Shown: positions 1 through 64,000 of the stretch, in pieces
Position numbering within the stretch: the stretch's first letter is position 1
Layout of the letters: the number at the start of each line of letters is the position of its first letter
Assembly: GCA_002269645.1 (NCBI GenBank)
Contig: NIVC01001425.1
Coordinates: 52,666-116,665, forward strand
Length of the DNA: 64,000 nt
Direction: 5' to 3'
Source: Macrostomum lignano
Lineage: Eukaryota
The notes under the pieces: generated by a model
What the model saw: only the letters and a program-made list of their open reading frames with translations
What the model was told of the DNA's origin: nothing
Databases searched by the model: none
Program-made: the position numbers and the translations under genes

Positions 1-19
1 CTGTAAGCCGCTGCTGTGT

Positions 20-770
20 GATGCTGCTGTGATGCAGATCTGGGAGGGCGGCTGTGGCCCAGCAACTGAGGATCTGGGAGGGCGGCCCTGCAACTGGATC
101 TAAGAGGGCGGCAGTGGCCCAGCAACTGAGGATCTGGGAGTGTGGCGGTGACCCCAGCAGCTGAGGATCTGGGAGGGTGGCTCAGCAACTGAGGATCTGG
201 GAGCATAGCAGTGGTCCAGCAACTGAGGATCTGGGAGCATAGCAGTGGTCCAGCAACTGAGGATCTGGGAGCATAGCAGTGGTCCAGCAACTGAGGATCT
301 GGGAGGGCGGCGGTGACCCCAGCAACTGAGGATCTGGGAGGCGGCTCAGCAACTGAGGATCTGGGAGGGCGGCTCAGCAACTGAGGATCTGGGAGGGCGG
401 CTCAGCAACTGAGGATCTGTGAGGGCGGCTCAGCAACTGAGGATCTGGGAGGGCGGCTCAGCAACTGAGGATCTGGGAGGGCGGCTCAGCAACTGAGGAT
501 CTGGGAGGGTGGCTCAGCAACTGAGGATCTGGAAGGGCGGCTCAGCAACTGAGGATCTGGAAGGGTGGCCCTGCAACTAGGGATCTGGGAGGGCGGCAGT
601 GGCCCAGCAACTGAGGATCTGGGAGGGCGGCGGTGACCCCAGCAACTGGGGATCTGGGAGGGCGGCGGTGACCCCAGCAACTGGGATCTGGGAGGGCGGC
701 TCAGCAACTGAGGATCTGGGAGGGTGGTCCAGCAACTGAGGATCTGGGAGCATGACAGTGGTCCAGCAAC
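20..770. repeat. ~28-bp minisatellite (cagcaactgaggatctgggagggcggct), probably intronic in the TRMT10C-like gene
   Basis: Over 20 imperfect tandem copies. A gtaag donor-like site lies at 3 and an acceptor at 970. Confidence 0.9.
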
Positions 771-970
771 TGAGGATTCTTGAGGTACACAGGTACTTCA
801 CTAAAGCTCTAGGAAATTGGCCTGGTAACTGTTTAACTTATGGATCTAGGAGAATGCTACCGCTCAATCTGGGTACTTCGTTGGATGACATCGCAAGCCA
901 TGAGTATGTGGGAGGGTGTCAGCTAAAAATCCCAAGCTCGCATGTCCCCAATCCTTGCCCAATCGCCCAG

Positions 971-3359
971 GCAGACAGGCTGCTGCTTACCAAGGCCTGT
1001 ACCGGCTGGCGCTGCACCAAAGCCAAGACGATTGGCTGGCCAGACCGCCTGGCCAGGCCATCCAGCTGGCTCGCAGCTTGGCCGGCTTGGCCCTGGAGGC
1101 TGGACTGCCAACGGAGGAGCGGCAGCCGTTGCTATTGGACTTCTCCGGCTACAGCAATGGCCATCTGGAGTGGCGCCATCTGGCCCGCCAGGTGCTGCTC
1201 TGTCTGCAAGCTAACTATGCAGCTGATCGCCCGTTTCACTAATCGCCTGCGGCCTGCATCCCGACTGCGTGTTTCGTCAGTATTTTACTCTCGCCACTGG
1301 CGGCGTGGGCTTCGATGAGCTGCCGTTGGACTCTGTTGATAGTCTGGAGTCAGCCGTGGCCAGGTATTGAATGCGTTGCATTTTTAGGGTATTAGGACCA
1401 TGATTTAATGTAATTCAAATCAGCATCCAGCTTGATCCAACAGATCATCCCAGCCTTGACCAATAGATCATCCCAGCCTGACCAATAGATCATCCCAGCC
1501 CTGACCAATAGATCATCCCAGCCTTGACCAATAGATCATCCCAGCCCTGACCAATAGATCATCCCAGCCCTGACTAATAGATCACCCCAGCCCTGACCAA
1601 TAGATCACCCCAGCCCTGACCAATAGATCATCCCAGCCCTGACTAATAGATCATCCCAGCCTTGACCAATAGATCATCCAGCCCTGACCAATAGATCACC
1701 CCAGCCCTGACCAATAGATCATCCCAGCCCTGACTAATAGATCATCCCAGCCCTGACTAATAGATCATCCCAGCCCTGACTAATAGATCATCCCAGCCCT
1801 GACTAATAGATCATCCCAGCCCTGACCAATAGATCATCCCAGCCCTGACCAATAGATCATCCCAGCTCAGTCCAATAGATCACCCAGCTCAGTCCAATAG
1901 ATCACCCAGCTCAGTCCAATAGATCACCCAGCTCAGTCCAATAGATCGCTCAGCTCAGTCCAATAGATCGCTCAGCTCAGTCCAATAGATCGCTCAGCTC
2001 AGTCCAATAGATCGCTCAGCTCAGTCCAATAGATCGCTCAGCTCAGTCCAATAGATCGCTCAGCTCAGTCCAATAGATCGCTCAGCTCAGTCCAATAGAT
2101 CGCTCAGCTCAGTCCAATAGATCGCTCAGCTCAGTCCAATAGATCGCTCAGCTCAGTCCAATAGATCGCTCAGCTCAGTCCAATAGATCGCTCAGCTCAG
2201 TCCAATAGATCGCTCAGCTCAGTCCAATAGATCACCAGCTCAGTCCAATAGATCACCCAGCTCAGTCCAATAGATCACCCAGCTCAGTCCAATAGATCAC
2301 CCAGCTCAGTCCAATAGATCACCCAGCTCAGTCCAATAGATCACCCAGCTCAGTCTAATAGATCACCCAGCTCAGTCCAATAGATCACCAGCTCAGTCCA
2401 ATAGATCACCCAGCTCAGTCCAATAGATCGCTCAGCTCAGTCCAATAGATCGCTCAGCTCAGTCCAATAGATCGCTCAGCTCAGTCCAATAGATCACTCA
2501 GCTCAGTCCAATAGATCACCCAGCTCAGTCCAATAGATCACCCAGCTCAGTCCAATAGATCACCCAGCTCAGTCCAATAGATCACCCAGCTCAGTCCAAT
2601 AGATCACCCAGCTCAGTCCAATAGATCACCCAGCTCGATCTAATAGATCACATCAGCTCAGTCCAATAGATCGTTCAGCTCAGTCCAATAGATCACCCAG
2701 CTCAGTCCAATAGATCACCCAGCTCAGTCCAATAGATCACCCAGCTCAGTCCAATAGATCACCCAGTTCAGTCCAATAGATCACCCAGCTCAGATCCAAA
2801 AGCTTGAAGCATGCAATAACCGAATCTAACAAAGTACACCAAGAACTTTCGCTGTCATTCCCATCTATAGATTCGGCCGCGATCGGCTACTCTATCTATC
2901 GGCATTTTCGCCCAACGCGGCTCCCAATGCGAACGGCTATTCCAACCCAACACTTCGTCTTCATCATCGTTTCAATCGCCTTCCGTCGCTCTAATTGTCG
3001 GCGTGACCGCATCTGGCGACGCTGCCAACCGGTTGTCGGTGGCTCGGGCCGAGCAGTTCGGCCTGAGACACGCCCGCCTACCGCTGGCTGATCGGTGTAG
3101 GAGCGGCGGGCGGAGACGGTTAGTAACCGGCCTGCCCGATCTGCCTATCGGCCCGCTCACTAAACTGCTGCTTCGGTTGGCCGACACCGGCGGCGCCTGG
3201 GCGGTGGCTTCTCGCGAGGTGCCCGATCGATATTTGGACAATGAAGGAGCCGAGGCCGACGCCGATGCTGACTCTGTTGACGGCCCGCTGCCCGGCATGG
3301 CCTTCCGGTCGCTTTACGGCATGCGGCTGGAGCACGTTCGGGATTTACTGGCTGATTGA
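971..3359 (+). CDS. TRMT10C: TRMT10C/MRPP1-like SPOUT tRNA methyltransferase, last two exons (971-1363, 2871-3359); each exon needs one -1 frame correction
   Basis: QPLLLDFSGY...ARQVLLCLQANYAADRPFH(LIACGL), then across a phase-2 GT-AG intron RFGRDRLLYLSAFSPN, then ALIVG...SVARAEQFGLRHARLPL...LLLRLADTGGAWAVASREVP. These follow the recalled TRMT10C motifs QPLVFD, PFHIYFCNL, FPKDSIIYLTADSPN and SLAKAKRLNLATECLPL in order. Confidence 0.75.
1425..2795. repeat. Intronic two-phase minisatellite: 23-bp unit (ccagccctgaccaatagatcatc) changing to a 22-bp unit (cagctcagtccaatagatcgct/cacc)
   Basis: Tandem copies visible directly, inside intron 1364-2870. Confidence 0.95.
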
Positions 3360-3499
3360 TGCTTTTATATTGGCACTATGAAGTCGCCTAATTTTAAAAA
3401 AACTAAATGTGCTATCTACGGGTGCTTAATTGTTGTCTGTAAGCTGGCGAAGTGTACTTTGTATTTAAAACCGTATCAATTGGATGGATTAAGTACCTG

Positions 3500-3511
3500 A
3501 GGGTGCACACC

Positions 3512-3554
<43 letters not shown>

Positions 3555-3603
3555 CAGAGACAGACAGAGACAGATTGAGGGACAGACAGACAGACAGATA
3601 GAA

Positions 3604-3655
<52 letters not shown>

Positions 3656-3897
3656 CAGAGACAGATTGACGGACAGACAGACAGACAGACAGATAGAAAA
3701 ACAGACAGACCGGCAGACAGACAGACAGAGACAGATTGACGGACAGACAGACAGACAGACAGATAGACAGGCAGACAGACAGACAGAGACAGATTGACGG
3801 ACAGACAGACAGACAGACAGATAGAAAAACAGACAGACCGGCAGACAGACAGACAGAGACAGATTGAAGGACAGACACAGGCAGACCAGACAGACAC
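3500..3897. repeat. (GACA)n compound microsatellite
   Basis: Long agac runs with interruptions. Confidence 0.95.
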
Positions 3898-4213
3898 AGG
3901 CGATTCAACATAGAAATCAAGCGATATTGTTAAGTTTGTTTTAGCACAGAGATGCAGTTGTTATTGCAATTTTTTGAAAATAAATAATGCATTTAAATTC
4001 TACTTTTGGTTCGAGATATTTTGTCTCACTTGTTTTTTGGTATTCAATTTCTTTTTCTTATTTGTTGTTGTCTCGCTATTTTATTTTATTATTTATGTTT
4101 ATTTTCAAGGCAATCTGTCCCCTCTTTGCTACTGTTAGTAGAGTGTATTCTCACTAATTCGTACTAAGATAATTCGCTAGCAAATCCGAATTGCAACTCC
4201 AGTTAGCGTTGCC

Positions 4214-5695
4214 ATGTCTCGGACTGGGAAGAAAAACAAATCTTACGGCTTGATCATACCGGGCGAGGAGAGGGCGAAGCAGCGGCAACAGCAGCAACAA
4301 CAGCAACAGAAGCAGCAGCTGTCTCGACCGTCGATATTCGACGACAGCGATTCAGACGGCGAGGCCGAAGCTAAATTTGACGCAAAATTTGCCAAATTCG
4401 ACGCTAAAAAAGCGGCTTTAGAAGCGTCGGGCAATAGCCGGTTGAAGAGCTCCACCAGGGCGGACATAGACAAATGCCTGGCCGAGGACCCCAGCATATT
4501 CGAATACGATTCCATCTACGATCAGATTACCGAACGGAAGCCCGAGCGGCAAACTGTTAAAACTGTGAGCGACCGGGCGCCCAAGTACATTGGCGGCCTG
4601 ATGCAAGCGGCTGGAGAGCGCAAGATGGAGCGCGAGTATCAGAAAGAGAAGAAAATTCAAGCGGAGCGCGAGGCAGAAGGCGAACTGTACGCCGATAAAG
4701 AGGCCTTTGTAACATCTGCTTATAAAAAGAAATTGGCCGAGTTTTCCGAATTGGAGCGGCAGCACAAGCTGCAGGAGGCCAAGGATGCCAGGTAATCACA
4801 TTGGCCTGGTTTAGTGATTGGGACAGCGGAGAGGCAGATTCAGGGACTGACTGATGGAGTGGAGAGACAGATTCAGGGACTGACTGAGTCAGTGGAGAGG
4901 CAGATTCAGGGGCTGAGGGAGTGGAGAGGCAGATTCAGGGGCTGAGGGAGTGGAGAGGCAAATTCAGGGACTGGGGGAGCGGAGAGGCAGATTCAGGGAC
5001 TGAGGGAGCGGAGAGGCAGATTCAGGGACTGAGGGAGCGGAGAGGCAGATTCAGGGACTGAGGGAGCGGAGAGGCAGATTCAGGGACTGAGGGAGCGGAG
5101 AGGCAGATTCAGGGACTGAGAGAGCGGAGAGGCAGATTCAGGGACTGAGGGAGCGGAGAGGCAGATTCAGGGACTGAGGGAGCGGAGAGGCAGATTCAGG
5201 GACTGAGGGAGCGGAGGCTATCAGTGACCTGATTTAGCTGGCATTCAATAATTCAGTGAATGAATTTGCAGGCAAGCAGCCGCAAAGCAGCAGGACCTGA
5301 CGGGATTCTATCGCAATCTGCTTGACCGCGGCCGCAAGCCTCAATCCGAGGAGCCGCCGCCGCCTCAGCTGCCTCAGTCTTCGTCATCATCATCAGCGGC
5401 GGTCCGGGATCGGGACCGGGATCGTAGGCAACCTCACCGACATCAGCATCGAAGGTCCAGAAGGTCCAGATCGAGGTCAAGTTCGGCCTCATCGTCGGGT
5501 GGCGCAGCCAAGTCAGCAAAAGCTTCAGCCGGCTCGGCAGGTCCGGTGCTCGATCCGCTACTATTAGTAAAGCTTCGCAGGCGTAACAACCAAGACGCCG
5601 TGAGCAGCGCCAGAGAGCGCTACCTGCAGCGCAAAGGCTTGACAGCGGCCGCGCCACCAATTGTGGCCGATAGCGATCAAGAAGATGACGATTGA
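4214..5695 (+). CDS. NSRP1: Nuclear speckle splicing regulatory protein 1 (CCDC55), exons 4214-4791 and 5272-5695, ~333 aa
   Basis: YGLI, EDPSIFEYDSIYD, PKYIGGLM, KEAFVTSAYKKKL, KQQDLTGFYRNLL and a C-terminal NNQDAVSSARERYLQRK. The phase-2 GT-AG intron keeps frame to TGA 5693-5695. Confidence 0.9.
4828..5216. repeat. 29-bp minisatellite (gagcggagaggcagattcagggactgagg) in the NSRP1 intron
   Basis: About 13 tandem copies. Confidence 0.95.
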
Positions 5696-5907
5696 AATAG
5701 AAACAGCGATATTAAATCTTGTATATTTATGTGCTTCTAACTATATGTGTAAACAATTTAAAATTGACATTTGTAAATAATTAAATAGTGTTAAACTATT
5801 TCATCGGGTTGAAGTCGACTTCTTTGTGGTTAGTTTAATTTTACCGTGGTTTAATTAGAAAATATTTGTTTAGGTTTCCATTCAAGGTTTTGGTTTGACC
5901 ATCTTGT

Positions 5908-6325
5908 AGACACGCTTGCACTTCACTTGTGTTTATTGCCATAGACACGCTTGCACTATCGGGTGTTTATTGCTATAGACACGCTTGCACTTTTAGGTGT
6001 TTATTGCTATAGACACGCTTGCACTATCGGGTGTTTATTGCTATAGACACGCTTGCACTATCGGGTGTTTATTGCTATAGACACGCTTGCACTATCGGGT
6101 GTTTATTGCTATAGACACGCTTGCACAATCGGGTGTTTATTGCTATAGACACGCTTGCACTATCGGGTGTTTATTGCTATAGACACGCTTGCACTATCGG
6201 GTGTTTATTGCTATAGACACGCTTGCACTATCGGGTGTTTATTGCTATAGACACGCTTGCACTATCGGGTGTTTATTGCTATAGACACGCTTGCACTATC
6301 GGGTGTTTATTGCCATAGACATCAT
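5908..6325. repeat. 34-bp minisatellite (tagacacgcttgcactatcgggtgtttattgcta) between NSRP1 and USP48
   Basis: About 12 tandem copies. Confidence 0.95.
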
Positions 6326-6617
6326 GCACTATTACACTAAAGCAGTTTTCCTATAATTAAAGCATGTATTTCAGTGTGGCTATGTATTCTTGCCTGCATA
6401 ATAACTATTAGCGAACTGTCAATTCAAAGTGTAGCTTAGCAGAAGAGCATAGGTATGATGATAACAATGAATATAAGAGCCTGATGCTTCTGCAGTCTCG
6501 AATATCCTCCCCAAGCCCTACCCACTCAGAATTCGCTGAGCAGATCTATAGCTAAAATGTCTAACTAAGCCAATTAACAAATGCTAACCCGCAGCCATTC
6601 GGCAGTCTAACCTAGCC

Positions 6618-9600
6618 ATGTCCACCTCCAAGTCGAAAGCCGCCAAACAGGCTGACGAACGCTGGTCCTGGACTGAGAGCGTCGAACCTGGCGACATCGC
6701 CGAGCACCAGCTGATGAAGGCCTACAACCTGCTGTCGGACACGTGTCCGCTGGGCGCCTGCCGCGGCAACTGCCGCCAGAATCCCTGCTGCCTGAACGGC
6801 CTCGGGCCGGACAAATTTGCGGAGACCGCCGAGGCTGCCACGTCTTTGGCCGCCATGGCCGGGCCGGTGGCGCTGGCCGCCGCTGCCGCTAAGCAACCGC
6901 CGTCCTGTTGTCCCGGCGACGCCGAAGCAGACGCTGATGACGCAACCGGTCAGCAGGATGATTCGGCCGCAGCTTCCTCATCGGACGGTCCAATTGGTCT
7001 CACCAATTATGGCAACACGTGCTATTTGAATTCGCTGTTGCAGTTGTACCTGCGCAGCCCGGATCTGGTGCAGGCCGTCTATCGGCTGCCCTCCGATGAT
7101 GACGCTATCATTCGCGAACTGCAGAGCATCTTTGCCAGGCTGCATCTGCAACGCGACGGCGTCTGCGAACCCGTGGCGTTTATTGAGGCCCTCAATTTGG
7201 ACAAGGGCATCCAGCAGGACGCCAGCGAGTTCAGGATCCTATTCCGACAGTTGTTGGAACGAAGATTTGATGAGTTTGACGACAATGTTATGAAGCATTA
7301 CACTGGATCTTACAAGTGAGCCAATGAAAGAAATCGTATTGAGAATCTATTCTCCAAGTTTCCCAGCCTAAATCTGCCAGAGAATCTGCCCCACACCTGT
7401 CTAAATATGCCAGAGAATCTACCCCACATCTGTCTAAATCTGCCAGAGAATCTACACCTGTCTAAATCTACCAGAGAATCTACCCCGCACCTGTCTAAAT
7501 CTGCCAGAGAATCTACCCCGCACCTGTCTAAATATGCCAGAGAATCTATACCTTTTTAAATCTGCCAGAGAATCTACCCCACACCTGTCAAAATCTGCCA
7601 GATAATCTACCCCACACCTGTCTAAATCTGCCAGAGAATCTACCCCACACCTGTCTGAATCTGCCAGATAATCTACCCCACACCTGTCTAAATCTGCCAG
7701 AGAATCTACCCCACACCTGTCTAAATCTGCCAGAGAATCTACCCCACACCTGTCTAAATCTGCCAGAGAATCTACACCTGTCTAAATCTACCAGAGAATC
7801 TACCCCGCACCTGTCTAAATCTGCCAGAGAATCTACCCCGCACCTGTCTAAATATGCCAGAGAATCTACCCCACACCTGTCTAAATCTGCCAGAGAATCT
7901 ACCCCACACCTGTCTAAATCTGCCAGAGAATCTACCCCACACCTGTCTAAATCTGCCAGAGAATCTACCCCACACCTGTCTAAATCTGCCAGAGAATCTA
8001 CCCCACACCTGTCAAAATCTGCCAGAGAATCTACTCCAAACCCTTCCAAATCTGCCACAGAAACTACCAGACCGTTTTTAATCTGCCACATAAACTACCA
8101 AACCGTTTTTTAAATCTGCCACAGAAACTACCAAACCGTTTTTTTATCTGCCACGGAATCTACCAGACCGTTTTTAATCTGCCACGGAATCTACCAAACC
8201 GTTTTTAATCTGCCACAGAAACTACCAGACCGTTTTTAATCTGCCACAGAAACTACCAGACCGTTTTTAATCTGCCACGGAATCTACCAAACCGTTTTTT
8301 AATCTGCCACAGAAACTACCAGACCGTTTTTAATCTGCCACAGAAACTACCAGACCGTTTTTAATCTGCCACAGAAACTACCAGACCGTTTTTAATCTGC
8401 CACAGAAACTACCAGACCGTTTTTAATCTGCCACAGAAACTACCAGACCGTTTTTAATCTGCCACAGAAACTACCAGACCGTTTTTAATCTGCCACAGAA
8501 ACTACCAGACCGTTTTTAATCTGCCACAGAAACTACCAGACCGTTTTTAATCTGCCACAGAAACTACCAGACCGTTTATAATCTGCCACAAAAACTACCA
8601 GACCGTTTTTAATCTGCCACAGAAACTACCAGACCGTTTTAAATTTGCCACAGAAACTACCAGACCGTTTTTAATCTGCCACAGAAACTACCAGACCGTT
8701 TATAATCTGCCACAGAAACTACCAGACCGTTTTTAATCTGCCACAGAAACTACCAGACCGTTTTTAATCTGCCACAGAAACTACCAGACCGTTTTTAATA
8801 TGCCACAGAAACTACCCCTATAGGTGCCTGAAAACGATAAATTCTGAAGAATGTGCTCATACAGCAATTTCAACCCAAGCCACCACCATCCTAATCATCC
8901 CCTTAGATACGTGACTCGCTGTCACGCCTGCAGCTATCTGTCGGAACGCGAGTCAAATTTTCACGAGCTCTGCTTAAACCTGACCAGCACTTTGCTGACT
9001 GACTGCCTTCGCGAGTTCTTAGCCCGACAGGACCTGGCCGGGGAGAGTCAGTACAACTGCCCCGTGTGCCAGGCGCCACGGGACGCTAGCGTAGGCGTAG
9101 AACTGGTGTCCCTGCCCGACGAGCTGTGCCTCCAGCTGATGCGATTTGACTTCGACATGCGCACCCTGCGCAAGAAGAAAGTGAAATCCCCGATTGCTTA
9201 TCCTGAGACCATTGAAATGTCCGAATTCCTGTCCGGAGCTGAGCCCTACGTGCTCAAGGCTGTGCTCATTCATATTGGACCGCAGGTAACTAAATTATGC
9301 TTGTTTTGCTATTTTAGCTATGATGGGGCGAGTTAATCCTGTCTGTAGATTATGGTGGGGTGTTAATCCTGTCTGTGGATTATGGTGGGGTGTTAATCCG
9401 TCGGTAGATTATGGTGGGGTGTTAATCCTGTCTGTGGATTATGGTGGGGTGTTAATCCTGTCGGTAGATTATGGTGGGGTGTTAATTCTGTCTGTGGATT
9501 ATGGTGGGGTGTTAATCCTGTCGGTAGATTATGGTGGGGTGTTAATCCTGTCTGTAGATTATGATGGGGTGTTAATCCTGTCGGTAGATTATGGTGGGGT

Positions 9601-12600
9601 GTTAATCCTGTCTGTGGATTATGGTGGGGTGTTAATCCTGTCGGTAGATTATGGTGGGGTGTTAATTCTGTCTGTGGATTATGGTGGGGTGTTAATCCTG
9701 TCGGTAGATTATGGTGGGGTGTTAATCCTGTCTGTAGATTATGATGGGGCGAGTTAATCCTGTCTATCTGTAGCTTATGATGGGGCGAGTTAATCCTGTC
9801 GGTAGATTATGGTGGGGTGTTAATCCTGTCTGTAGATTATGATGGGGCGAGTTAATCCTGTCTCTGTGGATTATGGTGGGGGTGTTAATCCTGTCTGTAG
9901 ATTATATTAGGTGTGTTAATCCTGTCGGTAGATTATAATGGGGTGTTAATCCTGTCTGTAGATTATAGTGGGGTGTTAATCCTATCTCTTTGGATTATGT
10001 TGAAGCGAGTAAATCCTATCTAGATTATTCCAGCTAGCCTTCCGATAGAAATAACTGCACTGTTATATTGAACACACGCAGGCCACAGGCGGTCACTACG
10101 TAGCCATTGTTCGGGACTACAGCCGGGGCTGGCTGGTGTGCAACGATAGCCAGGTGTACCCAGTGAAGCACAAGCTATTAAAGCGACAAGAAGAGAAGCT
10201 GGAGCAGTCGATGGGGTACTCGGCCAGCCGGCCAACTGAGAAAGCCTCGGCCGCTGTGCCCGGGAAAGACTGGCACCTGTCGCAGAATGCCTACATTCTA
10301 GTGTACGAGAAGCGCAGCGTATTCGAAGCGCACAAGGCTAATCCTAATCTGGCCGCGGTGCCGGACAAACTGGCCGAGCTGGTCAACGCCGAGAACGCCG
10401 CCCGGGCTCGCCTGGCCAGCGCAGTGGCTAGACGCGAGCGTCGGCATCGGGACTTCCTGGGCAGGCTGGCTAGCCGGGTGCTGCCGCTGCTTCAACGAGT
10501 TGATTGTCACGCTTTTGTACCGTCTGCCTGGTTGCAGGTAGCTTGATTTGTCACTCTGTGTGCCTGTCTGTATTTCATATTTAATTTCATCTTTTTTGGG
10601 CCCTTGATTGTGTAGATATTAGTTAAGGTGGATCTGGCTCTTTGAGAATGTGTTTAGCTCTCCATGAGCAGGTTTGGATCGTCATTTGAGCAGTTTTTTT
10701 AGCTTCATATGAGCAAGTTTGGATTCTCATATGAGCAGTTTTTAGCTTCATATGAGTAGATTTGGTTCCCAGGAGCAGTTTTAGCTTCTCATAAGCTGAT
10801 TTTAGCTTCTCTCATGAGCAGTTTCAGCTTCTCTGATGAGCAGTTTCAGCTTCTCTCATGAGCAGTTTCAGCTTCTCTCATGAGCAGTTTCAGCTTCTCT
10901 GATGAGCAGTTTCAGCTTCTCTCATGAGCAGTTTCAGCTTCTTTCATGAGCAGTTTCAGCTTCTCTCATGAGCAGTTTCAGCTTCTCTCATGAGCAGTTT
11001 CAACTTCTCTCATGAGCAGTTTCAGCTTCTCTGATGAGCAGTTTCAGCTTCTCTGATGAGCAGTTTCAGCTTCTCTCATGAGCAGTTTCAGCTTCTCTCA
11101 TGAGCAGTTTCAGCTTCTCTCATGAGCAGTTTCAGCTTCTCTCATGAGCAGTTTCAGCTTCTCTCATGAGCAGTTTCAGCTTCTCTCATGAGCAGTTTCA
11201 GCTTCTCACAACATAAGCAGTTTTAAGCTTCTCAAGAGCACTTCAACATCTCATGAGTAGTTTTGGCTTCCCTATGTGGCGCTCTATGAGGGGATTTAGC
11301 GTCACGGGAGCCAGTTTGGTGATGCCCCTATCGGTATTCGTAGAAAAAGCGACCAATTTTACACCTATTATAAGCAACATAGCAAAACATTTCGCGCAGA
11401 CAGTATTCAACAGCAGCCCAGAGGACGTTGGCGAATCCGGCGACGAAGTTGCCTTCTTCCTGCGCACCCTGGACTCCTGTGCATACGCCCAGTACGTCTG
11501 CCCGCACGGCCGCCTGCTGCCCGAGTGCGTCGGTCCGCACGTCAAAGCTGTCAATCGGGACCTGTTCGATTTTCTCTCCAATAACCAGAGCAGCAGCGCC
11601 AGCGCCGCTGAGCCTGACGGTAAAGCAGCTGAAGACGACGACGCGATGTCGACTGACTCCGTCGTGACACCCGTGCCGGCGCCGTTTCTTGCCGACGAGT
11701 CGGCACTCTGTCTGGCCTGCGTGCGGCAGCGATGCGCCAGGATTCGACTGGACTCGAGGCTGGCTACCGATGCCAAACTGATTGACAAGGCGGCTAAGCG
11801 CAAGCCGGAGTACCAGCATCACCTGCCGGTGGGTTTGCCACATTTCTGTCCAGGTGGATGCGCGCTAAACCGATGTTTATGAGATAAGCAACAGCAGCTC
11901 ACCTGAAGACCATGTTTGAGATTAGCAACAGCAGCTCACCTGAAGACCATGTTTGAGATTAGCAACAGCAGCTCACCTGAAGACCATGTTTGAGATTAGC
12001 AACAGCAGCTCACCTGAAGACCATGTTTGAGATTAGCAACAGCAGCTCACCTGAAGACCATGTTTGAGATTAGCAACAGCAGCTCACCTGAAGACCATGT
12101 TTGAGATTAGCAACAGCAGCTCACCTGAAGACCATGTTTGAGATTAGCAACAGCAGCTCACCTGAAGACCATGTTTGAGATTAGCAACAGCAGCTCACCT
12201 GAAGACCATGTTTGAGATTAGCAACAGCAGCTCACCTGAAGACCATGTTTGAGATTAGCAACAGCAGCTCACCTGAAGACCATGTTTGAGATTAGCAACA
12301 GCAGCTCACCTGAAGACCATGTTTGAGATAAGCAACAGCAGCTCACCTGAAGACCATGTTTGAGATTAGCAACAGCAGCTCACCTGAAGACCATGTTTGA
12401 GATTAGCAACAGCAGCTCAGCTGAAGACCATGTTTGAGATTAGCAGCTGCTCACCTGAAGACCATGTTTGAGATTAGCAGCTGCTCACTTTGAAGGGCAT
12501 TTTTGAGATCACCTGAAGGGAATGTTTAAGAGTAGCTGCCACTCACCTGAAGGGCATGCTTGGGATTAGCATCTTAAGTGAAACGAAATGCATTGTGGCA

Positions 12601-15600
12601 TTTTAAAATCGACTGTTTTAATTTGTAATTCTTTGACTCCACCCATCAATTTGCCAGCAAAACGGCCAAGCTTCTAGTAGCAGCAACAGCGGCGCTTCGT
12701 CTCGATCAGCCTGGGTTGGCGTGAAGTCTCTTCGCTCCTGGAAGAACCTGGCCCGCCAGCAGCACCAAGAAGAGTCAGCGCCAGCTTCTGCTGTTGAAGA
12801 TGATCAGGATAATACTGACGGTTCCGCTGCGACAGAACAGAGCGGCAGTGTCTGTTGTGAGTCTGGCTTTCTATTTAAAAAATATTTTTAACTTTTAAGA
12901 ACTAAGGATTTCCGCTACTAAAATGTCACAGACGTTCGATTTGGTTTTATTATTTTATTCTTCTTTCCTTCCTTCCTTTAAAGTCCCTGTTGTAAATCTA
13001 AACGAAGCCGCATGAAAAAAAAACTCAAATGACAAATTTTTTTCGTTGAAAAATTATCTTTAGTTTGACACGTAAAATATAAAAATAAGTCAAGGTACTG
13101 AGGAGCTAGAGCAAACATTCCGAGAACTTTTGAGACACCATGGACATTCAAGCCAGGCCGCAGACTCGGGCTGCTTGGGAATGGACACTCAAAATAGGAC
13201 ACCATGGACATTCAAGCCAGGCCGCAGACTCGGGCTGCTTGGGAATGCACAGTCATATAATGTGGAATGGACACTCAAAATAGGACACCATGGACATTCA
13301 AGCCAGGCCGCAGACTCGGGCTGCTTGGGAATGCACAATCATATAATGTGGAATGGACACTCAAAATAGGACACCATGGACATTCAAGCCAGGCCGCAGA
13401 CTCGGGCTGCTTGGGAATGCACAATCATATAATGTGGAATGGACACTCAAAATAGGACACCATGGACATTCAAGCCAGGCCGCAGACTCGGGCTGCTTGG
13501 GAATGCACAATCATATAATGTGGAATGGACACTCAAAATAGGACACCATGGACATTCAAGCCAGGCCGCAGACTCGGGCTGCTTGGGAATGCACAGTCAT
13601 ATAATGTGGAATGGACACTCAAAATAGGACACCATGGACATTCAAGCCAGGCCGCAGACTCGGGCTGCTTGGGAATGCACAATCATATAATGTGGAATGG
13701 ACACTCAAAATAGGACACCATGGACATTCAAGCCAGGCCGCAGACTCGGGCTGCTTGGGAATGCACAGTCATATAATGTGGAATGGACACTCAAAACGGG
13801 ACACCATGGACATTCAAGCCAGGCCGCAGACTCGGGCTGCTTGGGAATACACAATCATATAATGTGGAATGGACACTCAAAATAGGACACCATGGACATT
13901 CAAGCCAGGCTGCAGACTCGGGCTGCTTGGGAATACACAATCATATAATGTGGAATGGACACTCAAAATAGGACACCATGGACATTCAAGCCAGGCCGCA
14001 GACTCGGGCTGCTTGGGAATGCACAATCATATAATGTGGAATGGACACTCAAAATAGGACACCATGGACATTCAAGCCAGGCCGCAGACTCGGGCTGCTT
14101 GGGAATGCACAATCATATAATGTGGAATGGACACTCAAAATAGGACACCATGGACATTCAAGCCAGGCCGCAGACTCGGGCTGCTTGGGAATGCACAATC
14201 ATATAATGTGGAATGGACACTCAAAATAGGACACCATGGACATTCAAGCCAGGCCGCAGACTCGGGCTGCTTGGGAATGCACAATCATATAATGTGGAAT
14301 GGACACTCAAAATAGGACACCATGGACATTCAAGCCAGGCCGCAGACTCGGGCTGCTTGGGAATGCACAATCATATAATGTGGAATGGACACTCAAAATA
14401 GGACACCATGGACATTCAAGCCAGGCCGCAGACTCGGGCTGCTTGGGAATGCACAATCATATAATGTGGAATGGACACTCAAAATAGGACACCATGGACA
14501 TTCAAGCCAGGCCGCAGACTCGGGCTGCTTGGGAATGCACAATCATATAATGTGGAATAGACACTCAAAATGGGAAAAAGCCATTCAAAACGGGAATTCG
14601 CCCAATTTAATGTATTGTTTTATATCTTGAGGCCACTGGAATATTTAAAAGTGAACAAAGTCTTCGTTACCGGAAGCAAAACAAAAGTAACTCAGAACTC
14701 CCTGATCTTCAGGAAAGGATTTTCATCGAGTTTCTCAACCAATAATTCAGAATTCAGGGACAGAGAGCTAGAAAATCTCAGTCCGATTCCCAATAGTCTA
14801 TGGCCAAGCCTCCCTCAGTAGACTCTGCTAAACTGCTAAAGTCCATGACTAGGGTGAGATCTGCGGCCTGGCTTGAATGTCTATGGCGTCCCGTTTTGAT
14901 TGTCCAAATTGCCATTTAGATCCTCAAAAGCGATGTTAGAATAGTGATTTGATTTATATGAAGAAATCAATTCTTTTTATTTAACCCCGACAGCCAATCA
15001 GCAGGCGGTCAGCAACGGACATCCGGCGACAGTTGGCTTCGCCTTCAACGAAGACCTGCTTTGCCAGCACGGCAATCTCTGCTGCGAGACTGGCCGGCGC
15101 CGCCTCCTACCGGAGGAGATCTGGCACAGATTAGCTGCTTACTTCCCGAACTGTCCGGTTTATTGGCACGATGCCAAGCCCTGTCCGGTGTGCTCTGATC
15201 AGCGGGCCAGGCTGACTAGTCGGGCTCAGGCCGAGACCGACCGGCTGTTCCACCTGTCCGCACACCTGAAGCGCCACCGGCCAACTGGCAGCGGGCCTCA
15301 GCGCCTGTTGAGCCTGGCCGACTGCGCCGGCCGCAAGATTTATTACGCCGACGCAGAATTTCTTGTCCAATGGCGTCGTTTTGTGGTTGCCGCTGCGGTC
15401 GCCGCCGCCGAGGAGGAATCGACAGCGACGCCGCTGACTGAGCCACCAGGCGGCCCGGTGCCGAACTCCGGTCACCTGTGCCCGCACGGCCGCCTGCTCT
15501 GCCGGCCAGACTCGGCCGACTCTGGCCTTGTCGCCCTGACCCAAGACGAATGGCTGGCTTTAGTCGACGCCTATTCCAGCGACGGTGTTGAAATCTGCCG

Positions 15601-16399
15601 CCTAGAGGACGACTCCTGCCAGCCGCCCGTCTGCGACGAATGCCTCGACTCAGCGGCCGATGCCGCATCAGCAGGCGACGCCGGCGACGCGGCCGGTGGG
15701 GAAGTTGGCGACGCTGGCGCCGGATTTAAAATGACAATCTACGTGAGGGTAGCCGAGGATGCCCGGGGATCTGTGCGGCCCGGCGGGTACGCCGCTAGCA
15801 CGCGTTCGAGCGCCGGCAGGAAGCGAGCGGCCACCTCGGCGGCTTCGACCGATCAGTCGGCCACCGCGGATGCCGCCGCTGACGAGGGCGGCGTCGGCAA
15901 TGGTATTAAGTCACCGCCGACGAAGTGCGCCAAATCTGCTCAGCAGCAACCGCAGCCATGGAGGTCGTCCAGAATTCGTCGCAAGCCAACCGACAAACGA
16001 TTCGACATCGATTCGGAAGCCACTGTGCAAGATTTAAAGCTGCGACTCATGGAAGCCTACGGTGTCGCTCCGTACGATCAGCACCTGCTGGTTGACGGTC
16101 GCGAGCTCGAGCCGGCTAAGGCTCAGCTGCGCCATCTCGGCCTGGGCCCCGGCTCCGTTGTTGACGCCGCTTTCGACCTGCCGCCGGGCTCTGAAGATGC
16201 CGCAGCCGTTACCGGCGCCGGCTTGTCGCTAAGGCGCGGCGGCGGCAACGATTCAACGTTAACAGAGGCGGCATCGGCAACTGGGCCGAATGAAATTGAG
16301 ATCGGCTTTAGCGGCACTCGACTGTTCGAGGCGGCGCCGCCGGCTGCCGCTGCTCCGGTGGCAGTGGCCGCTGAAGCCCAGGAGACTCTCGAAAGCTAG
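6618..16399 (+). CDS. USP48: Ubiquitin-specific protease 48; exons 6618-7315, 8907-9285, 10082-10537, 11400-11828, 12658-12856, 14994-16399 (~1188 aa)
   Basis: N-terminal WSWTESVEP...CRGNCRQNPCCL, Cys box GLTNYGNTCYLNS, His box GGHYVA...NDS, repeated CPHG (DUSP-like) motifs, WVGVKSLRSW, FNEDLLCQHG and a C-terminal ubiquitin-like domain (TVQDLKLRLMEAYGVAPYDQHL). All five GT-AG introns are phase-compatible. Confidence 0.92.
7365..8050. repeat. 33-bp minisatellite (cctgtctaaatctgccagagaatctaccccaca), USP48 intron 1
   Basis: Tandem copies; accounts for spurious ORFs 7588-8091. Confidence 0.95.
8060..8817. repeat. 31-bp minisatellite (ccagaccgtttttaatctgccacagaaacta), USP48 intron 1
   Basis: About 24 tandem copies. 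Confidence 0.95.
9318..10020. repeat. 30-bp minisatellite (tgttaatcctgtctgtagattatggtgggg), USP48 intron 2
   Basis: Tandem copies with degenerate ends. Confidence 0.95.
10780..11210. repeat. 22-bp minisatellite (tgagcagtttcagcttctctca), USP48 intron 3
   Basis: About 19 copies plus degenerate flanks. Confidence 0.95.
11881..12520. repeat. 37-bp minisatellite (gagattagcaacagcagctcacctgaagaccatgttt), USP48 intron 4
   Basis: About 16 near-perfect copies. Confidence 0.95.
13132..14570. repeat. 86-bp tandem repeat, USP48 intron 5, with a diverged inverted solo copy at ~14860-14906
   Basis: About 17 near-identical copies; the ORF track shows identical 62-aa ORFs every 86 bp. Confidence 0.97.
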
Positions 16400-16540
16400 A
16401 AACTTAAGTGTACATGCAACCCGTTGTATAGTTACTCTAGAGTTCTATTTTTTTACGAACTGGATAAGAAATAGTCCGTAAAAAGTTGAGCGCTCGAAAT
16501 TTCCAAGGTATTTTGTTTTCTGTGTTTAACAAAAGCTTTG

Positions 16541-18605
16541 TAGTTTAGAGAATTTCCCACCGGAAGTGAGTGTACAGTTTCATAATCTACCTTAAGAGGG
16601 GTACTCGTAGGTTTAGAGAATTTCCCACCGGAAGTGAGTGTACAGTTTCATAATATACCGGAAGAGGGGTACTCGTAGGTTTAGAGAATTGCCAACCGGA
16701 AGTGAGTGTACAGTTTCATAATCTACCTTAAGAGGGGTACTCGTAGGTTTAGAGAATTGCCAACCGGAAGTGGGTGTACAGTTTCATAATCTACCTTAAG
16801 AGGGGTACTCGTAGGTTTAGAGAATTGCCAACCGGAAGTGGGTGTACAGTTTCATAATCTACCTTAAGAGGGGTACTTGTAGGTTTAGAGAATTGCCAAC
16901 CGGAAGTGAGTGTACAGTTTCATAATCTACCTTAAGAGGGGTACTCGAAGGTTTAGAGAATTGCCAACCGGAAGTGGGTGTACAGTTTCATAATCTACCT
17001 TAAGAGGGGTACTCGTAGGTTTAGAGAATTGCCAACCGGAAGTGAGTGTACAGTTTCATAATCTACCTTAAGAGGGGTACTTGTAGGTTTAGAGAATTGC
17101 CAACCGGAAGTGAGTGTACAGTTTCATAATCTACCTTAAGAGGGGTACTCGTAGGTTTAGAGAATTTCCCACCGGAAGTGAGTGTACAGTTTCATAATAT
17201 ACCGGAAGAGGGGTACTCGTAGGTTTAGAGAATTGCCAACCGGAAGTGAGTGTACAGTTTCATAATCTACCTTAAGAGGGGTACTCGTAGGTTTAGAGAA
17301 TTGCCAACCGGAAGTGGGTGTACAGTTTCATAATCTACCTTAAGAGGGGTACTCGTAGGTTTAGAGAATTGCCAACCGGAAGTGGGTGTACAGTTTCATA
17401 ATCTACCTTAAGAGGGGTACTCGTAGGTTTAGAGAATTGCCAACCGGAAGTGGGTGTACAGTTTCATAATCTACCTTAAGAGGGGTACTCGTAGGTTTAG
17501 AGAATTGCCAACCGGAAGTGGGTGTACAGTTTCATAATCTACCTTAAGAGGGGTACTCGTAGGTTTAGAGAATTGCCAACCGGAAGTGGGTGTACAGTTT
17601 CATAATATACCGGAAGAGGGGTACTCGTAGGTTTAGAGAATTGCCAACCGGAAGTGAGTGTACAGTTTCATAATCTACCTTAAGAGGGGTACTCGTAGGT
17701 TTAGAGAATTGCCAACCGGAAGTGGGTGTACAGTTTCATAATCTACCTTAAGAGGGGTACTCGTAGGTTTAGAGAATTGCCAACCGGAAGTGGGTGTACA
17801 GTTTCATAATCTACCTTAAGAGGGGTACTCGTAGGTTTAGAGAATTGCCAACCGGAAGTGGGTGTACAGTTTCATAATCTACCTTAAGAGGGGTACTCGT
17901 AGGTTTAGAGAATTGCCAACCGGAAGTGGGTGTACAGTTTCATAATCTACCTTAAGAGGGGTACTCGTAGGTTTAGAGAATTGCCAACCGGAAGTGGGTG
18001 TACAGTTTCATAATCTACCTTAAGAGGGGTACTCGTAGGTTTAGAGAATTGCCAACCGGAAGTGGGTGTACAGTTTCATAATCTACCTTAAGAGGGGTAC
18101 TCGTAGGTTTAGAGAATTGCCAACCGGAAGTGGGTGTACAGTTTCATAATATACCGGAAGAGGGGTACTCGTAGGTTTAGAGAATTGCCAACCGGAAGTG
18201 AGTGTACAGTTTCATAATCTACCTTAAGAGGGGTACTCGTAGGTTTAGAGAATTGCCAACCGGAAGTGGGTGTACAGTTTCATAATCTACCTTAAGAGGG
18301 GTACTCGTAGGTTTAGAGAATTGCCAACCGGAAGTGGGTGTACAGTTTCATAATCTACCTTAAGAGGGGTACTCGTAGGTTTAGAGAATTGCCAACCGGA
18401 AGTGGGTGTACAGTTTCATAATCTACCTTAAGAGGGGTACTCGTAGGTTTAGAGAATTGCCAACCGGAAGTGGGTGTACAGTTTCATAATCTACCTTAAG
18501 AGGGGTACTCGTAGGTTTAGAGAATTGCCAACCGGAAGTGGGTGTACAGTTTCATATTCTACCGGAAGTGAGTACTCTTAGGTTCAAAAGAATTGCCAAC
18601 CGGAA
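16541..18605. repeat. 68-bp tandem repeat downstream of USP48
   Basis: About 30 copies of gtaggtttagagaattgccaaccggaagtgggtgtacagtttcataatctaccttaagaggggtactc. Confidence 0.97.
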
Positions 18606-19369
18606 ATATTCAACAGGTGCTTAGTTACTAAATTAACGCCTTATGTGAAGACCTTATAATAGAAAGTGAAACTCAGCTCAATAGGATTAAGGTTTACTGA
18701 CTTAGAAATCAGTAATTTAATAATAATTTGACCTATCAAAATATTTTACTTCTTTGGTTCTGTTTTATCGGTACATTAGTTTGCCGAAAATTGCGCCTTG
18801 GCTGCCTTCTGTTTATTTGTTCGGCTATCTGCTGCTGTAATAACTTATCGTAAAGCTCTGTAATGTAATATCAATTTTCATTTTTTTTGTCTCATTGATG
18901 ATTGACCAGGCTAGACTAAGTTTACTTATTTATAATCAGTTTACCAAAGAAAATGTCCATCAGAATATGCTGGTACTTTTGTCATATTTTTATACCTGCT
19001 GTACAATTTCAAGTTGAAAAAAAAAATGAACGCATATATAGGCATACCTTTGCATTGTTATACACTATAAATACAAACATGGCATTTAACCGCTGCTGTG
19101 TCAGTCTCCCAAGTATGCTGGCGCTGCATCAGGTTGCTGCGCTAAGTACAAACTTTAGCGTTTTATTTTTCCTAGTTTGCTTCTGTAACATCCCCAATCG
19201 CGATTGTTTCATTCATTTACATCGCAGCTAACAGTTTTGCAATAACCCAAAATTGTTTCACACAAAAAAATTCACTGCTAATGTAACTCTGCTTGTCTGT
19301 GGACTTTCTGCTTTCACTGGTTTTTTCAAGTTGCTTATGAGTACTAGGGTAATTTTTGTGGGTCATCTC

Positions 19370-20460
19370 TATGAGGGCTCCTTGATCAGTATCAGGTGTG
19401 CTGTAGTGGGCTGTCTCTATGAGAGCTCCTTGATCAATATCAGGTGTGCTGCAGTGGACTGTCTCTCTCTATGGGAGCTCCTTGATCAGTATCAGGTGTG
19501 CTGTAGTGGGCTGTCTCTATGAGAGCTCCTTGATCAGTATCAGGTGTGCTGCAGTGGACTGTCTCTCTCTATGGGAGCTCCTTGATCAGTATCAGGTGTG
19601 CTGCAGTGGACTGTCTCTCTCTATGAGAGCTCCTTGATCAGTATCAGGTGTGCTGCAGTGGACTGTCTCTCTCTATGAGAGCTCCTTGATCAGTATCAGG
19701 TGTGCTGTAGTGGACTGTCTCTCTCTATGAGAGCTCCTTGATCAGTATCAGGTGTGCTGCAGTGGACTGTCTCTCTCTATGAGAGCTCCTTGATCAGTAT
19801 CAGGTGTGCTGCAGTGGACTGTCTCTCTCTTTGAGAGCTCCTTGATCAGTATCAGGTGTGCTGCAGTGGACTGTCTCTCTCTATGAGAGCTCCTTGATCA
19901 GTATCAGGTGTGCTGTAGTGGACTGTCTCTCTCTATGAGAGCTCCTTGATCAGTATCAGGTGTGCTGCAGTGGACTGTCTCTCTCTATGAGAGCTCCTTG
20001 ATCAGTATCAGGTGTGCTGCAGTGGACTGTCTCTCTCTATGAGAGCTCCTTGATCAGTATCAGGTGTGCTGCAGTGGACTGTCTCTCTATGAGAGCTCCT
20101 TGATCAGTATCAGGTGTGCTGCAGTGGACTGTCTCTCTCTATGAGAGCTCCTTGATCAGTATCAGGTGTGCTGCAGTGGACTGTCTCTCTCTATGAGAGC
20201 TCCTTGATCAGTATCAGGTGTGCTGTAGTGGACTGTCTCTCTCTATGAGAGCTCCTTGATCAGTATCAGGTGTGCTGCAGTGGACTGTCTCTCTCTATGA
20301 GAGCTCCTTGATCAGTATCAGGTGTGCTGCAGTGGACTGTCTCTCTCTATGAGAGCTCCTTGATCAGTATCAGGTGTGCTGTTGTGGACTGTTTCTGTCT
20401 TTGAGAGCTTCTTGATCAGTATCAGGTGTGCTGTTGTGGGCTGTCTCTATGAGAGCTCCT
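19370..20460. repeat. 52-bp tandem repeat (gagagctccttgatcagtatcaggtgtgctgcagtggactgtctctctctat)
   Basis: About 21 copies with a variable (ct)n tract. Confidence 0.97.
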
Positions 20461-20639
20461 TTAGTCAAATCTGCTAGGTCTACTGTAGGGCTTGAAGAGT
20501 AGGTTAGGGTTCAATATCTGCTATTTAAAGCCAGTATTATCGTAAGGACTGTAGTATAACTGATTTGTTTTAATTGTCAAGCTAAGCTTCTGTTATTGCT
20601 GTTTTTCATGCTAAGCTAAGCCTGTCAATCATCTGTTCC

Positions 20640-22253
20640 ATGGCTGCCAGCTGTTCCAACACGCCAGCCACTAGGAGTTCAAAGTGTCCATCCTCGCGTA
20701 CTTCATCGGAGAGAACCGCCGATGATGATGATTTTCTAGTGATTGCGGCCGACTCAGACGATCAGAGCGAGGATGGTTGCCATGGCAACAATTTTGCCCC
20801 TAGTACCGATTCCGACAGTTCAAATTGGCGCCAATTTCTTAGTCATTTGAAGGAGCAACAGGCCAAAGAATTTGCCGCCGCTAAAGAGGACTGCCAGCGC
20901 CGCTTAGAAGCGCACACGGAACTGGCGCGGGAGGCGCAGCGCCAACTGCAGGTAAGAGAACTTGGGGTTATGATGGTGAGGATTGTGAATGGTGAGGATT
21001 GTGAATGGTGAGAACTGTGAATGGTGAGGACTGTGAATGGTGAGGACTGTGAATGGTGAGGACTGTGAATGGTGAGGACTGTGAATGGTGAGGATTGTGA
21101 ATGGTGAGGATTGTGAATGGTGAGGATTGTGAATAGTGAGGATTGTGAATGGTGAGGACTGTGAATGGTGAGGATTGTGAATGGTGAGGATTGTGAATGG
21201 TGAGGATTGTGAATGGTGAGGACTGTGAATGGTGAGGATTGTGAATTGTGAAGACTGTGAATGGTGAGGACTGTGAATGGTGAGGATTGTGAAAGGGGAT
21301 GATTGTGAATTGTGAGGACTGGGAATGGTGAGGATTGTGAAAGGTGATGATTGTGAAAGGTGATGATTGTGAAAGGGGATGATTGTGAAAGGTGATGATT
21401 GTGAATTGTGAGGACTGTGAATGGTGAGGATTGTGAATGGTGAGGACTGTGAATGGTGAGGATTGTAAATGAGGAGGATTGTGAATGGTGAGGATTGTGA
21501 ATGGTGAGGACTGTGAATGGTGAGGATTGTAAATGAGGAGGATTGTGAATGGTGAGGACTGTGAATGGTGAGGACTGTGAATGGAGAAGACTGTGAATTT
21601 TTGAGGATTGTGGAAGTTGGATTTGCAAAATTGGATCAGTTTTCCTGTGAATGGCAAGGATTACGAGTTCTAGTCCGTGATTGCCAGTCTCCAAGGCACA
21701 GAGTGTGCAAAAAGCATGCCCGACTGTGCCGGGGCCGCTGTACACCCGTGTGAGTGCGTGCTCAGTGGTCAGCGGAATGTGGCATTACTGCTGGCCTCGC
21801 TGGCTGCAGTCTGACTGTCGCCTTGGTGGTTTGCGCCAGTGCCTGAAAGCCCTTCTGAAAAATGAACTAATTAACTTGCTAATGTAACACGCACAGGCGG
21901 CTAAGCGAGCGCACGAACAGGAGAGCGCACTCTGGAGTAGCCAGCTGCTGTCTATCAGGCAGCGCCAGCCTCATCAAGACCGGGAGGAGCCTCCGCTGCT
22001 GGCCCGTTCAGCGCCATCCATCGAGCTGTCAGCGAGTCTGGGCAGGTCTCCCCCTTCTCCGTCCCTGCCGTCGCTTGCGGCGCCTCATTCTAAATTGGCG
22101 ATTAGAAATCTGCGAATGCAAATCGACTGCCTGTGCCAGCGACTTCGCCAAATGGAGGCCCAGCTGGCCGATCGGGATCGGCGACTCGTCCTGGCCGAAG
22201 CTGAACGAGATCGACTTCGACGCCAAGTGAACGAACTGACTAATGCCGGGTAG
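20640..22253 (+). CDS. Uncharacterised coiled-coil protein, exons 20640-20951 and 21897-22253 (~222 aa)
   Basis: A phase-0 cag|gtaag...cacag intron joins two frames with heptad-like segments (LKEQQAKEFAAAKEDCQRRLE; LCQRLRQMEAQLADRDRRL); TAG at 22251-22253. Confidence 0.7.
20985..21595. repeat. 16-bp minisatellite (gtgaatggtgagga[t/c]t), intronic
   Basis: Tandem copies; accounts for the His/Ser-rich spurious - strand ORFs. Confidence 0.95.
21695..21830 (+). mobile_element. Diverged fragment of the tRNA-derived SINE family seen at 38824
   Basis: Shares ccaaggcaca, ggggccgctgtacac...gtgtgagtg and cagcggaatg with the copies at 30398, 38824 and 45387. Confidence 0.55.
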
Positions 22254-22437
22254 CGCTGAGACTTCAGCCAATTCAATCTACAGATACTAGAATAACTAGA
22301 TATGTCCACTTGCAATGAAGTTCGTGAAAAAGTAGAGCGTCTACTTTTTTATTCAGTAGCTTGTCTGCACAGTGTCACTTAAATTTAATGTGGCAGCTCA
22401 AAATTTCCTTTCCTTCGGGGTCTGCGGCTTCAGGAGC

Positions 22438-23780
22438 ATCTAGGGGGCAGGCCCAATCTAGCCCAGCCAATGAGAGGGCAGTTAGGAGAGAGGTCAAAGT
22501 CAAATGGACGAAATTAAGTCTAGGGGGCAGGCCCAATCTAGCCCAGCCAATGAGAGGGCAGTTAGGAGAGAGGTCAAAGTCAAATGGACGAAATTAAGTC
22601 TAGGGGCAGGCCCAATCTAGCCCAGCCAATGAGAGGGCAGTTAGGAGAGAGGTCAAAGTCAAATGGACGAAATTAAGTCTAGGGGGCAGGCCCAATCTAG
22701 CCCAGCCAATGAGAGGGCAGTTAGGAGAGAGGTCAAAGTCAAATGGACGAAATTAAGTCTAGGGGGCAGGCCCAATCTAGCCCAGCCAATGAGAGGGCAG
22801 TTAGGAGAGAGGTCAAAGTCAAATGGACGAAATTAAGTCTAGGGGGCAGGCCCAATCTAGCCCAGCCAATGAGAGGGCAGTTAGGAGAGAGGTCAAAGTC
22901 AAATGGACGAAATTAAGTCTAGGGGGCAGGCCCAATCTAGCCCAGCCAATGAGAGGGCAGTTAGGAGAGAGGTCAAAGTCAAATGGACGAAATTAAGTCT
23001 AGGGGACAGGCCCAATCTAGCCCAGCCAATGAGAGGGCAGTTAGGAGAGAGGTCAAAGTCAAATGGACGAAATTAAGTCTAGGGGGCAGGCCCAATCTAG
23101 CCCAGCCAATGAGAGGGCAGTTAGGAGAGAGGTCAAAGTCAAATGGACGAAATTAAGTCTAGGGGGCAGGCCCAATCTAGCCCAGCCAATGAGAGGGCAG
23201 TTAGGAGAGAGGTCAAAGTCAAATGGACGAAATTAAGTCTAGGGGGCAGGCCCAATCTAGCCCAGCCAATGAGAGGGCAGTTAGGAGAGAGGTCAAAGTC
23301 AAATGGACGAAATTAAGTCTAGGGGACAGGCCCAATCTAGCCCAGCCAATGAGAGGGCAGTTAGGAGAGAGGTCAAAGTCAAATGGACGAAATTAAGTCT
23401 AGGGGACAGGCCCAATCTAGCCCAGCCAATGAGAGGGCAGTTAGGAGAGAGGTCAAAGTCAAATGGACGAAATTAAGTCTAGGGGGCAGGCCCAATCTAG
23501 CCCAGCCAATGAGAGGGCAGTTGGGAGAGAGGTCAAAGTCAAATGGACGAAATTAAGTCTAGGGGGCAGGCCCAATCTAGCCCAGCCAATGAGAGGGCAG
23601 TTAGGAGAGAGGTCAAAGTCAAATGGACGAAATTAAGTCTAGGGGGCAGGCCCAATCTAGCCCAGCCAATGAGATGGCAGTTAGGAGAGAGGTCAAAGTC
23701 AAATGGACGAAACTCAGTCTAGGGAAGAGGCCAAATCTAGCCCAGATAATGAGAGAGCAGTAAGGAGAGAGGTCAAAGTT
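22438..23780. repeat. 80-bp tandem repeat
   Basis: About 16 near-perfect copies; period confirmed at 22441 and 22521. Confidence 0.97.
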
Positions 23781-25377
23781 TGACACAAGCGGACAATAGA
23801 AAAGCCAAACTATTAATCTGTCTGGCTGGGGCTGGGGCACCACCCTTTTTAGCTCTCGTGCTCGCTATGCTCGCGCACTGGATTGAATTTTTAATTTTTC
23901 CCCACAATCCCTTCTTTAAATTCTGTTCATCTGAGACATTTTGGAGACGGAAAAAACAGGAAGAAGATGCTAATTTAATGGGAAATCAGAGCCTCAGAAG
24001 CGATTGCTGTAGCTTCAAAAATTTGAATTAATTATTGATAAAGGTATATTTAAACTTTTTTACCTTTATAATATTATAAAGATAAAAAACGCTAGTTTTG
24101 CTACTGAGTAGATAAGCGGATTTTTTGCGAGTGACGTGTCTAGTTATTCTAATATATAGTATCTGTGATTTATTCGAAACTCATACGTTTACGACAAGAC
24201 TTTCCAGGCTTTCCAGGAATGTAAAATTGTATTCAGCAATTCTTTTAGCTGTAATAAGTGCCTTTGAGAAGGTCACCTTGCTATATTCGATTGTTATGAT
24301 AATTATCTGAAGCTTTGCTTTCTCTCTGCGATATTTTAAATTCGTATGTGAATATTAAAATATGAAACTTTCCTTAGTACAGTAAGTACAGTCTTGGTAT
24401 TCCTGTTGTCATTGTTGTGCGAATCAGAGCCACGAGGGCCAACCCTGTTCTGTGTTACAAGTTCAAATGGTCACGAATGCTTATGTAAGATATTATTTGT
24501 ATTACGCTATTCTTTTTATACATGTACGCTTTGATCTTTCATTTTTGTACACGTAACAATCACTTTGTTCAACTTCATGGCCCGTAGTCTGTGATTAGAT
24601 ATTTTATTGTATTTAACTTTTATTTGCCCACGTGTAACTAGTATTTCTTTTGTCAATGTAACTGTAATCAAGCCGGTTAAGAAATTTAGGAGTTATATCC
24701 GAATTTTTCTACTGTGGTTAGTAGCGCGCAAAGATTTTTTCAGTAGTAGTGATTCAGATAGGCACAAATAGATGGTTGATTATTTTGGTTACACATGTAA
24801 ATAGCCTTAGAAGTAGTAGGAATAAACAAGTGAATTATAGATTTGTTTAAGTGCTATAAAATTAAATAGTCAGTTTAACGAGGACGCGATCTTTCTCTCA
24901 TTTCTAGTTCAACCTTGAATATTCACAGTTAAACTAGAAATTTAACTAGGAATGGGCTTCAATTTTATTAAGCTGGGAGTGCAGATTGGACTGCAAGTTA
25001 TCCGCTTGATTGTCTTTATTGTCTATGGCCGATAGCAGTTTTGTGGCAGTGGCTGCTACTGCCGCTAATAGGGATTATCCGGCCACTTAATCGGCTTAAT
25101 AAAGATCAAATGAACTGATACAATCAGTAGTGAAATAGATGTGTACATATAAACGGCTTTTCAAATTCGGTGATTGAATTAAATAACAATCGACAATGTG
25201 CACCAAATAGTTATTTAAATTGGTTCAACAAAACAGTGAATAGTACCGGTCTTATGTCTTATTTATTTGTTCAATTTTTACTTTGAACCAGAGAATTCTA
25301 AGAAGTCTTAGATTTGATGATATTGTATTTTTAGCGCTTGTGTATGGGACTTGGGATTCTCAATCCGTTTATTGGTT

Positions 25378-25728
25378 TGCTTGTCTGTCTCTCTGACTGT
25401 CTGTCTGACGGTCTGTCTTTCTGTCTGTGTGTCTGTCTGACTGTCTGTGTCCGTCTGTGTCTGTCTGTCTGTCTCTGTCTGTCTGTGTGTCTGTCTGACT
25501 GTCTGTGTCTGTCTGTCTGTCTGTCCTACTGTCTGTCCGTCTGTCTGTCTGTCTGTGTGTCTCTTTGTCTGTCTGTCCGTCTCTGTCTGTCTGTCTTAGT
25601 ATCTCTCTGTGTCTGTCTATCCGCCTGTCTGTCTCTCTGACTGTCCGTCTGACAGTCTGTCTTTCTGTCTGTTGTGTCTGACTGACTGTCTGTTTGTCTG
25701 TCCTATTGTCTCTGTTTGTCTGTCCTAA

Positions 25729-25761
<33 letters not shown>

Positions 25762-25804
25762 GACTATCTGTGTCCGTCTGTGTCTGTCTGTTTGTCTGTC
25801 CTAA

Positions 25805-25848
<44 letters not shown>

Positions 25849-25852
25849 CTAA

Positions 25853-25884
<32 letters not shown>

Positions 25885-25888
25885 CTAA

Positions 25889-25921
<33 letters not shown>

Positions 25922-26075
25922 TAGTGTCTCTTTGTCTGTCTGTCTGTCCGTCTCTCTGTCTGTCTGTCCGCCTGTCTGTTTGTCTCTCTGTCTGTCTCTC
26001 TGTCTTTCTTAGTGTCTGTCCGTCTATCTGTCTTTTTGTCTGTCTGTCTGTCCGTCCGTCTGACTGCCTTTCTGT
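25378..26075. repeat. (CTGT)n compound microsatellite
   Basis: Reverse-complement type of the GACA array at 3500. Confidence 0.95.
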
Positions 26076-26089
26076 TTTGCATCCTCTCC

Positions 26090-26275
26090 TGCCAAAGCAC
26101 CCGGGTTCGATTCCGCGTAAGACTTGCATAATTAAAACTCGTTTGTGCGACTCACGCCCATGAGGGCCGGGCCACCCTCAAGTCACTGAGTGTGTGCTAC
26201 GCTTAACGCTGAGAAAGTCAAAGCCGCTGTACACCCTGCGTGAGCGTGTTCGTGCTAAAAATCAGCGAGATGGCC
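26090..26275 (+). mobile_element. SINE-like fragment (B box gggttcgattcc plus gccgctgtacac core)
   Basis: Pol III B-box-like motif at ~26103 and a short core shared with the 38824 family, with a different sequence between them. Confidence 0.45.
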
Positions 26276-26344
26276 ATATCTTAGAAAGTTCGTCATGAAC
26301 TTTGAAACATTCGGTAAATCATTAAATCCTCCTCGCCTTTTCCC

Positions 26345-28159
26345 ATGTCTTCCGACAGCGGCACTGTTCTATTTTCGCTGCTAATCTCCGGCAAGGAGGC
26401 TGAAATATTGGCCCGATTGTCGGCGGCTCCGTCAACTCCAGAGGATCTTCGCCGGCTTGACAACCACGGCAACACCGCGCTGCACTATGCGGCCGCCGGA
26501 GGCTGTACCGCCGCAATCAACGAACTGATTGAACGGCACGGGCTTGACCCGGATGCCGTTAATCTGCTTGGCTGGAGTCCGTTTCTTGTCGCCTGCCGTC
26601 TGGGCCATCTGGCCGCGGCGCGTGTCCTGGCACGCCGGGCGGACACCCGCCGGGTCACCGTCTATGGCGCCGATGGATTCACGTTGGCCGCTGCTGGCAA
26701 TCACGTCAGGCTGATGGAGTTCCTGGCCGGGCTGGCCCTGGCCACCGAGTGTGGAAGCGATGGAGGCGTTAATAGAGACGGAAGCGGAGGTGTGGATAGA
26801 GGCGGAAGCGGAGGTGTGGATAGAGACGGCAGCGGAGGTGTGGATAGAGACGGCAGCGGAGGTGTGGATAGAGACGGCAGCGGAGGTGTGGATAGAGACG
26901 GAAGCGGAGGTGTGGATAGAGACGGAAGCGGAGGTGTGGATAGAGGCGGAAGCGGAGGTGTGGCTAGAGACGGCAGCGGAGGTGTGGATAGAGACGGCAG
27001 CGGAGGTGTGGATAGAGACGGCAGCGGAGGTGTGGATAGAGACGGCAGCGGAGGTGTGGATAGAGACGGAAGCGGAGGTGTGGCTAGAGACGAAAGCTAC
27101 AAAGGCGCAAAGTTTGCGGTCGAAGAATCCGACGGCGGTTTTCGAGTCGCTCGCCAACTCGGCGCGCCGCTCTGTCCGGCTGCATTTCGCGGCGCCATGG
27201 GCTCGATGCGCTACCTGCTGGCGCGCGGCTTTCCGTTTGACGGTGCCGGCGACAGCGCGGCGACTTCGCCATTGCACGCGGCTGCCGCGGGTGGTTGCGC
27301 CGAGGCGTGCAGCCTGGTGATTGAACAGGCCGGAGCTTCGGGCTCCCGACGCGACATCAACGGGCTGACGCCGCGCCAGGTAGCCAGACTGTTGGGCCAC
27401 TGCAAGCTGGCGAGGCTGCTTCCAGCCGGCAGCGACGGCGAGGAAGACTCGGACAGCGAGACGGAGACTCGGACAGAAGCATCAAGGCCTCTCCAACCAG
27501 CAGCAGCCGGAGAACTTGAAGACTGCACGAAGCAACAACAGCAGCTGAGCACTGAGCTCCGCCCCAGGCGCAAAAGCGACCTGCTTCTCTCTTGCTGTCG
27601 CTCACCGCCAGGCCCTTCGCCGCCGCCACCGCCACCACGGCCGCCACCGCCACTCGAAGTGGCCTCCAGCAAAAAGACAGTCCGCTTCTCTTGCATGGCC
27701 AACCAATTCGCAGATCGCTGGCGCGACACGCTTGGCAATCCCGGCTACGCTGAATCTCATTGGATTGGCGCCGAACGTCTAGTTCAAGCGGCGCCGGATT
27801 GGCGCGAGGCGCTATCAAAAGTGCACCAGATGTTGGCGCGTTTGCCCCAGACAGAGTCGCTGTCTGTAGCTGGGAGTCAAGCCAAACTGTTCGCTCCCAG
27901 TTTCCTAGTCCGGCCTGGCAATGGGATTTGCAATCCTCTGTTCCGATTTACAACCGCAGACGACGACAAACTGGCTTTGTTGCTAGGCAAATTCGGATTG
28001 TCCGCTTATCTGCCCACTCTGCGCGAGCAGGAGATCGATGCCGACGCATTCCTGTTGCTAACGGAAGACGACCTGATTGGCATGGGCGTGAATGACCCAA
28101 CTGAGCGGGAGCGAATGTTGAAAGCCATCGCTGAGATTAGACTCGATAGTTGCATTTAG
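26345..28159 (+). CDS. Ankyrin-repeat plus C-terminal SAM domain protein (ANKS3/ANKS6-like), 604-aa ORF with an in-frame 24-bp repeat
   Basis: GNTALHYAA, GWSPFLVAC and TSPLHAAA ankyrin motifs; SAM domain LGKFGLSAYLPTLREQEIDADAFLLLTEDDL. Confidence 0.85.
   Translation: MSSDSGTVLFSLLISGKEAEILARLSAAPSTPEDLRRLDNHGNTALHYAAAGGCTAAINELIERHGLDPDAVNLLGWSPFLVACRLGHLAAARVLARRADTRRVTVYGADGFTLAAAGNHVRLMEFLAGLALATECGSDGGVNRDGSGGVDRGGSGGVDRDGSGGVDRDGSGGVDRDGSGGVDRDGSGGVDRDGSGGVDRGGSGGVARDGSGGVDRDGSGGVDRDGSGGVDRDGSGGVDRDGSGGVARDESYKGAKFAVEESDGGFRVARQLGAPLCPAAFRGAMGSMRYLLARGFPFDGAGDSAATSPLHAAAAGGCAEACSLVIEQAGASGSRRDINGLTPRQVARLLGHCKLARLLPAGSDGEEDSDSETETRTEASRPLQPAAAGELEDCTKQQQQLSTELRPRRKSDLLLSCCRSPPGPSPPPPPPRPPPPLEVASSKKTVRFSCMANQFADRWRDTLGNPGYAESHWIGAERLVQAAPDWREALSKVHQMLARLPQTESLSVAGSQAKLFAPSFLVRPGNGICNPLFRFTTADDDKLALLLGKFGLSAYLPTLREQEIDADAFLLLTEDDLIGMGVNDPTERERMLKAIAEIRLDSCI
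26771..27092 (+). repeat. 24-bp tandem repeat, read in frame as (DRDGSGGV)x13
   Basis: gatagagacggcagcggaggtgtg units inside the ANK-SAM ORF. Confidence 0.95.
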
Positions 28160-28249
28160 TTTCCTTGGTTCTCAACCTCATTTTGATATGTGATTCTCTT
28201 TTTGTCTGTTTGAGTGTCATCCTGCTTGCTTTCCATGTTCTTATTCAGT

Positions 28250-30055
28250 AGTTTGCGTCCAAGCTTGTGTCCTCACCGATTTTCAAAGCTTGTGTCCTCA
28301 CCGGTTATCTAAGCTTGTGTCCTCACCGATTTTCAAAGCTTGTGTCCTCACCGGTTATCTAAGCTTGTGTCCTCACCGGTTAGCTAAGCTTGTGTCCTCA
28401 CCGATTTTCAAAGCTTGTGTCCTCACCGGTTATCTAAGCTTGTGTCCTCACCGATTTTCAAAGCTTGTGTCCTCACCGGTTATCTAAGCTTGTGTCCTCA
28501 CCAGTTAGCTAAGCTTGTGTCTTCACCGGTTATCTAAGCTTGTGTCCTCACCAGTTATCTAAGCTTGTGTCCTCACCAGTTATCTTAGCTTGTGTCCTCA
28601 CCAGTTAGCTAAGCTTGTGTCCTCACCAGTTATCTAAGCTTGTGTCCTCACCAGTTAGCTAAGCTTGTGTCCTCACCAGTTAGCTAAGCTTGTGTCCTCA
28701 CCGGTTAACTAAGCTTGTGTCCTTACCGGTTAACTAAGCTTGTGTCCTTACCAGTTATCTAAGCTTGTGTCCTCACCAGTTAGCTAAGCTTGTGTCCTCA
28801 CCGATTTTCAAAGCTTGTGTCCTCACCGGTTATCTAAGCTTGTGTCCTCACCGGTTAGCTAAGCTTGTGTCCTCACCGGTTATCTAAGCTTGTGTCCTCA
28901 CCGGTTATCTAAGCTTGTGTCCTCACCGGTTATCTAAGCTTTTGTCCTCACCGGTTATCTAAGCTTGTGTCCTCACCGGTTATCTAAGCTTGTGTCCTCA
29001 CCGGTTATCTAAGCTTTTGTCCTCACCGGTTATCTAAGCTTGTGTCCTCACCGGTTTTCAAAGCTTGTGTTCTCACCGATTTTCAAAGCTTGTGTCCTCA
29101 CCGGTTATCTAAGCTTGTGTCCTCACCGGTTATCTAAGCTTGTGTCCTCACCGGTTATCTAAGCTTGTGTCCTCACCGGTTATCTAAGCTTTTGTCCTCA
29201 CCGGTTATCTAAGCTTGTGTCCTCACCGGTTTTCAAAGCTTGTGTTCTCACCGATTTTCAAAGCTTGTGTCCTCACTGGTTAGCTAAGCTTGTGTCCTCA
29301 CCGGTTAGCTAAGCTTGTGTCCTCACCGGTTAGCTAAGCTTGTGTCCTCACCGGTTATCTAAGCTTGTGTCCTCACCGGTTATCTAAGCTTGTGTCCTCA
29401 CCGGTTATCTAAGCTTTTGTCCTCACCGGTTATCTAAGCTTGTGTCCTCACCGGTTTTCAAAGCTTGTGTTCTCACCGATTTTCAAAGCTTGTGTCCTCA
29501 CCGGTTATCTAAGCTTGTGTCCTCACCGGTTATCTAAGCTTGTGTCCTCACCGGTTATCTAAGCTTGTGTCCTCACCGGTTATCTAAGCTTTTGTCCTCA
29601 CCAGTTATCTAAGCTTGTGTCCTCACCGATTTTCAAAGCTTGTGTCCTCACCGGTTATCTAAGCTTGTGTCCTCACCGGTTATCTAAGCTTGTGTCCTCA
29701 CCGGTTATCTAAGCTTGTGTCCTCACCGGTTATCTAAGCTTTTGTCCTCACCGGTTATCTAAGCTTGTGTCCTCACCGGTTTTCAAAGCTTGTGTTCTCA
29801 CCGATTTTCAAAGCTTGTGTCCTCACTGGTTAGCTAAGCTTGTGTCCTCACCGGTTAGCTAAGCTTGTGTCCTCACCGGTTAGCTAAGCTTGTGTCCTCA
29901 CCGGTTATCTAAGCTTGTGTCCTCACCAGTTAGCTAAGCTTGTGTCCTCACCGGTTATCTAAGCTTGTGTCCTCACCAGTTAGCTAAGCTTGTGTCCTCA
30001 CCGGTTATCTAAGCTTGTGTCCTCACCAGTTATCTAAGCTTGTGTCCTTACCAGC
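28250..30055. repeat. 25-bp minisatellite (aagcttgtgtcctcaccggttatct) with higher-order structure
   Basis: About 70 copies with recurring variant blocks. Confidence 0.97.
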
Positions 30056-30397
30056 TTTCAGTACTGGTTGTCTATTTTGTTCTCACTGGCCCTCCAGGCT
30101 GTGTCTTCAGTGTTTATAAATTTATTGTCCTTTGCCTTTCCTTGTCTTTCAACCCGTTTAAACTTGTAGTTGTATATTCGATCGCGTGTTTGTTTTAAAT
30201 TAATTATTTTCTTGCTGCAAATAAATTTCTCTTTTAACTATAAACAGGCTAGAATATACAACTTCAGCTGAGAAAGATTAATTAATTATATACAATTGAT
30301 AATGATTTTCATTATGTTCATGACATTAAATTCGTTAATTGTTTAATGTTGCAAAACAATTAAATTAGCACTACCCATGGCTCAGGGCACAATTAGA

Positions 30398-30725
30398 TAG
30401 CCTAGCGGTCTAGCCAGTGTCCCAGGCTGGATTCCAAGTTCAGTCACATTATTTTGGGGCTAAATTGGAATCTAGGCTTGGCTCTGCTCGTGCAATCAAC
30501 GCCCTTGAGGCCCAACCCCCAAGGCACAGTGAAGTGTACATGCCTGATAATAAATAAAGTTAGGGCCGCTGTACACTCCTGTGTGAGTGTGTGCCTGTGC
30601 GTATGACTGCGTACGTATCCGCGCGCTTGTGTGCCTGCTCAGGGGAGTCGGCGGAATGGGCAGTAATGCCTCTCGCCGTTTGTGCGACAATGTCGCTGGA
30701 AGTGCACCAGGGTGCACACAGTCCT
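30398..30725 (+). mobile_element. tRNA-derived SINE copy (38824 family) with a degraded head
   Basis: Colinear similarity with 38824-39187. Confidence 0.75.
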
Positions 30726-30809
30726 CTGGCTGTAACTAAATCCTCTTTCTATAGCTCGGGACCTAATTAGACAGTCACAAGAAAAGCCTCGTCTATGGCC
30801 TAGAAAGTC

Positions 30810-30827
30810 GCACGCGAAACACCTCAG
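30810..30827 (+). promoter_or_regulatory. Splice acceptor (candidate SL trans-splice site) for PIPOX copy 1
   Basis: gcacgcgaaacacctcag is followed directly by the first in-frame codon and is identical in copy 2 (35264-35281). Confidence 0.55.
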
Positions 30828-33800
30828 GCGGCCGCAGCGCAGCAGCAGCAGCGCCAGAAGCACGTGGCGGTGGTTGGCTGCGGGGTGAACGGCCTCTGCA
30901 CAGCCTGGCAGCTGCTGGAGCGAGGACACCGAGTGACTCTGCTTGAGCAGTTCCCGGTGCCGCATAGCAGAGGCAGCAGCCACGGGCACAGCCGCATCAC
31001 CCGCTACGCCTACAAGGAGGCTGAGTATGCGCGACTGATGAGGCGGGCGTTCCCGCTGTGGAGCCGCCTTGAGAGCCTCAGCGGCCAGCGACTCTTCATC
31101 AACTGCGGCATGGCGTCCTTGGGGTCGGGTGCGTATTTGAGAAACATCAGCGAGGTGCTGGAGTCGAACTCGATGCCGCTCGAGCGGCTGTCCGGACAGT
31201 CGCTGGCGAGTCGGTTTCCTCGGCTTGCGGGATTCCGCGACTGCGTTCTCGATCCCAGTGCTGGGATTCTGCTGGCTGACAGGTGGGACAACTTTGAGTG
31301 AAAAATCCTGGTTACCGGAGTATCCGGGTTACCGGAGTATCCGGGTTACCGGAGTATCCGGGTTACCGGAGTATCCGGGTTACCGGAGTATCCGGGTTAC
31401 CGGAGTATCCGGGTTACCGGAGTATCCGGGTTACCGGAGTATCCGGGTTACCGGAGTATCCGGGTTACCGGAGTATCCGGGTTACCGGAGTATCCGGGTT
31501 ACCGGAGTATCCGGGTTACCGGAGTATCCGGGTTACCGGAGTATCCGGGTTACCGGAGTATCCGGGTTACCGGAGTATCCGGGTTACCGGAGTATCCGGG
31601 TTACCGGAGTATCCGGGTTACCGGAGTATCCGGGTTACCGGAGTATCCGGGTTACCGGAGTATCCGGGTTACCGGAGTATCCGGGTTACCGGAGTATCCG
31701 GGTTACCGGAGTATCCGGGTTACCGGAGTATCCGGGTTACCGGAGTATCCGGGTTACCGGAGTATCCGGGTTACCGGAGTATCCGGGTTATCCGGTGAAC
31801 TCTAACAGTGTCCAGAGAACAAAGCAAATGTCCGTTAGATCTGAATACATGTAAGTTCAGTCTAAGAAATTCCTCTTGAAACACCTGTCTATGGCCCGAC
31901 CACTCCAGGTGCTTGCAAGCGCTGCGCTCTCGAGTTGCCCAACTTGGCTGCCGCCTCCGCGACTGCGTCCGCGTGACGGCCATCGAGCCGCAGCCCGACG
32001 GCTCCGTCCGGCTTCGCCTTTCGGGCAGCGGGACGGCGGCTGCGGCGTCTGCAGAGGAGCTCACGGCGGACTCGGTGGTTCTGGCGGCTGGTGCGTGGGC
32101 GGGCCAGCTGCTGTCAGGCCTCGGCCTGGACCTGCCGCTGCGGCCCATCGGCGTCACCGCCATGTACTGGCGACTGCGTCAAGCGGACGGCGCTGCCGTC
32201 ACCGGCGACTTCAGGCCGGAAAAATTTCCAACTTTTGTGTACGAGGATGAGAAGCTGCACGTGTACGGACTGCCGGAGCTCGAGTACCCCGGCATGGTCA
32301 AGGCAAGTGTTTGCACTTTTGTTTTGTTGTACTTTAGTGGAACTTTGGTGCATTCGTACTCTAGCCAGTTTGGATAAAATTTATTTACGTTTATTGTTAA
32401 TTTTTTTACCTACGCCTAAGTTTACTTGCTTGCCCCGCGCTTATTGTCCAGATCTGCATGCACGACGGGCCGGACTTGGACCCGGACATCCGGGAGACCC
32501 GAGAGCAGCGGGAGCCATACTACCTGTCAGAGCTGACCGACTTTGTTAAGCGGTGGTTTCCAGACCTGGTGCCGGAGCCTGCCGTCACTGAGAAGTGTAT
32601 CTACACGGTGAGTCATTCATATTGTAGGCAGAGAAAATCCCTTTTTATCTAACAAATAATTATAGCTAGTAAATGTTCTCCTCCCCCAGCTCACACCCGA
32701 TAGCGGCCTGATTGTGGACCGGCACCCGAGCCATCGCAACATTGTATTTGTGTGCGGCTGCTCAGGTGAGCACATTTGGGTCAAGTTTCTCTATAATATT
32801 ATATGTAGCTATGATTTTGTGTGTGCATGTCATTTTTACATGTATTGAACTATACGCTTAGTCTAGGTTACCATACTGTAAAATGCTTCTGTCGCCCTTC
32901 TGTGACAGTTACTTCTGTCAAAGTTATTTCTGTCACAGTTGCTTCTGTCACTGTTGCGTCTGTCACCGTTACTTCTGTCAAAGTTATTTCTGTCACCGTT
33001 ACTTCTGTCAAAGTTATTTCTGTCACCGTTACTTCTGTCACCGTTACTTCTGTCACCGTTACTTCTGTCACCGTTACTTCTGTCACCGTTACTTCTGTCA
33101 AAGTTATTTCTGTCACCGTTACTTCTGTCACAGTTGGTTCTGTCACCGTTGCTTCTGTCACCGTTGCTTCTGTCACAGTTACTTCTGTCACCGTTGCTTC
33201 TGTCACAGTTACTTCTGTCACAATTACTTCTGTCACAGTTGGTTCTGTCACCGTTGCTTCTGTCACCGTTGCTTCTGTCACAGTTACTTCTGTCACCGTT
33301 GCTTCTGTCACAGTTACTTTTGTCACCGTTGCTTCTGTCACCGTTGCTTCTGTTCCGTTGCTTCTGTCCCGTTGCTTCTGTCACAGTTGGTTCTGTCACC
33401 GTTGCTTCTGTTCCGTTGCTTCTGTCCCGTTGCTTCTGTCACAGTTAATTCTGTCACAGTTGGTTCTGTCACCGTTGCTTCTGTTCCGTTGCTTCTGTCC
33501 CGTTGCTTCTGTCACCGTTGCTTCTGTCACCGTTGCTTCTGTCCCGTTGCTTCTGTCACAGTTGGTTCTGTCACCGTTGCTTCTGTCCCGTTGCTTCTGT
33601 CACAGTTAATTCTGTCACAGTTGGTTCTGTCACCGTTGCTTCTGTTCCGTTGCTTCTGTCCCGTTGCTTCTGTCACCGTTGCTTCTGTCACCGTTGCTTC
33701 TGTCCCGTTGCTTCTGTCACAGTTGGTTCTGTCACCGTTGCTTCTGTCCCGTTGCTTCTGTCACAGTTGGTTCTGTCACCGTTGCTTCTGTCACAGTTAC

Positions 33801-34210
33801 TTCTGTCACAATTACTTCTGTCACCGTTGCTTCTGTCACCGTTGCTTCTGTCACCGTTGCTTCTGTCACCGTTGCTTCTGTCACCGTTGCTTCTGTCACC
33901 GTTGCTTCTGTCACAGTTACTTCTGTCACCGTTGCTTCTGTCCCGCTACTTCTGTCACCGTTGCTTCTGTCACCGCTACTTCTTCAAAGTACATGAAGGT
34001 TACCCAACACTAGTACATCGGGTTGGTCGCGCATTCCCTGTTGACCAAACTCTGTTTCTGTCCCGCAAATTCTCAGGCCACGGCTTCAAGCTCGGCCCTG
34101 CGATTGGCCAGCTGCTGTCCGAGATGGCAACCGGCCAGCCACCTAGCCAGGATTTGGCCTTCATGTCGGCCGGCCGATTTAAACACGGTGTCACTTCAGC
34201 CAAGCTTTGA
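30828..34210 (+). CDS. PIPOX: Peroxisomal sarcosine oxidase / L-pipecolate oxidase, copy 1; exons 30828-31282, 31909-32302, 32452-32607, 32690-32765, 34077-34210 (404 codons, no usable genomic ATG)
   Basis: FAD motif VAVVGCGVNG, HSRGSSHGHSRITR, EYPGMVK, CIYTLTPD, SGHGFKLGP and a C-terminal PTS1 (-AKL). Exons total 1215 nt in frame. Intron 2 is GC-AG. Confidence 0.92.
31306..31796. repeat. 17-bp near-perfect minisatellite (ccggagtatccgggtta), PIPOX-1 intron 1
   Basis: About 29 identical copies. Confidence 0.98.
32900..33975. repeat. ~15-bp minisatellite (gcttctgtcaccgtt and variants), PIPOX-1 intron 4
   Basis: Tandem copies; accounts for the spurious SVT/FCH/LLLS ORFs. Confidence 0.95.
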
Positions 34211-34555
34211 GCTGCAAGTGTCGGAAATGATTTTGTTTATGGTTTTAATTCGCATGTTTTAGCATAAAAATTATGGTATTTCTGATTGTGTTTCTATTTA
34301 AACTGCTATATGGTTTGAGATCGATTTTTATTTAGTTTTCAATACAATTTATTTACTTGATTTTCATTGATTTCTCCTGTTATCAACAAATATACAAATT
34401 TATATTTCTTTGACTGATACTTATTAGCGAGTTGACTTAACTTTTGGTTACCTGATTTTTAAAGAAATAGAGCCCTCCTCACTACCAATACCATAGCTTT
34501 TTTGCTTAAACATCTGCGTTTAACTACCTAGGTTTTTTTAAGACTCATAGGCTTT

Positions 34556-35222
34556 TGACACATCACTGCAGAGCCTGACACATCACTGCAGAACCTGACA
34601 CATCACTGCAGAACCTGACATATCACTGCAGAACCTGACACATCACTGCAGAGCCTGACACATCACTGCAGAACCTGACACATCACTGCAGAGCCTGACA
34701 CATCACTGCAGAACCTGACACATCACTACAGAACCTGACACATCACTGCAGAACCTGACACATCACTGCAGAACCTGACACATCACTGCAGAACCTGACA
34801 CATCACTGCAGAGCCTGACACATCACTGCAGAACCTGACACATCACTGCAGAGCCTGACACATCACTGCAGAACCTGACACATCACTACAGAACCTGACA
34901 CATCACTGCAGAACCTGACGCATCACTGCAGAACCTGACACATCACAGCAGAACCTGACACATCACTGCAGAGCCTGACACATCACTGCAGAGCCTGACA
35001 CATCACAGCAGAACCTGACACATCACTGCAGAGCCTGACACATCACAGCAGAACCTGACACATCACAGCAGAACCTGACACATCACTGCAGAGCCTGACA
35101 CATCACTGCAGAGCCTGACACATCACTGCAGCACCTGTCATATCACTGCAGAACCTGACACATCACTGCAGAACCTGACACATCACTGCAGAACCTGTCA
35201 TATCACTGCAGAATCTGACACC
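34556..35222. repeat. 20-bp minisatellite (gacacatcactgcagaacct) between the PIPOX copies
   Basis: About 33 copies. Confidence 0.97.
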
Positions 35223-35281
35223 TAACTATCAGATATAGCACTGCTTGTACTGTTTCCAACATTGCACGCGAAACACCTCAG

Positions 35282-37585
35282 GCGGCCGCAGCGCAGCAGC
35301 AGCAGCGCCAGCAGCACGTGGCGGTGGTTGGCTGCGGGGTGAACGGCCTCTGCACAGCCTGGCAGCTGCTGGAGCGAGGACACCGAGTGACTCTGCTTGA
35401 GCAGTTCCCGGTGCCGCACAGCAGAGGCAGCAGCCACGGGCACAGCCGAATCACCCGCTACGCCTACAAGGAGGCTGAGTATGCGCGACTGATGAGGCGG
35501 GCGTTCCCGCTGTGGAGCCGCCTTGAGAGCCTCAGCGGCCAGCGACTCTTCATCAACTGCGGCATGGCGTCCTTGGGGTCGGGTGCGTATTTGAGAAACA
35601 TCAGCGAGGTGCTGGAGTCGAACTCGATGCCGCTCGAGCGGCTGTCCGGACAGTCGCTGGCGAGTCGGTTTCCTCGGCTTGCGGGATTTCGCGACTGCGT
35701 TCTCGATCCCAGTGCTGGGATTCTGCTGGCTGACAGGTGGGACACGTGGAGGCCAATGCGGAGAAATCTTACCGGGTTTCCTTCATGACCTGTAATGTTC
35801 CGAATGACCTGCGGTGTCCTGAATGACCCGTAATGTCCTGAATGACTTGCGATGTCCTGGATGACCTGTAATGTCCTGAATGACCCGTGGCATTGATCAG
35901 TGACCATGGTGTCAGTGTCATTCTCACCAGTGTCATTCTCACCAGTGTCATTCTCACCAGTGTCATTCTCAAGATAAAGTCGGCTACGGATAATTATCCG
36001 TTTCAATGCTGTACAGAGTATGCTGAATTTCTGGGTGATTGGAAAAGCGGGGTAACCCTTAAGTCTTCATAGCGTTCGCAAATAGGGTTACCGAAATGTT
36101 TGAAACTTTTTCACCTGTCTATGGCCCGATCACTCCAGGTGCTTGCAAGCGCTGCGCTCTCGAGTTGCCCAGCTTGGTGGTCGCCTCCGCGATTGCGTCC
36201 GCGTGACGGCCATCGAGCCGCAGCCCGACGGCTCCGTCCGGCTTCGCCTTTCGGGCAGCGGGACGGCGGCTGCGGCGTCTGCAGAGGAGCTCACGGCGGA
36301 CTCGGTGGTTCTGGCGGCTGGTGCGTGGCGGGCCAGCTGCTGTCGGGCCTCGGCCTGGAGCTCCCGCTGCGGCCCATCGGCGTCACCGCCATGTACTGGC
36401 GACTGCGTCGAGGGGAGGGTGCTGCCGAGACTGGCGATTTTGGGCCGGAAAAATTTCCAACATTTGACTATCAGGATAAAGATTTTCACGTGTACGGACT
36501 GCCGGAGCTCGAGTACCCCGGCATGGTCAAGGCAAGTGTTTGCACTTTTGTTTGGGTACCTTTTTTGGTGGCGCTTTAGTGCTTTTGTACTTTTACGTAG
36601 GTGCAATTTTAGTTAGTGGCACCTTTGATACAATTTTGTTCGGTTGCACTTTTATTTTGTGGTAATTTAGTGCACACGCACTTTAGTTTAGTTGCACATT
36701 GAGGGGTTTTTGTACTTTTGTTTGGATGCACTTCTGTGTGATTTTGTTCTTGTCGACTGATATGGATGAGCAGTAAGGATGCTAAAATTAAACGCAATAT
36801 ACTCAACAGATCTGCATGCACGACGGGCCGGACTTGGACCCGGACATCCGAGAGACCCGGGAGCAGCGGGAGCCATACTACCTGCCAGAGCTGACCGACT
36901 TTGTTAGGCGGTGGTTTCCCCACCTGGTGCCGGAGCCTGCCGTCACTGAGAAGTGTATTTACACGGTGAGTCATTGACCTGGCTGTTGTTAAGGGATGTT
37001 TATACTTTTACTTTTATCAAAAAGGTTTAAAATGTTTATTAATATAATTATAATTTACATTCTATTTACTTACTAACACCAGCTGACGCCAGACCGCGGC
37101 CTCATTGTCGATCGGCACCCGAAGCATCGGAACATCCTGTTTGTCTGCGGCTGCTCTGGTAGGTTCTGAACCGCATCTGAAGGCTGCGTATGGCTGTTCA
37201 GTCCAAGGACTGGGGGTCACCACACACACCCTTAATTACCCCAGCTAATGCTGGCACCCATTTTACAGCTGGGTGAACTGAAGCAAATGCAGAGTTAAGT
37301 GTCTTGCTCAAGGACACAAATTGTTCCAGTGGGATCGGGGAATCGAACCCCCAACCTTTGAGTCCTTAGTCTGATGCTCTAACTACTAGGCTACAGCCCC
37401 CTATAGTACCTACTGTACTAATATCTAAGTTATTTATATTGATTACCGCAGGCCACGGCTTCAAGCTCGGCCCAGTGATTGGCCAGCTGCTGTCCGAGAT
37501 GGCAACCGGCCAGCCACCCAGCGAAGATTTGGCCTTCATGTCGGCCGGCCGATTCAAACACGGTGTGACTTCGGCCAAGCTTTGA
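35282..37585 (+). CDS. PIPOX: PIPOX copy 2; exons 35282-35736, 36139-36531, 36810-36965, 37083-37158, 37452-37585; 1-bp frameshift at ~36327 (pseudogene or assembly error)
   Basis: Exon sizes match copy 1 except exon 2 (393 vs 394 nt: gcgtggcggg vs gcgtgggcggg). Same GC donor and -AKL end. Confidence 0.85.
37182..37400 (-). mobile_element. tRNA-derived SINE with a CORE/Meta/V-type central domain in PIPOX-2 intron 4
   Basis: The - strand reads ggggctgtagcctagtagttagagc (A box), gggttcgattccc (B box), then gtgtccttgagcaagacacttaac...cccagctgtaaaatgggtgcc, resembling conserved SINE cores as I recall them. Confidence 0.75.
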
Positions 37586-38374
37586 GCTGCAAGTGTCCGA
37601 AACGATTTTGTTTAGAGTTTTAATTTGCACATCATTGTCTTGAATAGCTCCTTTTTTGTCTACTATAGTTTCGACAGGCTTACCGATATTTCTTTTTCTG
37701 ACGTTTCCCCTCCGGAATTCCCCTCCGGAATTCCCCCCCGGAATTTCCGCTCTAGCGTTTCCCCTCCTTAATTTCCCGCTAGTGTTCCCCTTTTTCTTGG
37801 TCTTTGTTCTTTACAGGCAGAGGTGAAATGTCCGGTAGCTTTTTAACGATCTGTTTTTATCTGTCAGTGCCAATATTTTAACCGATAAACCAGGACTTTT
37901 TCTCTAATTTCCTGAATTCATTTTATTAAATAATTTTAGCCATTTCCATTTAAATTTTTCATTAGCTCGTATTTTGATTTTAAATATACACGTACGCACG
38001 TACTGGATTTCTATTAGTGCCTATTATGGCGCTTGGATGCATAAGCGACTTAAAGTTGTTCGTGTCATATTTGTTTACTTTTTGAAGGTTGCGCAGGTGT
38101 TAGGCTGCGAAGCGGTTAGAGGCTGTGTTGAAAATTCGTTTCTTAATATCGCTTACATCTCGCTGTGGGGGGGGGCTATGGCGCGTTAAAAACGATTCTT
38201 GCCTATCAACTGTTCGGGGCAGTGCGTAATTCTGCTAAGCAGTATTCGCGTTGGAAAAACGATTAATCTCTCCTCTGCTTGGTCTAAGAGGCTCGGACCG
38301 GCTAATACTCTGGTACATTATTCTGTAGTTTAGTATCCAATATCCAACAGATTTGCTTTCAAGCTGAGATTCAG

Positions 38375-40383
38375 ATGGCTACGAGTAGTCCGGATTCAAT
38401 CAGCCACGTGGCAGACGGTTTGTCAGAGACAGCTACAGCAAAGTCTTCGAACATTTCCGACAGCAAAGCATCGCCGTCCGCTTCTTCTGTCGGCAACAAG
38501 AAGAAACCTCAAAGCTCGGCTAATGCCAAGTTGGATCGAATTGAAGCTGGAATTAATCAGATTATTCACCAACTGGCTGGAAAAGCAGCGTCGTAAGTGC
38601 TGTTTGTCGGTCACTTTCCATTTGGCCAAGTGAAAAACTCCCGTTACTTTCTCTGTCTAGCCACAGATACACTAACTAGAATAACTAAATGGCCCACTCA
38701 GCACATTTGCGTGTAAGCTACTTTCAGTTCAGTAGTAAGTTAAACTGAAGCATTTTAATGTATTTTTAAAGCCAATGCTCATTTATTGACTCCTCCCCCC
38801 AGCTTAAACCCTCCCCCGCCATAGGGGGCCGTAGCCCAGCGGTAGCGCAGCTGCTCTGGTGTGCCAGCGACCCAGGCTCGATTCCAAGTGCAGCCACATT
38901 AATTTGGGGCTGAATTGGAATTTCGGCTTGGCTCGCCTGTGCAATTAACGGCCTTGAGAGCCAACCCCCCAAGGCGCAGTGAAATGTACATGCCTAACAA
39001 TTGATAAAGTTAGGGCCGCTGTACACTCCTGTGTGAGTGTGTGTCTGCGTAACGTATCCGCGCGCTTGTATGCCTGCTCAGGGGAGTCGGCGGAATGGGC
39101 AGTAATGCCTCTCGCCGGTTGTGTGCCTATGTCGCCTAAAGTGCGCCAGGGTGCACACAACCCCCTGCCTCTAATAAAATAAAAAAACCCTGCCCCTCCC
39201 CACCCCAATTTTTATTGCCTTTCTCGGAATTCCAGCCTAAAGCTGCCATGTACATTTCATTGAACTGGCCAATCTACATTATTGGTGAACCAATTAGCAA
39301 GTTGTTTACGCCTGCAAGCTTGGGCTTCTAAACTTATCAAAGTCATTTCAGCTGCCTTTATTTTATAAAATCGCTTTTGTATTCTTCTTTGCTACTGAAC
39401 TGAAAGTAGAAAGCTGTTTTGCTAAGTTATGCCAGTTCAGAGTGGCCTATCTAGTTATTTTAGTATCCGTGACGGCACAGAGTTCAGCAACGTGGGAAAG
39501 TATCACCAACCAGTAGCTGGGTCACCAATAGCACTGTTCAATCTTTGTGCCGCTGGACAGCTGAATAAATGTACATCGGGGCTAGCCACGAGATTGCATC
39601 AGCTTAATGAATAATGACCGGGCTCTAAAAAGATCACTTACTGCTGGCAAACTATGAGCATAAGAATAGCAAAAAACTGTGATCGCAAAACTTACCCCTC
39701 TTAGATCCATCGATGCAAAGGCAGGCCCACAGGCCGAAAGCCCCGACACTTCAACTAACTGGAGGCGCCTGGCGGAGGAGCTGCAGGAGACGATCGATTC
39801 CCTGGCAGCTCGTCTTGAGACCCAGGCGGCCCAGCTAGAGTCTGTCCAAGAAGAAGCGCAGCGCCAGCGAGAGACGGCCGAGGCGGAGAATCGCGACCTG
39901 CGGCGTCGGCTGCTCAGCTTTCGACGCCAACTGGACGCGAGCCAGACGGCGCGTGCGCGTCTCAGCGCCGATTTGTCAAAAGTGCAAGCTGAATTGGCCG
40001 AGCTGAAACAATCTGCAGCAGGTGCTGGGGCAGCTGGAAACAGCGACATGGAGGAGACTGTTGAGGCTCTGACCGCCCAGTTGGATCGCAGCAACGAACA
40101 GCTGGAACAAGTTCTGTTGACCCGTTCGTGCAGCTGCGATCAGCGCCTGCACGACTGCTGCCGTCGGGAGGGCGGGCTGGACTCTCAGTTCCGGTCGAAG
40201 CGGAGCTACGAAACTGTCCGAACAAGCGGCGGTCGCTATGGCGGCAGCGAGGACGGCACAGCCCACGGGCCGCAACAAGCAGCACAGGCTTCAGCCGCAG
40301 CTGATCGCAAGTCGAAAATTCGGTCTCCAAACAAGTCCTCGACAAAACGTGACGTAAAATCGAAGGAAGGCAAACAGAAGTGA
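38375..40383 (+). CDS. Uncharacterised coiled-coil protein, exons 38375-38592 and 39705-40383 (~298 aa)
   Basis: A phase-2 tc|gtaagt...ctcttag intron joins the ORFs; long E/Q/L/R heptad region. Confidence 0.75.
38824..39187 (+). mobile_element. Full-length tRNA-derived SINE in an intron
   Basis: gggggccgtagcccagcggtagcgc (A box), ggctcgattcc (B box), a body shared with three other copies and an A-rich tail (taataaaataaaaaaaa). Confidence 0.8.
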
Positions 40384-40915
40384 AAAAATGAGACCTCAAT
40401 TGCAATATCTTGAAGGTCGTTTGATAATAAATATAATGCTAATCAAACGAGTCAATACTTGAACTACTAGCGAAACTTTGCTTCATATTCAAACATGCAG
40501 TATATTTTTTGTATTACAAAGTTATAGCATGACTGTAAGTTTCTAAATGATAACCCATACACAATGGCACAGTCTGGGTGCAAAAATCCGCGCACTAAAT
40601 ATTTTCCCAACCAGTAATTCAGTATTCTCAGCTGCTGAGCTTCCTCTGTCAGCAGCCTGTTTTTTCACGAAAACTGGATTCAACAGGGAGGATCTGCATC
40701 AGCTGACGCGGCAGTCTCAACTGGCCTCAACAATTTCGCAGTAAACTGACCGATGATTGTGTCGCAAATAAATAATTGTTTCCATGCCGCATCCAGCTAA
40801 ACAGGGTTGGTTGCAGGCATCCCGGAAACTTTCCCAAGCTTATCAAGCAGAGTCTGGAATTGCCAACATCCTGCAATTAGCGGCCGGATAAATAAGGCCA
40901 GTCATCAAATTGAGT

Positions 40916-43900
40916 ATGCTCAGCGAAACTCAGCGAAGCGCTGCGAATAGTATTCCCAAGCTAAGATCCTATCGAGCGAAGCATTCGTCGTTCAACATCG
41001 AAATGGCTCGTCATCACAGCGGTGGCAACCCAGCCATTTCAGTAGCAGAGCCGGCAACCACAACAGCCGGTACAGAAGGCAGCACCAGCAACTGGGAGAG
41101 CCGTCTTGGCTCTGCCTTGTCTCGCACCAAGGAGCGCTTCTTTAAGATTTCTCCGTTCGGCGACCGTCTGACAGCGGCACTGGCTGCTGGCAATCTTTCC
41201 GAAGTTAAGGCTATACTTTGCGAGAACCCCGAGCTGCTCAATGAAGAGCTGGCGAACAACTTGCGACCGCTGGCTTTCGCCTACAAGCTGCGCAACAAGG
41301 CTCTGTTCAGCTTGCTTCTCCAACGCGGCGCCAGCCTCAGCTGTCTGTTCTACAATGACGGCGTGCCGCTGATCAGCGCTGTGTACACCGACGGTGAATC
41401 CTGGTACCAAGAAGCTCTGATGGCGCGGTCGTGCGCTTTGGATTTGCAAGATACAAACACTGGCAACACTGTCGTCCATCTAAGTGTAGAGCGCCACGAT
41501 TCAGACTTTTTCAAGATTCTAGCAAAGCGAGGCGCAAAGTTAAACTTGCGGAATAAGCGCGGCCTGGTTCCGCTGCATCTGGCGCTTAACAACGAGGATA
41601 TCCGGCTAGTGGTGAACTTGCTGGAATCGGGCGTAGATCCAAACATACCCTATCCAAATGGTGACTACTGCTTGCACCGCTGCTGTTCCATCAAGGACAC
41701 AAAATTTCTCACCATCTTTCTGTACTACCGAGCCCGGCCAGACGCTCGTGACAGGCTCGGCTGCTTGCCGCTGCACCGCGCCGCTATGGAGGAGCGCCGG
41801 GAGCTCATCGACTGCCTTCTGCAGTTCACAAATGCCAACGCATCCGATCCGAATGGTCGGACCTGTCTGCACATCCTGGCTATCAATGGAAACATGGAGC
41901 TGCTTACCTACATGGTCGACCGCGGCGCCAGGTTGGAGCTCTGCGACAAATCCGGTGTGACACCAATCGACCTTCTGTTGCTCAACAACAACCAGCAATT
42001 GGTGCGGGAACTGTGTCTCTATTTTGCTAAACAGGTTTCATCGGACTCCCGACCTATCGCTCTGCTCATTCCCAAGTATCACGAGCTGCTGCTGGTTCTT
42101 AAAACAATTAGCCGGTCTAACAGCCTGTGCAAGAGAAGTGAACTGGCCTGGGACTGTATGACAGGCTGCGGAGGTCAGCAGCTGCAGCCGGAACAGCTCG
42201 ACGACGAAGCAGAAGCTGCAGTTCTACGTGCCCTTCTGACCGCTGTCAATTTGGATACGGACGATCTCAGACAGTGCTTGCTACGGTTCCATCGGCGCCT
42301 TCACAACCGCTCAGATGAGGCCGGCTTGCAACAGCTAACAGGCGCTGTGGTGAAGTTCGGTCTTTACCGCGACGATCTCGGCATTGTTAATTGCGTCACT
42401 GAGTGCGGCAGCATCTGGCAGAGGATGCTGGCGCTTATCGAAGAAAACATTGCAGAGCTGTACATCCAGTGTCCAACTCGATGCTCTACAACTTTCATAC
42501 CATTCATCAAGGAGCAGTTTGTCTACGATGGGCAAGTAATGTTCGACAAAATGAACAATTGGTTGCGCGAGTTAACTATGGTGAATCTAGCGCATGGAAG
42601 CAAGGACAAATATCAGCTGCTGAAGGATCCGCTGCGCTCGCTTGTCGTTTGGTCCATTCTGATGGAGAAGTTTCAGCTTACAGAGCTGCTACTCCGCATG
42701 GAAACAACGGATATCATTCCACTGGGACTGTTTGCGGTAGTCCTCTTGCGTGGATTGTTGAAAAACACGCGTCTTAACGTGACACAGGAGCAACCGTTCC
42801 TGCAGTGCGCCAGCCGGTGTGAAAGCGTCGTAATTGATGCTCTGACCGTCAGCAGCAACATGGACACGTCGCCAAGGAGTGCCGTAACGCTGCGCTTCAT
42901 CCGCGAAGGTCTTCCTAGGTATGGTGGCTTTTCTTGCATTGATCTGGCGGCCATCGGTGAGTCAGAGCGCTTTATGCAGCTTCCTGTTTGTCAGACGGCC
43001 CTGGACCTCGACTGGTACCTTTCAACCTACCAGTTTCGTCGATCCAAGAAACTTCTGTTGTTCTTTGCTGGCATGACGCCATTTTTTATTACGCTGCCAT
43101 TTTTCTTCAACTATACTCGAAATATTCGAAAACGCAGTCTCGGCAACAAATCTTATAGCATAAGGACTTTTGAGTCCGGTTTTAAGCGTACCGGCAAAAC
43201 ATCCATATTTCGCGGTCGAAACGCTGATGCTGCTGCTGCCGCCACTGGAGGTGCGGCCTCTAGCGGAGTCGGGGCAGCTTCTGTCAGCAGCGATGGTATC
43301 GGCTCAAAGACTGTCGACCATCATCCCGATGACAATGCTTGTAACAATGATCTCGCAACTCTAATCATTCCCAACAAGGTGCGGAATCCTTGTTTGTATT
43401 ATTTTTCTTTGATCCGAGACTTCTACGGAATACCATCGACAAAGTTCTGGTATCACACAGTCTTCAACGTTGCCTTCCTACTTCTTCTTAGTCGCATCGT
43501 TCTGTTCGACGTTGAGGAACGCTGCTCGTTGTGGGAGTACGTTCTGTACATCTTTCTTTTCGGCTACTTCCTGGAAGAGGTTCGCGAATTTCTGATCAGC
43601 CTGCGCAGCAAAAGTCTTCATCACTACTTCACCAGTAAGTGGAATATGCTGGATATGGCGTCACTGGGCTCGGCAACAGTTGGACTGGTCATCAGATGGG
43701 TGACCCACCTTTATTGCTGCTTCGGCTATTCATCAGCAGACTCAGACCATCATCATCAGCACAATCTGTGCAGCTGCTCCGCAACTCAAGTTACCCAGAT
43801 GGTGCACACAAACTTGTACTACACGCGAATCATGTACTGTGTTGCTCTGCTGGCTTTCTATATGCGGATGCTGTACGTGCTGTCTGTTTTGGAGAGCCTC

Positions 43901-44976
43901 GGACCGCAGCTGAAAATGATATCTAAAATGGTGCTGCAAGATCTGATTCCTTTCCTGTCCATTGTACTGGTGTTTATGGCGGGTTTCGGCGTCACGTTTC
44001 AAGCCCTGCTGTATCCACCCTTCTCCAGCAACGGGACTGACGCGTCGCACCAGTCCGCTAGTTCGATGGATGTAAGTAAAAAAGATCTAGGCTTTGTTAA
44101 ATTCGTACTTCAAAAACAATAAAATATAATAACGATGTTTGTCTACTCAACTTGCAGGTTATGGAGAACATGCTTCGGTTCACATTCTACACCATGCTGG
44201 GCGAGTACTCCAATGAGAACATAATGGGCAAAAATCATTGCGGTAAAGAGAACTGCCCGGCTCCGCACAAAATTGGAAAGGTTGTAGTGCCGGACTTCTT
44301 TCTCATCGTGTACATCATCATCACCAATGTGCTGCTGCTGAACCTGTTAATCGCCCTGTTTAGCAAGACAGTGGACGAAATCCACAATAAATCCCGCGCC
44401 CTCTGGCAGTTCGAGCGCTACGACCTGGTGGCCGAGTTCAAGGCTCGCTCTCCGTTTCCTCCCCCATTGAATGTGCTGGACATTCCTCTGCTGCTCTGCA
44501 AGACAATCTTCAACAGTTGCAATCGTTGCCTGGTTCAGCGCGTTCAGCCGCGCTCTAGTCCAAAGAACTGCTTGTACTTTTTTATTTACCAAATCTTCGC
44601 GCTCAAGGGTCGTCAGGCAGAGCTCGGTCGAGGCGGCAGCGGCGATCGGGCCGGTGCAGTCAATGCGACAGCATTCGGCGACGTGCTCGAAGCCCTAAGC
44701 GAGTTGCGCCAGCGGCTGGACCGCATCGAGGCTCACCTGTGCAGCGGGCACGCCGACTCAGCAGCCGTCTCGGCCTCCGCTGCAGTCACCGCCGCCGCCG
44801 CCGCCACTGCCGCTGTCTCGTCGTCGCTAGCAAAACCGACGGCATGGTCGACGGGCGATTCGCTGAAAACGTCGGAGACGGAGTCCAGACAAAGTCGCCA
44901 GGCCGCTGCGTCGACAATGGATAAAATTGTGGGAAGGTGCAAATCCGCTGTGTTGCACGTCTCAGATGAGGCGTGA
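40916..44976 (+). CDS. TRPM-type cation channel with N-terminal ankyrin repeats; exons 40916-44071 and 44158-44976 (~1324 aa)
   Basis: About 8-9 ankyrin repeats (GNTVVHLS, GLVPLHLA, GCLPLHRA, GRTCLHIL), MHR4-like LVVWSILM...SCIDLA...CQTALDLDW, FYGIPSTKFW, six TM helices, pore FGVTFQALLYP and TRP domain LWQFERY...PFPPPLNVL. Phase-0 gat|gtaagt intron. Confidence 0.88.
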
Positions 44977-45386
44977 GCACGCCAGAGTCTGATTCGATGC
45001 TTCGCTTAAATAACAAACAAGAGAATATTGCTGAGCCTATCTGGAACTCAACCCATCTCAGAGCGTATTAATCGAAGTAGTTCCTGGTTCGCAATGAGTG
45101 CACCAATAACACCGATAAATATTAAACTCATCGACTTCTCAGTTTTTTTCGCTATGTTTTTGCTGCTGATGCCATTTTAACTCGAAAAAGCGATATTTCA
45201 GAAGTTTTGTTTGGTTTCTCTGCAAGAAAAGACGCACAATAGAATTAAACACCTTTAGTATGCCAGACACAAAAATCTATAATTTATTCAGCAATAAAAT
45301 TTATTCACCAGGTAACTTACCTGCTTTTATCGTTATTGATACAGGTAATGCATTATTACATTAATAAATTGTCAGTAACTACCCAA

Positions 45387-45720
45387 TTTTTCATTAGAGG
45401 CAGGGGCTTTAAGCGACTTTAAGCGACATAGGCACACAACCGGCGAGAGGCATTACTGCCCATTCCGCCGACTCCCCTGAGCAGGCACACAAGCGCGCGG
45501 ATACGTACGCAGGCACACACTCACACAGGAGTGTACAGGGGCCCTAACTTTATTTAACCTCAGGTATGTACACTTCACTGTGCCTTGGAGGTTGGCCTTC
45601 AAGGGCGTTAATTGCGCGAGCAGAGCCAAGCCGAGATTCCAATTTAGCTCCAAATTAATGCAACTGCACTTGGATTCGAGCCTGGGACTCTGGCGAATCA
45701 GAGCATGCTCCTACCTACGA
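45387..45720 (-). mobile_element. tRNA-derived SINE copy (38824 family), inverted
   Basis: The reverse complement matches the body and 3' end (cccctgcctctaat) of 38824-39187. Confidence 0.8.
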
Positions 45721-45973
45721 TTCAAAAAGAGCAAAAAGTTACCAAATAAGTCATCGCCAGTCCACGCATGCCAGTCGCTATTCGTCTGTGGCCCAAACTG
45801 AGGACTTTAGACGAGACACCCTCCGCACTGAGGAACCGCCCATCCGCATCCCCTATAGAGACTTCCTTCCCCAGCTTCCCAGCATGCGCCACATCCGGCC
45901 GGCAATCCCCGACTGATGGCCAGAGGCTCCCAGCGCTGAGGGAGGCGAGGGCGGCCGCCGGCCCCGCAGCGGC

Positions 45974-48004
45974 ATGTCGCTGAAGCTGTTCGAGCAGTTC
46001 CTGCAGACGGAGATCGCCCGGCGCCCCGGCCTTGCCAACGCGCTGAAGTGGAAGGGCGGCCTGCGGCTGTGCAGCCAGCTGTTTGACGAGGCCGTTGCCG
46101 ACCTTCACTACCGCCTCATCCGCCGGGCCGTCCAGCTGCTTTTCAGCCGCGCCAATGCGGCCCGGCTGCGCGAGCTCGCCTGCGACACCAGCGGCGCCCA
46201 AGGCGGATTCGGCGACGGCGCAGTCGGCAGCAGCTGCGAGACGAAGTACGCCAGCTCGGAGTCTTCGCGGACGGCGACGCCTGGCCGAAGTCGCGGCACC
46301 AGTCGGAGCGGCGACGCCGGCGTTGAGAACTTCGACGCGCGCTGGGACGGCCAGTCAAACAACTCGCAGTGAGTTCGCTGTGCGCACCTGTGGAGTGCCT
46401 GCGAGAGGGTGGAGAGCAGTCAAAAGTATCGTCAGAGACTATCGCAAGTGTGAACGCACTGATATCAAAGTTTGCACAGCTAATGCCATTAGTAATGGCT
46501 CCAAGGACATAGCAAAATATTTTTGAAGTTTAAAATCTGTAATTCCCACTCGAAATCCCACTTTTTGTACCATCTTTTTTCAAAGAGCCGCCCATTCTCC
46601 CGACTCAACCACAAAAGGGGACTCAGGCAGACGCCGCGATCGACTGCTCGGCACGGAGGCGGACTCGGTTGCTGTGGCAACGGCGCCAGCTGCGGTGGAA
46701 CTACTGGCAACAACAGCCGGTGGCCAAGAGCTGGCGATGTCAGGCAGACACCGCAGCAGCAGTGGCAGCCTCAGCAGCAGCCTCAACAGCAGCATCAGTG
46801 CCAGCAGCCGCAGCAGCCGCAGTTTTGCCAGCAGCAGCCTCGGCAGCCGCCAGTGCCTGAGCGCAGAGCTGCCGTCTGCAGCGGCCCGGTGCCCCAGCCA
46901 TGCAAGCCGCCAACGCCGCTACGGCCGCAGGCTGCAGGGCAGCAGGCCGCAAAGGTTCGCGAAGGACCGGCGTACAATTACCCCTCAGCTGGCAGTCACA
47001 ACCGGCAGGCCATGGCCGGCTGGTACGTGGCCAACATGGACGCCCTGCTCAGCAATCTGATGCGCCTATTTGAGAAGATCTACGCCGACACGTTGAGCAT
47101 GTGCGGCGCCAGCCCCAGCGCAGTGAAGGAGCTGCGCAACGCCCTGCCGGACCCAACTCTGCTCAGCATGCAGCAGCGGGCAGGCGGTGCGTGGCGGCCG
47201 AATTACATGACCTGCAAGATCGACTTCGTGCTGCACATGGCTGCCATGGTGTATCGCAACACGCAGGACCTCCGCTGTGGCTGCCGCTGCCCGGAGCCAG
47301 CAGATCCCTGCCCCGCCTTGGGCGATCAGCCGCGGCAGACTGTCCAGCAGCAGCAGCAGCAGCTCGACTGTCTGCAGCAGGCAGCTCTGACGCGGCACAG
47401 TGGCGTGCAGCACACGGTAAACCGGAACAACGCCGCTGCGGCCGCGGTGGTCACCGCAGACGAGTTGGAAGACGACAACAGAGGCGACACTGGCGACACC
47501 GGCGACTGGCGGAGCCCTCGCCTTGCGGGCCAGGCCTCGGGGGCGCTTCAGGAAGACAGCTCGTGGGAGCGGCCCCCTGTCCTGAATGCGAACGGCAGCA
47601 GCAGTGCTGGAAGGCGGTTGCAGGGAGGTCGGCCGACGCAAAAGACTCGCAGATCGACAACGCCGCAGCCCCTGCAGCGACAAAAGCCGCAGCAGTCGGT
47701 GGAGACCAAGTACTTCGCCAGAGCGTTCGTCGACTCCAAAGACGCTCGAACTGGCAGCAGCGCCGTTTCGACGGCCCGAGTGCGGCCGAAGCGGCGCCAC
47801 CGCCGGAGCTGCCCGAAACAGCAGAAAAAGCTGCCGCTGCAGCCAGCCGTGCGGGTGCAGCGCACATTCAGGGTGTCGGAGGACAGTGGGTGCAGCGGCT
47901 CGGAGCGGACGCAGTCCACGTCACCGTCGTCCACCGGGAGCGACTCGTGCGGATCCGCTGCAGGTGGAACGCATTTTCGGTGCAGCATCGACGTGCCTCG
48001 GTAA
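45974..48004 (+). CDS. Uncharacterised Q/S-rich protein, exons 45974-46368 and 46627-48004 (~590 aa); start and end uncertain
   Basis: GC3-rich codons and a phase-2 ca|gtgagt...ctcag intron that keeps frame. A gtaag donor at 48001 suggests a possible further exon. Confidence 0.6.
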
Positions 48005-48614
48005 GGTGGCCTTTTCTGGTTTGTGCGCGCCGCTTTTGCCGGTTCGATGAAAGTGCAGCGTGTCCGTCTAATCACAGCGTTTCGGTTATTTAAACTGCAT
48101 CTGTAGCCATTTTACATAAGAGGCATTGGCGGAGTAACACTAGTGGGTGTACATGTAGTTAAACGTTGAATCTAGGCATAGGTGCGAGCTAATGACTAAT
48201 TTGAACCACAACCCACCGGCTGAAGTTTTTCAAATAACTACTACTAACTCAATATTTACCGAACATGATGCTCTACCTATGTTTTAATCGGCGCGCTAAA
48301 CGCGTAACTCCTATTTATATTTTCTCGTTGAATTGACAGCTCTTTACTTCTTTGTATCGATACGTCGTGCGACTTATGTCCAAACGAGTATTTGACAGTG
48401 ACAATACACGAGCGTAGGTTTTTCAAGAAATTACTGCGATTATTTTTTCATAAAAGGAACTGAAAGATTGTCTTTATTAGACGATTGGCTTCTGTTTTAC
48501 ATTTCGCTTAGAAATTATCATGCATAATGATGCACACAAGCCTCAAATGAATGTGGCCTCACAACAAATCGAATGAGGGGTTGTGGTGGCGCGATAGTCA
48601 GATGCGTTTATCGC

Positions 48615-49250
48615 TAACGAGGCAGGTTGTCGAAAAGAGGTAGGTTGTCGAAGTGGGAGGTTGTTGGAGAGGTAGGTTGTCGAAGAGGTAGGTTGTCGAA
48701 GAGGTAGGTTGTCGAAGAGGTAGGTTGTCGAAGAGGTAGGTTGTCGAAGTGGGAGGTTGTTGGAGAGGTAGGTTGTCGAAGAGGTAGGTTGTCGAAGAGG
48801 TAGGTTGTCGAAGTGGGAGGTTGTTGGAGAGGTAGGTTGTCGAAGAGGTAGGTTGTCGAAGAGGTAGGTTGTCGAAGTGGGAGGTTGTTGGAGAGGTAGG
48901 TTGTCGAAGAGGTAGGTTGTCGAAGAGGTAGGTTGTCGAAGAGGTAGGTTGTCGAAGTGGGAGGTTGTTGGAGAGGTAGGTTGTCGAAGAGGTAGGTTGT
49001 CGAAGTGGGAGGTTGTTGGAGAGGTAGGTTGTCGAAGAGGTAGGTTGTCGAAGAGGTAGGTTGTCGAAGAGGTAGGTTGTCGAAGTGGGAGGTTGTCGAA
49101 GAGGTAGGTTGTCGAAGTGGGAGGTTGTTGGGGAGGTAGGTTGTCGAAGAGGTTGTCGAAGAGGTAGGTTGTCGAAGTGGGAGGTTGTTGGAGAGGTAGG
49201 TTGTCGAAGAGGTAGGTTGTTGAAGAGGTTGGTTGTCGAAGAGGTAGTTT
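48615..49250. repeat. 16-bp minisatellite (gaggtaggttgtcgaa / gtgggaggttgttgga)
   Basis: Alternating unit variants in tandem. Confidence 0.95.
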
Positions 49251-49692
49251 CCAAAGCAAATTCAACGAAAACTCTTCTTGAATCATTGATGGCTTTGGAA
49301 AAATGAGCAACGAACCGATTCTTTGAACACTAACGATACTTAGGAATCTGAAAGCTACGCGAACTAAAAAAATGTCACCCACAGAAAGAATTCTATATTT
49401 AAATTATTTTGTTTTCTTTCAAAAAAATAAACACCTTTTTCAGGTTTTGCGATCTATAAAGCATTATTGGCTGATAAAATCAGAAAGTAACATTCGGCGC
49501 TTAAGTATAGAAGTACACTACAGAGTGGCAGAAAGCTATGGGACTAAAGAGGATGCGGCTGTGAGGATATTCATAAATTATCGGTTGGGAAACGAGCGTT
49601 TTCTTATAAAAAAAGGTCTTCGCCGTTCAAAGATACTAAAAGGTTAAAAAGCAAACTATGGAGAAATTGGTGCGTGTCTTTTTTCCTGAGAG

Positions 49693-51683
49693 TTACTGTC
49701 TGATGGCTGAGGCATCGCCTCGACCATACGACTCTCTGGTTTCGCTGCGGCAGCTGAGTAGGTTGTCCGTCTCCGATTCGTCGCCGCTCACCTCGGCGGC
49801 TCGGCGAGTGTTTGGCACCTGAATTCGAACTATCGGAGCTGAAGGCTGCTGCTGCTGCAGCTGCTGCAGTGGCTGCTTCTCGTAGTGGGTCAGCGTGTTG
49901 GCCTGGCTGGGCGGCGCGAACTCCGAGCTCAGAGGAAGTTGCGGCTGATGCGTCTGTTTAAAAATATTTATAAAGTGAAACTAGTTAAATAAATACGAAT
50001 GAGACACACTAAAATAATGACTTCATTCATGATAGCTTTTAGTTGAGCTCAATCATTACATATGAGCGTATATGCAATGTATTTAATAACCCTCATTCCA
50101 TATTAAAGCTGTGCTTCTGGTGAAGCACTTCTGCAGCCAGACCTTGCCGAGGAATTGCTGAGGCTGCTGCTGCTGCTGTTGCTGGCCCAGCTTCTGGGCG
50201 GAGTCGCGCACGTAGACCTCGTACAGAACGGACACGATCTCCTCGCGGAAGGCGCGATTAGCCGCCATGGCGAAGTAGTTGGTGACGAAGATGTCCGCCC
50301 TGTCTGTGATCTTGTAGTTGTCCGGCGTGCCGTCTCTGACCACCTGGCGCGGCGCCTGCTCGTTGGCGTAGAGGCACTCGTCGAGGAACAGGCCGAAGCT
50401 GTAGCCGAGATTGTCGCAGCCGCTCAGGCCCAGCCGGCACTGAAACGCGTCGATGGCCTGCCGCATCAGCGAGTCGCGGCGCAGCTCGATGTCGAACTTG
50501 TAGGACCACTGGCGGAGGTTCTTCTCGCTGTAGATGAGGTCACGCTCCGCCTTTATGAAATCCTTCAAGGTTGAAGTGGTTGGAGATGTGAAATCTAAAA
50601 CTTGTAATTTATTGCCAAACTTGAGCAAAGTAGTTCTGCGCATGCAACTCAAGAGGTGAGAAGGTCGTCTATCGTTGTGACTGAAGTACAGTACTCGTAG
50701 CTACTGGCTCTTTCTCAAACCGATTTTACTCCTGTCTGACCTCAGGAGCCAGGACACAAGAAGTGCGCATTTTGCCGATGAGAAGGTCAAGGACATTGGG
50801 GACTCGTGCTTGCTTCGTTTTGCTTGTTCAGGTCAGGGGAGACGGTAGAACGGACAGAATGCAGTTCCCATAGCTACCAGCACGAGCAAATTAAGCGTGC
50901 AAAAATGGTCCTCCTAGTAATTTCAACGCACAGGCAGCATTCCCAGCTCCTTGCCTGAATGTCCATCTCGTCCGAGTTCGAAGCGTCGTTGAGCTCCGCT
51001 CGCCGCATTCTACGAATGAAGGCGACCAGCTTGTCCAGCTCGCTCTTGGCGTTCACGTAGACCTGCTTGAGCTGGTCGAACCAGCCCGGCTGGCGGACGT
51101 GGAACGTCAGGGTGACGTATTTGCCCTTCGACTGCTGGTCCTCGCGTATCGATATGTGGCTGAAGCTGCTGACCAGCGCGTTGCAGCCGTTAACCAGCAG
51201 GTAGCGCGAGCTGCCGACGCCTCGCTTGGCTCCGTCCGCGCTGTCGCAGCCTCGCCGAGCTCTGGTCGGGCCCGACTGCTGTGTCAGCGGCATCGGCGGT
51301 GGCGGCGCCGGCGGCGGCTGGAACAAGCCGCGGCGCTTCATCAACAAGCCGTCCAGGGCGGCAATGTCGGGCACCTGCGCCTTCTCTTCCGGGTCTGTCT
51401 CGTAATATTCCAGGTCGCTTTTGCGGGACAAGCACATGATCTGGCTGACCGCGTTCTTCAGGTCCACGGACTCGAACAGCTCTGGGCGCAGCATGGCTGG
51501 CTTGTGGTCTGGAGCTTCCGGGAGGGTTGCTGAGCGACTGTCTGACCCTAATAATTCACAACTAAAATGTCTCAACAAGGGCTGCCTTGAATATGCTCGT
51601 TCGTGAGTTTGGATGCTGGCTGCCATTGAGATGCCGTTCCGTTCTGTCCTTCTTTTTGTCTCTGGCCTATCTTCTGTAGACAT
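49693..51683 (-). CDS. Uncharacterised protein, exons 51683(or 51673/51626)-50955, 50700-50143, 49953-49693 (~500 aa)
   Basis: Three GC-rich - strand frames joined in phase 0 by a GC-AG intron (cag|gcaagg) and a GT-AG intron (aag|gtctgg...taaacag); TAA at 49695-49693. No family recognised. Confidence 0.6.
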
Positions 51684-51761
51684 ACAATAATAAGTGACTT
51701 CTATTACTTAGAGACGATAATAAAAGTAAATGCGTGAGGCCGTATAATTAAAGTGAGGCAT

Positions 51762-52428
51762 TTAATTTAATTTCGGTTCCTCGATTCGCGTGGTTCCGCG
51801 TGAGTGCCCGACACTCGTTGCAGTTGGCAGTTGCAGCAGCTCGTCAGAGTTGTATCTTTTCAGGCAAAATTCATCACCTTTCTTTTTTAACTTGTTACGA
51901 ATCAACTTGTAAATGCTTCAAAACCAGTGCAAGCCTTCCTAGTGTTCTATTAGGGGGCGGAGCAGTTCAGCGGTGAACGCGTCTGACTCTTGCGCCACGA
52001 CCCCTGGTTCGATTCCGTTCGATTCACAATTGGAAGCTCCAACGCTAGCACAATAGTAAAAGTAGCGTTGAATATCAGCCCTGCAGCAGACCAAGCTTGC
52101 TGGGGCGTAGTAGCCTCCATCGTCCTTTTTGAGCGTGTAGTAATGGAATTGCAGATACTCGTTCAGCATGGGTGAAGGCAAATCGCCAGCGTTTTCAGCG
52201 GACCGTTTCTTCAGAAAATCTACAAACGCTTCTCCATGCTTATACATCTGCTCACGTGTACTCTTTGGAAGAGACGATATTTCAACGGGATCCAGAACAA
52301 CCTCATTGGTCTCCGGTAGGTCAGGAAGATTGACTCCAGACATAATACCTTCATCCAAGCTTGTCAATGCGTCGATCTTCGTCTCTCGCAGCTCTTCGTC
52401 TGCACTCCAGTCATTGGCGGAGAGTGAA
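51762..52428 (-). pseudogene. Crypton (tyrosine recombinase transposon) N-terminal-domain-like fragment; open frame 52428-51939, then stops at 51939 and 51918
   Basis: KSTREQMYKHGEAFVDFL...DLPSPMLNEYLQFHYYTLKKDDGGYYAPASLVCCRADIQRYF matches the recalled Crypton/KCTD1/KIAA1958/ZMYM pattern L..F....rk.dG..Y.p.SL...ra.iqRY. No catalytic R-H-R-Y region seen. Confidence 0.55.
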
Positions 52429-54322
52429 CTAAAAAAACTCAGATTGAATCACTCCGTCGAGACATTCCATCGGCAGGTTCTTCCAATTTATTGAATGAAA
52501 TATTGCCATATTTTGGTATTCAATGTACAGCTTAAAAGTTGTTGACTAGAGGAGCATTACTCCTCTTTTATGACTGTTTCGAAAACTTTGTATACGGTCG
52601 AAAATCCACAGCATAAATCTGTACTTTTACTCGTATTTTTAGTACCGTTAGGCAATGAAAATTTTGACTATCTACGTTAAACAATGTCAATTCAGCCGTT
52701 GCTTCACGCCAGTTAAAAATAGTATTTTCCATTCAATGCTATTACTACAATGTAATTGTTCAGTATGTCTTTTCCATACATCAAAGACATACCGAATAAT
52801 GGTGACTTGCTATAATGCTGAAAAATGTAAGCCAAAATGCCGATTCAAACTGCCAATTGCTCCGAAGACGCATGATTTTATAGAACTTGCAGTACTAAGT
52901 GAAAACGACAGCTGTTTAATTTTGATTTTTACATGTTAAAATATAAACCTATTAACATGAGAACAGTAGCGCGGCTTTAGTTGCTTCTGTGCTCAAGTTA
53001 CGTTGCTGGAAAAGAAGTTTCTTCACTTCCTGCCGGCAGTCCCTTACTTGACTTGCTTTTATTACGACTCCCAAGCTTACTCGCGTGAATTTGAGCTATA
53101 AAGACTCAACAAAAACCACGACAAGTGGATCTCGAGCTGCCTTCCTTGTAGGAATGGGCCATATATTTTTCCCGATATTGTTTCTACGTTGTTTCATGGC
53201 TAAAATACGCCAGTCTGGCGCTTGTTCATACAATGTAGAAAGCAATTCACGTCCTCAGGACACGCACAATTCTGACACTTGCAATTCAGTGTATTTCCAT
53301 TTTTGCCATGCATTTTTCAGTTTTTGTCAAGATTAAAAGCAGTGAGTTCTGGTGGGTAAAATGTGCAATAACAGTTGTTTGTAATCAATGGTACTCGCAA
53401 AAGAGTTGTTATAGGGATGATAATGGATAATTGCAAAATGGTGCTGTTCCCGTGCAACTTTCCGACATCCGCCGGCGTATGCTGACATAACCCGACGTCG
53501 ATGGACGTCACTGGAAACTGGTATTTTTTAATTGCTGTACAACATCGGATTATTGCTGTGCAAGGTGGGTGCCGTTAAGAAAAAGGAAATTTAGTTTTTT
53601 TAAATACAGTTACAAAAGTAGAGCTGTTCATTTTCAGTGATGCAAAAAAGTGTGAGTTAATCATGAATTGTGTCCTCTTGGACCGCTAGAGAAGAAAAAA
53701 TAATTAAATATTGCTGTTTGTCAATTGCTGTAGCTGCTACCATATAGTGGCTTTCCATCTTTAGTAAAAAATGGCTTTTAAACATTTGAGAGTCGACAAG
53801 TAGTTTTACGAGTAGAGAAAGTATTCAAACGTCAAATCAGCTACTTTATATCTATCGGAGTTTCTGTTCCAACGAAACCTAATGGAATCGAGCTAACTGA
53901 GCTATTTGACAGCGTTTTTTTTCATTTCAATTGACGTTACTGCCTAATCGTTTTTTCCTGCCCTTTAAAAGCGTGTTCACGTAGCAGTAGCCTATAACTT
54001 TTCAGCATTACAATTAGAGATTTAGGTGGCTATATCAAAATAAAATTGACAGCGTCTGAAAACCATACGCTAAAGAACGTCCTTTACCTACTGGCGGTTA
54101 TGTGAATCGGCGGAATTAGGCGCATCAGATTCTGAGCAGTAGCGGACCTTATATTGACTCTAATGTTCTAATCCGTTCTCATGTCGCTTCAGAGTTAAAT
54201 ATGTAATTGGAACACTAGAGGACAAGTTGTAACAATCAAAAGAAAAACGCACACCTCCTTGTATTCGGTTAAACAAAAGTATCGGCAAACCAATATCAAC
54301 AGAGGTTGACAGCCTTTCCAGA

Positions 54323-55648
54323 TCACATTCTGTACTTTGCAGCCGGCAGGATAACCATGCAGACGCAGACATTAGTCAGTGTTAGCCCGATGTACAAGGC
54401 CATGAAGAAACAGTCTTGTCTCTGCGGTTCTCGTCGTCTGGCCGACTGTGGCGGCCGGCGAGGCTTCCTATTGATGTGCTCGAGTTCGAGTCCGCTCGCC
54501 GCACTGCCGCCAGCCGGCGTCTCGAATTCCATGCCGCCTGGCGTCGGCGTCGCCAAAGGAGCCGGCCGTCGAACGCGCTTCTCTTTTACTTTGGTCAGCA
54601 GGCCGTTGGCGTCCTCGGTGTAGTATATGACTGGGCCAGCGCCGCCCGCCCCACTGAGGTTGCTGCGAATGGCCAAGAAAGTGAACATGATGAGCAGAGC
54701 CATTTGTATCATGATGTAGATGCCCAACAATGGAATCGTCTGCATCGACTTGGGCGCGCTTGAGCTCGTGATCATCACGTACAGTGTCATGGTGAGCAGT
54801 ATTGCGATCGACATGCTCACTCGGTCGCCAGCTTCGTCAGCCAAAAACATGAGACAGGCCATGAAGGACAGCATGAAGAATGGCACAACAATGACAAATA
54901 TGTAGTAGTATGGTTTACGTCTGACTTCGATCTTCACTTCGAAGTAGTCCCACATTTGATTGACGTTATCGTCGAAAAAGTTTTTTTCCTCGATGCTGAA
55001 ACTTATTATCTCCCATTCGCTGACGAACTTGGATATGTTGGCCATGCGGATGTTGCTCTTGGGCAGGTGGATGCGGTAGCTACCGCGGTAGCTGGTCCAA
55101 GGACCGAACTGAAAATCGCACTTCTGCGAATCGAATGGGAAGAACATGACGTCTATTGGGCAGGCTACAGTGGTTACCAGGTGATAATAAATATACACTG
55201 TGCCATTCGGATACACCAGAGCCTCTACTGCTTTGAGTAGGCGAAAGTCGAATTGGTTCTCCTTCTTAGTGTTGCTCAAGCCCACGTCCGGTATCCAGAT
55301 GTTGTCGGCAGGGACCTTGATCACTTTGAGGCCGCCATACTCGGTTGAGTTCCACTCCAGACGGGGATCACGCCACAGAAAGGCCGTCCAGACGCCGATT
55401 TCAAGAATCTCATTCTGGTCCAAGCCGTAAAAGTGCAGTATTTGGAAGCTCATGTTTACCTGGGATCGGTTGCTGCCAATCTCCGGGTAAACGTAGCGGC
55501 CGTTGGAACCAAAGTTCTGCAACAGACGAGTGATCAACGCCGTCACTTTTGCTTCCATCAGGAAGCCGGATGAGTTCGATGGGCTTCCCGTCACTATGGA
55601 GACGATGATGAGGATTAAGCCGACAACTGATTCGGCTTGGAGCTTCAT
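54323..55648 (-). CDS. Intronless Cys-loop ligand-gated ion channel subunit (nAChR-like, non-alpha), 441 aa from ATG 55648
   Basis: Hydrophobic signal peptide, WRDPRLEW, IWIPDV, Cys loop CPIDVMFFPFDSQKC, RRKPYYY, M1-M3 and a C-terminal M4. No vicinal CC in loop C. Confidence 0.92.
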   Translation of the reverse strand: MKLQAESVVGLILIIVSIVTGSPSNSSGFLMEAKVTALITRLLQNFGSNGRYVYPEIGSNRSQVNMSFQILHFYGLDQNEILEIGVWTAFLWRDPRLEWNSTEYGGLKVIKVPADNIWIPDVGLSNTKKENQFDFRLLKAVEALVYPNGTVYIYYHLVTTVACPIDVMFFPFDSQKCDFQFGPWTSYRGSYRIHLPKSNIRMANISKFVSEWEIISFSIEEKNFFDDNVNQMWDYFEVKIEVRRKPYYYIFVIVVPFFMLSFMACLMFLADEAGDRVSMSIAILLTMTLYVMITSSSAPKSMQTIPLLGIYIMIQMALLIMFTFLAIRSNLSGAGGAGPVIYYTEDANGLLTKVKEKRVRRPAPLATPTPGGMEFETPAGGSAASGLELEHINRKPRRPPQSARRREPQRQDCFFMALYIGLTLTNVCVCMVILPAAKYRM

Positions 55649-58429
55649 TCTATCCGTCCTGCTACTTGAGCAATCTAACAGCAAGTTCTCGGTAATCTCC
55701 TGTATTTTTAATTTGCAAGTCTGGCTGAGTCAATCAAGATTAGGCTGGCGAGAATGGGAGACGCCGAATCGGCCTAGCGGAAGGGTACCGATTCGAATTA
55801 ATTAATTATCTGCTGTGCCTGCTGGAGTGTTCTTGGCTGACTACAGGGAGAACCTAGCTTGGGGAACTACCAGATCGGGAGCCTGTCGACCCCCAGAGGA
55901 ATCGGACGAATTCGAACAAAACAGTGAAGTATATTGGGAAGAAGACAAGTAAAAGTTGTCTGAGATTTTGAAGACTGATCGCTAGACCGCATCGGCGGAA
56001 ATAGGCCAGGGTTGGAACTTTTGTCCAGTTCAGGCCTGGGGTGTCGGCGACTCCCCAGCCTTCTCACCGTGCCTCTGAAGCTTCTCATTCGCCACTATTC
56101 CGTTCGGCCGCACCTCGACTAGTTCACGCTACTTGCAGCCAATCCCCTTTCTGAACGGGCCGCGCACTGCGAAACTTTAGGGGTAGATAAAAAAATCGAT
56201 CCCAAGGGATCATTCAACGCTGCGAGATCGGGATGGGTTCCGCCTCAGCTCGTTGCTTCGGGCACAATGCCAGTAGCCTGCCAGGAGCCGAAATCTTCTC
56301 TTCGGAAAGCTGAGTCCCGAGTTATACTCTTCCTTATCTGTCGATGGTGTTAAAAGCGACGTAGATTGACCCTCCGTTCCACTTTGCTGGCCTGTCATGG
56401 GAGAAATCCATTATGGTGGCCGCACTAATCCCGTGGATAACACAAAGCCCCCGCCGCCCAGAGCCTTGAGGGATGGTGGTTGCTGGACGGAGAGCTACTA
56501 ACTGGAAGGGATGGATGCGGTAGGCTGATCGAAATGCTGCTGATGGTGCTCGGGTTCGTAACCAAGGATACTAGTTTCGATATATGAATCACAAAGGATA
56601 TTTGCTGATCGGACAAACAGCTTTTAGCTACATCCTGCCAGGTTCCTCATGCTTTGTTGTTTTGATCTCTAAAGCCTTCCGATTTATGGAATTGAACCCG
56701 ATGAATTCGATCAACGGATTTTCCTGTAAAACAATAATTGATTGCTTGATAAATCTTTTCTGTTTTCGCCGTTTTACAAATCTTTCCGAGTGTGTGGCCT
56801 TCTATCTCTAAGCTTATACTCGTAAATGGTCCCTCGCTATCTCTATCGATATATTGATATTTTTCTGTGACTTGATTAGCTTTTGATGATGGTGAATCGT
56901 CTGTTTTCATAGATGTTCCTCATTTCATCGTCACGTGATAAGTTTATAGCAATTCAACATTCAGTTTTACATACGATCATAAAAATAAACTTGGCAATCG
57001 AGCAGACACAAATGCAAATTATTTTTGCAAATTATTTTGCGTGGCTTGGTGAAGCTCAAAAATCTGGGAAGTTCGTCTCGATACAATGCAAATGGAAGCG
57101 AGCATATTGGTATTGAGATACCCTTGATGTCTCTGACTCAATTTAAAAAAAATTGTTTTAGCAAGGTTTATTACATGAGGAACAAAATAGCATGCTAAAT
57201 TTAGCTCGTAGATACTGTGTCAACGAAATTTGAACATGCAGGGATCTACTGCATCGCTTTCCAAAAAGGTCAGTTAAATTCGGGTGTTTTCTTACCTAAA
57301 CACGTCGCATTCGCGTCATATTCCCTATGAAATTACCTCTACATGCATCATTAGCTCATTTGGAAATATAATCATGACATGGTACGAAGTCCCAAGCCCA
57401 GCCAGTCGAGTCACAACGTTGTCTAGTCTGTCGAACTTCTGGCGACGTTGAAACATTTTTCTCTTAAAGTTCGATCCCATGATCGAGGCCCACAATCTGG
57501 ATTGTACCAGCGACGAAAAATCAAAGATTACTTCAAGACAATCTGTCTGGAATGAATCTGCCATTGATCTGAAATGCTGCTTCAGTTTTGCACAAATCTC
57601 TTATAGTCCGTAGAAGGTGCACGTGTCAACTTTCCCAACATAGGATTTGCAGCCTTGTTGATGGACTGGACTATCCGGCAAAACTCGGGATTCTGTATTC
57701 CCTAGCGGCATCCTGTTTCTAAGGCAATTTTGCTGCACTATTTCCTTGCAGTTGTCTTGCGATGTCCATCCAACTGTCTAATCAATGACAAGAGTTTTCA
57801 ATCAGTTTCTGGTCATAATGGCTACGACGTTTGGCGAAAGATTTATACATTAGAAAATAATCAGAGCATTATCTATAAGTTTTTTTGTAGTAGCTTAAAT
57901 TCTACATGTAAAGGAAATCTTGGTTATTTATAGTTTTCTCCACACAACCAGAAAACCTGTTGCTCTCGCGTGAGCAAGCTGCATCTATGCGAAGAAAAAC
58001 TTGTTGAATTGCCAGAGTACCACATCAGCCACGCGGCTTTCTCTGACCCTGAAGAACAAAACTGAATAACGGTAGGCAGCTAACACTGTTAGCATTGAGT
58101 GAGAGATGGATTAGCCTTGGGCTCCATTGCATTATTTATTAGGAGTACGAAGCAACACGCGGTCTACTTGTTTCCTTTAGTTTACTTGTAAGAAACTCTG
58201 CTCTGTGAGGATCAAGTGTGGTCAACTTTTTTGAGGTTTAGCATCGAGAATGAACAACAAATTCCACATCAAATCTGACTTGCTTTGGATCGACGAGTTA
58301 ATTTACTTGAAGGAAGATAACTATAAACTTGAAACTCACCTGAAATATTGCACTACACCTATCCACTCTACAGGTGATTTCATACATTCCAAAAATCAAA
58401 TGCGATAAAAGGCTTCTCTCTCTCCAAGT

Positions 58430-58676
<247 letters not shown>

Positions 58677-59224
58677 TTGGCTTTATGTCCAACGGTTGCA
58701 AGTTGGATGTCTAATTCTTTTAACGATATTGAGATTCTGGAACCCCACACACCACGAGATTGATATATCCACCTGATTGCCTTAGCTATATAAGCCCGGC
58801 ACTGTCCTTTTGTATAATATAGGCTTGAGAAGTCTTGTTAAATAAAATAGTGATTAGATTGGGAAGGCGAAAGGACTGCTTTAAAACAGTTGGAGTGCAG
58901 CAGTTCTCAATTAAAGCTTGCCCTTACCTTCGGTTAGGCCATCAGTGGCAGCTATGCTGAGTACACAGCCAGCCTCAGTTTCACACGGACTGCACAGGTA
59001 AGAAAAGCAGAGCTTTAGGTCCGGCTCCTCCTTTACTTGAAGGGCTCTCTTGTGCGCCAGTATATGAAGGGCAATGGTAGCTCAAGTCAAGTGGTGCCAA
59101 GTTTCACTTGGAAGATATTATGGTTAATTTAGGTTTGTGTGTTGGTGTGTTTGTGTTGGTATGGAACCGAGGTGAAAGAAGAGAGATATTCACTGTGAAG
59201 TTTGACTTTTAAAAGTCTCCCCCA

Positions 59225-60051
59225 TCACGACGTCAACCGGAGAGGCGGCTCAGTGTGCTTGGCTACGCCGATGACCTCGCCCTGCTGTCTTTAACTGTCG
59301 AGGGCGCCCAGCGACAACTGGACAAGCTAGTTGCTGTTGCGGCGAGTGTCGGCCTGGTGGTCACCACGCAGAAGACCGTCCTGCTCTGTGTGCCGGATGA
59401 CATCGAGGCTGCGATTTTGTGCCGAGGCGCTGATGGATCAGGCGACAGAGCTTCCGCGTTGTCAGCAGTTCGTCTACCTCGGCGGTCTGGTTCCCGGCGT
59501 CCGCGAGGATCTGCGGCTTCGCCGCGATCTTGCCTGGACTGCCTTTTGTTCTGTGAGGGCAGTCCTGCAGTCCGAGGCCTGCCTTACCTGACCGCCAGAC
59601 GGCGGCGTTGTTCCAGGCGGTGATCGAAACCATCCTGCTGTACAACGCCGAGACATGGACGCTGTCGGAGTCGCTCGAGCAGCATGTTGACGCGGCGCAC
59701 GCTGGCCTGCTGCGCGCCGCCTTCAAGATCGGCTACGAGCGAGTGACCAACGCGGCTTTGTATCGCCGCGCCGGCCTGGTCCGTCAAAGCGACCTGTTGC
59801 GCCGTCGGCGACTCCAGCTGGCAGGCCACATCATCCGCGCCGAGTCCTACTGCCCAGAGCCGGTGCAGGAGGTGCTGCTGCTCACGCTGCAGGCACCCTA
59901 CCGGCGGGGGCAGGCGCGCACTCGGCGTTTCGTCGATTGCCTGCTAGCTGATGCCGGCGCCCCGGATTCGGCCGGCGGCGTGGCGTTCATTCGCGACCTG
60001 GCTTTGAAGCGCGCCCTGTGACGCTAATTGCGTATTCTGTTGTTGTTGTTG
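59225..60051 (+). mobile_element. 5'-truncated, frameshifted non-LTR retrotransposon (RTE-like) with a (GTT)n tail
   Basis: LGYADDLALL, FVYLG, LLYNAETWTL and RRRRLQLAGHI are split over three frames; ctgttgttgttgttg follows the stop at 60021. Confidence 0.88.
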
Positions 60052-61396
60052 TATGTACATGTATAGGTAGGTATGAGCACTGTATAGTAGCCGTATTTAG
60101 AATTCCTGCACTTATTAAGTTCGTCCAACATTTTTTATTAAGGACAACCTCAACTACTTAAGTTGACGATAATAACAATTATATCAAGTCGTTGTTGGTA
60201 CAAGTATGTGTGATATTTTTGTTATCTTCTTTCGATTATTCTACATTTTACGTATTCTGCAGTGTATAATACAATAATGTAGTAGCGCGGTTTATGATTT
60301 CAGTCTATTCACTATTATATTATTTCGCATTATTTCCCCACTTGGACTCGGTGAGTCCGAAAAATTAGGGATTTTATATATAGACTTTGTTCTATAAATC
60401 GAAAAGGTAAAATCTTATCAAGATTTATTTTAACTGATAGTGATGAGCATCAGGTGAATTCGATGTTTTTCGTGCCCGAAACTGTTAAAATGGAATCATT
60501 CACCAAACTACTAGTTCATACCCTCCAGAACAGTTTTGAGTAGCAGAGAGGATTAAAAAATAACCTTAGTGAAACTAACGGGGACAATAACTGACCGCAC
60601 CCCCTGGCCTCCGCACTCCTTGGGTCCTTACCATCCAAATCCGCCCCCTCGACAAATTTCTGGTTGCGCTACTGCGTGAATGGTTTAATTGTCTCAGTTG
60701 AGTTTACTCCAAAATAAGAGACTTCACTTCACAGTTGGTTTTTGGTAAGAAATTCTGGATTGCATCGCTACAGCTGTCGACAGTATCCCCGCCAATCGTT
60801 CCATAACAATGCAATCAGCGAAGGATTATATAAGATATTAAGCGATTGCAATATATACAAAATTTGTGGGTTTAGAGGTTTAAAAGCTTACGCATTGCTG
60901 ACTTGTACTCTGTACATCAGTAGTGTGTTTGATGGCTCAATTAATGGCGGAGTGAACGAGCCTTTTGGGCCGTATTTAAAATAGCTAGGGCCTAGCATTT
61001 CTTGGAAAACAGAGCGTTGATGTCAGTTGTCTTGTCAGTACGCACCCTTAAACTAAAGAAAGTAAGCTAAGAAGATAGATTAGCTGCTATGTATTTTGTG
61101 AGTTGTGACTGCTTTTTTACTTTGCTTTTCACTTCTAGTAATCTAGATACTAGGCCTATATAAAAAACAGACGGTTGTTTCATGTAATGATAACCTACTG
61201 CCTACGGCTACGCCTAGCCTAGGGGCTAGGGCCTAATACAGTGATGGGCCTGGGCCATCAGTAATATTGTCAAAACTCAAAAGTAATTATGATAATGTAA
61301 ACTAATGTAAAAGTATGCGCCAAAAATCTCGTATATTGATCTGCTTTTTTAGGGAATGGGGCGTCTATGACTATGGCTATTCCCGTTTACTTACAA

Positions 61397-61481
61397 ACCA
61401 AAGAGTATTGAGGTCGCCTAGTATAGTGCCAATAAGGATGAAAATCTGAAAGGATGAAAGGCGACCTCAATACTCTTTGGT
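61397..61481. repeat. Perfect 23-bp inverted repeat with a 39-bp spacer
   Basis: accaaagagtattgaggtcgcct (61397-61419) and aggcgacctcaatactctttggt (61459-61481). Confidence 0.95.
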
Positions 61482-64000
61482 ACAAACCGACTAGTTAAGT
61501 ATTGGTCTGGGTTTTCGAACCCATTATCTATATAATGGTACTGATTTGCAGGCACAAAGAAACCCAAGCAAATTCCCAAGCAAAAAATAAAAACAGTAGG
61601 CCTAACTGGAATAAGGAACAAACACAATATAAATTGTTTATTAAGCTATTCATAGCTGAACAGTTTGTTTGCTGCTTATTTAGCAGTTCATTTGAAAAAA
61701 AGTAGAACCTACTCAATCTCAACATTGATCTCCATATTCTCAATTCCACATTGATGTTTTACTTGTTTTATAGGTACTTCAACATTCTTTTGATTAGCAT
61801 TAGCAGCAACTTCACTTGTTAGTCCATGCAGTACCATGGCGACATTAGCATATTGAGATTGGCAGACAAGCACTGGAAGACAATGACGGTTGTTTCGTCT
61901 GCTGCCAGTTTGTCTGCTATTCTTTTATCTGCAAAAATATGATGCAGTTGTTTTGTCTGCCACAAAATATTAAGACAAAGTACAACATCAATACATATAA
62001 TAGGCCTATTGAAAATAAATATCTATATATCTTAAAAACGATTAATACTTTATTGAAAATAGCAAACTAATTATGGCTACGCTAGAAGCATTCAGAGTGT
62101 ACAATCTAAAAATATTTTCTCAAGGGACCCAACCAACCTGTAGTATACACATAATATTTGTTATATGAATTTTGGTGGCTGAATATTTTTTTATAATGAA
62201 AATGCATCATCATTGGATGGGGTCATAGCAATTCTCAAAATAGCCGGCTGATCATATTCAACAGAAAACTCTGTCTCTGCTTTCAATATTCATAACTACA
62301 GCTTCCATCCTTCATCCATCCATAAGTTCATTTTTTCAATGCATTTTTAAAATTGATAGGCCTATCATGTTTCTTTGAAATATTGCGATAAACAAAATTA
62401 GGCCTATGCTTAGAAAAACTGATATCCTACTTTAACTCTTTTTGCATGCTTTGCAATATTTAATTTTGAAAAATTAGTTTTTCTAGCTATATAAGTTATA
62501 CCTTATCTTTTCTTCTTAAAAAGTCATTTTGTCTGCTGGCAGACAAAAAGGTGGCAGACGAAATGTCTGTGCACCTGATTCACTAGTCTTGATGTTACTG
62601 CATTGCAAAGCATTAGAGGCTGATTGGATTGTCACTGGATGAGCCAATGAAGTCCTGCATGGACTTAGCCTATTTCAAGTACCATAGATATAGTTCTAAC
62701 AAGACTTAGATTTATAGACCTAAGCCCTAATCAAATATAAAAGCAAATATATTGACATATAATATTTAGGAAAGAAAGCTTTTTGTATTTTTTCAACAGA
62801 ATATTCAATTCACTATTTAAGTAGGAAATAGTGAATGTCAATTTTTTAATAAGCTATTGAGTTTTTTAAATTGATCATATAATCAATAGATATAGACAAA
62901 CCATTTTTAATAATATAGGGGGGCCTTGTGAAATTCTTGGCAATCTTCTAGTTTTGCATGTTTAATTATTTTTCTTTTTTAATTTCATTCCAAGTTATGC
63001 TAGTGACATATTAAAAGCACAAAAACATGTCTATGGATAAAAGTCTATCAAATATGATAATAATTGCCCTTTGGGTATTTAGTTTCTAGCTAAAAAGCTT
63101 ATAGCCTTATAGGCTAAAGACAGCGGCCTATTAGCTGCTAGAAATATATAACTTCAATTTTTACTTTTGAAAAAATAGCTAGAAGACCACTAGGCGTAAT
63201 ATATTTACCATTTGGTAATCTTTTTTAGGTTATAACACAAGCTTATTGCCACTATTATCAACTCTTAGCCACTCAATATATTTGTTTTAAAACATAACTT
63301 TAACTTGTTTTAAACCCCTATATATTCTAACTTTATTTATATTTATAGTATTTATTCAGGTTTAGCTATAGGCCTATAGTTGTATAGTTATTATAATGCT
63401 AATTGTAGTTTAAATATTTTCAAATTGTAAAATAATTAAGCCTTTAAATTCAACTTCAAAACTAGAATTAGTAGAAGATTACCATTTTTATACAAATTTA
63501 TGATTCTACAAATATATTTATGGTGAAAAAAACTTATTTAAAGTACCTATTCTTTTTTAACATAATTTATAACTAGGCCAATAATTTATATATCATTGCT
63601 ATTTTCTTTTGTTTTATATGTTGTTTCCTTAATGTTTAACATTGTATTAATTACAAAAGTATTTAAAAACGTTTTATTCAGTTGTAACAAAAAACATTTT
63701 TAAGTTAAAAAATTTTTATTTGTTTTACTTGTTTTCCTCTTATTCATTTTTTTGCCATAAATAAATGAGGACAATATCTAGGAATCTCATTATCACAATC
63801 AGGAAATTAACCTTTGCCATAGAAAATTTTGGTGTATATAATAAGTCTAAGATATATTTTGGTATATACCAAAGGCAAAGCCAAGGTTGGCCTAAGCTCA
63901 GCCTAGGCCTGCCTAGAGTAAGCCTAGCTTGGCAAGTTAGTAGCAGTTTTAGCTCAGGCCAAGGACATCAGGCCAAGGTCAGCTTACCATGGTAATGCCA

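What the first reader, a model, noticed from the sequence alone, without database searches (positions are those of the whole stretch)
30795..31040. PIPOX-1 has no usable start codon: Met1 probably comes from a trans-spliced leader
The only upstream in-frame ATG (30795) is followed by GCC TAG, and the next in-frame ATG (31038) lies 70 codons in, past the GxGxxG FAD motif. The acceptor cacctcag| ends at 30827 in phase 0. Adding AUG gives MAAAAQQQQRQKHVAVVGCG, a 405-aa PIPOX of normal length. Flatworm spliced leaders are known to end in AUG that can serve as initiator, so this gene may depend on trans-splicing for translation.
Basis: partly seen in the sequence, partly recalled or inferred. Interest (0 to 1): 0.75.

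Follow-up and report, generated by a model that had tools for sequence, protein, structure and literature searches.

The report
Flatworm oxidase gene borrowing its start codon
A peroxisomal sarcosine/pipecolate oxidase gene of the flatworm Macrostomum lignano has no start codon of its own and almost certainly gets its AUG from the spliced leader added by trans-splicing, which is a known flatworm mechanism and so a clean but ordinary example.

Summary
ATG GCC TAG lies at 30795-30803. A CAG acceptor ends at 30827 in phase 0. The next in-frame ATG is at 31038, codon 71 of the exon, past the GxGxxG motif at 30876-30893. My five-exon model gives 404 codons ending in AKL, so 405 aa with a Met added.

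The window is Macrostomum lignano scaffold NIVC01001425.1. The published 35-nt spliced leader of this species ends in ...TTGCATG. All nine database models of this gene family, from two annotation sets, begin AAAAQQQQ without Met, and the four NCBI models are flagged partial. Every NCBI gene start I could place on DNA falls on the first base after the acceptor. Neighbouring genes have ragged starts.

Six gene copies share the acceptor, and five have no in-frame ATG upstream. Copies without a cis ATG still evolve under purifying selection. The DAO domain starts at residue 13.

I could not retrieve any read joining the leader to this exon, so trans-splicing at this site is inferred. The mechanism was described by Cheng et al. 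in 2006. This is a new instance of a known kind, of modest interest. Its main use is to correct "partial" annotations.

The parts
28261..30052 (.). 25-bp satellite array filling most of the gap between the upstream Ank/SAM gene (stop at 28159) and PIPOX-1
   Evidence: Tandem Repeats Finder: period 25, 71.7 copies. Subtracting it brings the gap below 1 kb.
30413..30741 (+). Dispersed repeat element of about 330 bp in the presumed outron, ending 86 nt before the acceptor
   Evidence: Copies at 38863-39180 (+, 84.5%) and 45694-45416 (-, 87%)
30795..30803 (+). Dead mini-ORF ATG GCC TAG, in frame with the oxidase ORF. It would be removed with the outron.
   Evidence: The same TAG is in copy L003. 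Copy L002 has ACG here and so reads through.
30810..30827 (+). 18 nt GCACGCGAAACACCTCAG ending in the AG acceptor (30826-30827). This is the only upstream sequence shared with PIPOX-2.
   Evidence: blastn homology between the two upstream regions starts at 30810/35264. The segment is identical in all six copies.
30828..31282 (+). PIPOX-1 exon 1, starting in phase 0 with AAAAQQQQRQKHVAVVGCGVNG. The annotated gene start of BOX15_Mlig007500g3 is its first base.
30876..30893 (+). GxGxxG FAD-binding motif (GCGVNG)
   Evidence: Read. G18, G20 and G23 are invariant among the 13 aligned proteins.
31038..31040 (+). First in-frame ATG of the genomic ORF (Met72 of the 405-aa protein), inside the conserved fold
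   Evidence: M72 is a nearly invariant internal position.
31909..32302 (+). Exon 2, with a GC donor at 32303. An alternative GT donor lies 6 nt upstream.
   Evidence: NCBI models read PGMVKICMH and some UniProt models read PGMICMH.
32452..32607 (+). Exon 3
32690..32765 (+). Exon 4
34077..34210 (+). Exon 5, ending ...SAKL then TGA. AKL is a PTS1-like C-terminus.
35264..35736 (+). PIPOX-2: the same 18-nt acceptor segment plus exon 1 (exon starts at 35282). There is no in-frame ATG upstream; a TGA lies 22 codons up.

Best explanation
PIPOX-1 is a functional peroxisomal sarcosine/L-pipecolate oxidase gene of Macrostomum lignano. Its pre-mRNA is trans-spliced at the AG ending at 30827. The sequence upstream, including the dead ATG GCC TAG, is an outron that is discarded. 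It may come from a polycistronic transcript running Ank/SAM, PIPOX-1, PIPOX-2 and onward. The 35-nt spliced leader CGGTCTCTTACTGCGAAGACTCAATTTATTGCATG is joined to GCGGCCGCA. The only AUG in the leader is its last three bases. It therefore becomes the first AUG of the mRNA, in frame and with no intervening stop, and it starts MAAAAQQQQRQKHVAVVGCGVNG... (405 aa). The tandem paralogue PIPOX-2 at 35282 works the same way. Shown here: the anatomy, the species, the Met-less models that start at the acceptor, the absence of a cis alternative, and purifying selection. Inferred: that leader-bearing transcripts exist at this site, and that ribosomes start on the leader AUG.
For: (1) The window is M. 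lignano. P0004 is 100% identical, and L001 from NIVC01001425.1 matches the window with 0 mismatches at offset 20827.
(2) The M. lignano leader ends in ATG, and 30-39% of genes are trans-spliced (PMC8629364; PMC5730564). PMC10468722 calls the final ATG of the Macrostomum leader a translation start codon.
(3) The annotated gene starts at L001:10001, which is window 30828, the base after cag. Annotated starts in L002 (6001) and L003 (6001 and 12865) are at the same junction.
(4) Nine protein models from two annotation sets all begin AAAAQQQQ. These are NCBI PAA* and UniProt A0A1I8*. The NCBI models are flagged partial.
(5) The Mlig_3_7 pipeline sets 5' ends from leader-containing reads after trimming the leader. 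That would produce exactly such Met-less models.
(6) The boundary is specific to this gene. Annotated starts of the neighbouring genes are ragged and not at an AG.
(7) Five of six copies have no in-frame ATG upstream.
(8) PIPOX-1 and PIPOX-2 share no upstream sequence beyond 18 nt.
(9) There is only one GTRAG donor-like site in 2.67 kb upstream of PIPOX-1 and none upstream of PIPOX-2. Neither region has one with an in-frame ATG.
(10) Translation must begin before residue 13. The DAO profile starts there and MSOX structures align from residue 14. Orthologue Met positions lie 7-17 aa before the first Gly.
(11) The copies are under purifying selection. dN/dS between PIPOX-1 and PIPOX-2 is 0.17-0.22 over exons 2-5. 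Among copies that lack a cis ATG, window P1 versus L003 P1 shows 14 synonymous and 8 non-synonymous changes (P=2e-4). The PIPOX-2 copies show 5-7 synonymous and 1-2 non-synonymous changes (P=4e-4 to 5e-3).
(12) The mechanism has experimental precedent in Schistosoma (Cheng et al. 2006, as summarised in PMC9851317).
Against: I saw no leader-to-exon junction read, cDNA or peptide. A search for RNA-derived protein fragments and two supplement searches returned nothing.

Met-less "partial" models are common in this annotation for other reasons, as the neighbouring genes show. The flag alone is therefore not diagnostic.

The acceptor CCTCAG matches only the CAG part of the enriched trans-acceptor motif [T/C]TNCAG, which itself occurs at only about 44% of sites.

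One homeologue (L002) has an open in-frame ATG TCT ATG GCC ACG upstream.

Other phase-0 AGs exist nearby: the TAG at 30801-30803 and the CAG codons at 30840-30851. The exact junction therefore rests on the annotation rather than on the sequence.
Confidence: 0.8

Rival explanations
1. An unannotated cis-spliced 5' exon upstream supplies the ATG, and the AG at 30827 is an ordinary intron acceptor.
For: The acceptor looks like the gene's cis acceptors. With any GT allowed as donor, a few short ATG-containing open segments exist upstream, for example 30603-30731 and 34273-34275.
Against: None of nine transcript-based models from two annotation sets includes such an exon. PIPOX-1 and PIPOX-2 share nothing upstream beyond 18 nt. 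No GTRAG donor follows an in-frame ATG. The upstream DNA is satellite and dispersed repeat.
Confidence: 0.07
2. The window's PIPOX-1 is a start-less, decaying copy. The working gene is the homeologue with the open cis ATG (L002, MSMATKVARETPQAAAA...).
For: L002 reads through from two in-frame ATGs at -13 and -11 codons, because TAG is ACG there. The window's PIPOX-2 carries a 1-bp frameshift.
Against: Window P1 and L003 P1 both carry the TAG yet differ by 14 synonymous and only 8 non-synonymous changes (P=2e-4). All PIPOX-2 copies lack any cis ATG and are also constrained. Window P1 is closer to L002 P1 (7 differences) than to L003 P1 (22). The TAG is therefore probably ancestral and the open L002 state derived. 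The L002 model is also annotated from the acceptor.
Confidence: 0.07
3. Translation starts at a non-AUG codon on an mRNA that is not trans-spliced, for example GTG at 30864 (Val14) or AAG at 30861.
For: GTG at 30864 lies just before the first beta-strand. The ORF listing reports a GTG ORF at 30864-31301.
Against: The GTG start falls at residue 14, one residue after the DAO profile begins at residue 13. It would leave only 3 residues before the first Gly. Near-cognate starts are weak in eukaryotes (general knowledge). It does not explain the sharp transcript boundary at 30828.
Confidence: 0.04

Closest known systems
[quoted passage not shown]
   Same: The leader ends in AUG. The acceptor is in phase with an ORF that has no cis AUG before an essential N-terminal domain. 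The leader AUG is the first AUG of the mature mRNA.
   Different: That work was experimental and done in Schistosoma mansoni, where more than 40 cDNAs were said to need the leader AUG. Here the species is the free-living M. lignano. The case is inferred from the genome, gene models and selection tests, with no junction read or translation assay.
M. lignano SL trans-splicing and operons (Wudarski et al. 2017, PMC5730564; Ustyantsev & Berezikov 2021, PMC8629364)
   Same: A single 35-nt leader, a CAG acceptor, and same-strand neighbours separated by repeat-inflated gaps. Adjusted gaps are about 450 nt, 405 nt and 780 nt, below the papers' 1-kb operon threshold.
   Different: In the passages I read, those papers do not discuss genes that depend on the leader ATG. 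Trimming the leader leaves such genes labelled partial.
Peroxisomal sarcosine / L-pipecolate oxidase (PIPOX) and bacterial monomeric sarcosine oxidase (PDB 7exs, 1el5)
   Same: 37-42% identity to animal PIPOX over the full length. DAO domain at 2.5e-55. GxGxxG, the HSRGSSHG block and the Cys of the E-x-C-x-Y-T motif are conserved. The C-terminus ends AKL.
   Different: The gene lacks a genomic start codon. It is tandemly duplicated, and the pair is present in at least three homeologous blocks.

Membership tests
mRNAs initiated at the spliced-leader AUG (Cheng et al. 2006 class) | The organism's spliced leader ends in AUG | tested here: met
   Species identified as M. lignano. Published leader is CGGTCTCTTACTGCGAAGACTCAATTTATTGCATG (PMC8629364). 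No leader gene lies in the window itself.
mRNAs initiated at the spliced-leader AUG (Cheng et al. 2006 class) | [quoted passage not shown] | tested here: met
   AG at 30826-30827. Four NCBI gene models start on the next base. One GTRAG in 2.67 kb upstream of PIPOX-1 and none upstream of PIPOX-2.
mRNAs initiated at the spliced-leader AUG (Cheng et al. 2006 class) | Leader-bearing transcripts observed at that junction | not testable with these tools
   No RNA reads are available. The search for RNA-derived fragments found nothing, and the supplements hold no record of these genes.
mRNAs initiated at the spliced-leader AUG (Cheng et al. 2006 class) | Leader AUG in frame with the ORF, with no intervening stop | tested here: met
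   The exon starts in phase 0 with 404 open codons.
mRNAs initiated at the spliced-leader AUG (Cheng et al. 2006 class) | No cis AUG able to give a complete protein | tested here: met
   The first cis ATG is codon 71, past GxGxxG. This holds for five of six copies. L002 PIPOX-1 is the exception.
mRNAs initiated at the spliced-leader AUG (Cheng et al. 2006 class) | Translation shown to start on the leader AUG | not testable with these tools
   Needs ribosome profiling, an N-terminal peptide or a reporter assay.
PIPOX / monomeric sarcosine oxidase (Pfam DAO, PF01266) | Full-length DAO domain with the GxGxxG dinucleotide-binding motif | tested here: met
   PF01266 at 2.5e-55, residues 13-378 covering profile positions 1-353 of 353. 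G18, G20 and G23 invariant.
PIPOX / monomeric sarcosine oxidase (Pfam DAO, PF01266) | Conserved Cys in the E-x-C-x-Y-T motif (from my own knowledge, the covalent-FAD cysteine in MSOX) and a peroxisomal C-terminal tripeptide | tested here: met
   E331, C333 and Y335 invariant. C-terminus AKL. That AKL targets to peroxisomes is inferred, not tested.
M. lignano operon (criteria of PMC8629364) | Same-strand neighbours, downstream gene trans-spliced, repeat-adjusted gap under 1 kb | tested here: inconclusive
   Gap 28159 to 30828 is 2668 nt, less 1792 nt satellite and about 330 nt repeat. Gap 34210 to 35282 is 1071 nt, less 666 nt satellite. Fusion models P0002, P0124 and P0004 hint at read-through. 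Poly(A) and leader sites were not seen.

The most novel reading that the evidence does not exclude
The PIPOX family would show start-codon outsourcing as a stable and evolving state. The acceptor plus exon 1 (30810-31290) is kept nearly identical between the tandem paralogues by gene conversion. Synonymous divergence there is 0.01-0.03, against about 0.2 in exons 2-5. The outron meanwhile drifts freely, so one homeologue has secondarily re-opened an in-frame cis ATG (L002). Its gene could then make either a leader-initiated protein or one 13 residues longer, depending on whether it is trans-spliced. That would be a natural system for asking whether trans-splicing controls which N-terminus, and how much protein, a gene makes.
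Probability: 0.2. Interest if true: 0.45.

Novelty: new member of a known kind. Interest (0 to 1): 0.3.

Why it matters
It gives a clean, checkable example in a free-living model flatworm of a gene that cannot be translated into a working enzyme without the AUG donated by the spliced leader.

There is a practical consequence. The public M. lignano gene sets trim the leader, so this gene family is left as Met-less "partial" proteins. A rule would complete them: if a trans-splice acceptor is in phase with an open frame, prepend Met. The same rule would probably complete other such genes.

It also means that transgenes built from such genes need either the acceptor or an artificial ATG. Biologically, it adds no new mechanism.

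Tried and rejected
[quoted passage not shown] Rfam found nothing in the whole window.
- **RNA-derived protein fragments starting with Met.** A search with the first 91 residues returned only distant hits from ENA and JGI records, and no M. lignano fragment.
- **Gene identifiers in paper supplements.** I searched the supplements of PMC5730564 and PMC5816591 for Mlig007500, Mlig006639, Mlig009847 and PIPOX. There were no hits.
- **Using the "partial" flag as proof of trans-splicing.** Rejected. The Ank/SAM and TRPM-like neighbours are also annotated from non-ATG, non-AG positions. Only the sharp, repeated AG boundary carries weight.
- **Treating the ATG at 30795 as a relic of an ancestral start.** Not supported. 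The copy with the open reading (L002) is the closest relative of the window copy, and the more distant L003 shares the TAG. An in-frame ATG within 20 open codons is also expected by chance in roughly a quarter of cases (my own estimate).
- **dN/dS between PIPOX-1 and PIPOX-2 as proof of function after loss of the ATG.** Only partly valid, because exon 1 was homogenised recently. I replaced it with comparisons among copies that share the Met-less state.

Full report
**Observation**

The sequence reads cgtct ATG GCC TAG AAA GTC GCA CGC GAA ACA CCT CAG | GCG GCC GCA GCG CAG CAG CAG CAG CGC CAG AAG CAC GTG GCG GTG GTT GGC TGC GGG GTG AAC GGC. The ATG is at 30795, the TAG at 30801-30803, the AG at 30826-30827 and the exon starts at 30828.
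- Eight codons are open between the TAG and the exon, and none is ATG.
- The first in-frame ATG after the acceptor is codon 71, at 31038.
- The motif GCGVNG occupies 30876-30893.

**Gene model**

The exons are 30828-31282, 31909-32302, 32452-32607, 32690-32765 and 34077-34210. All have AG acceptors. The donors are GT except for one GC donor at 32303. Together they give 404 codons and a TGA, ending ...GVTSAKL.

The protein is a peroxisomal sarcosine/L-pipecolate oxidase.
- It is 37-42% identical to animal PIPOX over the full length.
- Pfam DAO scores 2.5e-55, and profile position 1 falls at residue 13.
- Bacterial monomeric sarcosine oxidase structures align from residue 14.
- In twelve orthologues the initiator Met lies 7-17 residues before the first Gly of GxGxxG. 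A Met placed in front of AAAAQQQQ would lie 17 residues before it.
- The first genomic Met (M72) is a conserved internal residue.

Translation must therefore begin within the first dozen codons of exon 1 or just upstream, and the DNA offers no ATG there.

**Whose genome**

The best hits are Macrostomum lignano proteins. Locus L001, from GenBank assembly GCA_002269645.1 scaffold NIVC01001425.1, is identical to window 20828-46894.

M. lignano has a single published 35-nt spliced leader, CGGTCTCTTACTGCGAAGACTCAATTTATTGCATG. It is attached to 30-39% of genes (PMC8629364; PMC5730564). Its only ATG is its last three bases, as can be read from the sequence. Joined at 30828, it gives ...UUGC AUG GCG GCC GCA..., which is in frame.

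**What the public gene models say**

The NCBI gene BOX15_Mlig007500g3 starts at L001:10001. That is window 30828, the base after cag.

Nine M. lignano models of this family begin AAAAQQQQ with no Met.
- Four are NCBI PAA* models, all labelled partial.
- Five are UniProt A0A1I8* models built on an earlier assembly.

The Mlig_3_7 annotation defined 5' ends from reads that carried the leader, after trimming the leader off. For a gene whose Met lies in the leader, that procedure yields exactly a Met-less CDS beginning at the acceptor.

One caution is needed. Met-less starts also occur in this annotation for other reasons.
- The upstream Ank/SAM gene is annotated from 26348, the codon after its ATG. 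In the two other copies it starts 12 and 27 nt into the ORF.
- The TRPM-like gene is annotated from 40922.
- None of these starts follows an AG.

What sets PIPOX apart is that the boundary is sharp, sits on an acceptor, and is the same in every copy and in both annotation sets.

**Six copies**

The block Ank/SAM, PIPOX-1, PIPOX-2, TRPM-like gene occurs three times:
- in the window;
- inverted, at positions 4281-25767 of the same scaffold (L003, L004);
- on NIVC01002264.1 (L002).

All six PIPOX 5' ends read GCACGCGAAACACCTCAG|GCGGCCGCAGCG. Upstream in frame the states are as follows.

| Copy | In-frame sequence upstream of the acceptor |
|---|---|
| Window PIPOX-1 | ATG GCC TAG |
| L003 PIPOX-1 | ATG GCC TAG |
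| All three PIPOX-2 | No ATG; TGA 22 codons upstream |
| L002 PIPOX-1 | ATG TCT ATG GCC ACG, open into the ORF |

Five of the six copies therefore have no cis start.

Window PIPOX-1 differs from L002 PIPOX-1 at 7 coding sites and from L003 PIPOX-1 at 22. The TAG shared by the window and L003 is therefore most simply ancestral, and the open L002 state derived. This looks like drift in a non-coding outron rather than a relic start codon.

**No cis exon in sight**

Homology between the PIPOX-1 and PIPOX-2 upstream regions starts only 18 nt before the acceptor. The rest is repeat:
- a 25-bp satellite at 28261-30052;
- a dispersed 330-bp repeat at 30413-30741;
- a 20-bp satellite at 34556-35221.

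The M. lignano donor motif GT[A/G]AG occurs once in the 2.67 kb upstream of PIPOX-1 and never in the 1.07 kb upstream of PIPOX-2. In neither region does it follow an open in-frame ATG.

**Are the Met-less genes functional?**

Five of six copies have intact 404-408-codon frames. dN/dS between PIPOX-1 and PIPOX-2 over exons 2-5 is 0.17-0.22, with dS about 0.2.

Exon 1 was homogenised recently (dS 0.01-0.03). The stronger test is therefore among copies that already share the Met-less state.

| Comparison | Synonymous | Non-synonymous | P under neutrality |
|---|---|---|---|
| Window P1 vs L003 P1 | 14 | 8 | 2e-4 |
| Among PIPOX-2 copies | 5-7 | 1-2 | 4e-4 to 5e-3 |

These genes are being kept as protein-coding genes, so they must obtain a start codon from somewhere.

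**Mechanism**

The most likely account is that the pre-mRNA is trans-spliced at 30827/30828. That pre-mRNA may be a polycistronic transcript, because all neighbours are on the same strand and the repeat-adjusted gaps are about 450, 405 and 780 nt, under the 1-kb operon criterion of PMC8629364. The outron, with its dead ATG GCC TAG, is discarded. The leader AUG becomes the first AUG of the mRNA and starts a 405-aa protein.

The chimeric database models P0004, P0124 and P0002 join PIPOX-1 to PIPOX-2, and PIPOX-2 to the next gene. They are compatible with read-through transcription, but they could also be mapping artefacts between near-identical paralogues.

**What is not shown**

I could not obtain a single read or cDNA with the leader joined to GCGGCCGC, nor any evidence on where ribosomes start. 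The acceptor CCTCAG matches only the CAG core of the enriched motif [T/C]TNCAG. Other phase-0 AGs lie nearby. I put 0.8 on the explanation.

**Comparison with what is known**

Use of the flatworm leader's terminal AUG as initiator was shown experimentally for Schistosoma mansoni by Cheng et al. 2006. As summarised in PMC9851317, the AUG is in frame in 28% of trans-spliced transcripts, and more than 40 cDNAs need it. All reported parasitic-flatworm leaders end in ATG (PMC12582326). For Macrostomum, the final ATG has been called a translation start codon (PMC10468722).

This finding is therefore a new, well-documented instance of a known kind in a species where, in the passages I read, individual dependent genes were not pointed out.

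**Verdict**

- Novelty is a new member of a known kind, and interest is about 0.3.
- The decisive test is simple and public: look for ...TTTATTGCATG|GCGGCCGCAGCG reads in existing M. lignano RNA-seq.

Noticed in passing
window 30810-31290 vs 35264-35744: Exon 1, with 18 nt upstream and about 8 nt of intron, is 99.1-99.6% identical between PIPOX-1 and PIPOX-2. Exons 2-5 are 80-95% identical (dS 0.01-0.03 against about 0.2). This looks like a recent gene-conversion tract confined to the acceptor plus exon 1.
   Followed up: partly
window about 36327 (PIPOX-2 exon 2): One G is missing from a GGG run relative to PIPOX-1 and to the PIPOX-2 copies in L002 and L003. This shifts the frame, giving AGAWRASCC... 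instead of AGAWAGQLL.... It is either a homopolymer assembly error or a real disabling mutation. The GenBank model P0004 inherits it.
   Followed up: partly
L002:5962-6000 (NIVC01002264.1): The homeologous PIPOX-1 has ATG TCT ATG GCC ACG where the window has (3-nt gap) TCT ATG GCC TAG. An untrimmed transcript of that copy could encode MSMATKVARETPQ in front of AAAAQQQQ.
   Followed up: yes
window 26348, 40922; L002:2111; L003:2300: GenBank CDS starts of the Ank/SAM and TRPM-like neighbours fall 1-9 codons inside their ORFs, just after usable ATGs at 26345 and 40916, and not at splice acceptors. The 5' ends in this annotation are often ragged.
   Followed up: partly
window 32303 and 32297: Intron 2 uses a GC donor (AAG|gcaagt) in the NCBI models. 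Some UniProt models use a GT donor 6 nt upstream (ATG|gtcaag), dropping Val-Lys. This may be alternative donors or an annotation difference.
   Followed up: no
window 28261-30052, 31305-31795, 32897-33983, 34556-35221, 25382-26075: Large, very regular satellites (periods 25, 17, 15, 20 and 4) fill the intergenic gaps and introns 1 and 4 of PIPOX-1. The paralogue's introns carry different sequence.
   Followed up: no
window 30413-30741, 38863-39180 (+), 45694-45416 (-): A dispersed repeat of about 330 bp, 84-87% identical between copies. One copy ends 86 nt upstream of the PIPOX-1 acceptor. The family was not identified and Rfam gave no hit.
   Followed up: partly
window 38362-38377: The fusion model P0002 joins a cryptic donor in PIPOX-2 exon 5 to an acceptor (caag|CTGAGATTCAG ATG) 11 nt before the next gene's ATG at 38375. 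If that acceptor also takes the leader, the leader AUG would be out of frame with that gene. A second AG at 38373-38374 would put it in frame.
   Followed up: no
window 26772-27097: The upstream Ank/SAM-domain gene (26345-28159) contains a 24-bp coding repeat of 13.6 copies, giving GSGGVDRD repeats. Its length differs among the three homeologous copies (603, 632 and 524 aa models).
   Followed up: no
scaffold NIVC01001425.1 positions 4281-25767 vs the window: The whole block Ank/SAM, PIPOX-1, PIPOX-2, TRPM-like gene is present a second time on the same scaffold in inverted orientation, and a third time on NIVC01002264.1. This fits the known partial genome duplication of M. lignano, or possibly haplotigs.
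   Followed up: partly

Follow-up and report, generated by a model that had tools for sequence, protein, structure and literature searches.

The 64,000-nucleotide stretch of Macrostomum lignano DNA analysed here, referred to as the window, contains at 40916-44976 on the forward strand an intact two-exon gene that encodes 1324 amino acids and is interrupted by a single 86-bp GT-AG intron. The gene is very probably a member of a flatworm clade of ankyrin-headed, TRPM-like channels, the prototype of which is TRPM_MCLZ of Schistosoma mansoni. In the encoded protein, about 8-9 canonical ankyrin repeats stand where TRPMs have SLOG/MHR1-2 and most of MHR3. This ankyrin-for-SLOG architecture has already been described as TRPM_MCLZ; the window gene is a free-living relative of that channel and does not represent a new channel type.

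Gene model and domain layout

Two open reading frames on the forward strand, at 40910-44122 and 44152-44976, are spliced through a canonical phase 0 intron (44072-44157, gtaagt...ttgcag), with the donor gtaagt beginning at 44072 and the acceptor ag at 44156-44157. The resulting coding sequence comprises 40916-44071 and 44158-44976, and in-frame stops lie immediately upstream of its first ATG. The encoded protein matches the M. lignano hypothetical protein BOX15_Mlig007500g6 (P0001, 1295 aa) at 100% identity over 98% of its length, which bears out the flatworm origin suspected originally. The annotated version begins at the second methionine (aa 30; ATG at 41003) and has the identical splice junction, across which our spliced translation equals P0001. 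Exon 1 (40916-44071, aa 1-1052), supported by the reading frame, the splice junction and the identity to P0001, encodes the N-terminal tail, the ankyrin repeats, a linker, MHR4, the pre-S1 region, S1-S5 and the first part of the pore loop. The intron is located inside the S5-pore loop, and exon 2 (44158-44976, aa 1053-1324 and the stop codon), supported by the reading frame and the spliced translation, encodes the pore helix, the filter, S6, the TRP helix and the C-terminal tail. The original prediction had placed the region from the ankyrin repeats to the TM domain in one 3.2-kb exon, and the repeats, MHR4 and S1-S5 are indeed all found on exon 1. As the ankyrin repeats through S5 share one uninterrupted ORF, a faulty gene model cannot account for the fusion. 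No second copy of the channel gene was found within the 64-kb window. The DNA surrounding the gene is rich in minisatellites.

The ankyrin repeat domain spans aa 83-378 (41162-42049, forward strand, as are all features below) and was delineated by Pfam, PDB alignments and a self-derived repeat HMM. It consists of two to three degenerate repeats followed by six strong ones (aa 182-378, nt 41459-42049), for which the self-derived HMM gives 33-aa ankyrin repeats of 29-55 bits each; the earlier count of about 8-9 repeats was therefore a fair estimate. In alignments to ankyrin-1/2 and NOMPC from the PDB, the repeat region reaches further towards the N-terminus, to about aa 100-113. The possibility that the repeats are MHR helices instead of true ankyrins is answered by the Pfam scores of the window protein and P0001 (Ank_2 82 bits, Ank 63-66 bits, Ank_4 57-59 bits) and by a score of 218 bits for ankyrin-1/2 in the PDB against the repeat region. 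A comparison of the domain with canonical TRPM N-termini using hhalign was non-significant (probability 7.5%). Neither the window protein nor P0001 has a Pfam match to LSDAT_euk/SLOG, NUDIX or alpha-kinase, even at E<=1, in line with the predicted replacement of SLOG/MHR1-2 and absence of NUDT9H and kinase domains.

A helical linker follows (aa 379-558, 42050-42589), which is family-specific and conserved among the Macrostomum paralogs (MHR scores 90-142). It resembles the C-terminal part of MHR3 weakly and colinearly; the hhalign match of aa 385-560 to canonical TRPM N-termini is non-significant, with a probability of 1-2%, and MHR3 is not confidently detectable. The subsequent MHR4-like domain (aa 559-700, 42590-43015), identified by Pfam and hhalign, corresponds to the C-terminal half of PF25508, the "TRPM2-like domain". 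It scores 29.5-29.7 bits (cutoff 27), covering profile positions 133-255 of 257 only, and aligns to canonical SLOG-TRPMs with an hhalign probability of 99.5% (E 4e-22). Before S1, a low-complexity insertion rich in Ala, Gly and Ser was read from the sequence at aa 735-815 (43118-43360).

The channel domain matches Ion_trans of Pfam with 57 bits. When the protein is compared with the PDB without its ankyrin part, the top 60 matches are exclusively TRPM channels, at 122 to 69 bits (NvTRPM2 122, TRPM3 113, TRPM8 94, TRPM2 83, TRPM4 82), which upholds the assignment as TRPM-type and not TRPA/C/N. Alignment to TRPM structures and family members places the S1-S4 voltage-sensor-like domain at aa 844-991 (43445-43888); its S3-S4 insert, rich in His and Cys, covers aa 931-964. 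At the Ca2+-site positions, the sequence is E-E-x-x-E in S2 and W-N-x-x-D in S3, and S4 contains R984-x-x-Y987. The aligned pore domain (43934-44364), which is split by the intron, comprises S5 (aa 1007-1033), the pore helix and filter F-Y-T-M-L-G-E-Y (aa 1054-1074) and S6 (aa 1094-1121). In the TRP helix (aa 1124-1149, 44371-44448), likewise located by alignment, the expected WxFxRY box is present as WQFERY (aa 1135-1140, nt 44404-44421). No Pfam domain was found C-terminal to the TRP helix, and TRPM_tetra was not matched. A short heptad-like helix, read from the sequence at aa 1224-1246 (44671-44739), is a possible candidate for a tetramerisation coiled coil; it precedes an Ala/Ser-rich tail without an enzyme domain. 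A single-sequence AlphaFold2 model of aa 70-1235 was unusable (pLDDT 37.8, pTM 0.26) and was discarded.

Relatives of the channel in flatworms

Relatives were collected by an exhaustive representative search, which gave 149 matches, and the domains of these were classified by jackhmmer seeded from Pfam-verified segments. Word-index searches with the full protein were swamped by generic ankyrin proteins; those with the channel part and with a profile of nine family sequences recovered nothing but the window protein itself, probably because low-complexity words crowded out other candidates. The top-scoring matches that were checked are ankyrin-bearing flatworm proteins, besides one 100%-identical fragment of 196 aa, and most top relatives have the same Pfam layout of Ank, half of PF25508 and Ion_trans. 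They originate from M. lignano, Opisthorchis, Dicrocoelium, Schistocephalus and Fasciolopsis. The search for the architecture in other flatworms, as proposed originally, thus did find it there, but as a layout already published for TRPM_MCLZ and not as a new one. Calling the ankyrin-TRPM clade a flatworm clade rests on the members of identified source; P0064, P0067/P0228, P0076, P0077, P0089 and P0090 are further members.

Neighbour-joining trees were calculated from TRPM-type sequences, without non-TRPM outgroups and without Smp_333650 in the set. No SLOG-bearing tip falls within the single clade that unites all 21 ankyrin-only tips and five fragments; its bootstrap is moderate for the S1-TRP region (0.78) and 1.00 for MHR4 plus S1-TRP. 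The clade holds trematode and cestode proteins assigned as TRPM_MCLZ orthologs, and divides into a parasite group and a Macrostomum-only group of 15 tips; the Macrostomum subgroup has bootstraps of 0.905 (S1-TRP) and 1.00 (MHR4 plus S1-TRP). At 50% identity, the ankyrin-only proteins of M. lignano fall into about 13 clusters. The window protein is the earliest branch in the core Macrostomum group of 13 tips and, within its subgroup, the protein that has diverged most, its TM identity to any paralog being <=45%. To the parasite orthologs, the TM region is about 35% identical, hardly above the 26-37% found for canonical TRPMs. By these trees, the window protein is a member of an old, Macrostomum-specific expansion and not a 1:1 ortholog of TRPM_MCLZ.

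Such divergence from the paralogs would also be expected of a decaying or silent duplicate that no longer makes a working channel. The genome of M. lignano is recently duplicated and rich in repeats, and the minisatellite-rich surroundings of the locus and the unusual low-complexity inserts (Ala/Gly/Ser before S1, His/Cys between S3 and S4, the Ala/Ser tail) fit this explanation as well. However, the 1324 codons are uninterrupted, the intron is canonical, the inserts are situated in loops that vary across the family, and nearly all family-invariant positions are intact, namely W-N-x-x-D, the S4 arginine, G-P-x-L-K-M of S4-S5, G-E of the filter, W and R-Y of the TRP box, and PPP. We consider decay of the gene unlikely.

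Comparison with TRPM_MCLZ and other TRP channels

TRPM_MCLZ (Smp_333650) is a TRPM-like channel with N-terminal ankyrin repeats and no SLOG domain, and has 63 orthologs in parasitic flatworms (PMC10788528, PMC11731825, PMC12861061). These orthologs, called "TRPM-like" in PMC12861061, span trematodes, cestodes and monogeneans. The channel is permeable to Ca2+ and opens when a ligand occupies the S1-S4 cavity (PMC10788528); it is the target of meclonazepam in parasitic flatworms according to the TRPM_MCLZ literature. The published work further describes a lowered meclonazepam sensitivity of the pocket mutant H946Y, a meclonazepam-insensitive Fasciola ortholog with tyrosine at this S4 position, and an S1 residue, His831, that is invariant across the 63 parasite orthologs. 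Homologs in free-living flatworms are not mentioned in the TRPM_MCLZ papers compared.

The window protein is linked to TRPM_MCLZ via other parasite orthologs and published residue patterns, and the identity of the orthologs was checked from the patterns quoted in the main text of that literature. Among the relatives collected here, the cestode protein has F and the plagiorchiid proteins have Y at the S4 position, in agreement with the literature. The spacing from the S1 histidine to the S4 arginine is 112 aa, the same as in the S. mansoni numbering. Two copies of the channel domain are present in the Opisthorchis models, which corresponds to the published duplication of exon 3a/3b.

TRPM_MCLZ and the window protein have in common the N-terminal ankyrins in place of SLOG/MHR1-2, MHR4, a TRPM-type S1-S6, the TRP helix, a short C-terminus without an enzyme domain and a small number of exons. 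Several features differ. The filter is L-G-E-Y, the canonical TRPM type, in the window protein and a divergent F-E-V-S in the parasite orthologs, and the TRP box is WQFERY instead of WLA(E/G)RY. The S2 position of the Ca2+ site is E and not Q as in TRPM_MCLZ. The two coding exons of the window gene are separated by an intron between S5 and the pore helix, whereas TRPM_MCLZ has three exons with the whole channel domain undivided on the last one. In the ligand pocket, the equivalents of H831 and H946 are Asn851 in S1 and Tyr987 in S4. The Macrostomum copies retain the canonical L-G-E-Y filter and the Ca2+-site residues, which are partly lost in the parasite orthologs.

A direct 1:1 orthology with TRPM_MCLZ and a shared pharmacology, that is, gating by meclonazepam, is very unlikely, even though the two proteins have the same architecture, belong to the same clade and share five of the seven published pocket residues (the equivalents of H827, Y864, E868, R943 and Y1117). 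The split into a Macrostomum-only and a parasite group makes the relation many-to-one, pore motif and exon structure differ, and the S4 tyrosine is the very state of the sensitivity-lowering H946Y mutant, accompanied by asparagine at the H831 position. The S4 tyrosine and S1 asparagine would predict little or no sensitivity to meclonazepam.

The window protein would form a tetramer and conduct cations including Ca2+. Its L-G-E-Y filter is of the Glu type, which is found in the divalent-permeable TRPM1/3/6/7 and NvTRPM2. Gating probably proceeds via the S1-S4 cavity and the TRP helix, by analogy to TRPM8, TRPM_PZQ and TRPM_MCLZ. Intracellular Ca2+ is a probable co-factor, as the four TRPM Ca2+-site positions are occupied by E, E (in place of Q), N and D; like the selectivity, this Ca2+ dependence is deduced from a handful of residues in the light of TRPM structures. 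Activation by ADP-ribose appears improbable because MHR1/2 and NUDT9H, the two known ADPR sites of TRPMs, are both missing. The ankyrin domain would most likely serve as a protein-interaction or scaffolding platform, replacing the nucleotide-sensing SLOG domain.

With canonical TRPMs, of which Nematostella TRPM2 (6co7), TRPM3, TRPM1 and TRPM8 are the best PDB matches, the window protein shares MHR4, S1-S6, the Ca2+-site residues in S2 and S3, and the motifs L-G-P-x-L in S4-S5, G-E in the filter, W-x-F-x-R-Y, and P-P-P after the TRP helix. Unlike them, it lacks SLOG/MHR1-2, NUDT9H and kinase domains and has canonical ankyrin repeats. The statement that canonical TRPMs lack ankyrins is only roughly true, since degenerate ankyrin repeats have been reported for MHR3 and MHR4 (PMC13143021). 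TRPS channels (soromelastatin, of the C. elegans ced-11 type), a divergent sister lineage of TRPM, show the opposite layout, as they reportedly keep SLOG and Nudix and have no detected ankyrin repeats (PMC7306681), whereas the window protein has ankyrins and neither SLOG nor Nudix. TRPA1, TRPN/NOMPC, TRPC and TRPV share with it a canonical ankyrin solenoid before a six-TM TRP channel; they differ in TM domain, pre-S1 and TRP helix, and none of them is among the 60 best PDB matches of the channel part. That the protein is a classical ankyrin-bearing TRP (TRPA/TRPN/TRPC/TRPV) merely resembling TRPM, or that the ankyrin-channel junction is an annotation artefact, is effectively refuted, since its strong scores against NOMPC (147 bits) and TRPA1 (94 bits) come from the ankyrin repeats only (query aa 113-358), all best PDB matches without the repeats are TRPM, PF25508/MHR4 is present, the TM domain reaches only 0.7 bits against the fish protein P0020 (Pfam domains Ank and Ion_trans, not assigned to a TRP family), and the repeats and S1-S5 lie on one uninterrupted ORF.

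Origin of the ankyrin head

The ankyrin-headed design is not limited to parasites: the free-living M. lignano has it too, in a large expansion. The swap of domains hence predates parasitism. We tentatively propose, at somewhat less than even confidence, that the Macrostomum ankyrin-TRPMs keep the ancestral state of the TRPM_MCLZ lineage: the swap would have taken place at or before the base of the rhabditophorans, on a channel with a canonical pore and Ca2+ site; the lineage would afterwards have diversified into more than ten old paralogs in the free-living worm, probably sensory channels with different ligands, while the parasites retained one copy with a diverged pore. If so, the ankyrin-headed channels constitute a TRP group at the subfamily level, missed by the large TRPM/TRPS surveys because Platyhelminthes were unsampled, and the biology of an anthelmintic target class could be studied in M. 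lignano, a tractable laboratory species. The clade also adds to these surveys, which state that the TRPM lineage is without ankyrin repeats. To our knowledge, TRPM_MCLZ is one of only two de-orphanised TRPM drug targets in flatworms. M. lignano offers a safe, transgenic, RNAi-amenable system in which the roles of the ankyrin head and the S1-S4 pocket can be addressed. Gene models that combine ankyrin repeats with SLOG, such as Mlig003066 of M. lignano and KAG5447154 of Clonorchis, occur among the TRPMs of Macrostomum and opisthorchiids; in the trees, the node connecting them to the ankyrin-only clade is a trifurcation, and they might represent an intermediate stage of the domain swap.

Gene model and domain anatomy

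The channel gene (window 40916-44976, + strand) comprises two + strand open reading frames, 40910-44122 and 44152-44976, joined by an 86-bp canonical intron (donor gtaagt from 44072, acceptor ag at 44156-44157, phase 0). The coding sequence, 40916-44071 and 44158-44976, encodes 1324 aa, and its first ATG is closely preceded by in-frame stops. After splicing, the protein shows 100% identity to BOX15_Mlig007500g6 (P0001, the annotated M. lignano counterpart, a hypothetical protein of 1295 aa), in which the junction is identical and the start is the second Met. A search for a second copy of the channel gene within the window found none. The gene may be a silent or decaying duplicate, but the intact frame of 1324 codons, the canonical intron and the retention of nearly all family-invariant residues speak against this. 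As a single exon holds the ankyrin repeats through S5, the fusion does not stem from the gene model, in agreement with the original prediction; the uninterrupted first frame effectively excludes such an artefact.

Pfam identified Ank_2 (82 bits), Ank (63-66 bits), Ank_4 (57-59 bits) and Ion_trans (57 bits), as well as PF25508, the 'TRPM2-like domain' (29.5-29.7 bits, cutoff 27), which is matched in its C-terminal half only (profile positions 133-255 of 257). For SLOG (LSDAT_euk), the MHR1/2 module of canonical TRPMs, and for NUDIX and alpha-kinase domains there was no Pfam match even at E<=1, as had been predicted. Among PDB sequences, the N-terminal part matched ankyrin-1/2 (218 bits), NOMPC (147 bits) and TRPA1 (94 bits), all confined to aa ~100-430. 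A repeat HMM derived from the protein itself located six strong repeats of 33 residues, spanning aa 182-378, and in the PDB alignments the solenoid starts earlier, at about aa 100, which makes the predicted 8-9 repeats a reasonable count. Judged by these matches, the repeats are true ankyrin repeats and not MHR helices.

After removal of the ankyrin part, all 60 of the 60 best PDB matches were TRPM channels, including Nematostella TRPM2 (122 bits), TRPM3 and TRPM1 (113 bits each), TRPM8 (94 bits), TRPM2 (83 bits), TRPM4 (82 bits), and TRPM5 and TRPM7 (70-77 bits), which bears out the predicted channel type. Membership in TRPA/N/C/V is effectively excluded, as NOMPC and TRPA1 match the ankyrin repeats only and the best matches of the channel part are TRPMs; against the fish protein P0020, which carries Pfam Ank and Ion_trans, the TM domain scored 0.7 bits. 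When the N-terminal half of the family was compared, profile against profile, with that of 45 SLOG-bearing TRPMs, homology to MHR4, also predicted, was found at aa 561-700 (probability 99.5%, E 4e-22); the linker at aa 385-560 and the ankyrin domain showed only a weak, colinear, non-significant match to MHR3 (probability 1-7.5%). The premise that canonical TRPMs lack ankyrins holds only roughly, as degenerate ankyrin repeats have been reported in MHR3 and MHR4 of ordinary TRPMs (PMC13143021). A large TRPM/TRPS survey, with Platyhelminthes unsampled, states that ankyrin repeats are absent from both (PMC7306681).

The channel part contains S1-S6, the S4-S5 motif L-G-P-x-L-K-M, a pore helix with the filter L-G-E-Y, the predicted TRP box (WQFERY, aa 1135-1140) and a P-P-P motif after the TRP helix. 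At the level of sequence, the features that define the fold of a tetrameric, TRPM-type cation channel are intact; structure prediction without an alignment gave a pLDDT of 37.8. The S3-S4 loop carries a His/Cys-rich insert (HLYCCFGYSSADSDHHHQHNLCSCSATQ..., window 43706-43807, aa 931-964), which brings the S1-to-S4 spacing to 133 aa, 21 more than the 112 aa of Dicrocoelium. The insert may form a metal-binding extracellular loop or be a low-complexity expansion only.

Relationship to the flatworm TRPM-like channels

The original prediction had asked whether the architecture was already described. The replacement of SLOG by ankyrin repeats is known from TRPM_MCLZ or 'TRPM-like' channels (PMC10788528, PMC11731825, PMC12861061). 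Sm.TRPM_MCLZ (Smp_333650), the meclonazepam target of Schistosoma mansoni, was formerly classed as TRPM7. Its gene has three exons, and the encoded protein has a long N-terminal domain built from ankyrin-like repeats, along with six TM helices and a TRP helix; the channel is Ca2+ permeable and mediates Ca2+ entry (PMC10788528). A 2024 review describes ankyrin-repeat modules in place of MHR1/2 (SLOG), a short C-terminus that lacks any enzyme domain, and a poorly conserved pore (PMC11731825). In 2026, 63 orthologs were catalogued from trematodes, monogeneans and cestodes, their N-terminal ankyrin repeat domains were noted and the group name 'TRPM-like' was suggested (PMC12861061). Free-living flatworm homologs are not mentioned in PMC10788528, PMC11731825 or PMC12861061. 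Like TRPM_MCLZ, the window protein has N-terminal ankyrin repeats and no SLOG, NUDIX or kinase domain.

With the ankyrin-free part as query, an exhaustive HMMER search yielded 1794 relatives; word-index searches returned the query alone. The top-scoring matches checked were ankyrin-bearing, save one 100%-identical 196-aa fragment; nearly all have Ank repeats and Ion_trans, and most also match PF25508 in its C-terminal part. Among the sources of the ankyrin-bearing relatives are many M. lignano loci and Opisthorchis viverrini, O. felineus, Dicrocoelium dendriticum, Schistocephalus solidus and Fasciolopsis buski; several of the proteins bear the source name 'TRPM7'. We assigned the parasite proteins to the TRPM_MCLZ orthologs because they match features quoted in the papers: the channel domain is present twice in Opisthorchis models, as in the published exon 3a/3b duplication (PMC12861061); His...His of S1, the Arg of S4 and the TRP Tyr are all kept, and the S4 variant residue is Phe in the cestode sequence and Tyr in those of the plagiorchiids; and the Dicrocoelium spacing from S1-His to S4-Arg, 112 residues, equals that of H831-R943 in Schistosoma numbering. 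Two O. viverrini models, P0058 and P0214, match the MHR4-to-TRP region (window aa 632-1185) twice per polypeptide; evidently, the alternative exons 3a and 3b (PMC12861061) were read through as one protein in public annotation.

Neighbour-joining trees, comprising TRPMs only and not Smp_333650 itself, were calculated from S1-TRP alone (286 columns, 141 tips) and from MHR4 plus S1-TRP (428 columns, 115 tips, 300 replicates). One clade, with bootstrap values of 0.78 and 1.00, respectively, unites all 21 tips with ankyrin repeats and no SLOG, together with five fragments, and contains zero SLOG-bearing proteins. It consists of a group containing the parasite proteins and a group of Macrostomum proteins only, the latter supported at 0.905 and 1.00 in the two trees. 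The Macrostomum expansion forms about 13 clusters at 50% identity, and the window protein branches earliest in its core group, with a TM identity of <=45% to any paralog and about 35% to the parasite orthologs. This branching and these identities mark it as an old, divergent paralog within the expansion, not a 1:1 ortholog of TRPM_MCLZ. The locus is a new, divergent member of the TRPM_MCLZ/'TRPM-like' group from a free-living flatworm. Its added value is evolutionary: the ankyrin-for-SLOG swap predates parasitism, the family has undergone a strong expansion in Macrostomum, and the pore and Ca2+ site have kept their canonical form.

In a second type of flatworm TRPM, 3-4 ankyrin repeats precede an intact SLOG (M. 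lignano P0080/P0245/P0246 and P0241; P0119, Clonorchis sinensis KAG5447154; P0248, O. viverrini), for example with Ank at aa 95-205 and SLOG at 280-527, or Ank at 58-181 and SLOG at 293-519. P0119 scored 32.9 bits for Ank_2 and 75.7 bits for LSDAT_euk. These proteins fall among canonical flatworm TRPMs, outside the ankyrin-only clade, and may either result from fusion in the gene models or represent a genuine Ank-SLOG-TRPM class.

Pore, Ca2+ site and ligand pocket

A Glu in the filter is typical of divalent-permeable TRPMs, so the L-G-E-Y filter would lead us to expect a Ca2+-permeable, non-selective cation channel. At the four S1-S4 positions which bind Ca2+ in TRPM2/4/5/8 and NvTRPM2, the window protein has E, E (replacing Q), N and D, suggesting that Ca2+ may be a co-agonist. 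ADP-ribose gating is unlikely because neither MHR1/2 nor NUDT9H is present, and the ankyrin solenoid probably has a putative role in docking or scaffolding. The S1-S4 cavity, the binding site of menthol in TRPM8, of praziquantel in TRPM_PZQ and of meclonazepam in TRPM_MCLZ, is for the most part conserved. At the positions of H831 and H946 in Sm.TRPM_MCLZ, the window protein has Asn and Tyr, respectively, and its filter and TRP box differ from those of the parasite orthologs. In view of the published H946Y mutant and the Tyr-bearing, meclonazepam-insensitive Fasciola channel (PMC10788528, PMC12861061), the window protein is predicted to be poorly sensitive to meclonazepam and to have another native ligand. 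A direct TRPM_MCLZ ortholog with the same pharmacology is unlikely, as these pocket residues, the tree topology and the exon structure (a two-exon coding sequence vs three exons) all speak against it.

The Macrostomum ankyrin-TRPMs retain a canonical pore and Ca2+ site. In the family alignment, the Macrostomum paralogs keep the canonical filter, hydrophobic-G-E/D-Y (window aa 1056-1080, nt 44167-44241), and trematode and cestode orthologs have F-E-V-S or F-D-I-G at this position. The TRP box is W-Q-F-E-R-Y in the former vs W-L-A-(E/G)-R-Y in the parasites, and the S2 Ca2+-site position is E vs Q. The parasite divergence in filter and TRP box accords with the poorly conserved pore described for TRPM_MCLZ (PMC11731825), and the comparison suggests that the free-living copies are nearer the ancestral state.

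Genomic neighbourhood

The upstream 38 kb (window 1-38000) consist almost wholly of minisatellite arrays, e.g. at 1436-2799, 13178-14575, 16543-18605 and 28261-30052; in the 33 rows given by Tandem Repeats Finder, periods range over 15-86 bp, copy numbers reach about 70 and matches amount to 83-99%. In addition, (GACA)n/(TGTC)n occurs in two long tracts, at 3512-3896 and 25382-26075. On the + strand, a 403-aa frame at 15188-16399 contains a ubiquitin-like domain (26.5 bits), and a 604-aa frame at 26345-28159 is ANKS-like, with ankyrin repeats (Ank_2 60.7 bits) and a SAM domain at the C-terminus (38 bits). A tandem array with a 24-bp unit (26772-27097) and this frame overlap in part. The channel gene is flanked, also on the + strand, by a coiled-coil-like 234-aa frame just upstream (39679-40383; golgin/filament matches sub-threshold only) and a Gln/Pro-rich 493-aa frame in a 65% GC stretch just downstream (46523-48004). 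A second ion-channel gene, encoding a Cys-loop ligand-gated subunit of 453 aa (Neur_chan_LBD 129.9 bits, Neur_chan_memb 31.6 bits), follows on the other strand, some 9 kb downstream (54323-55684, -).
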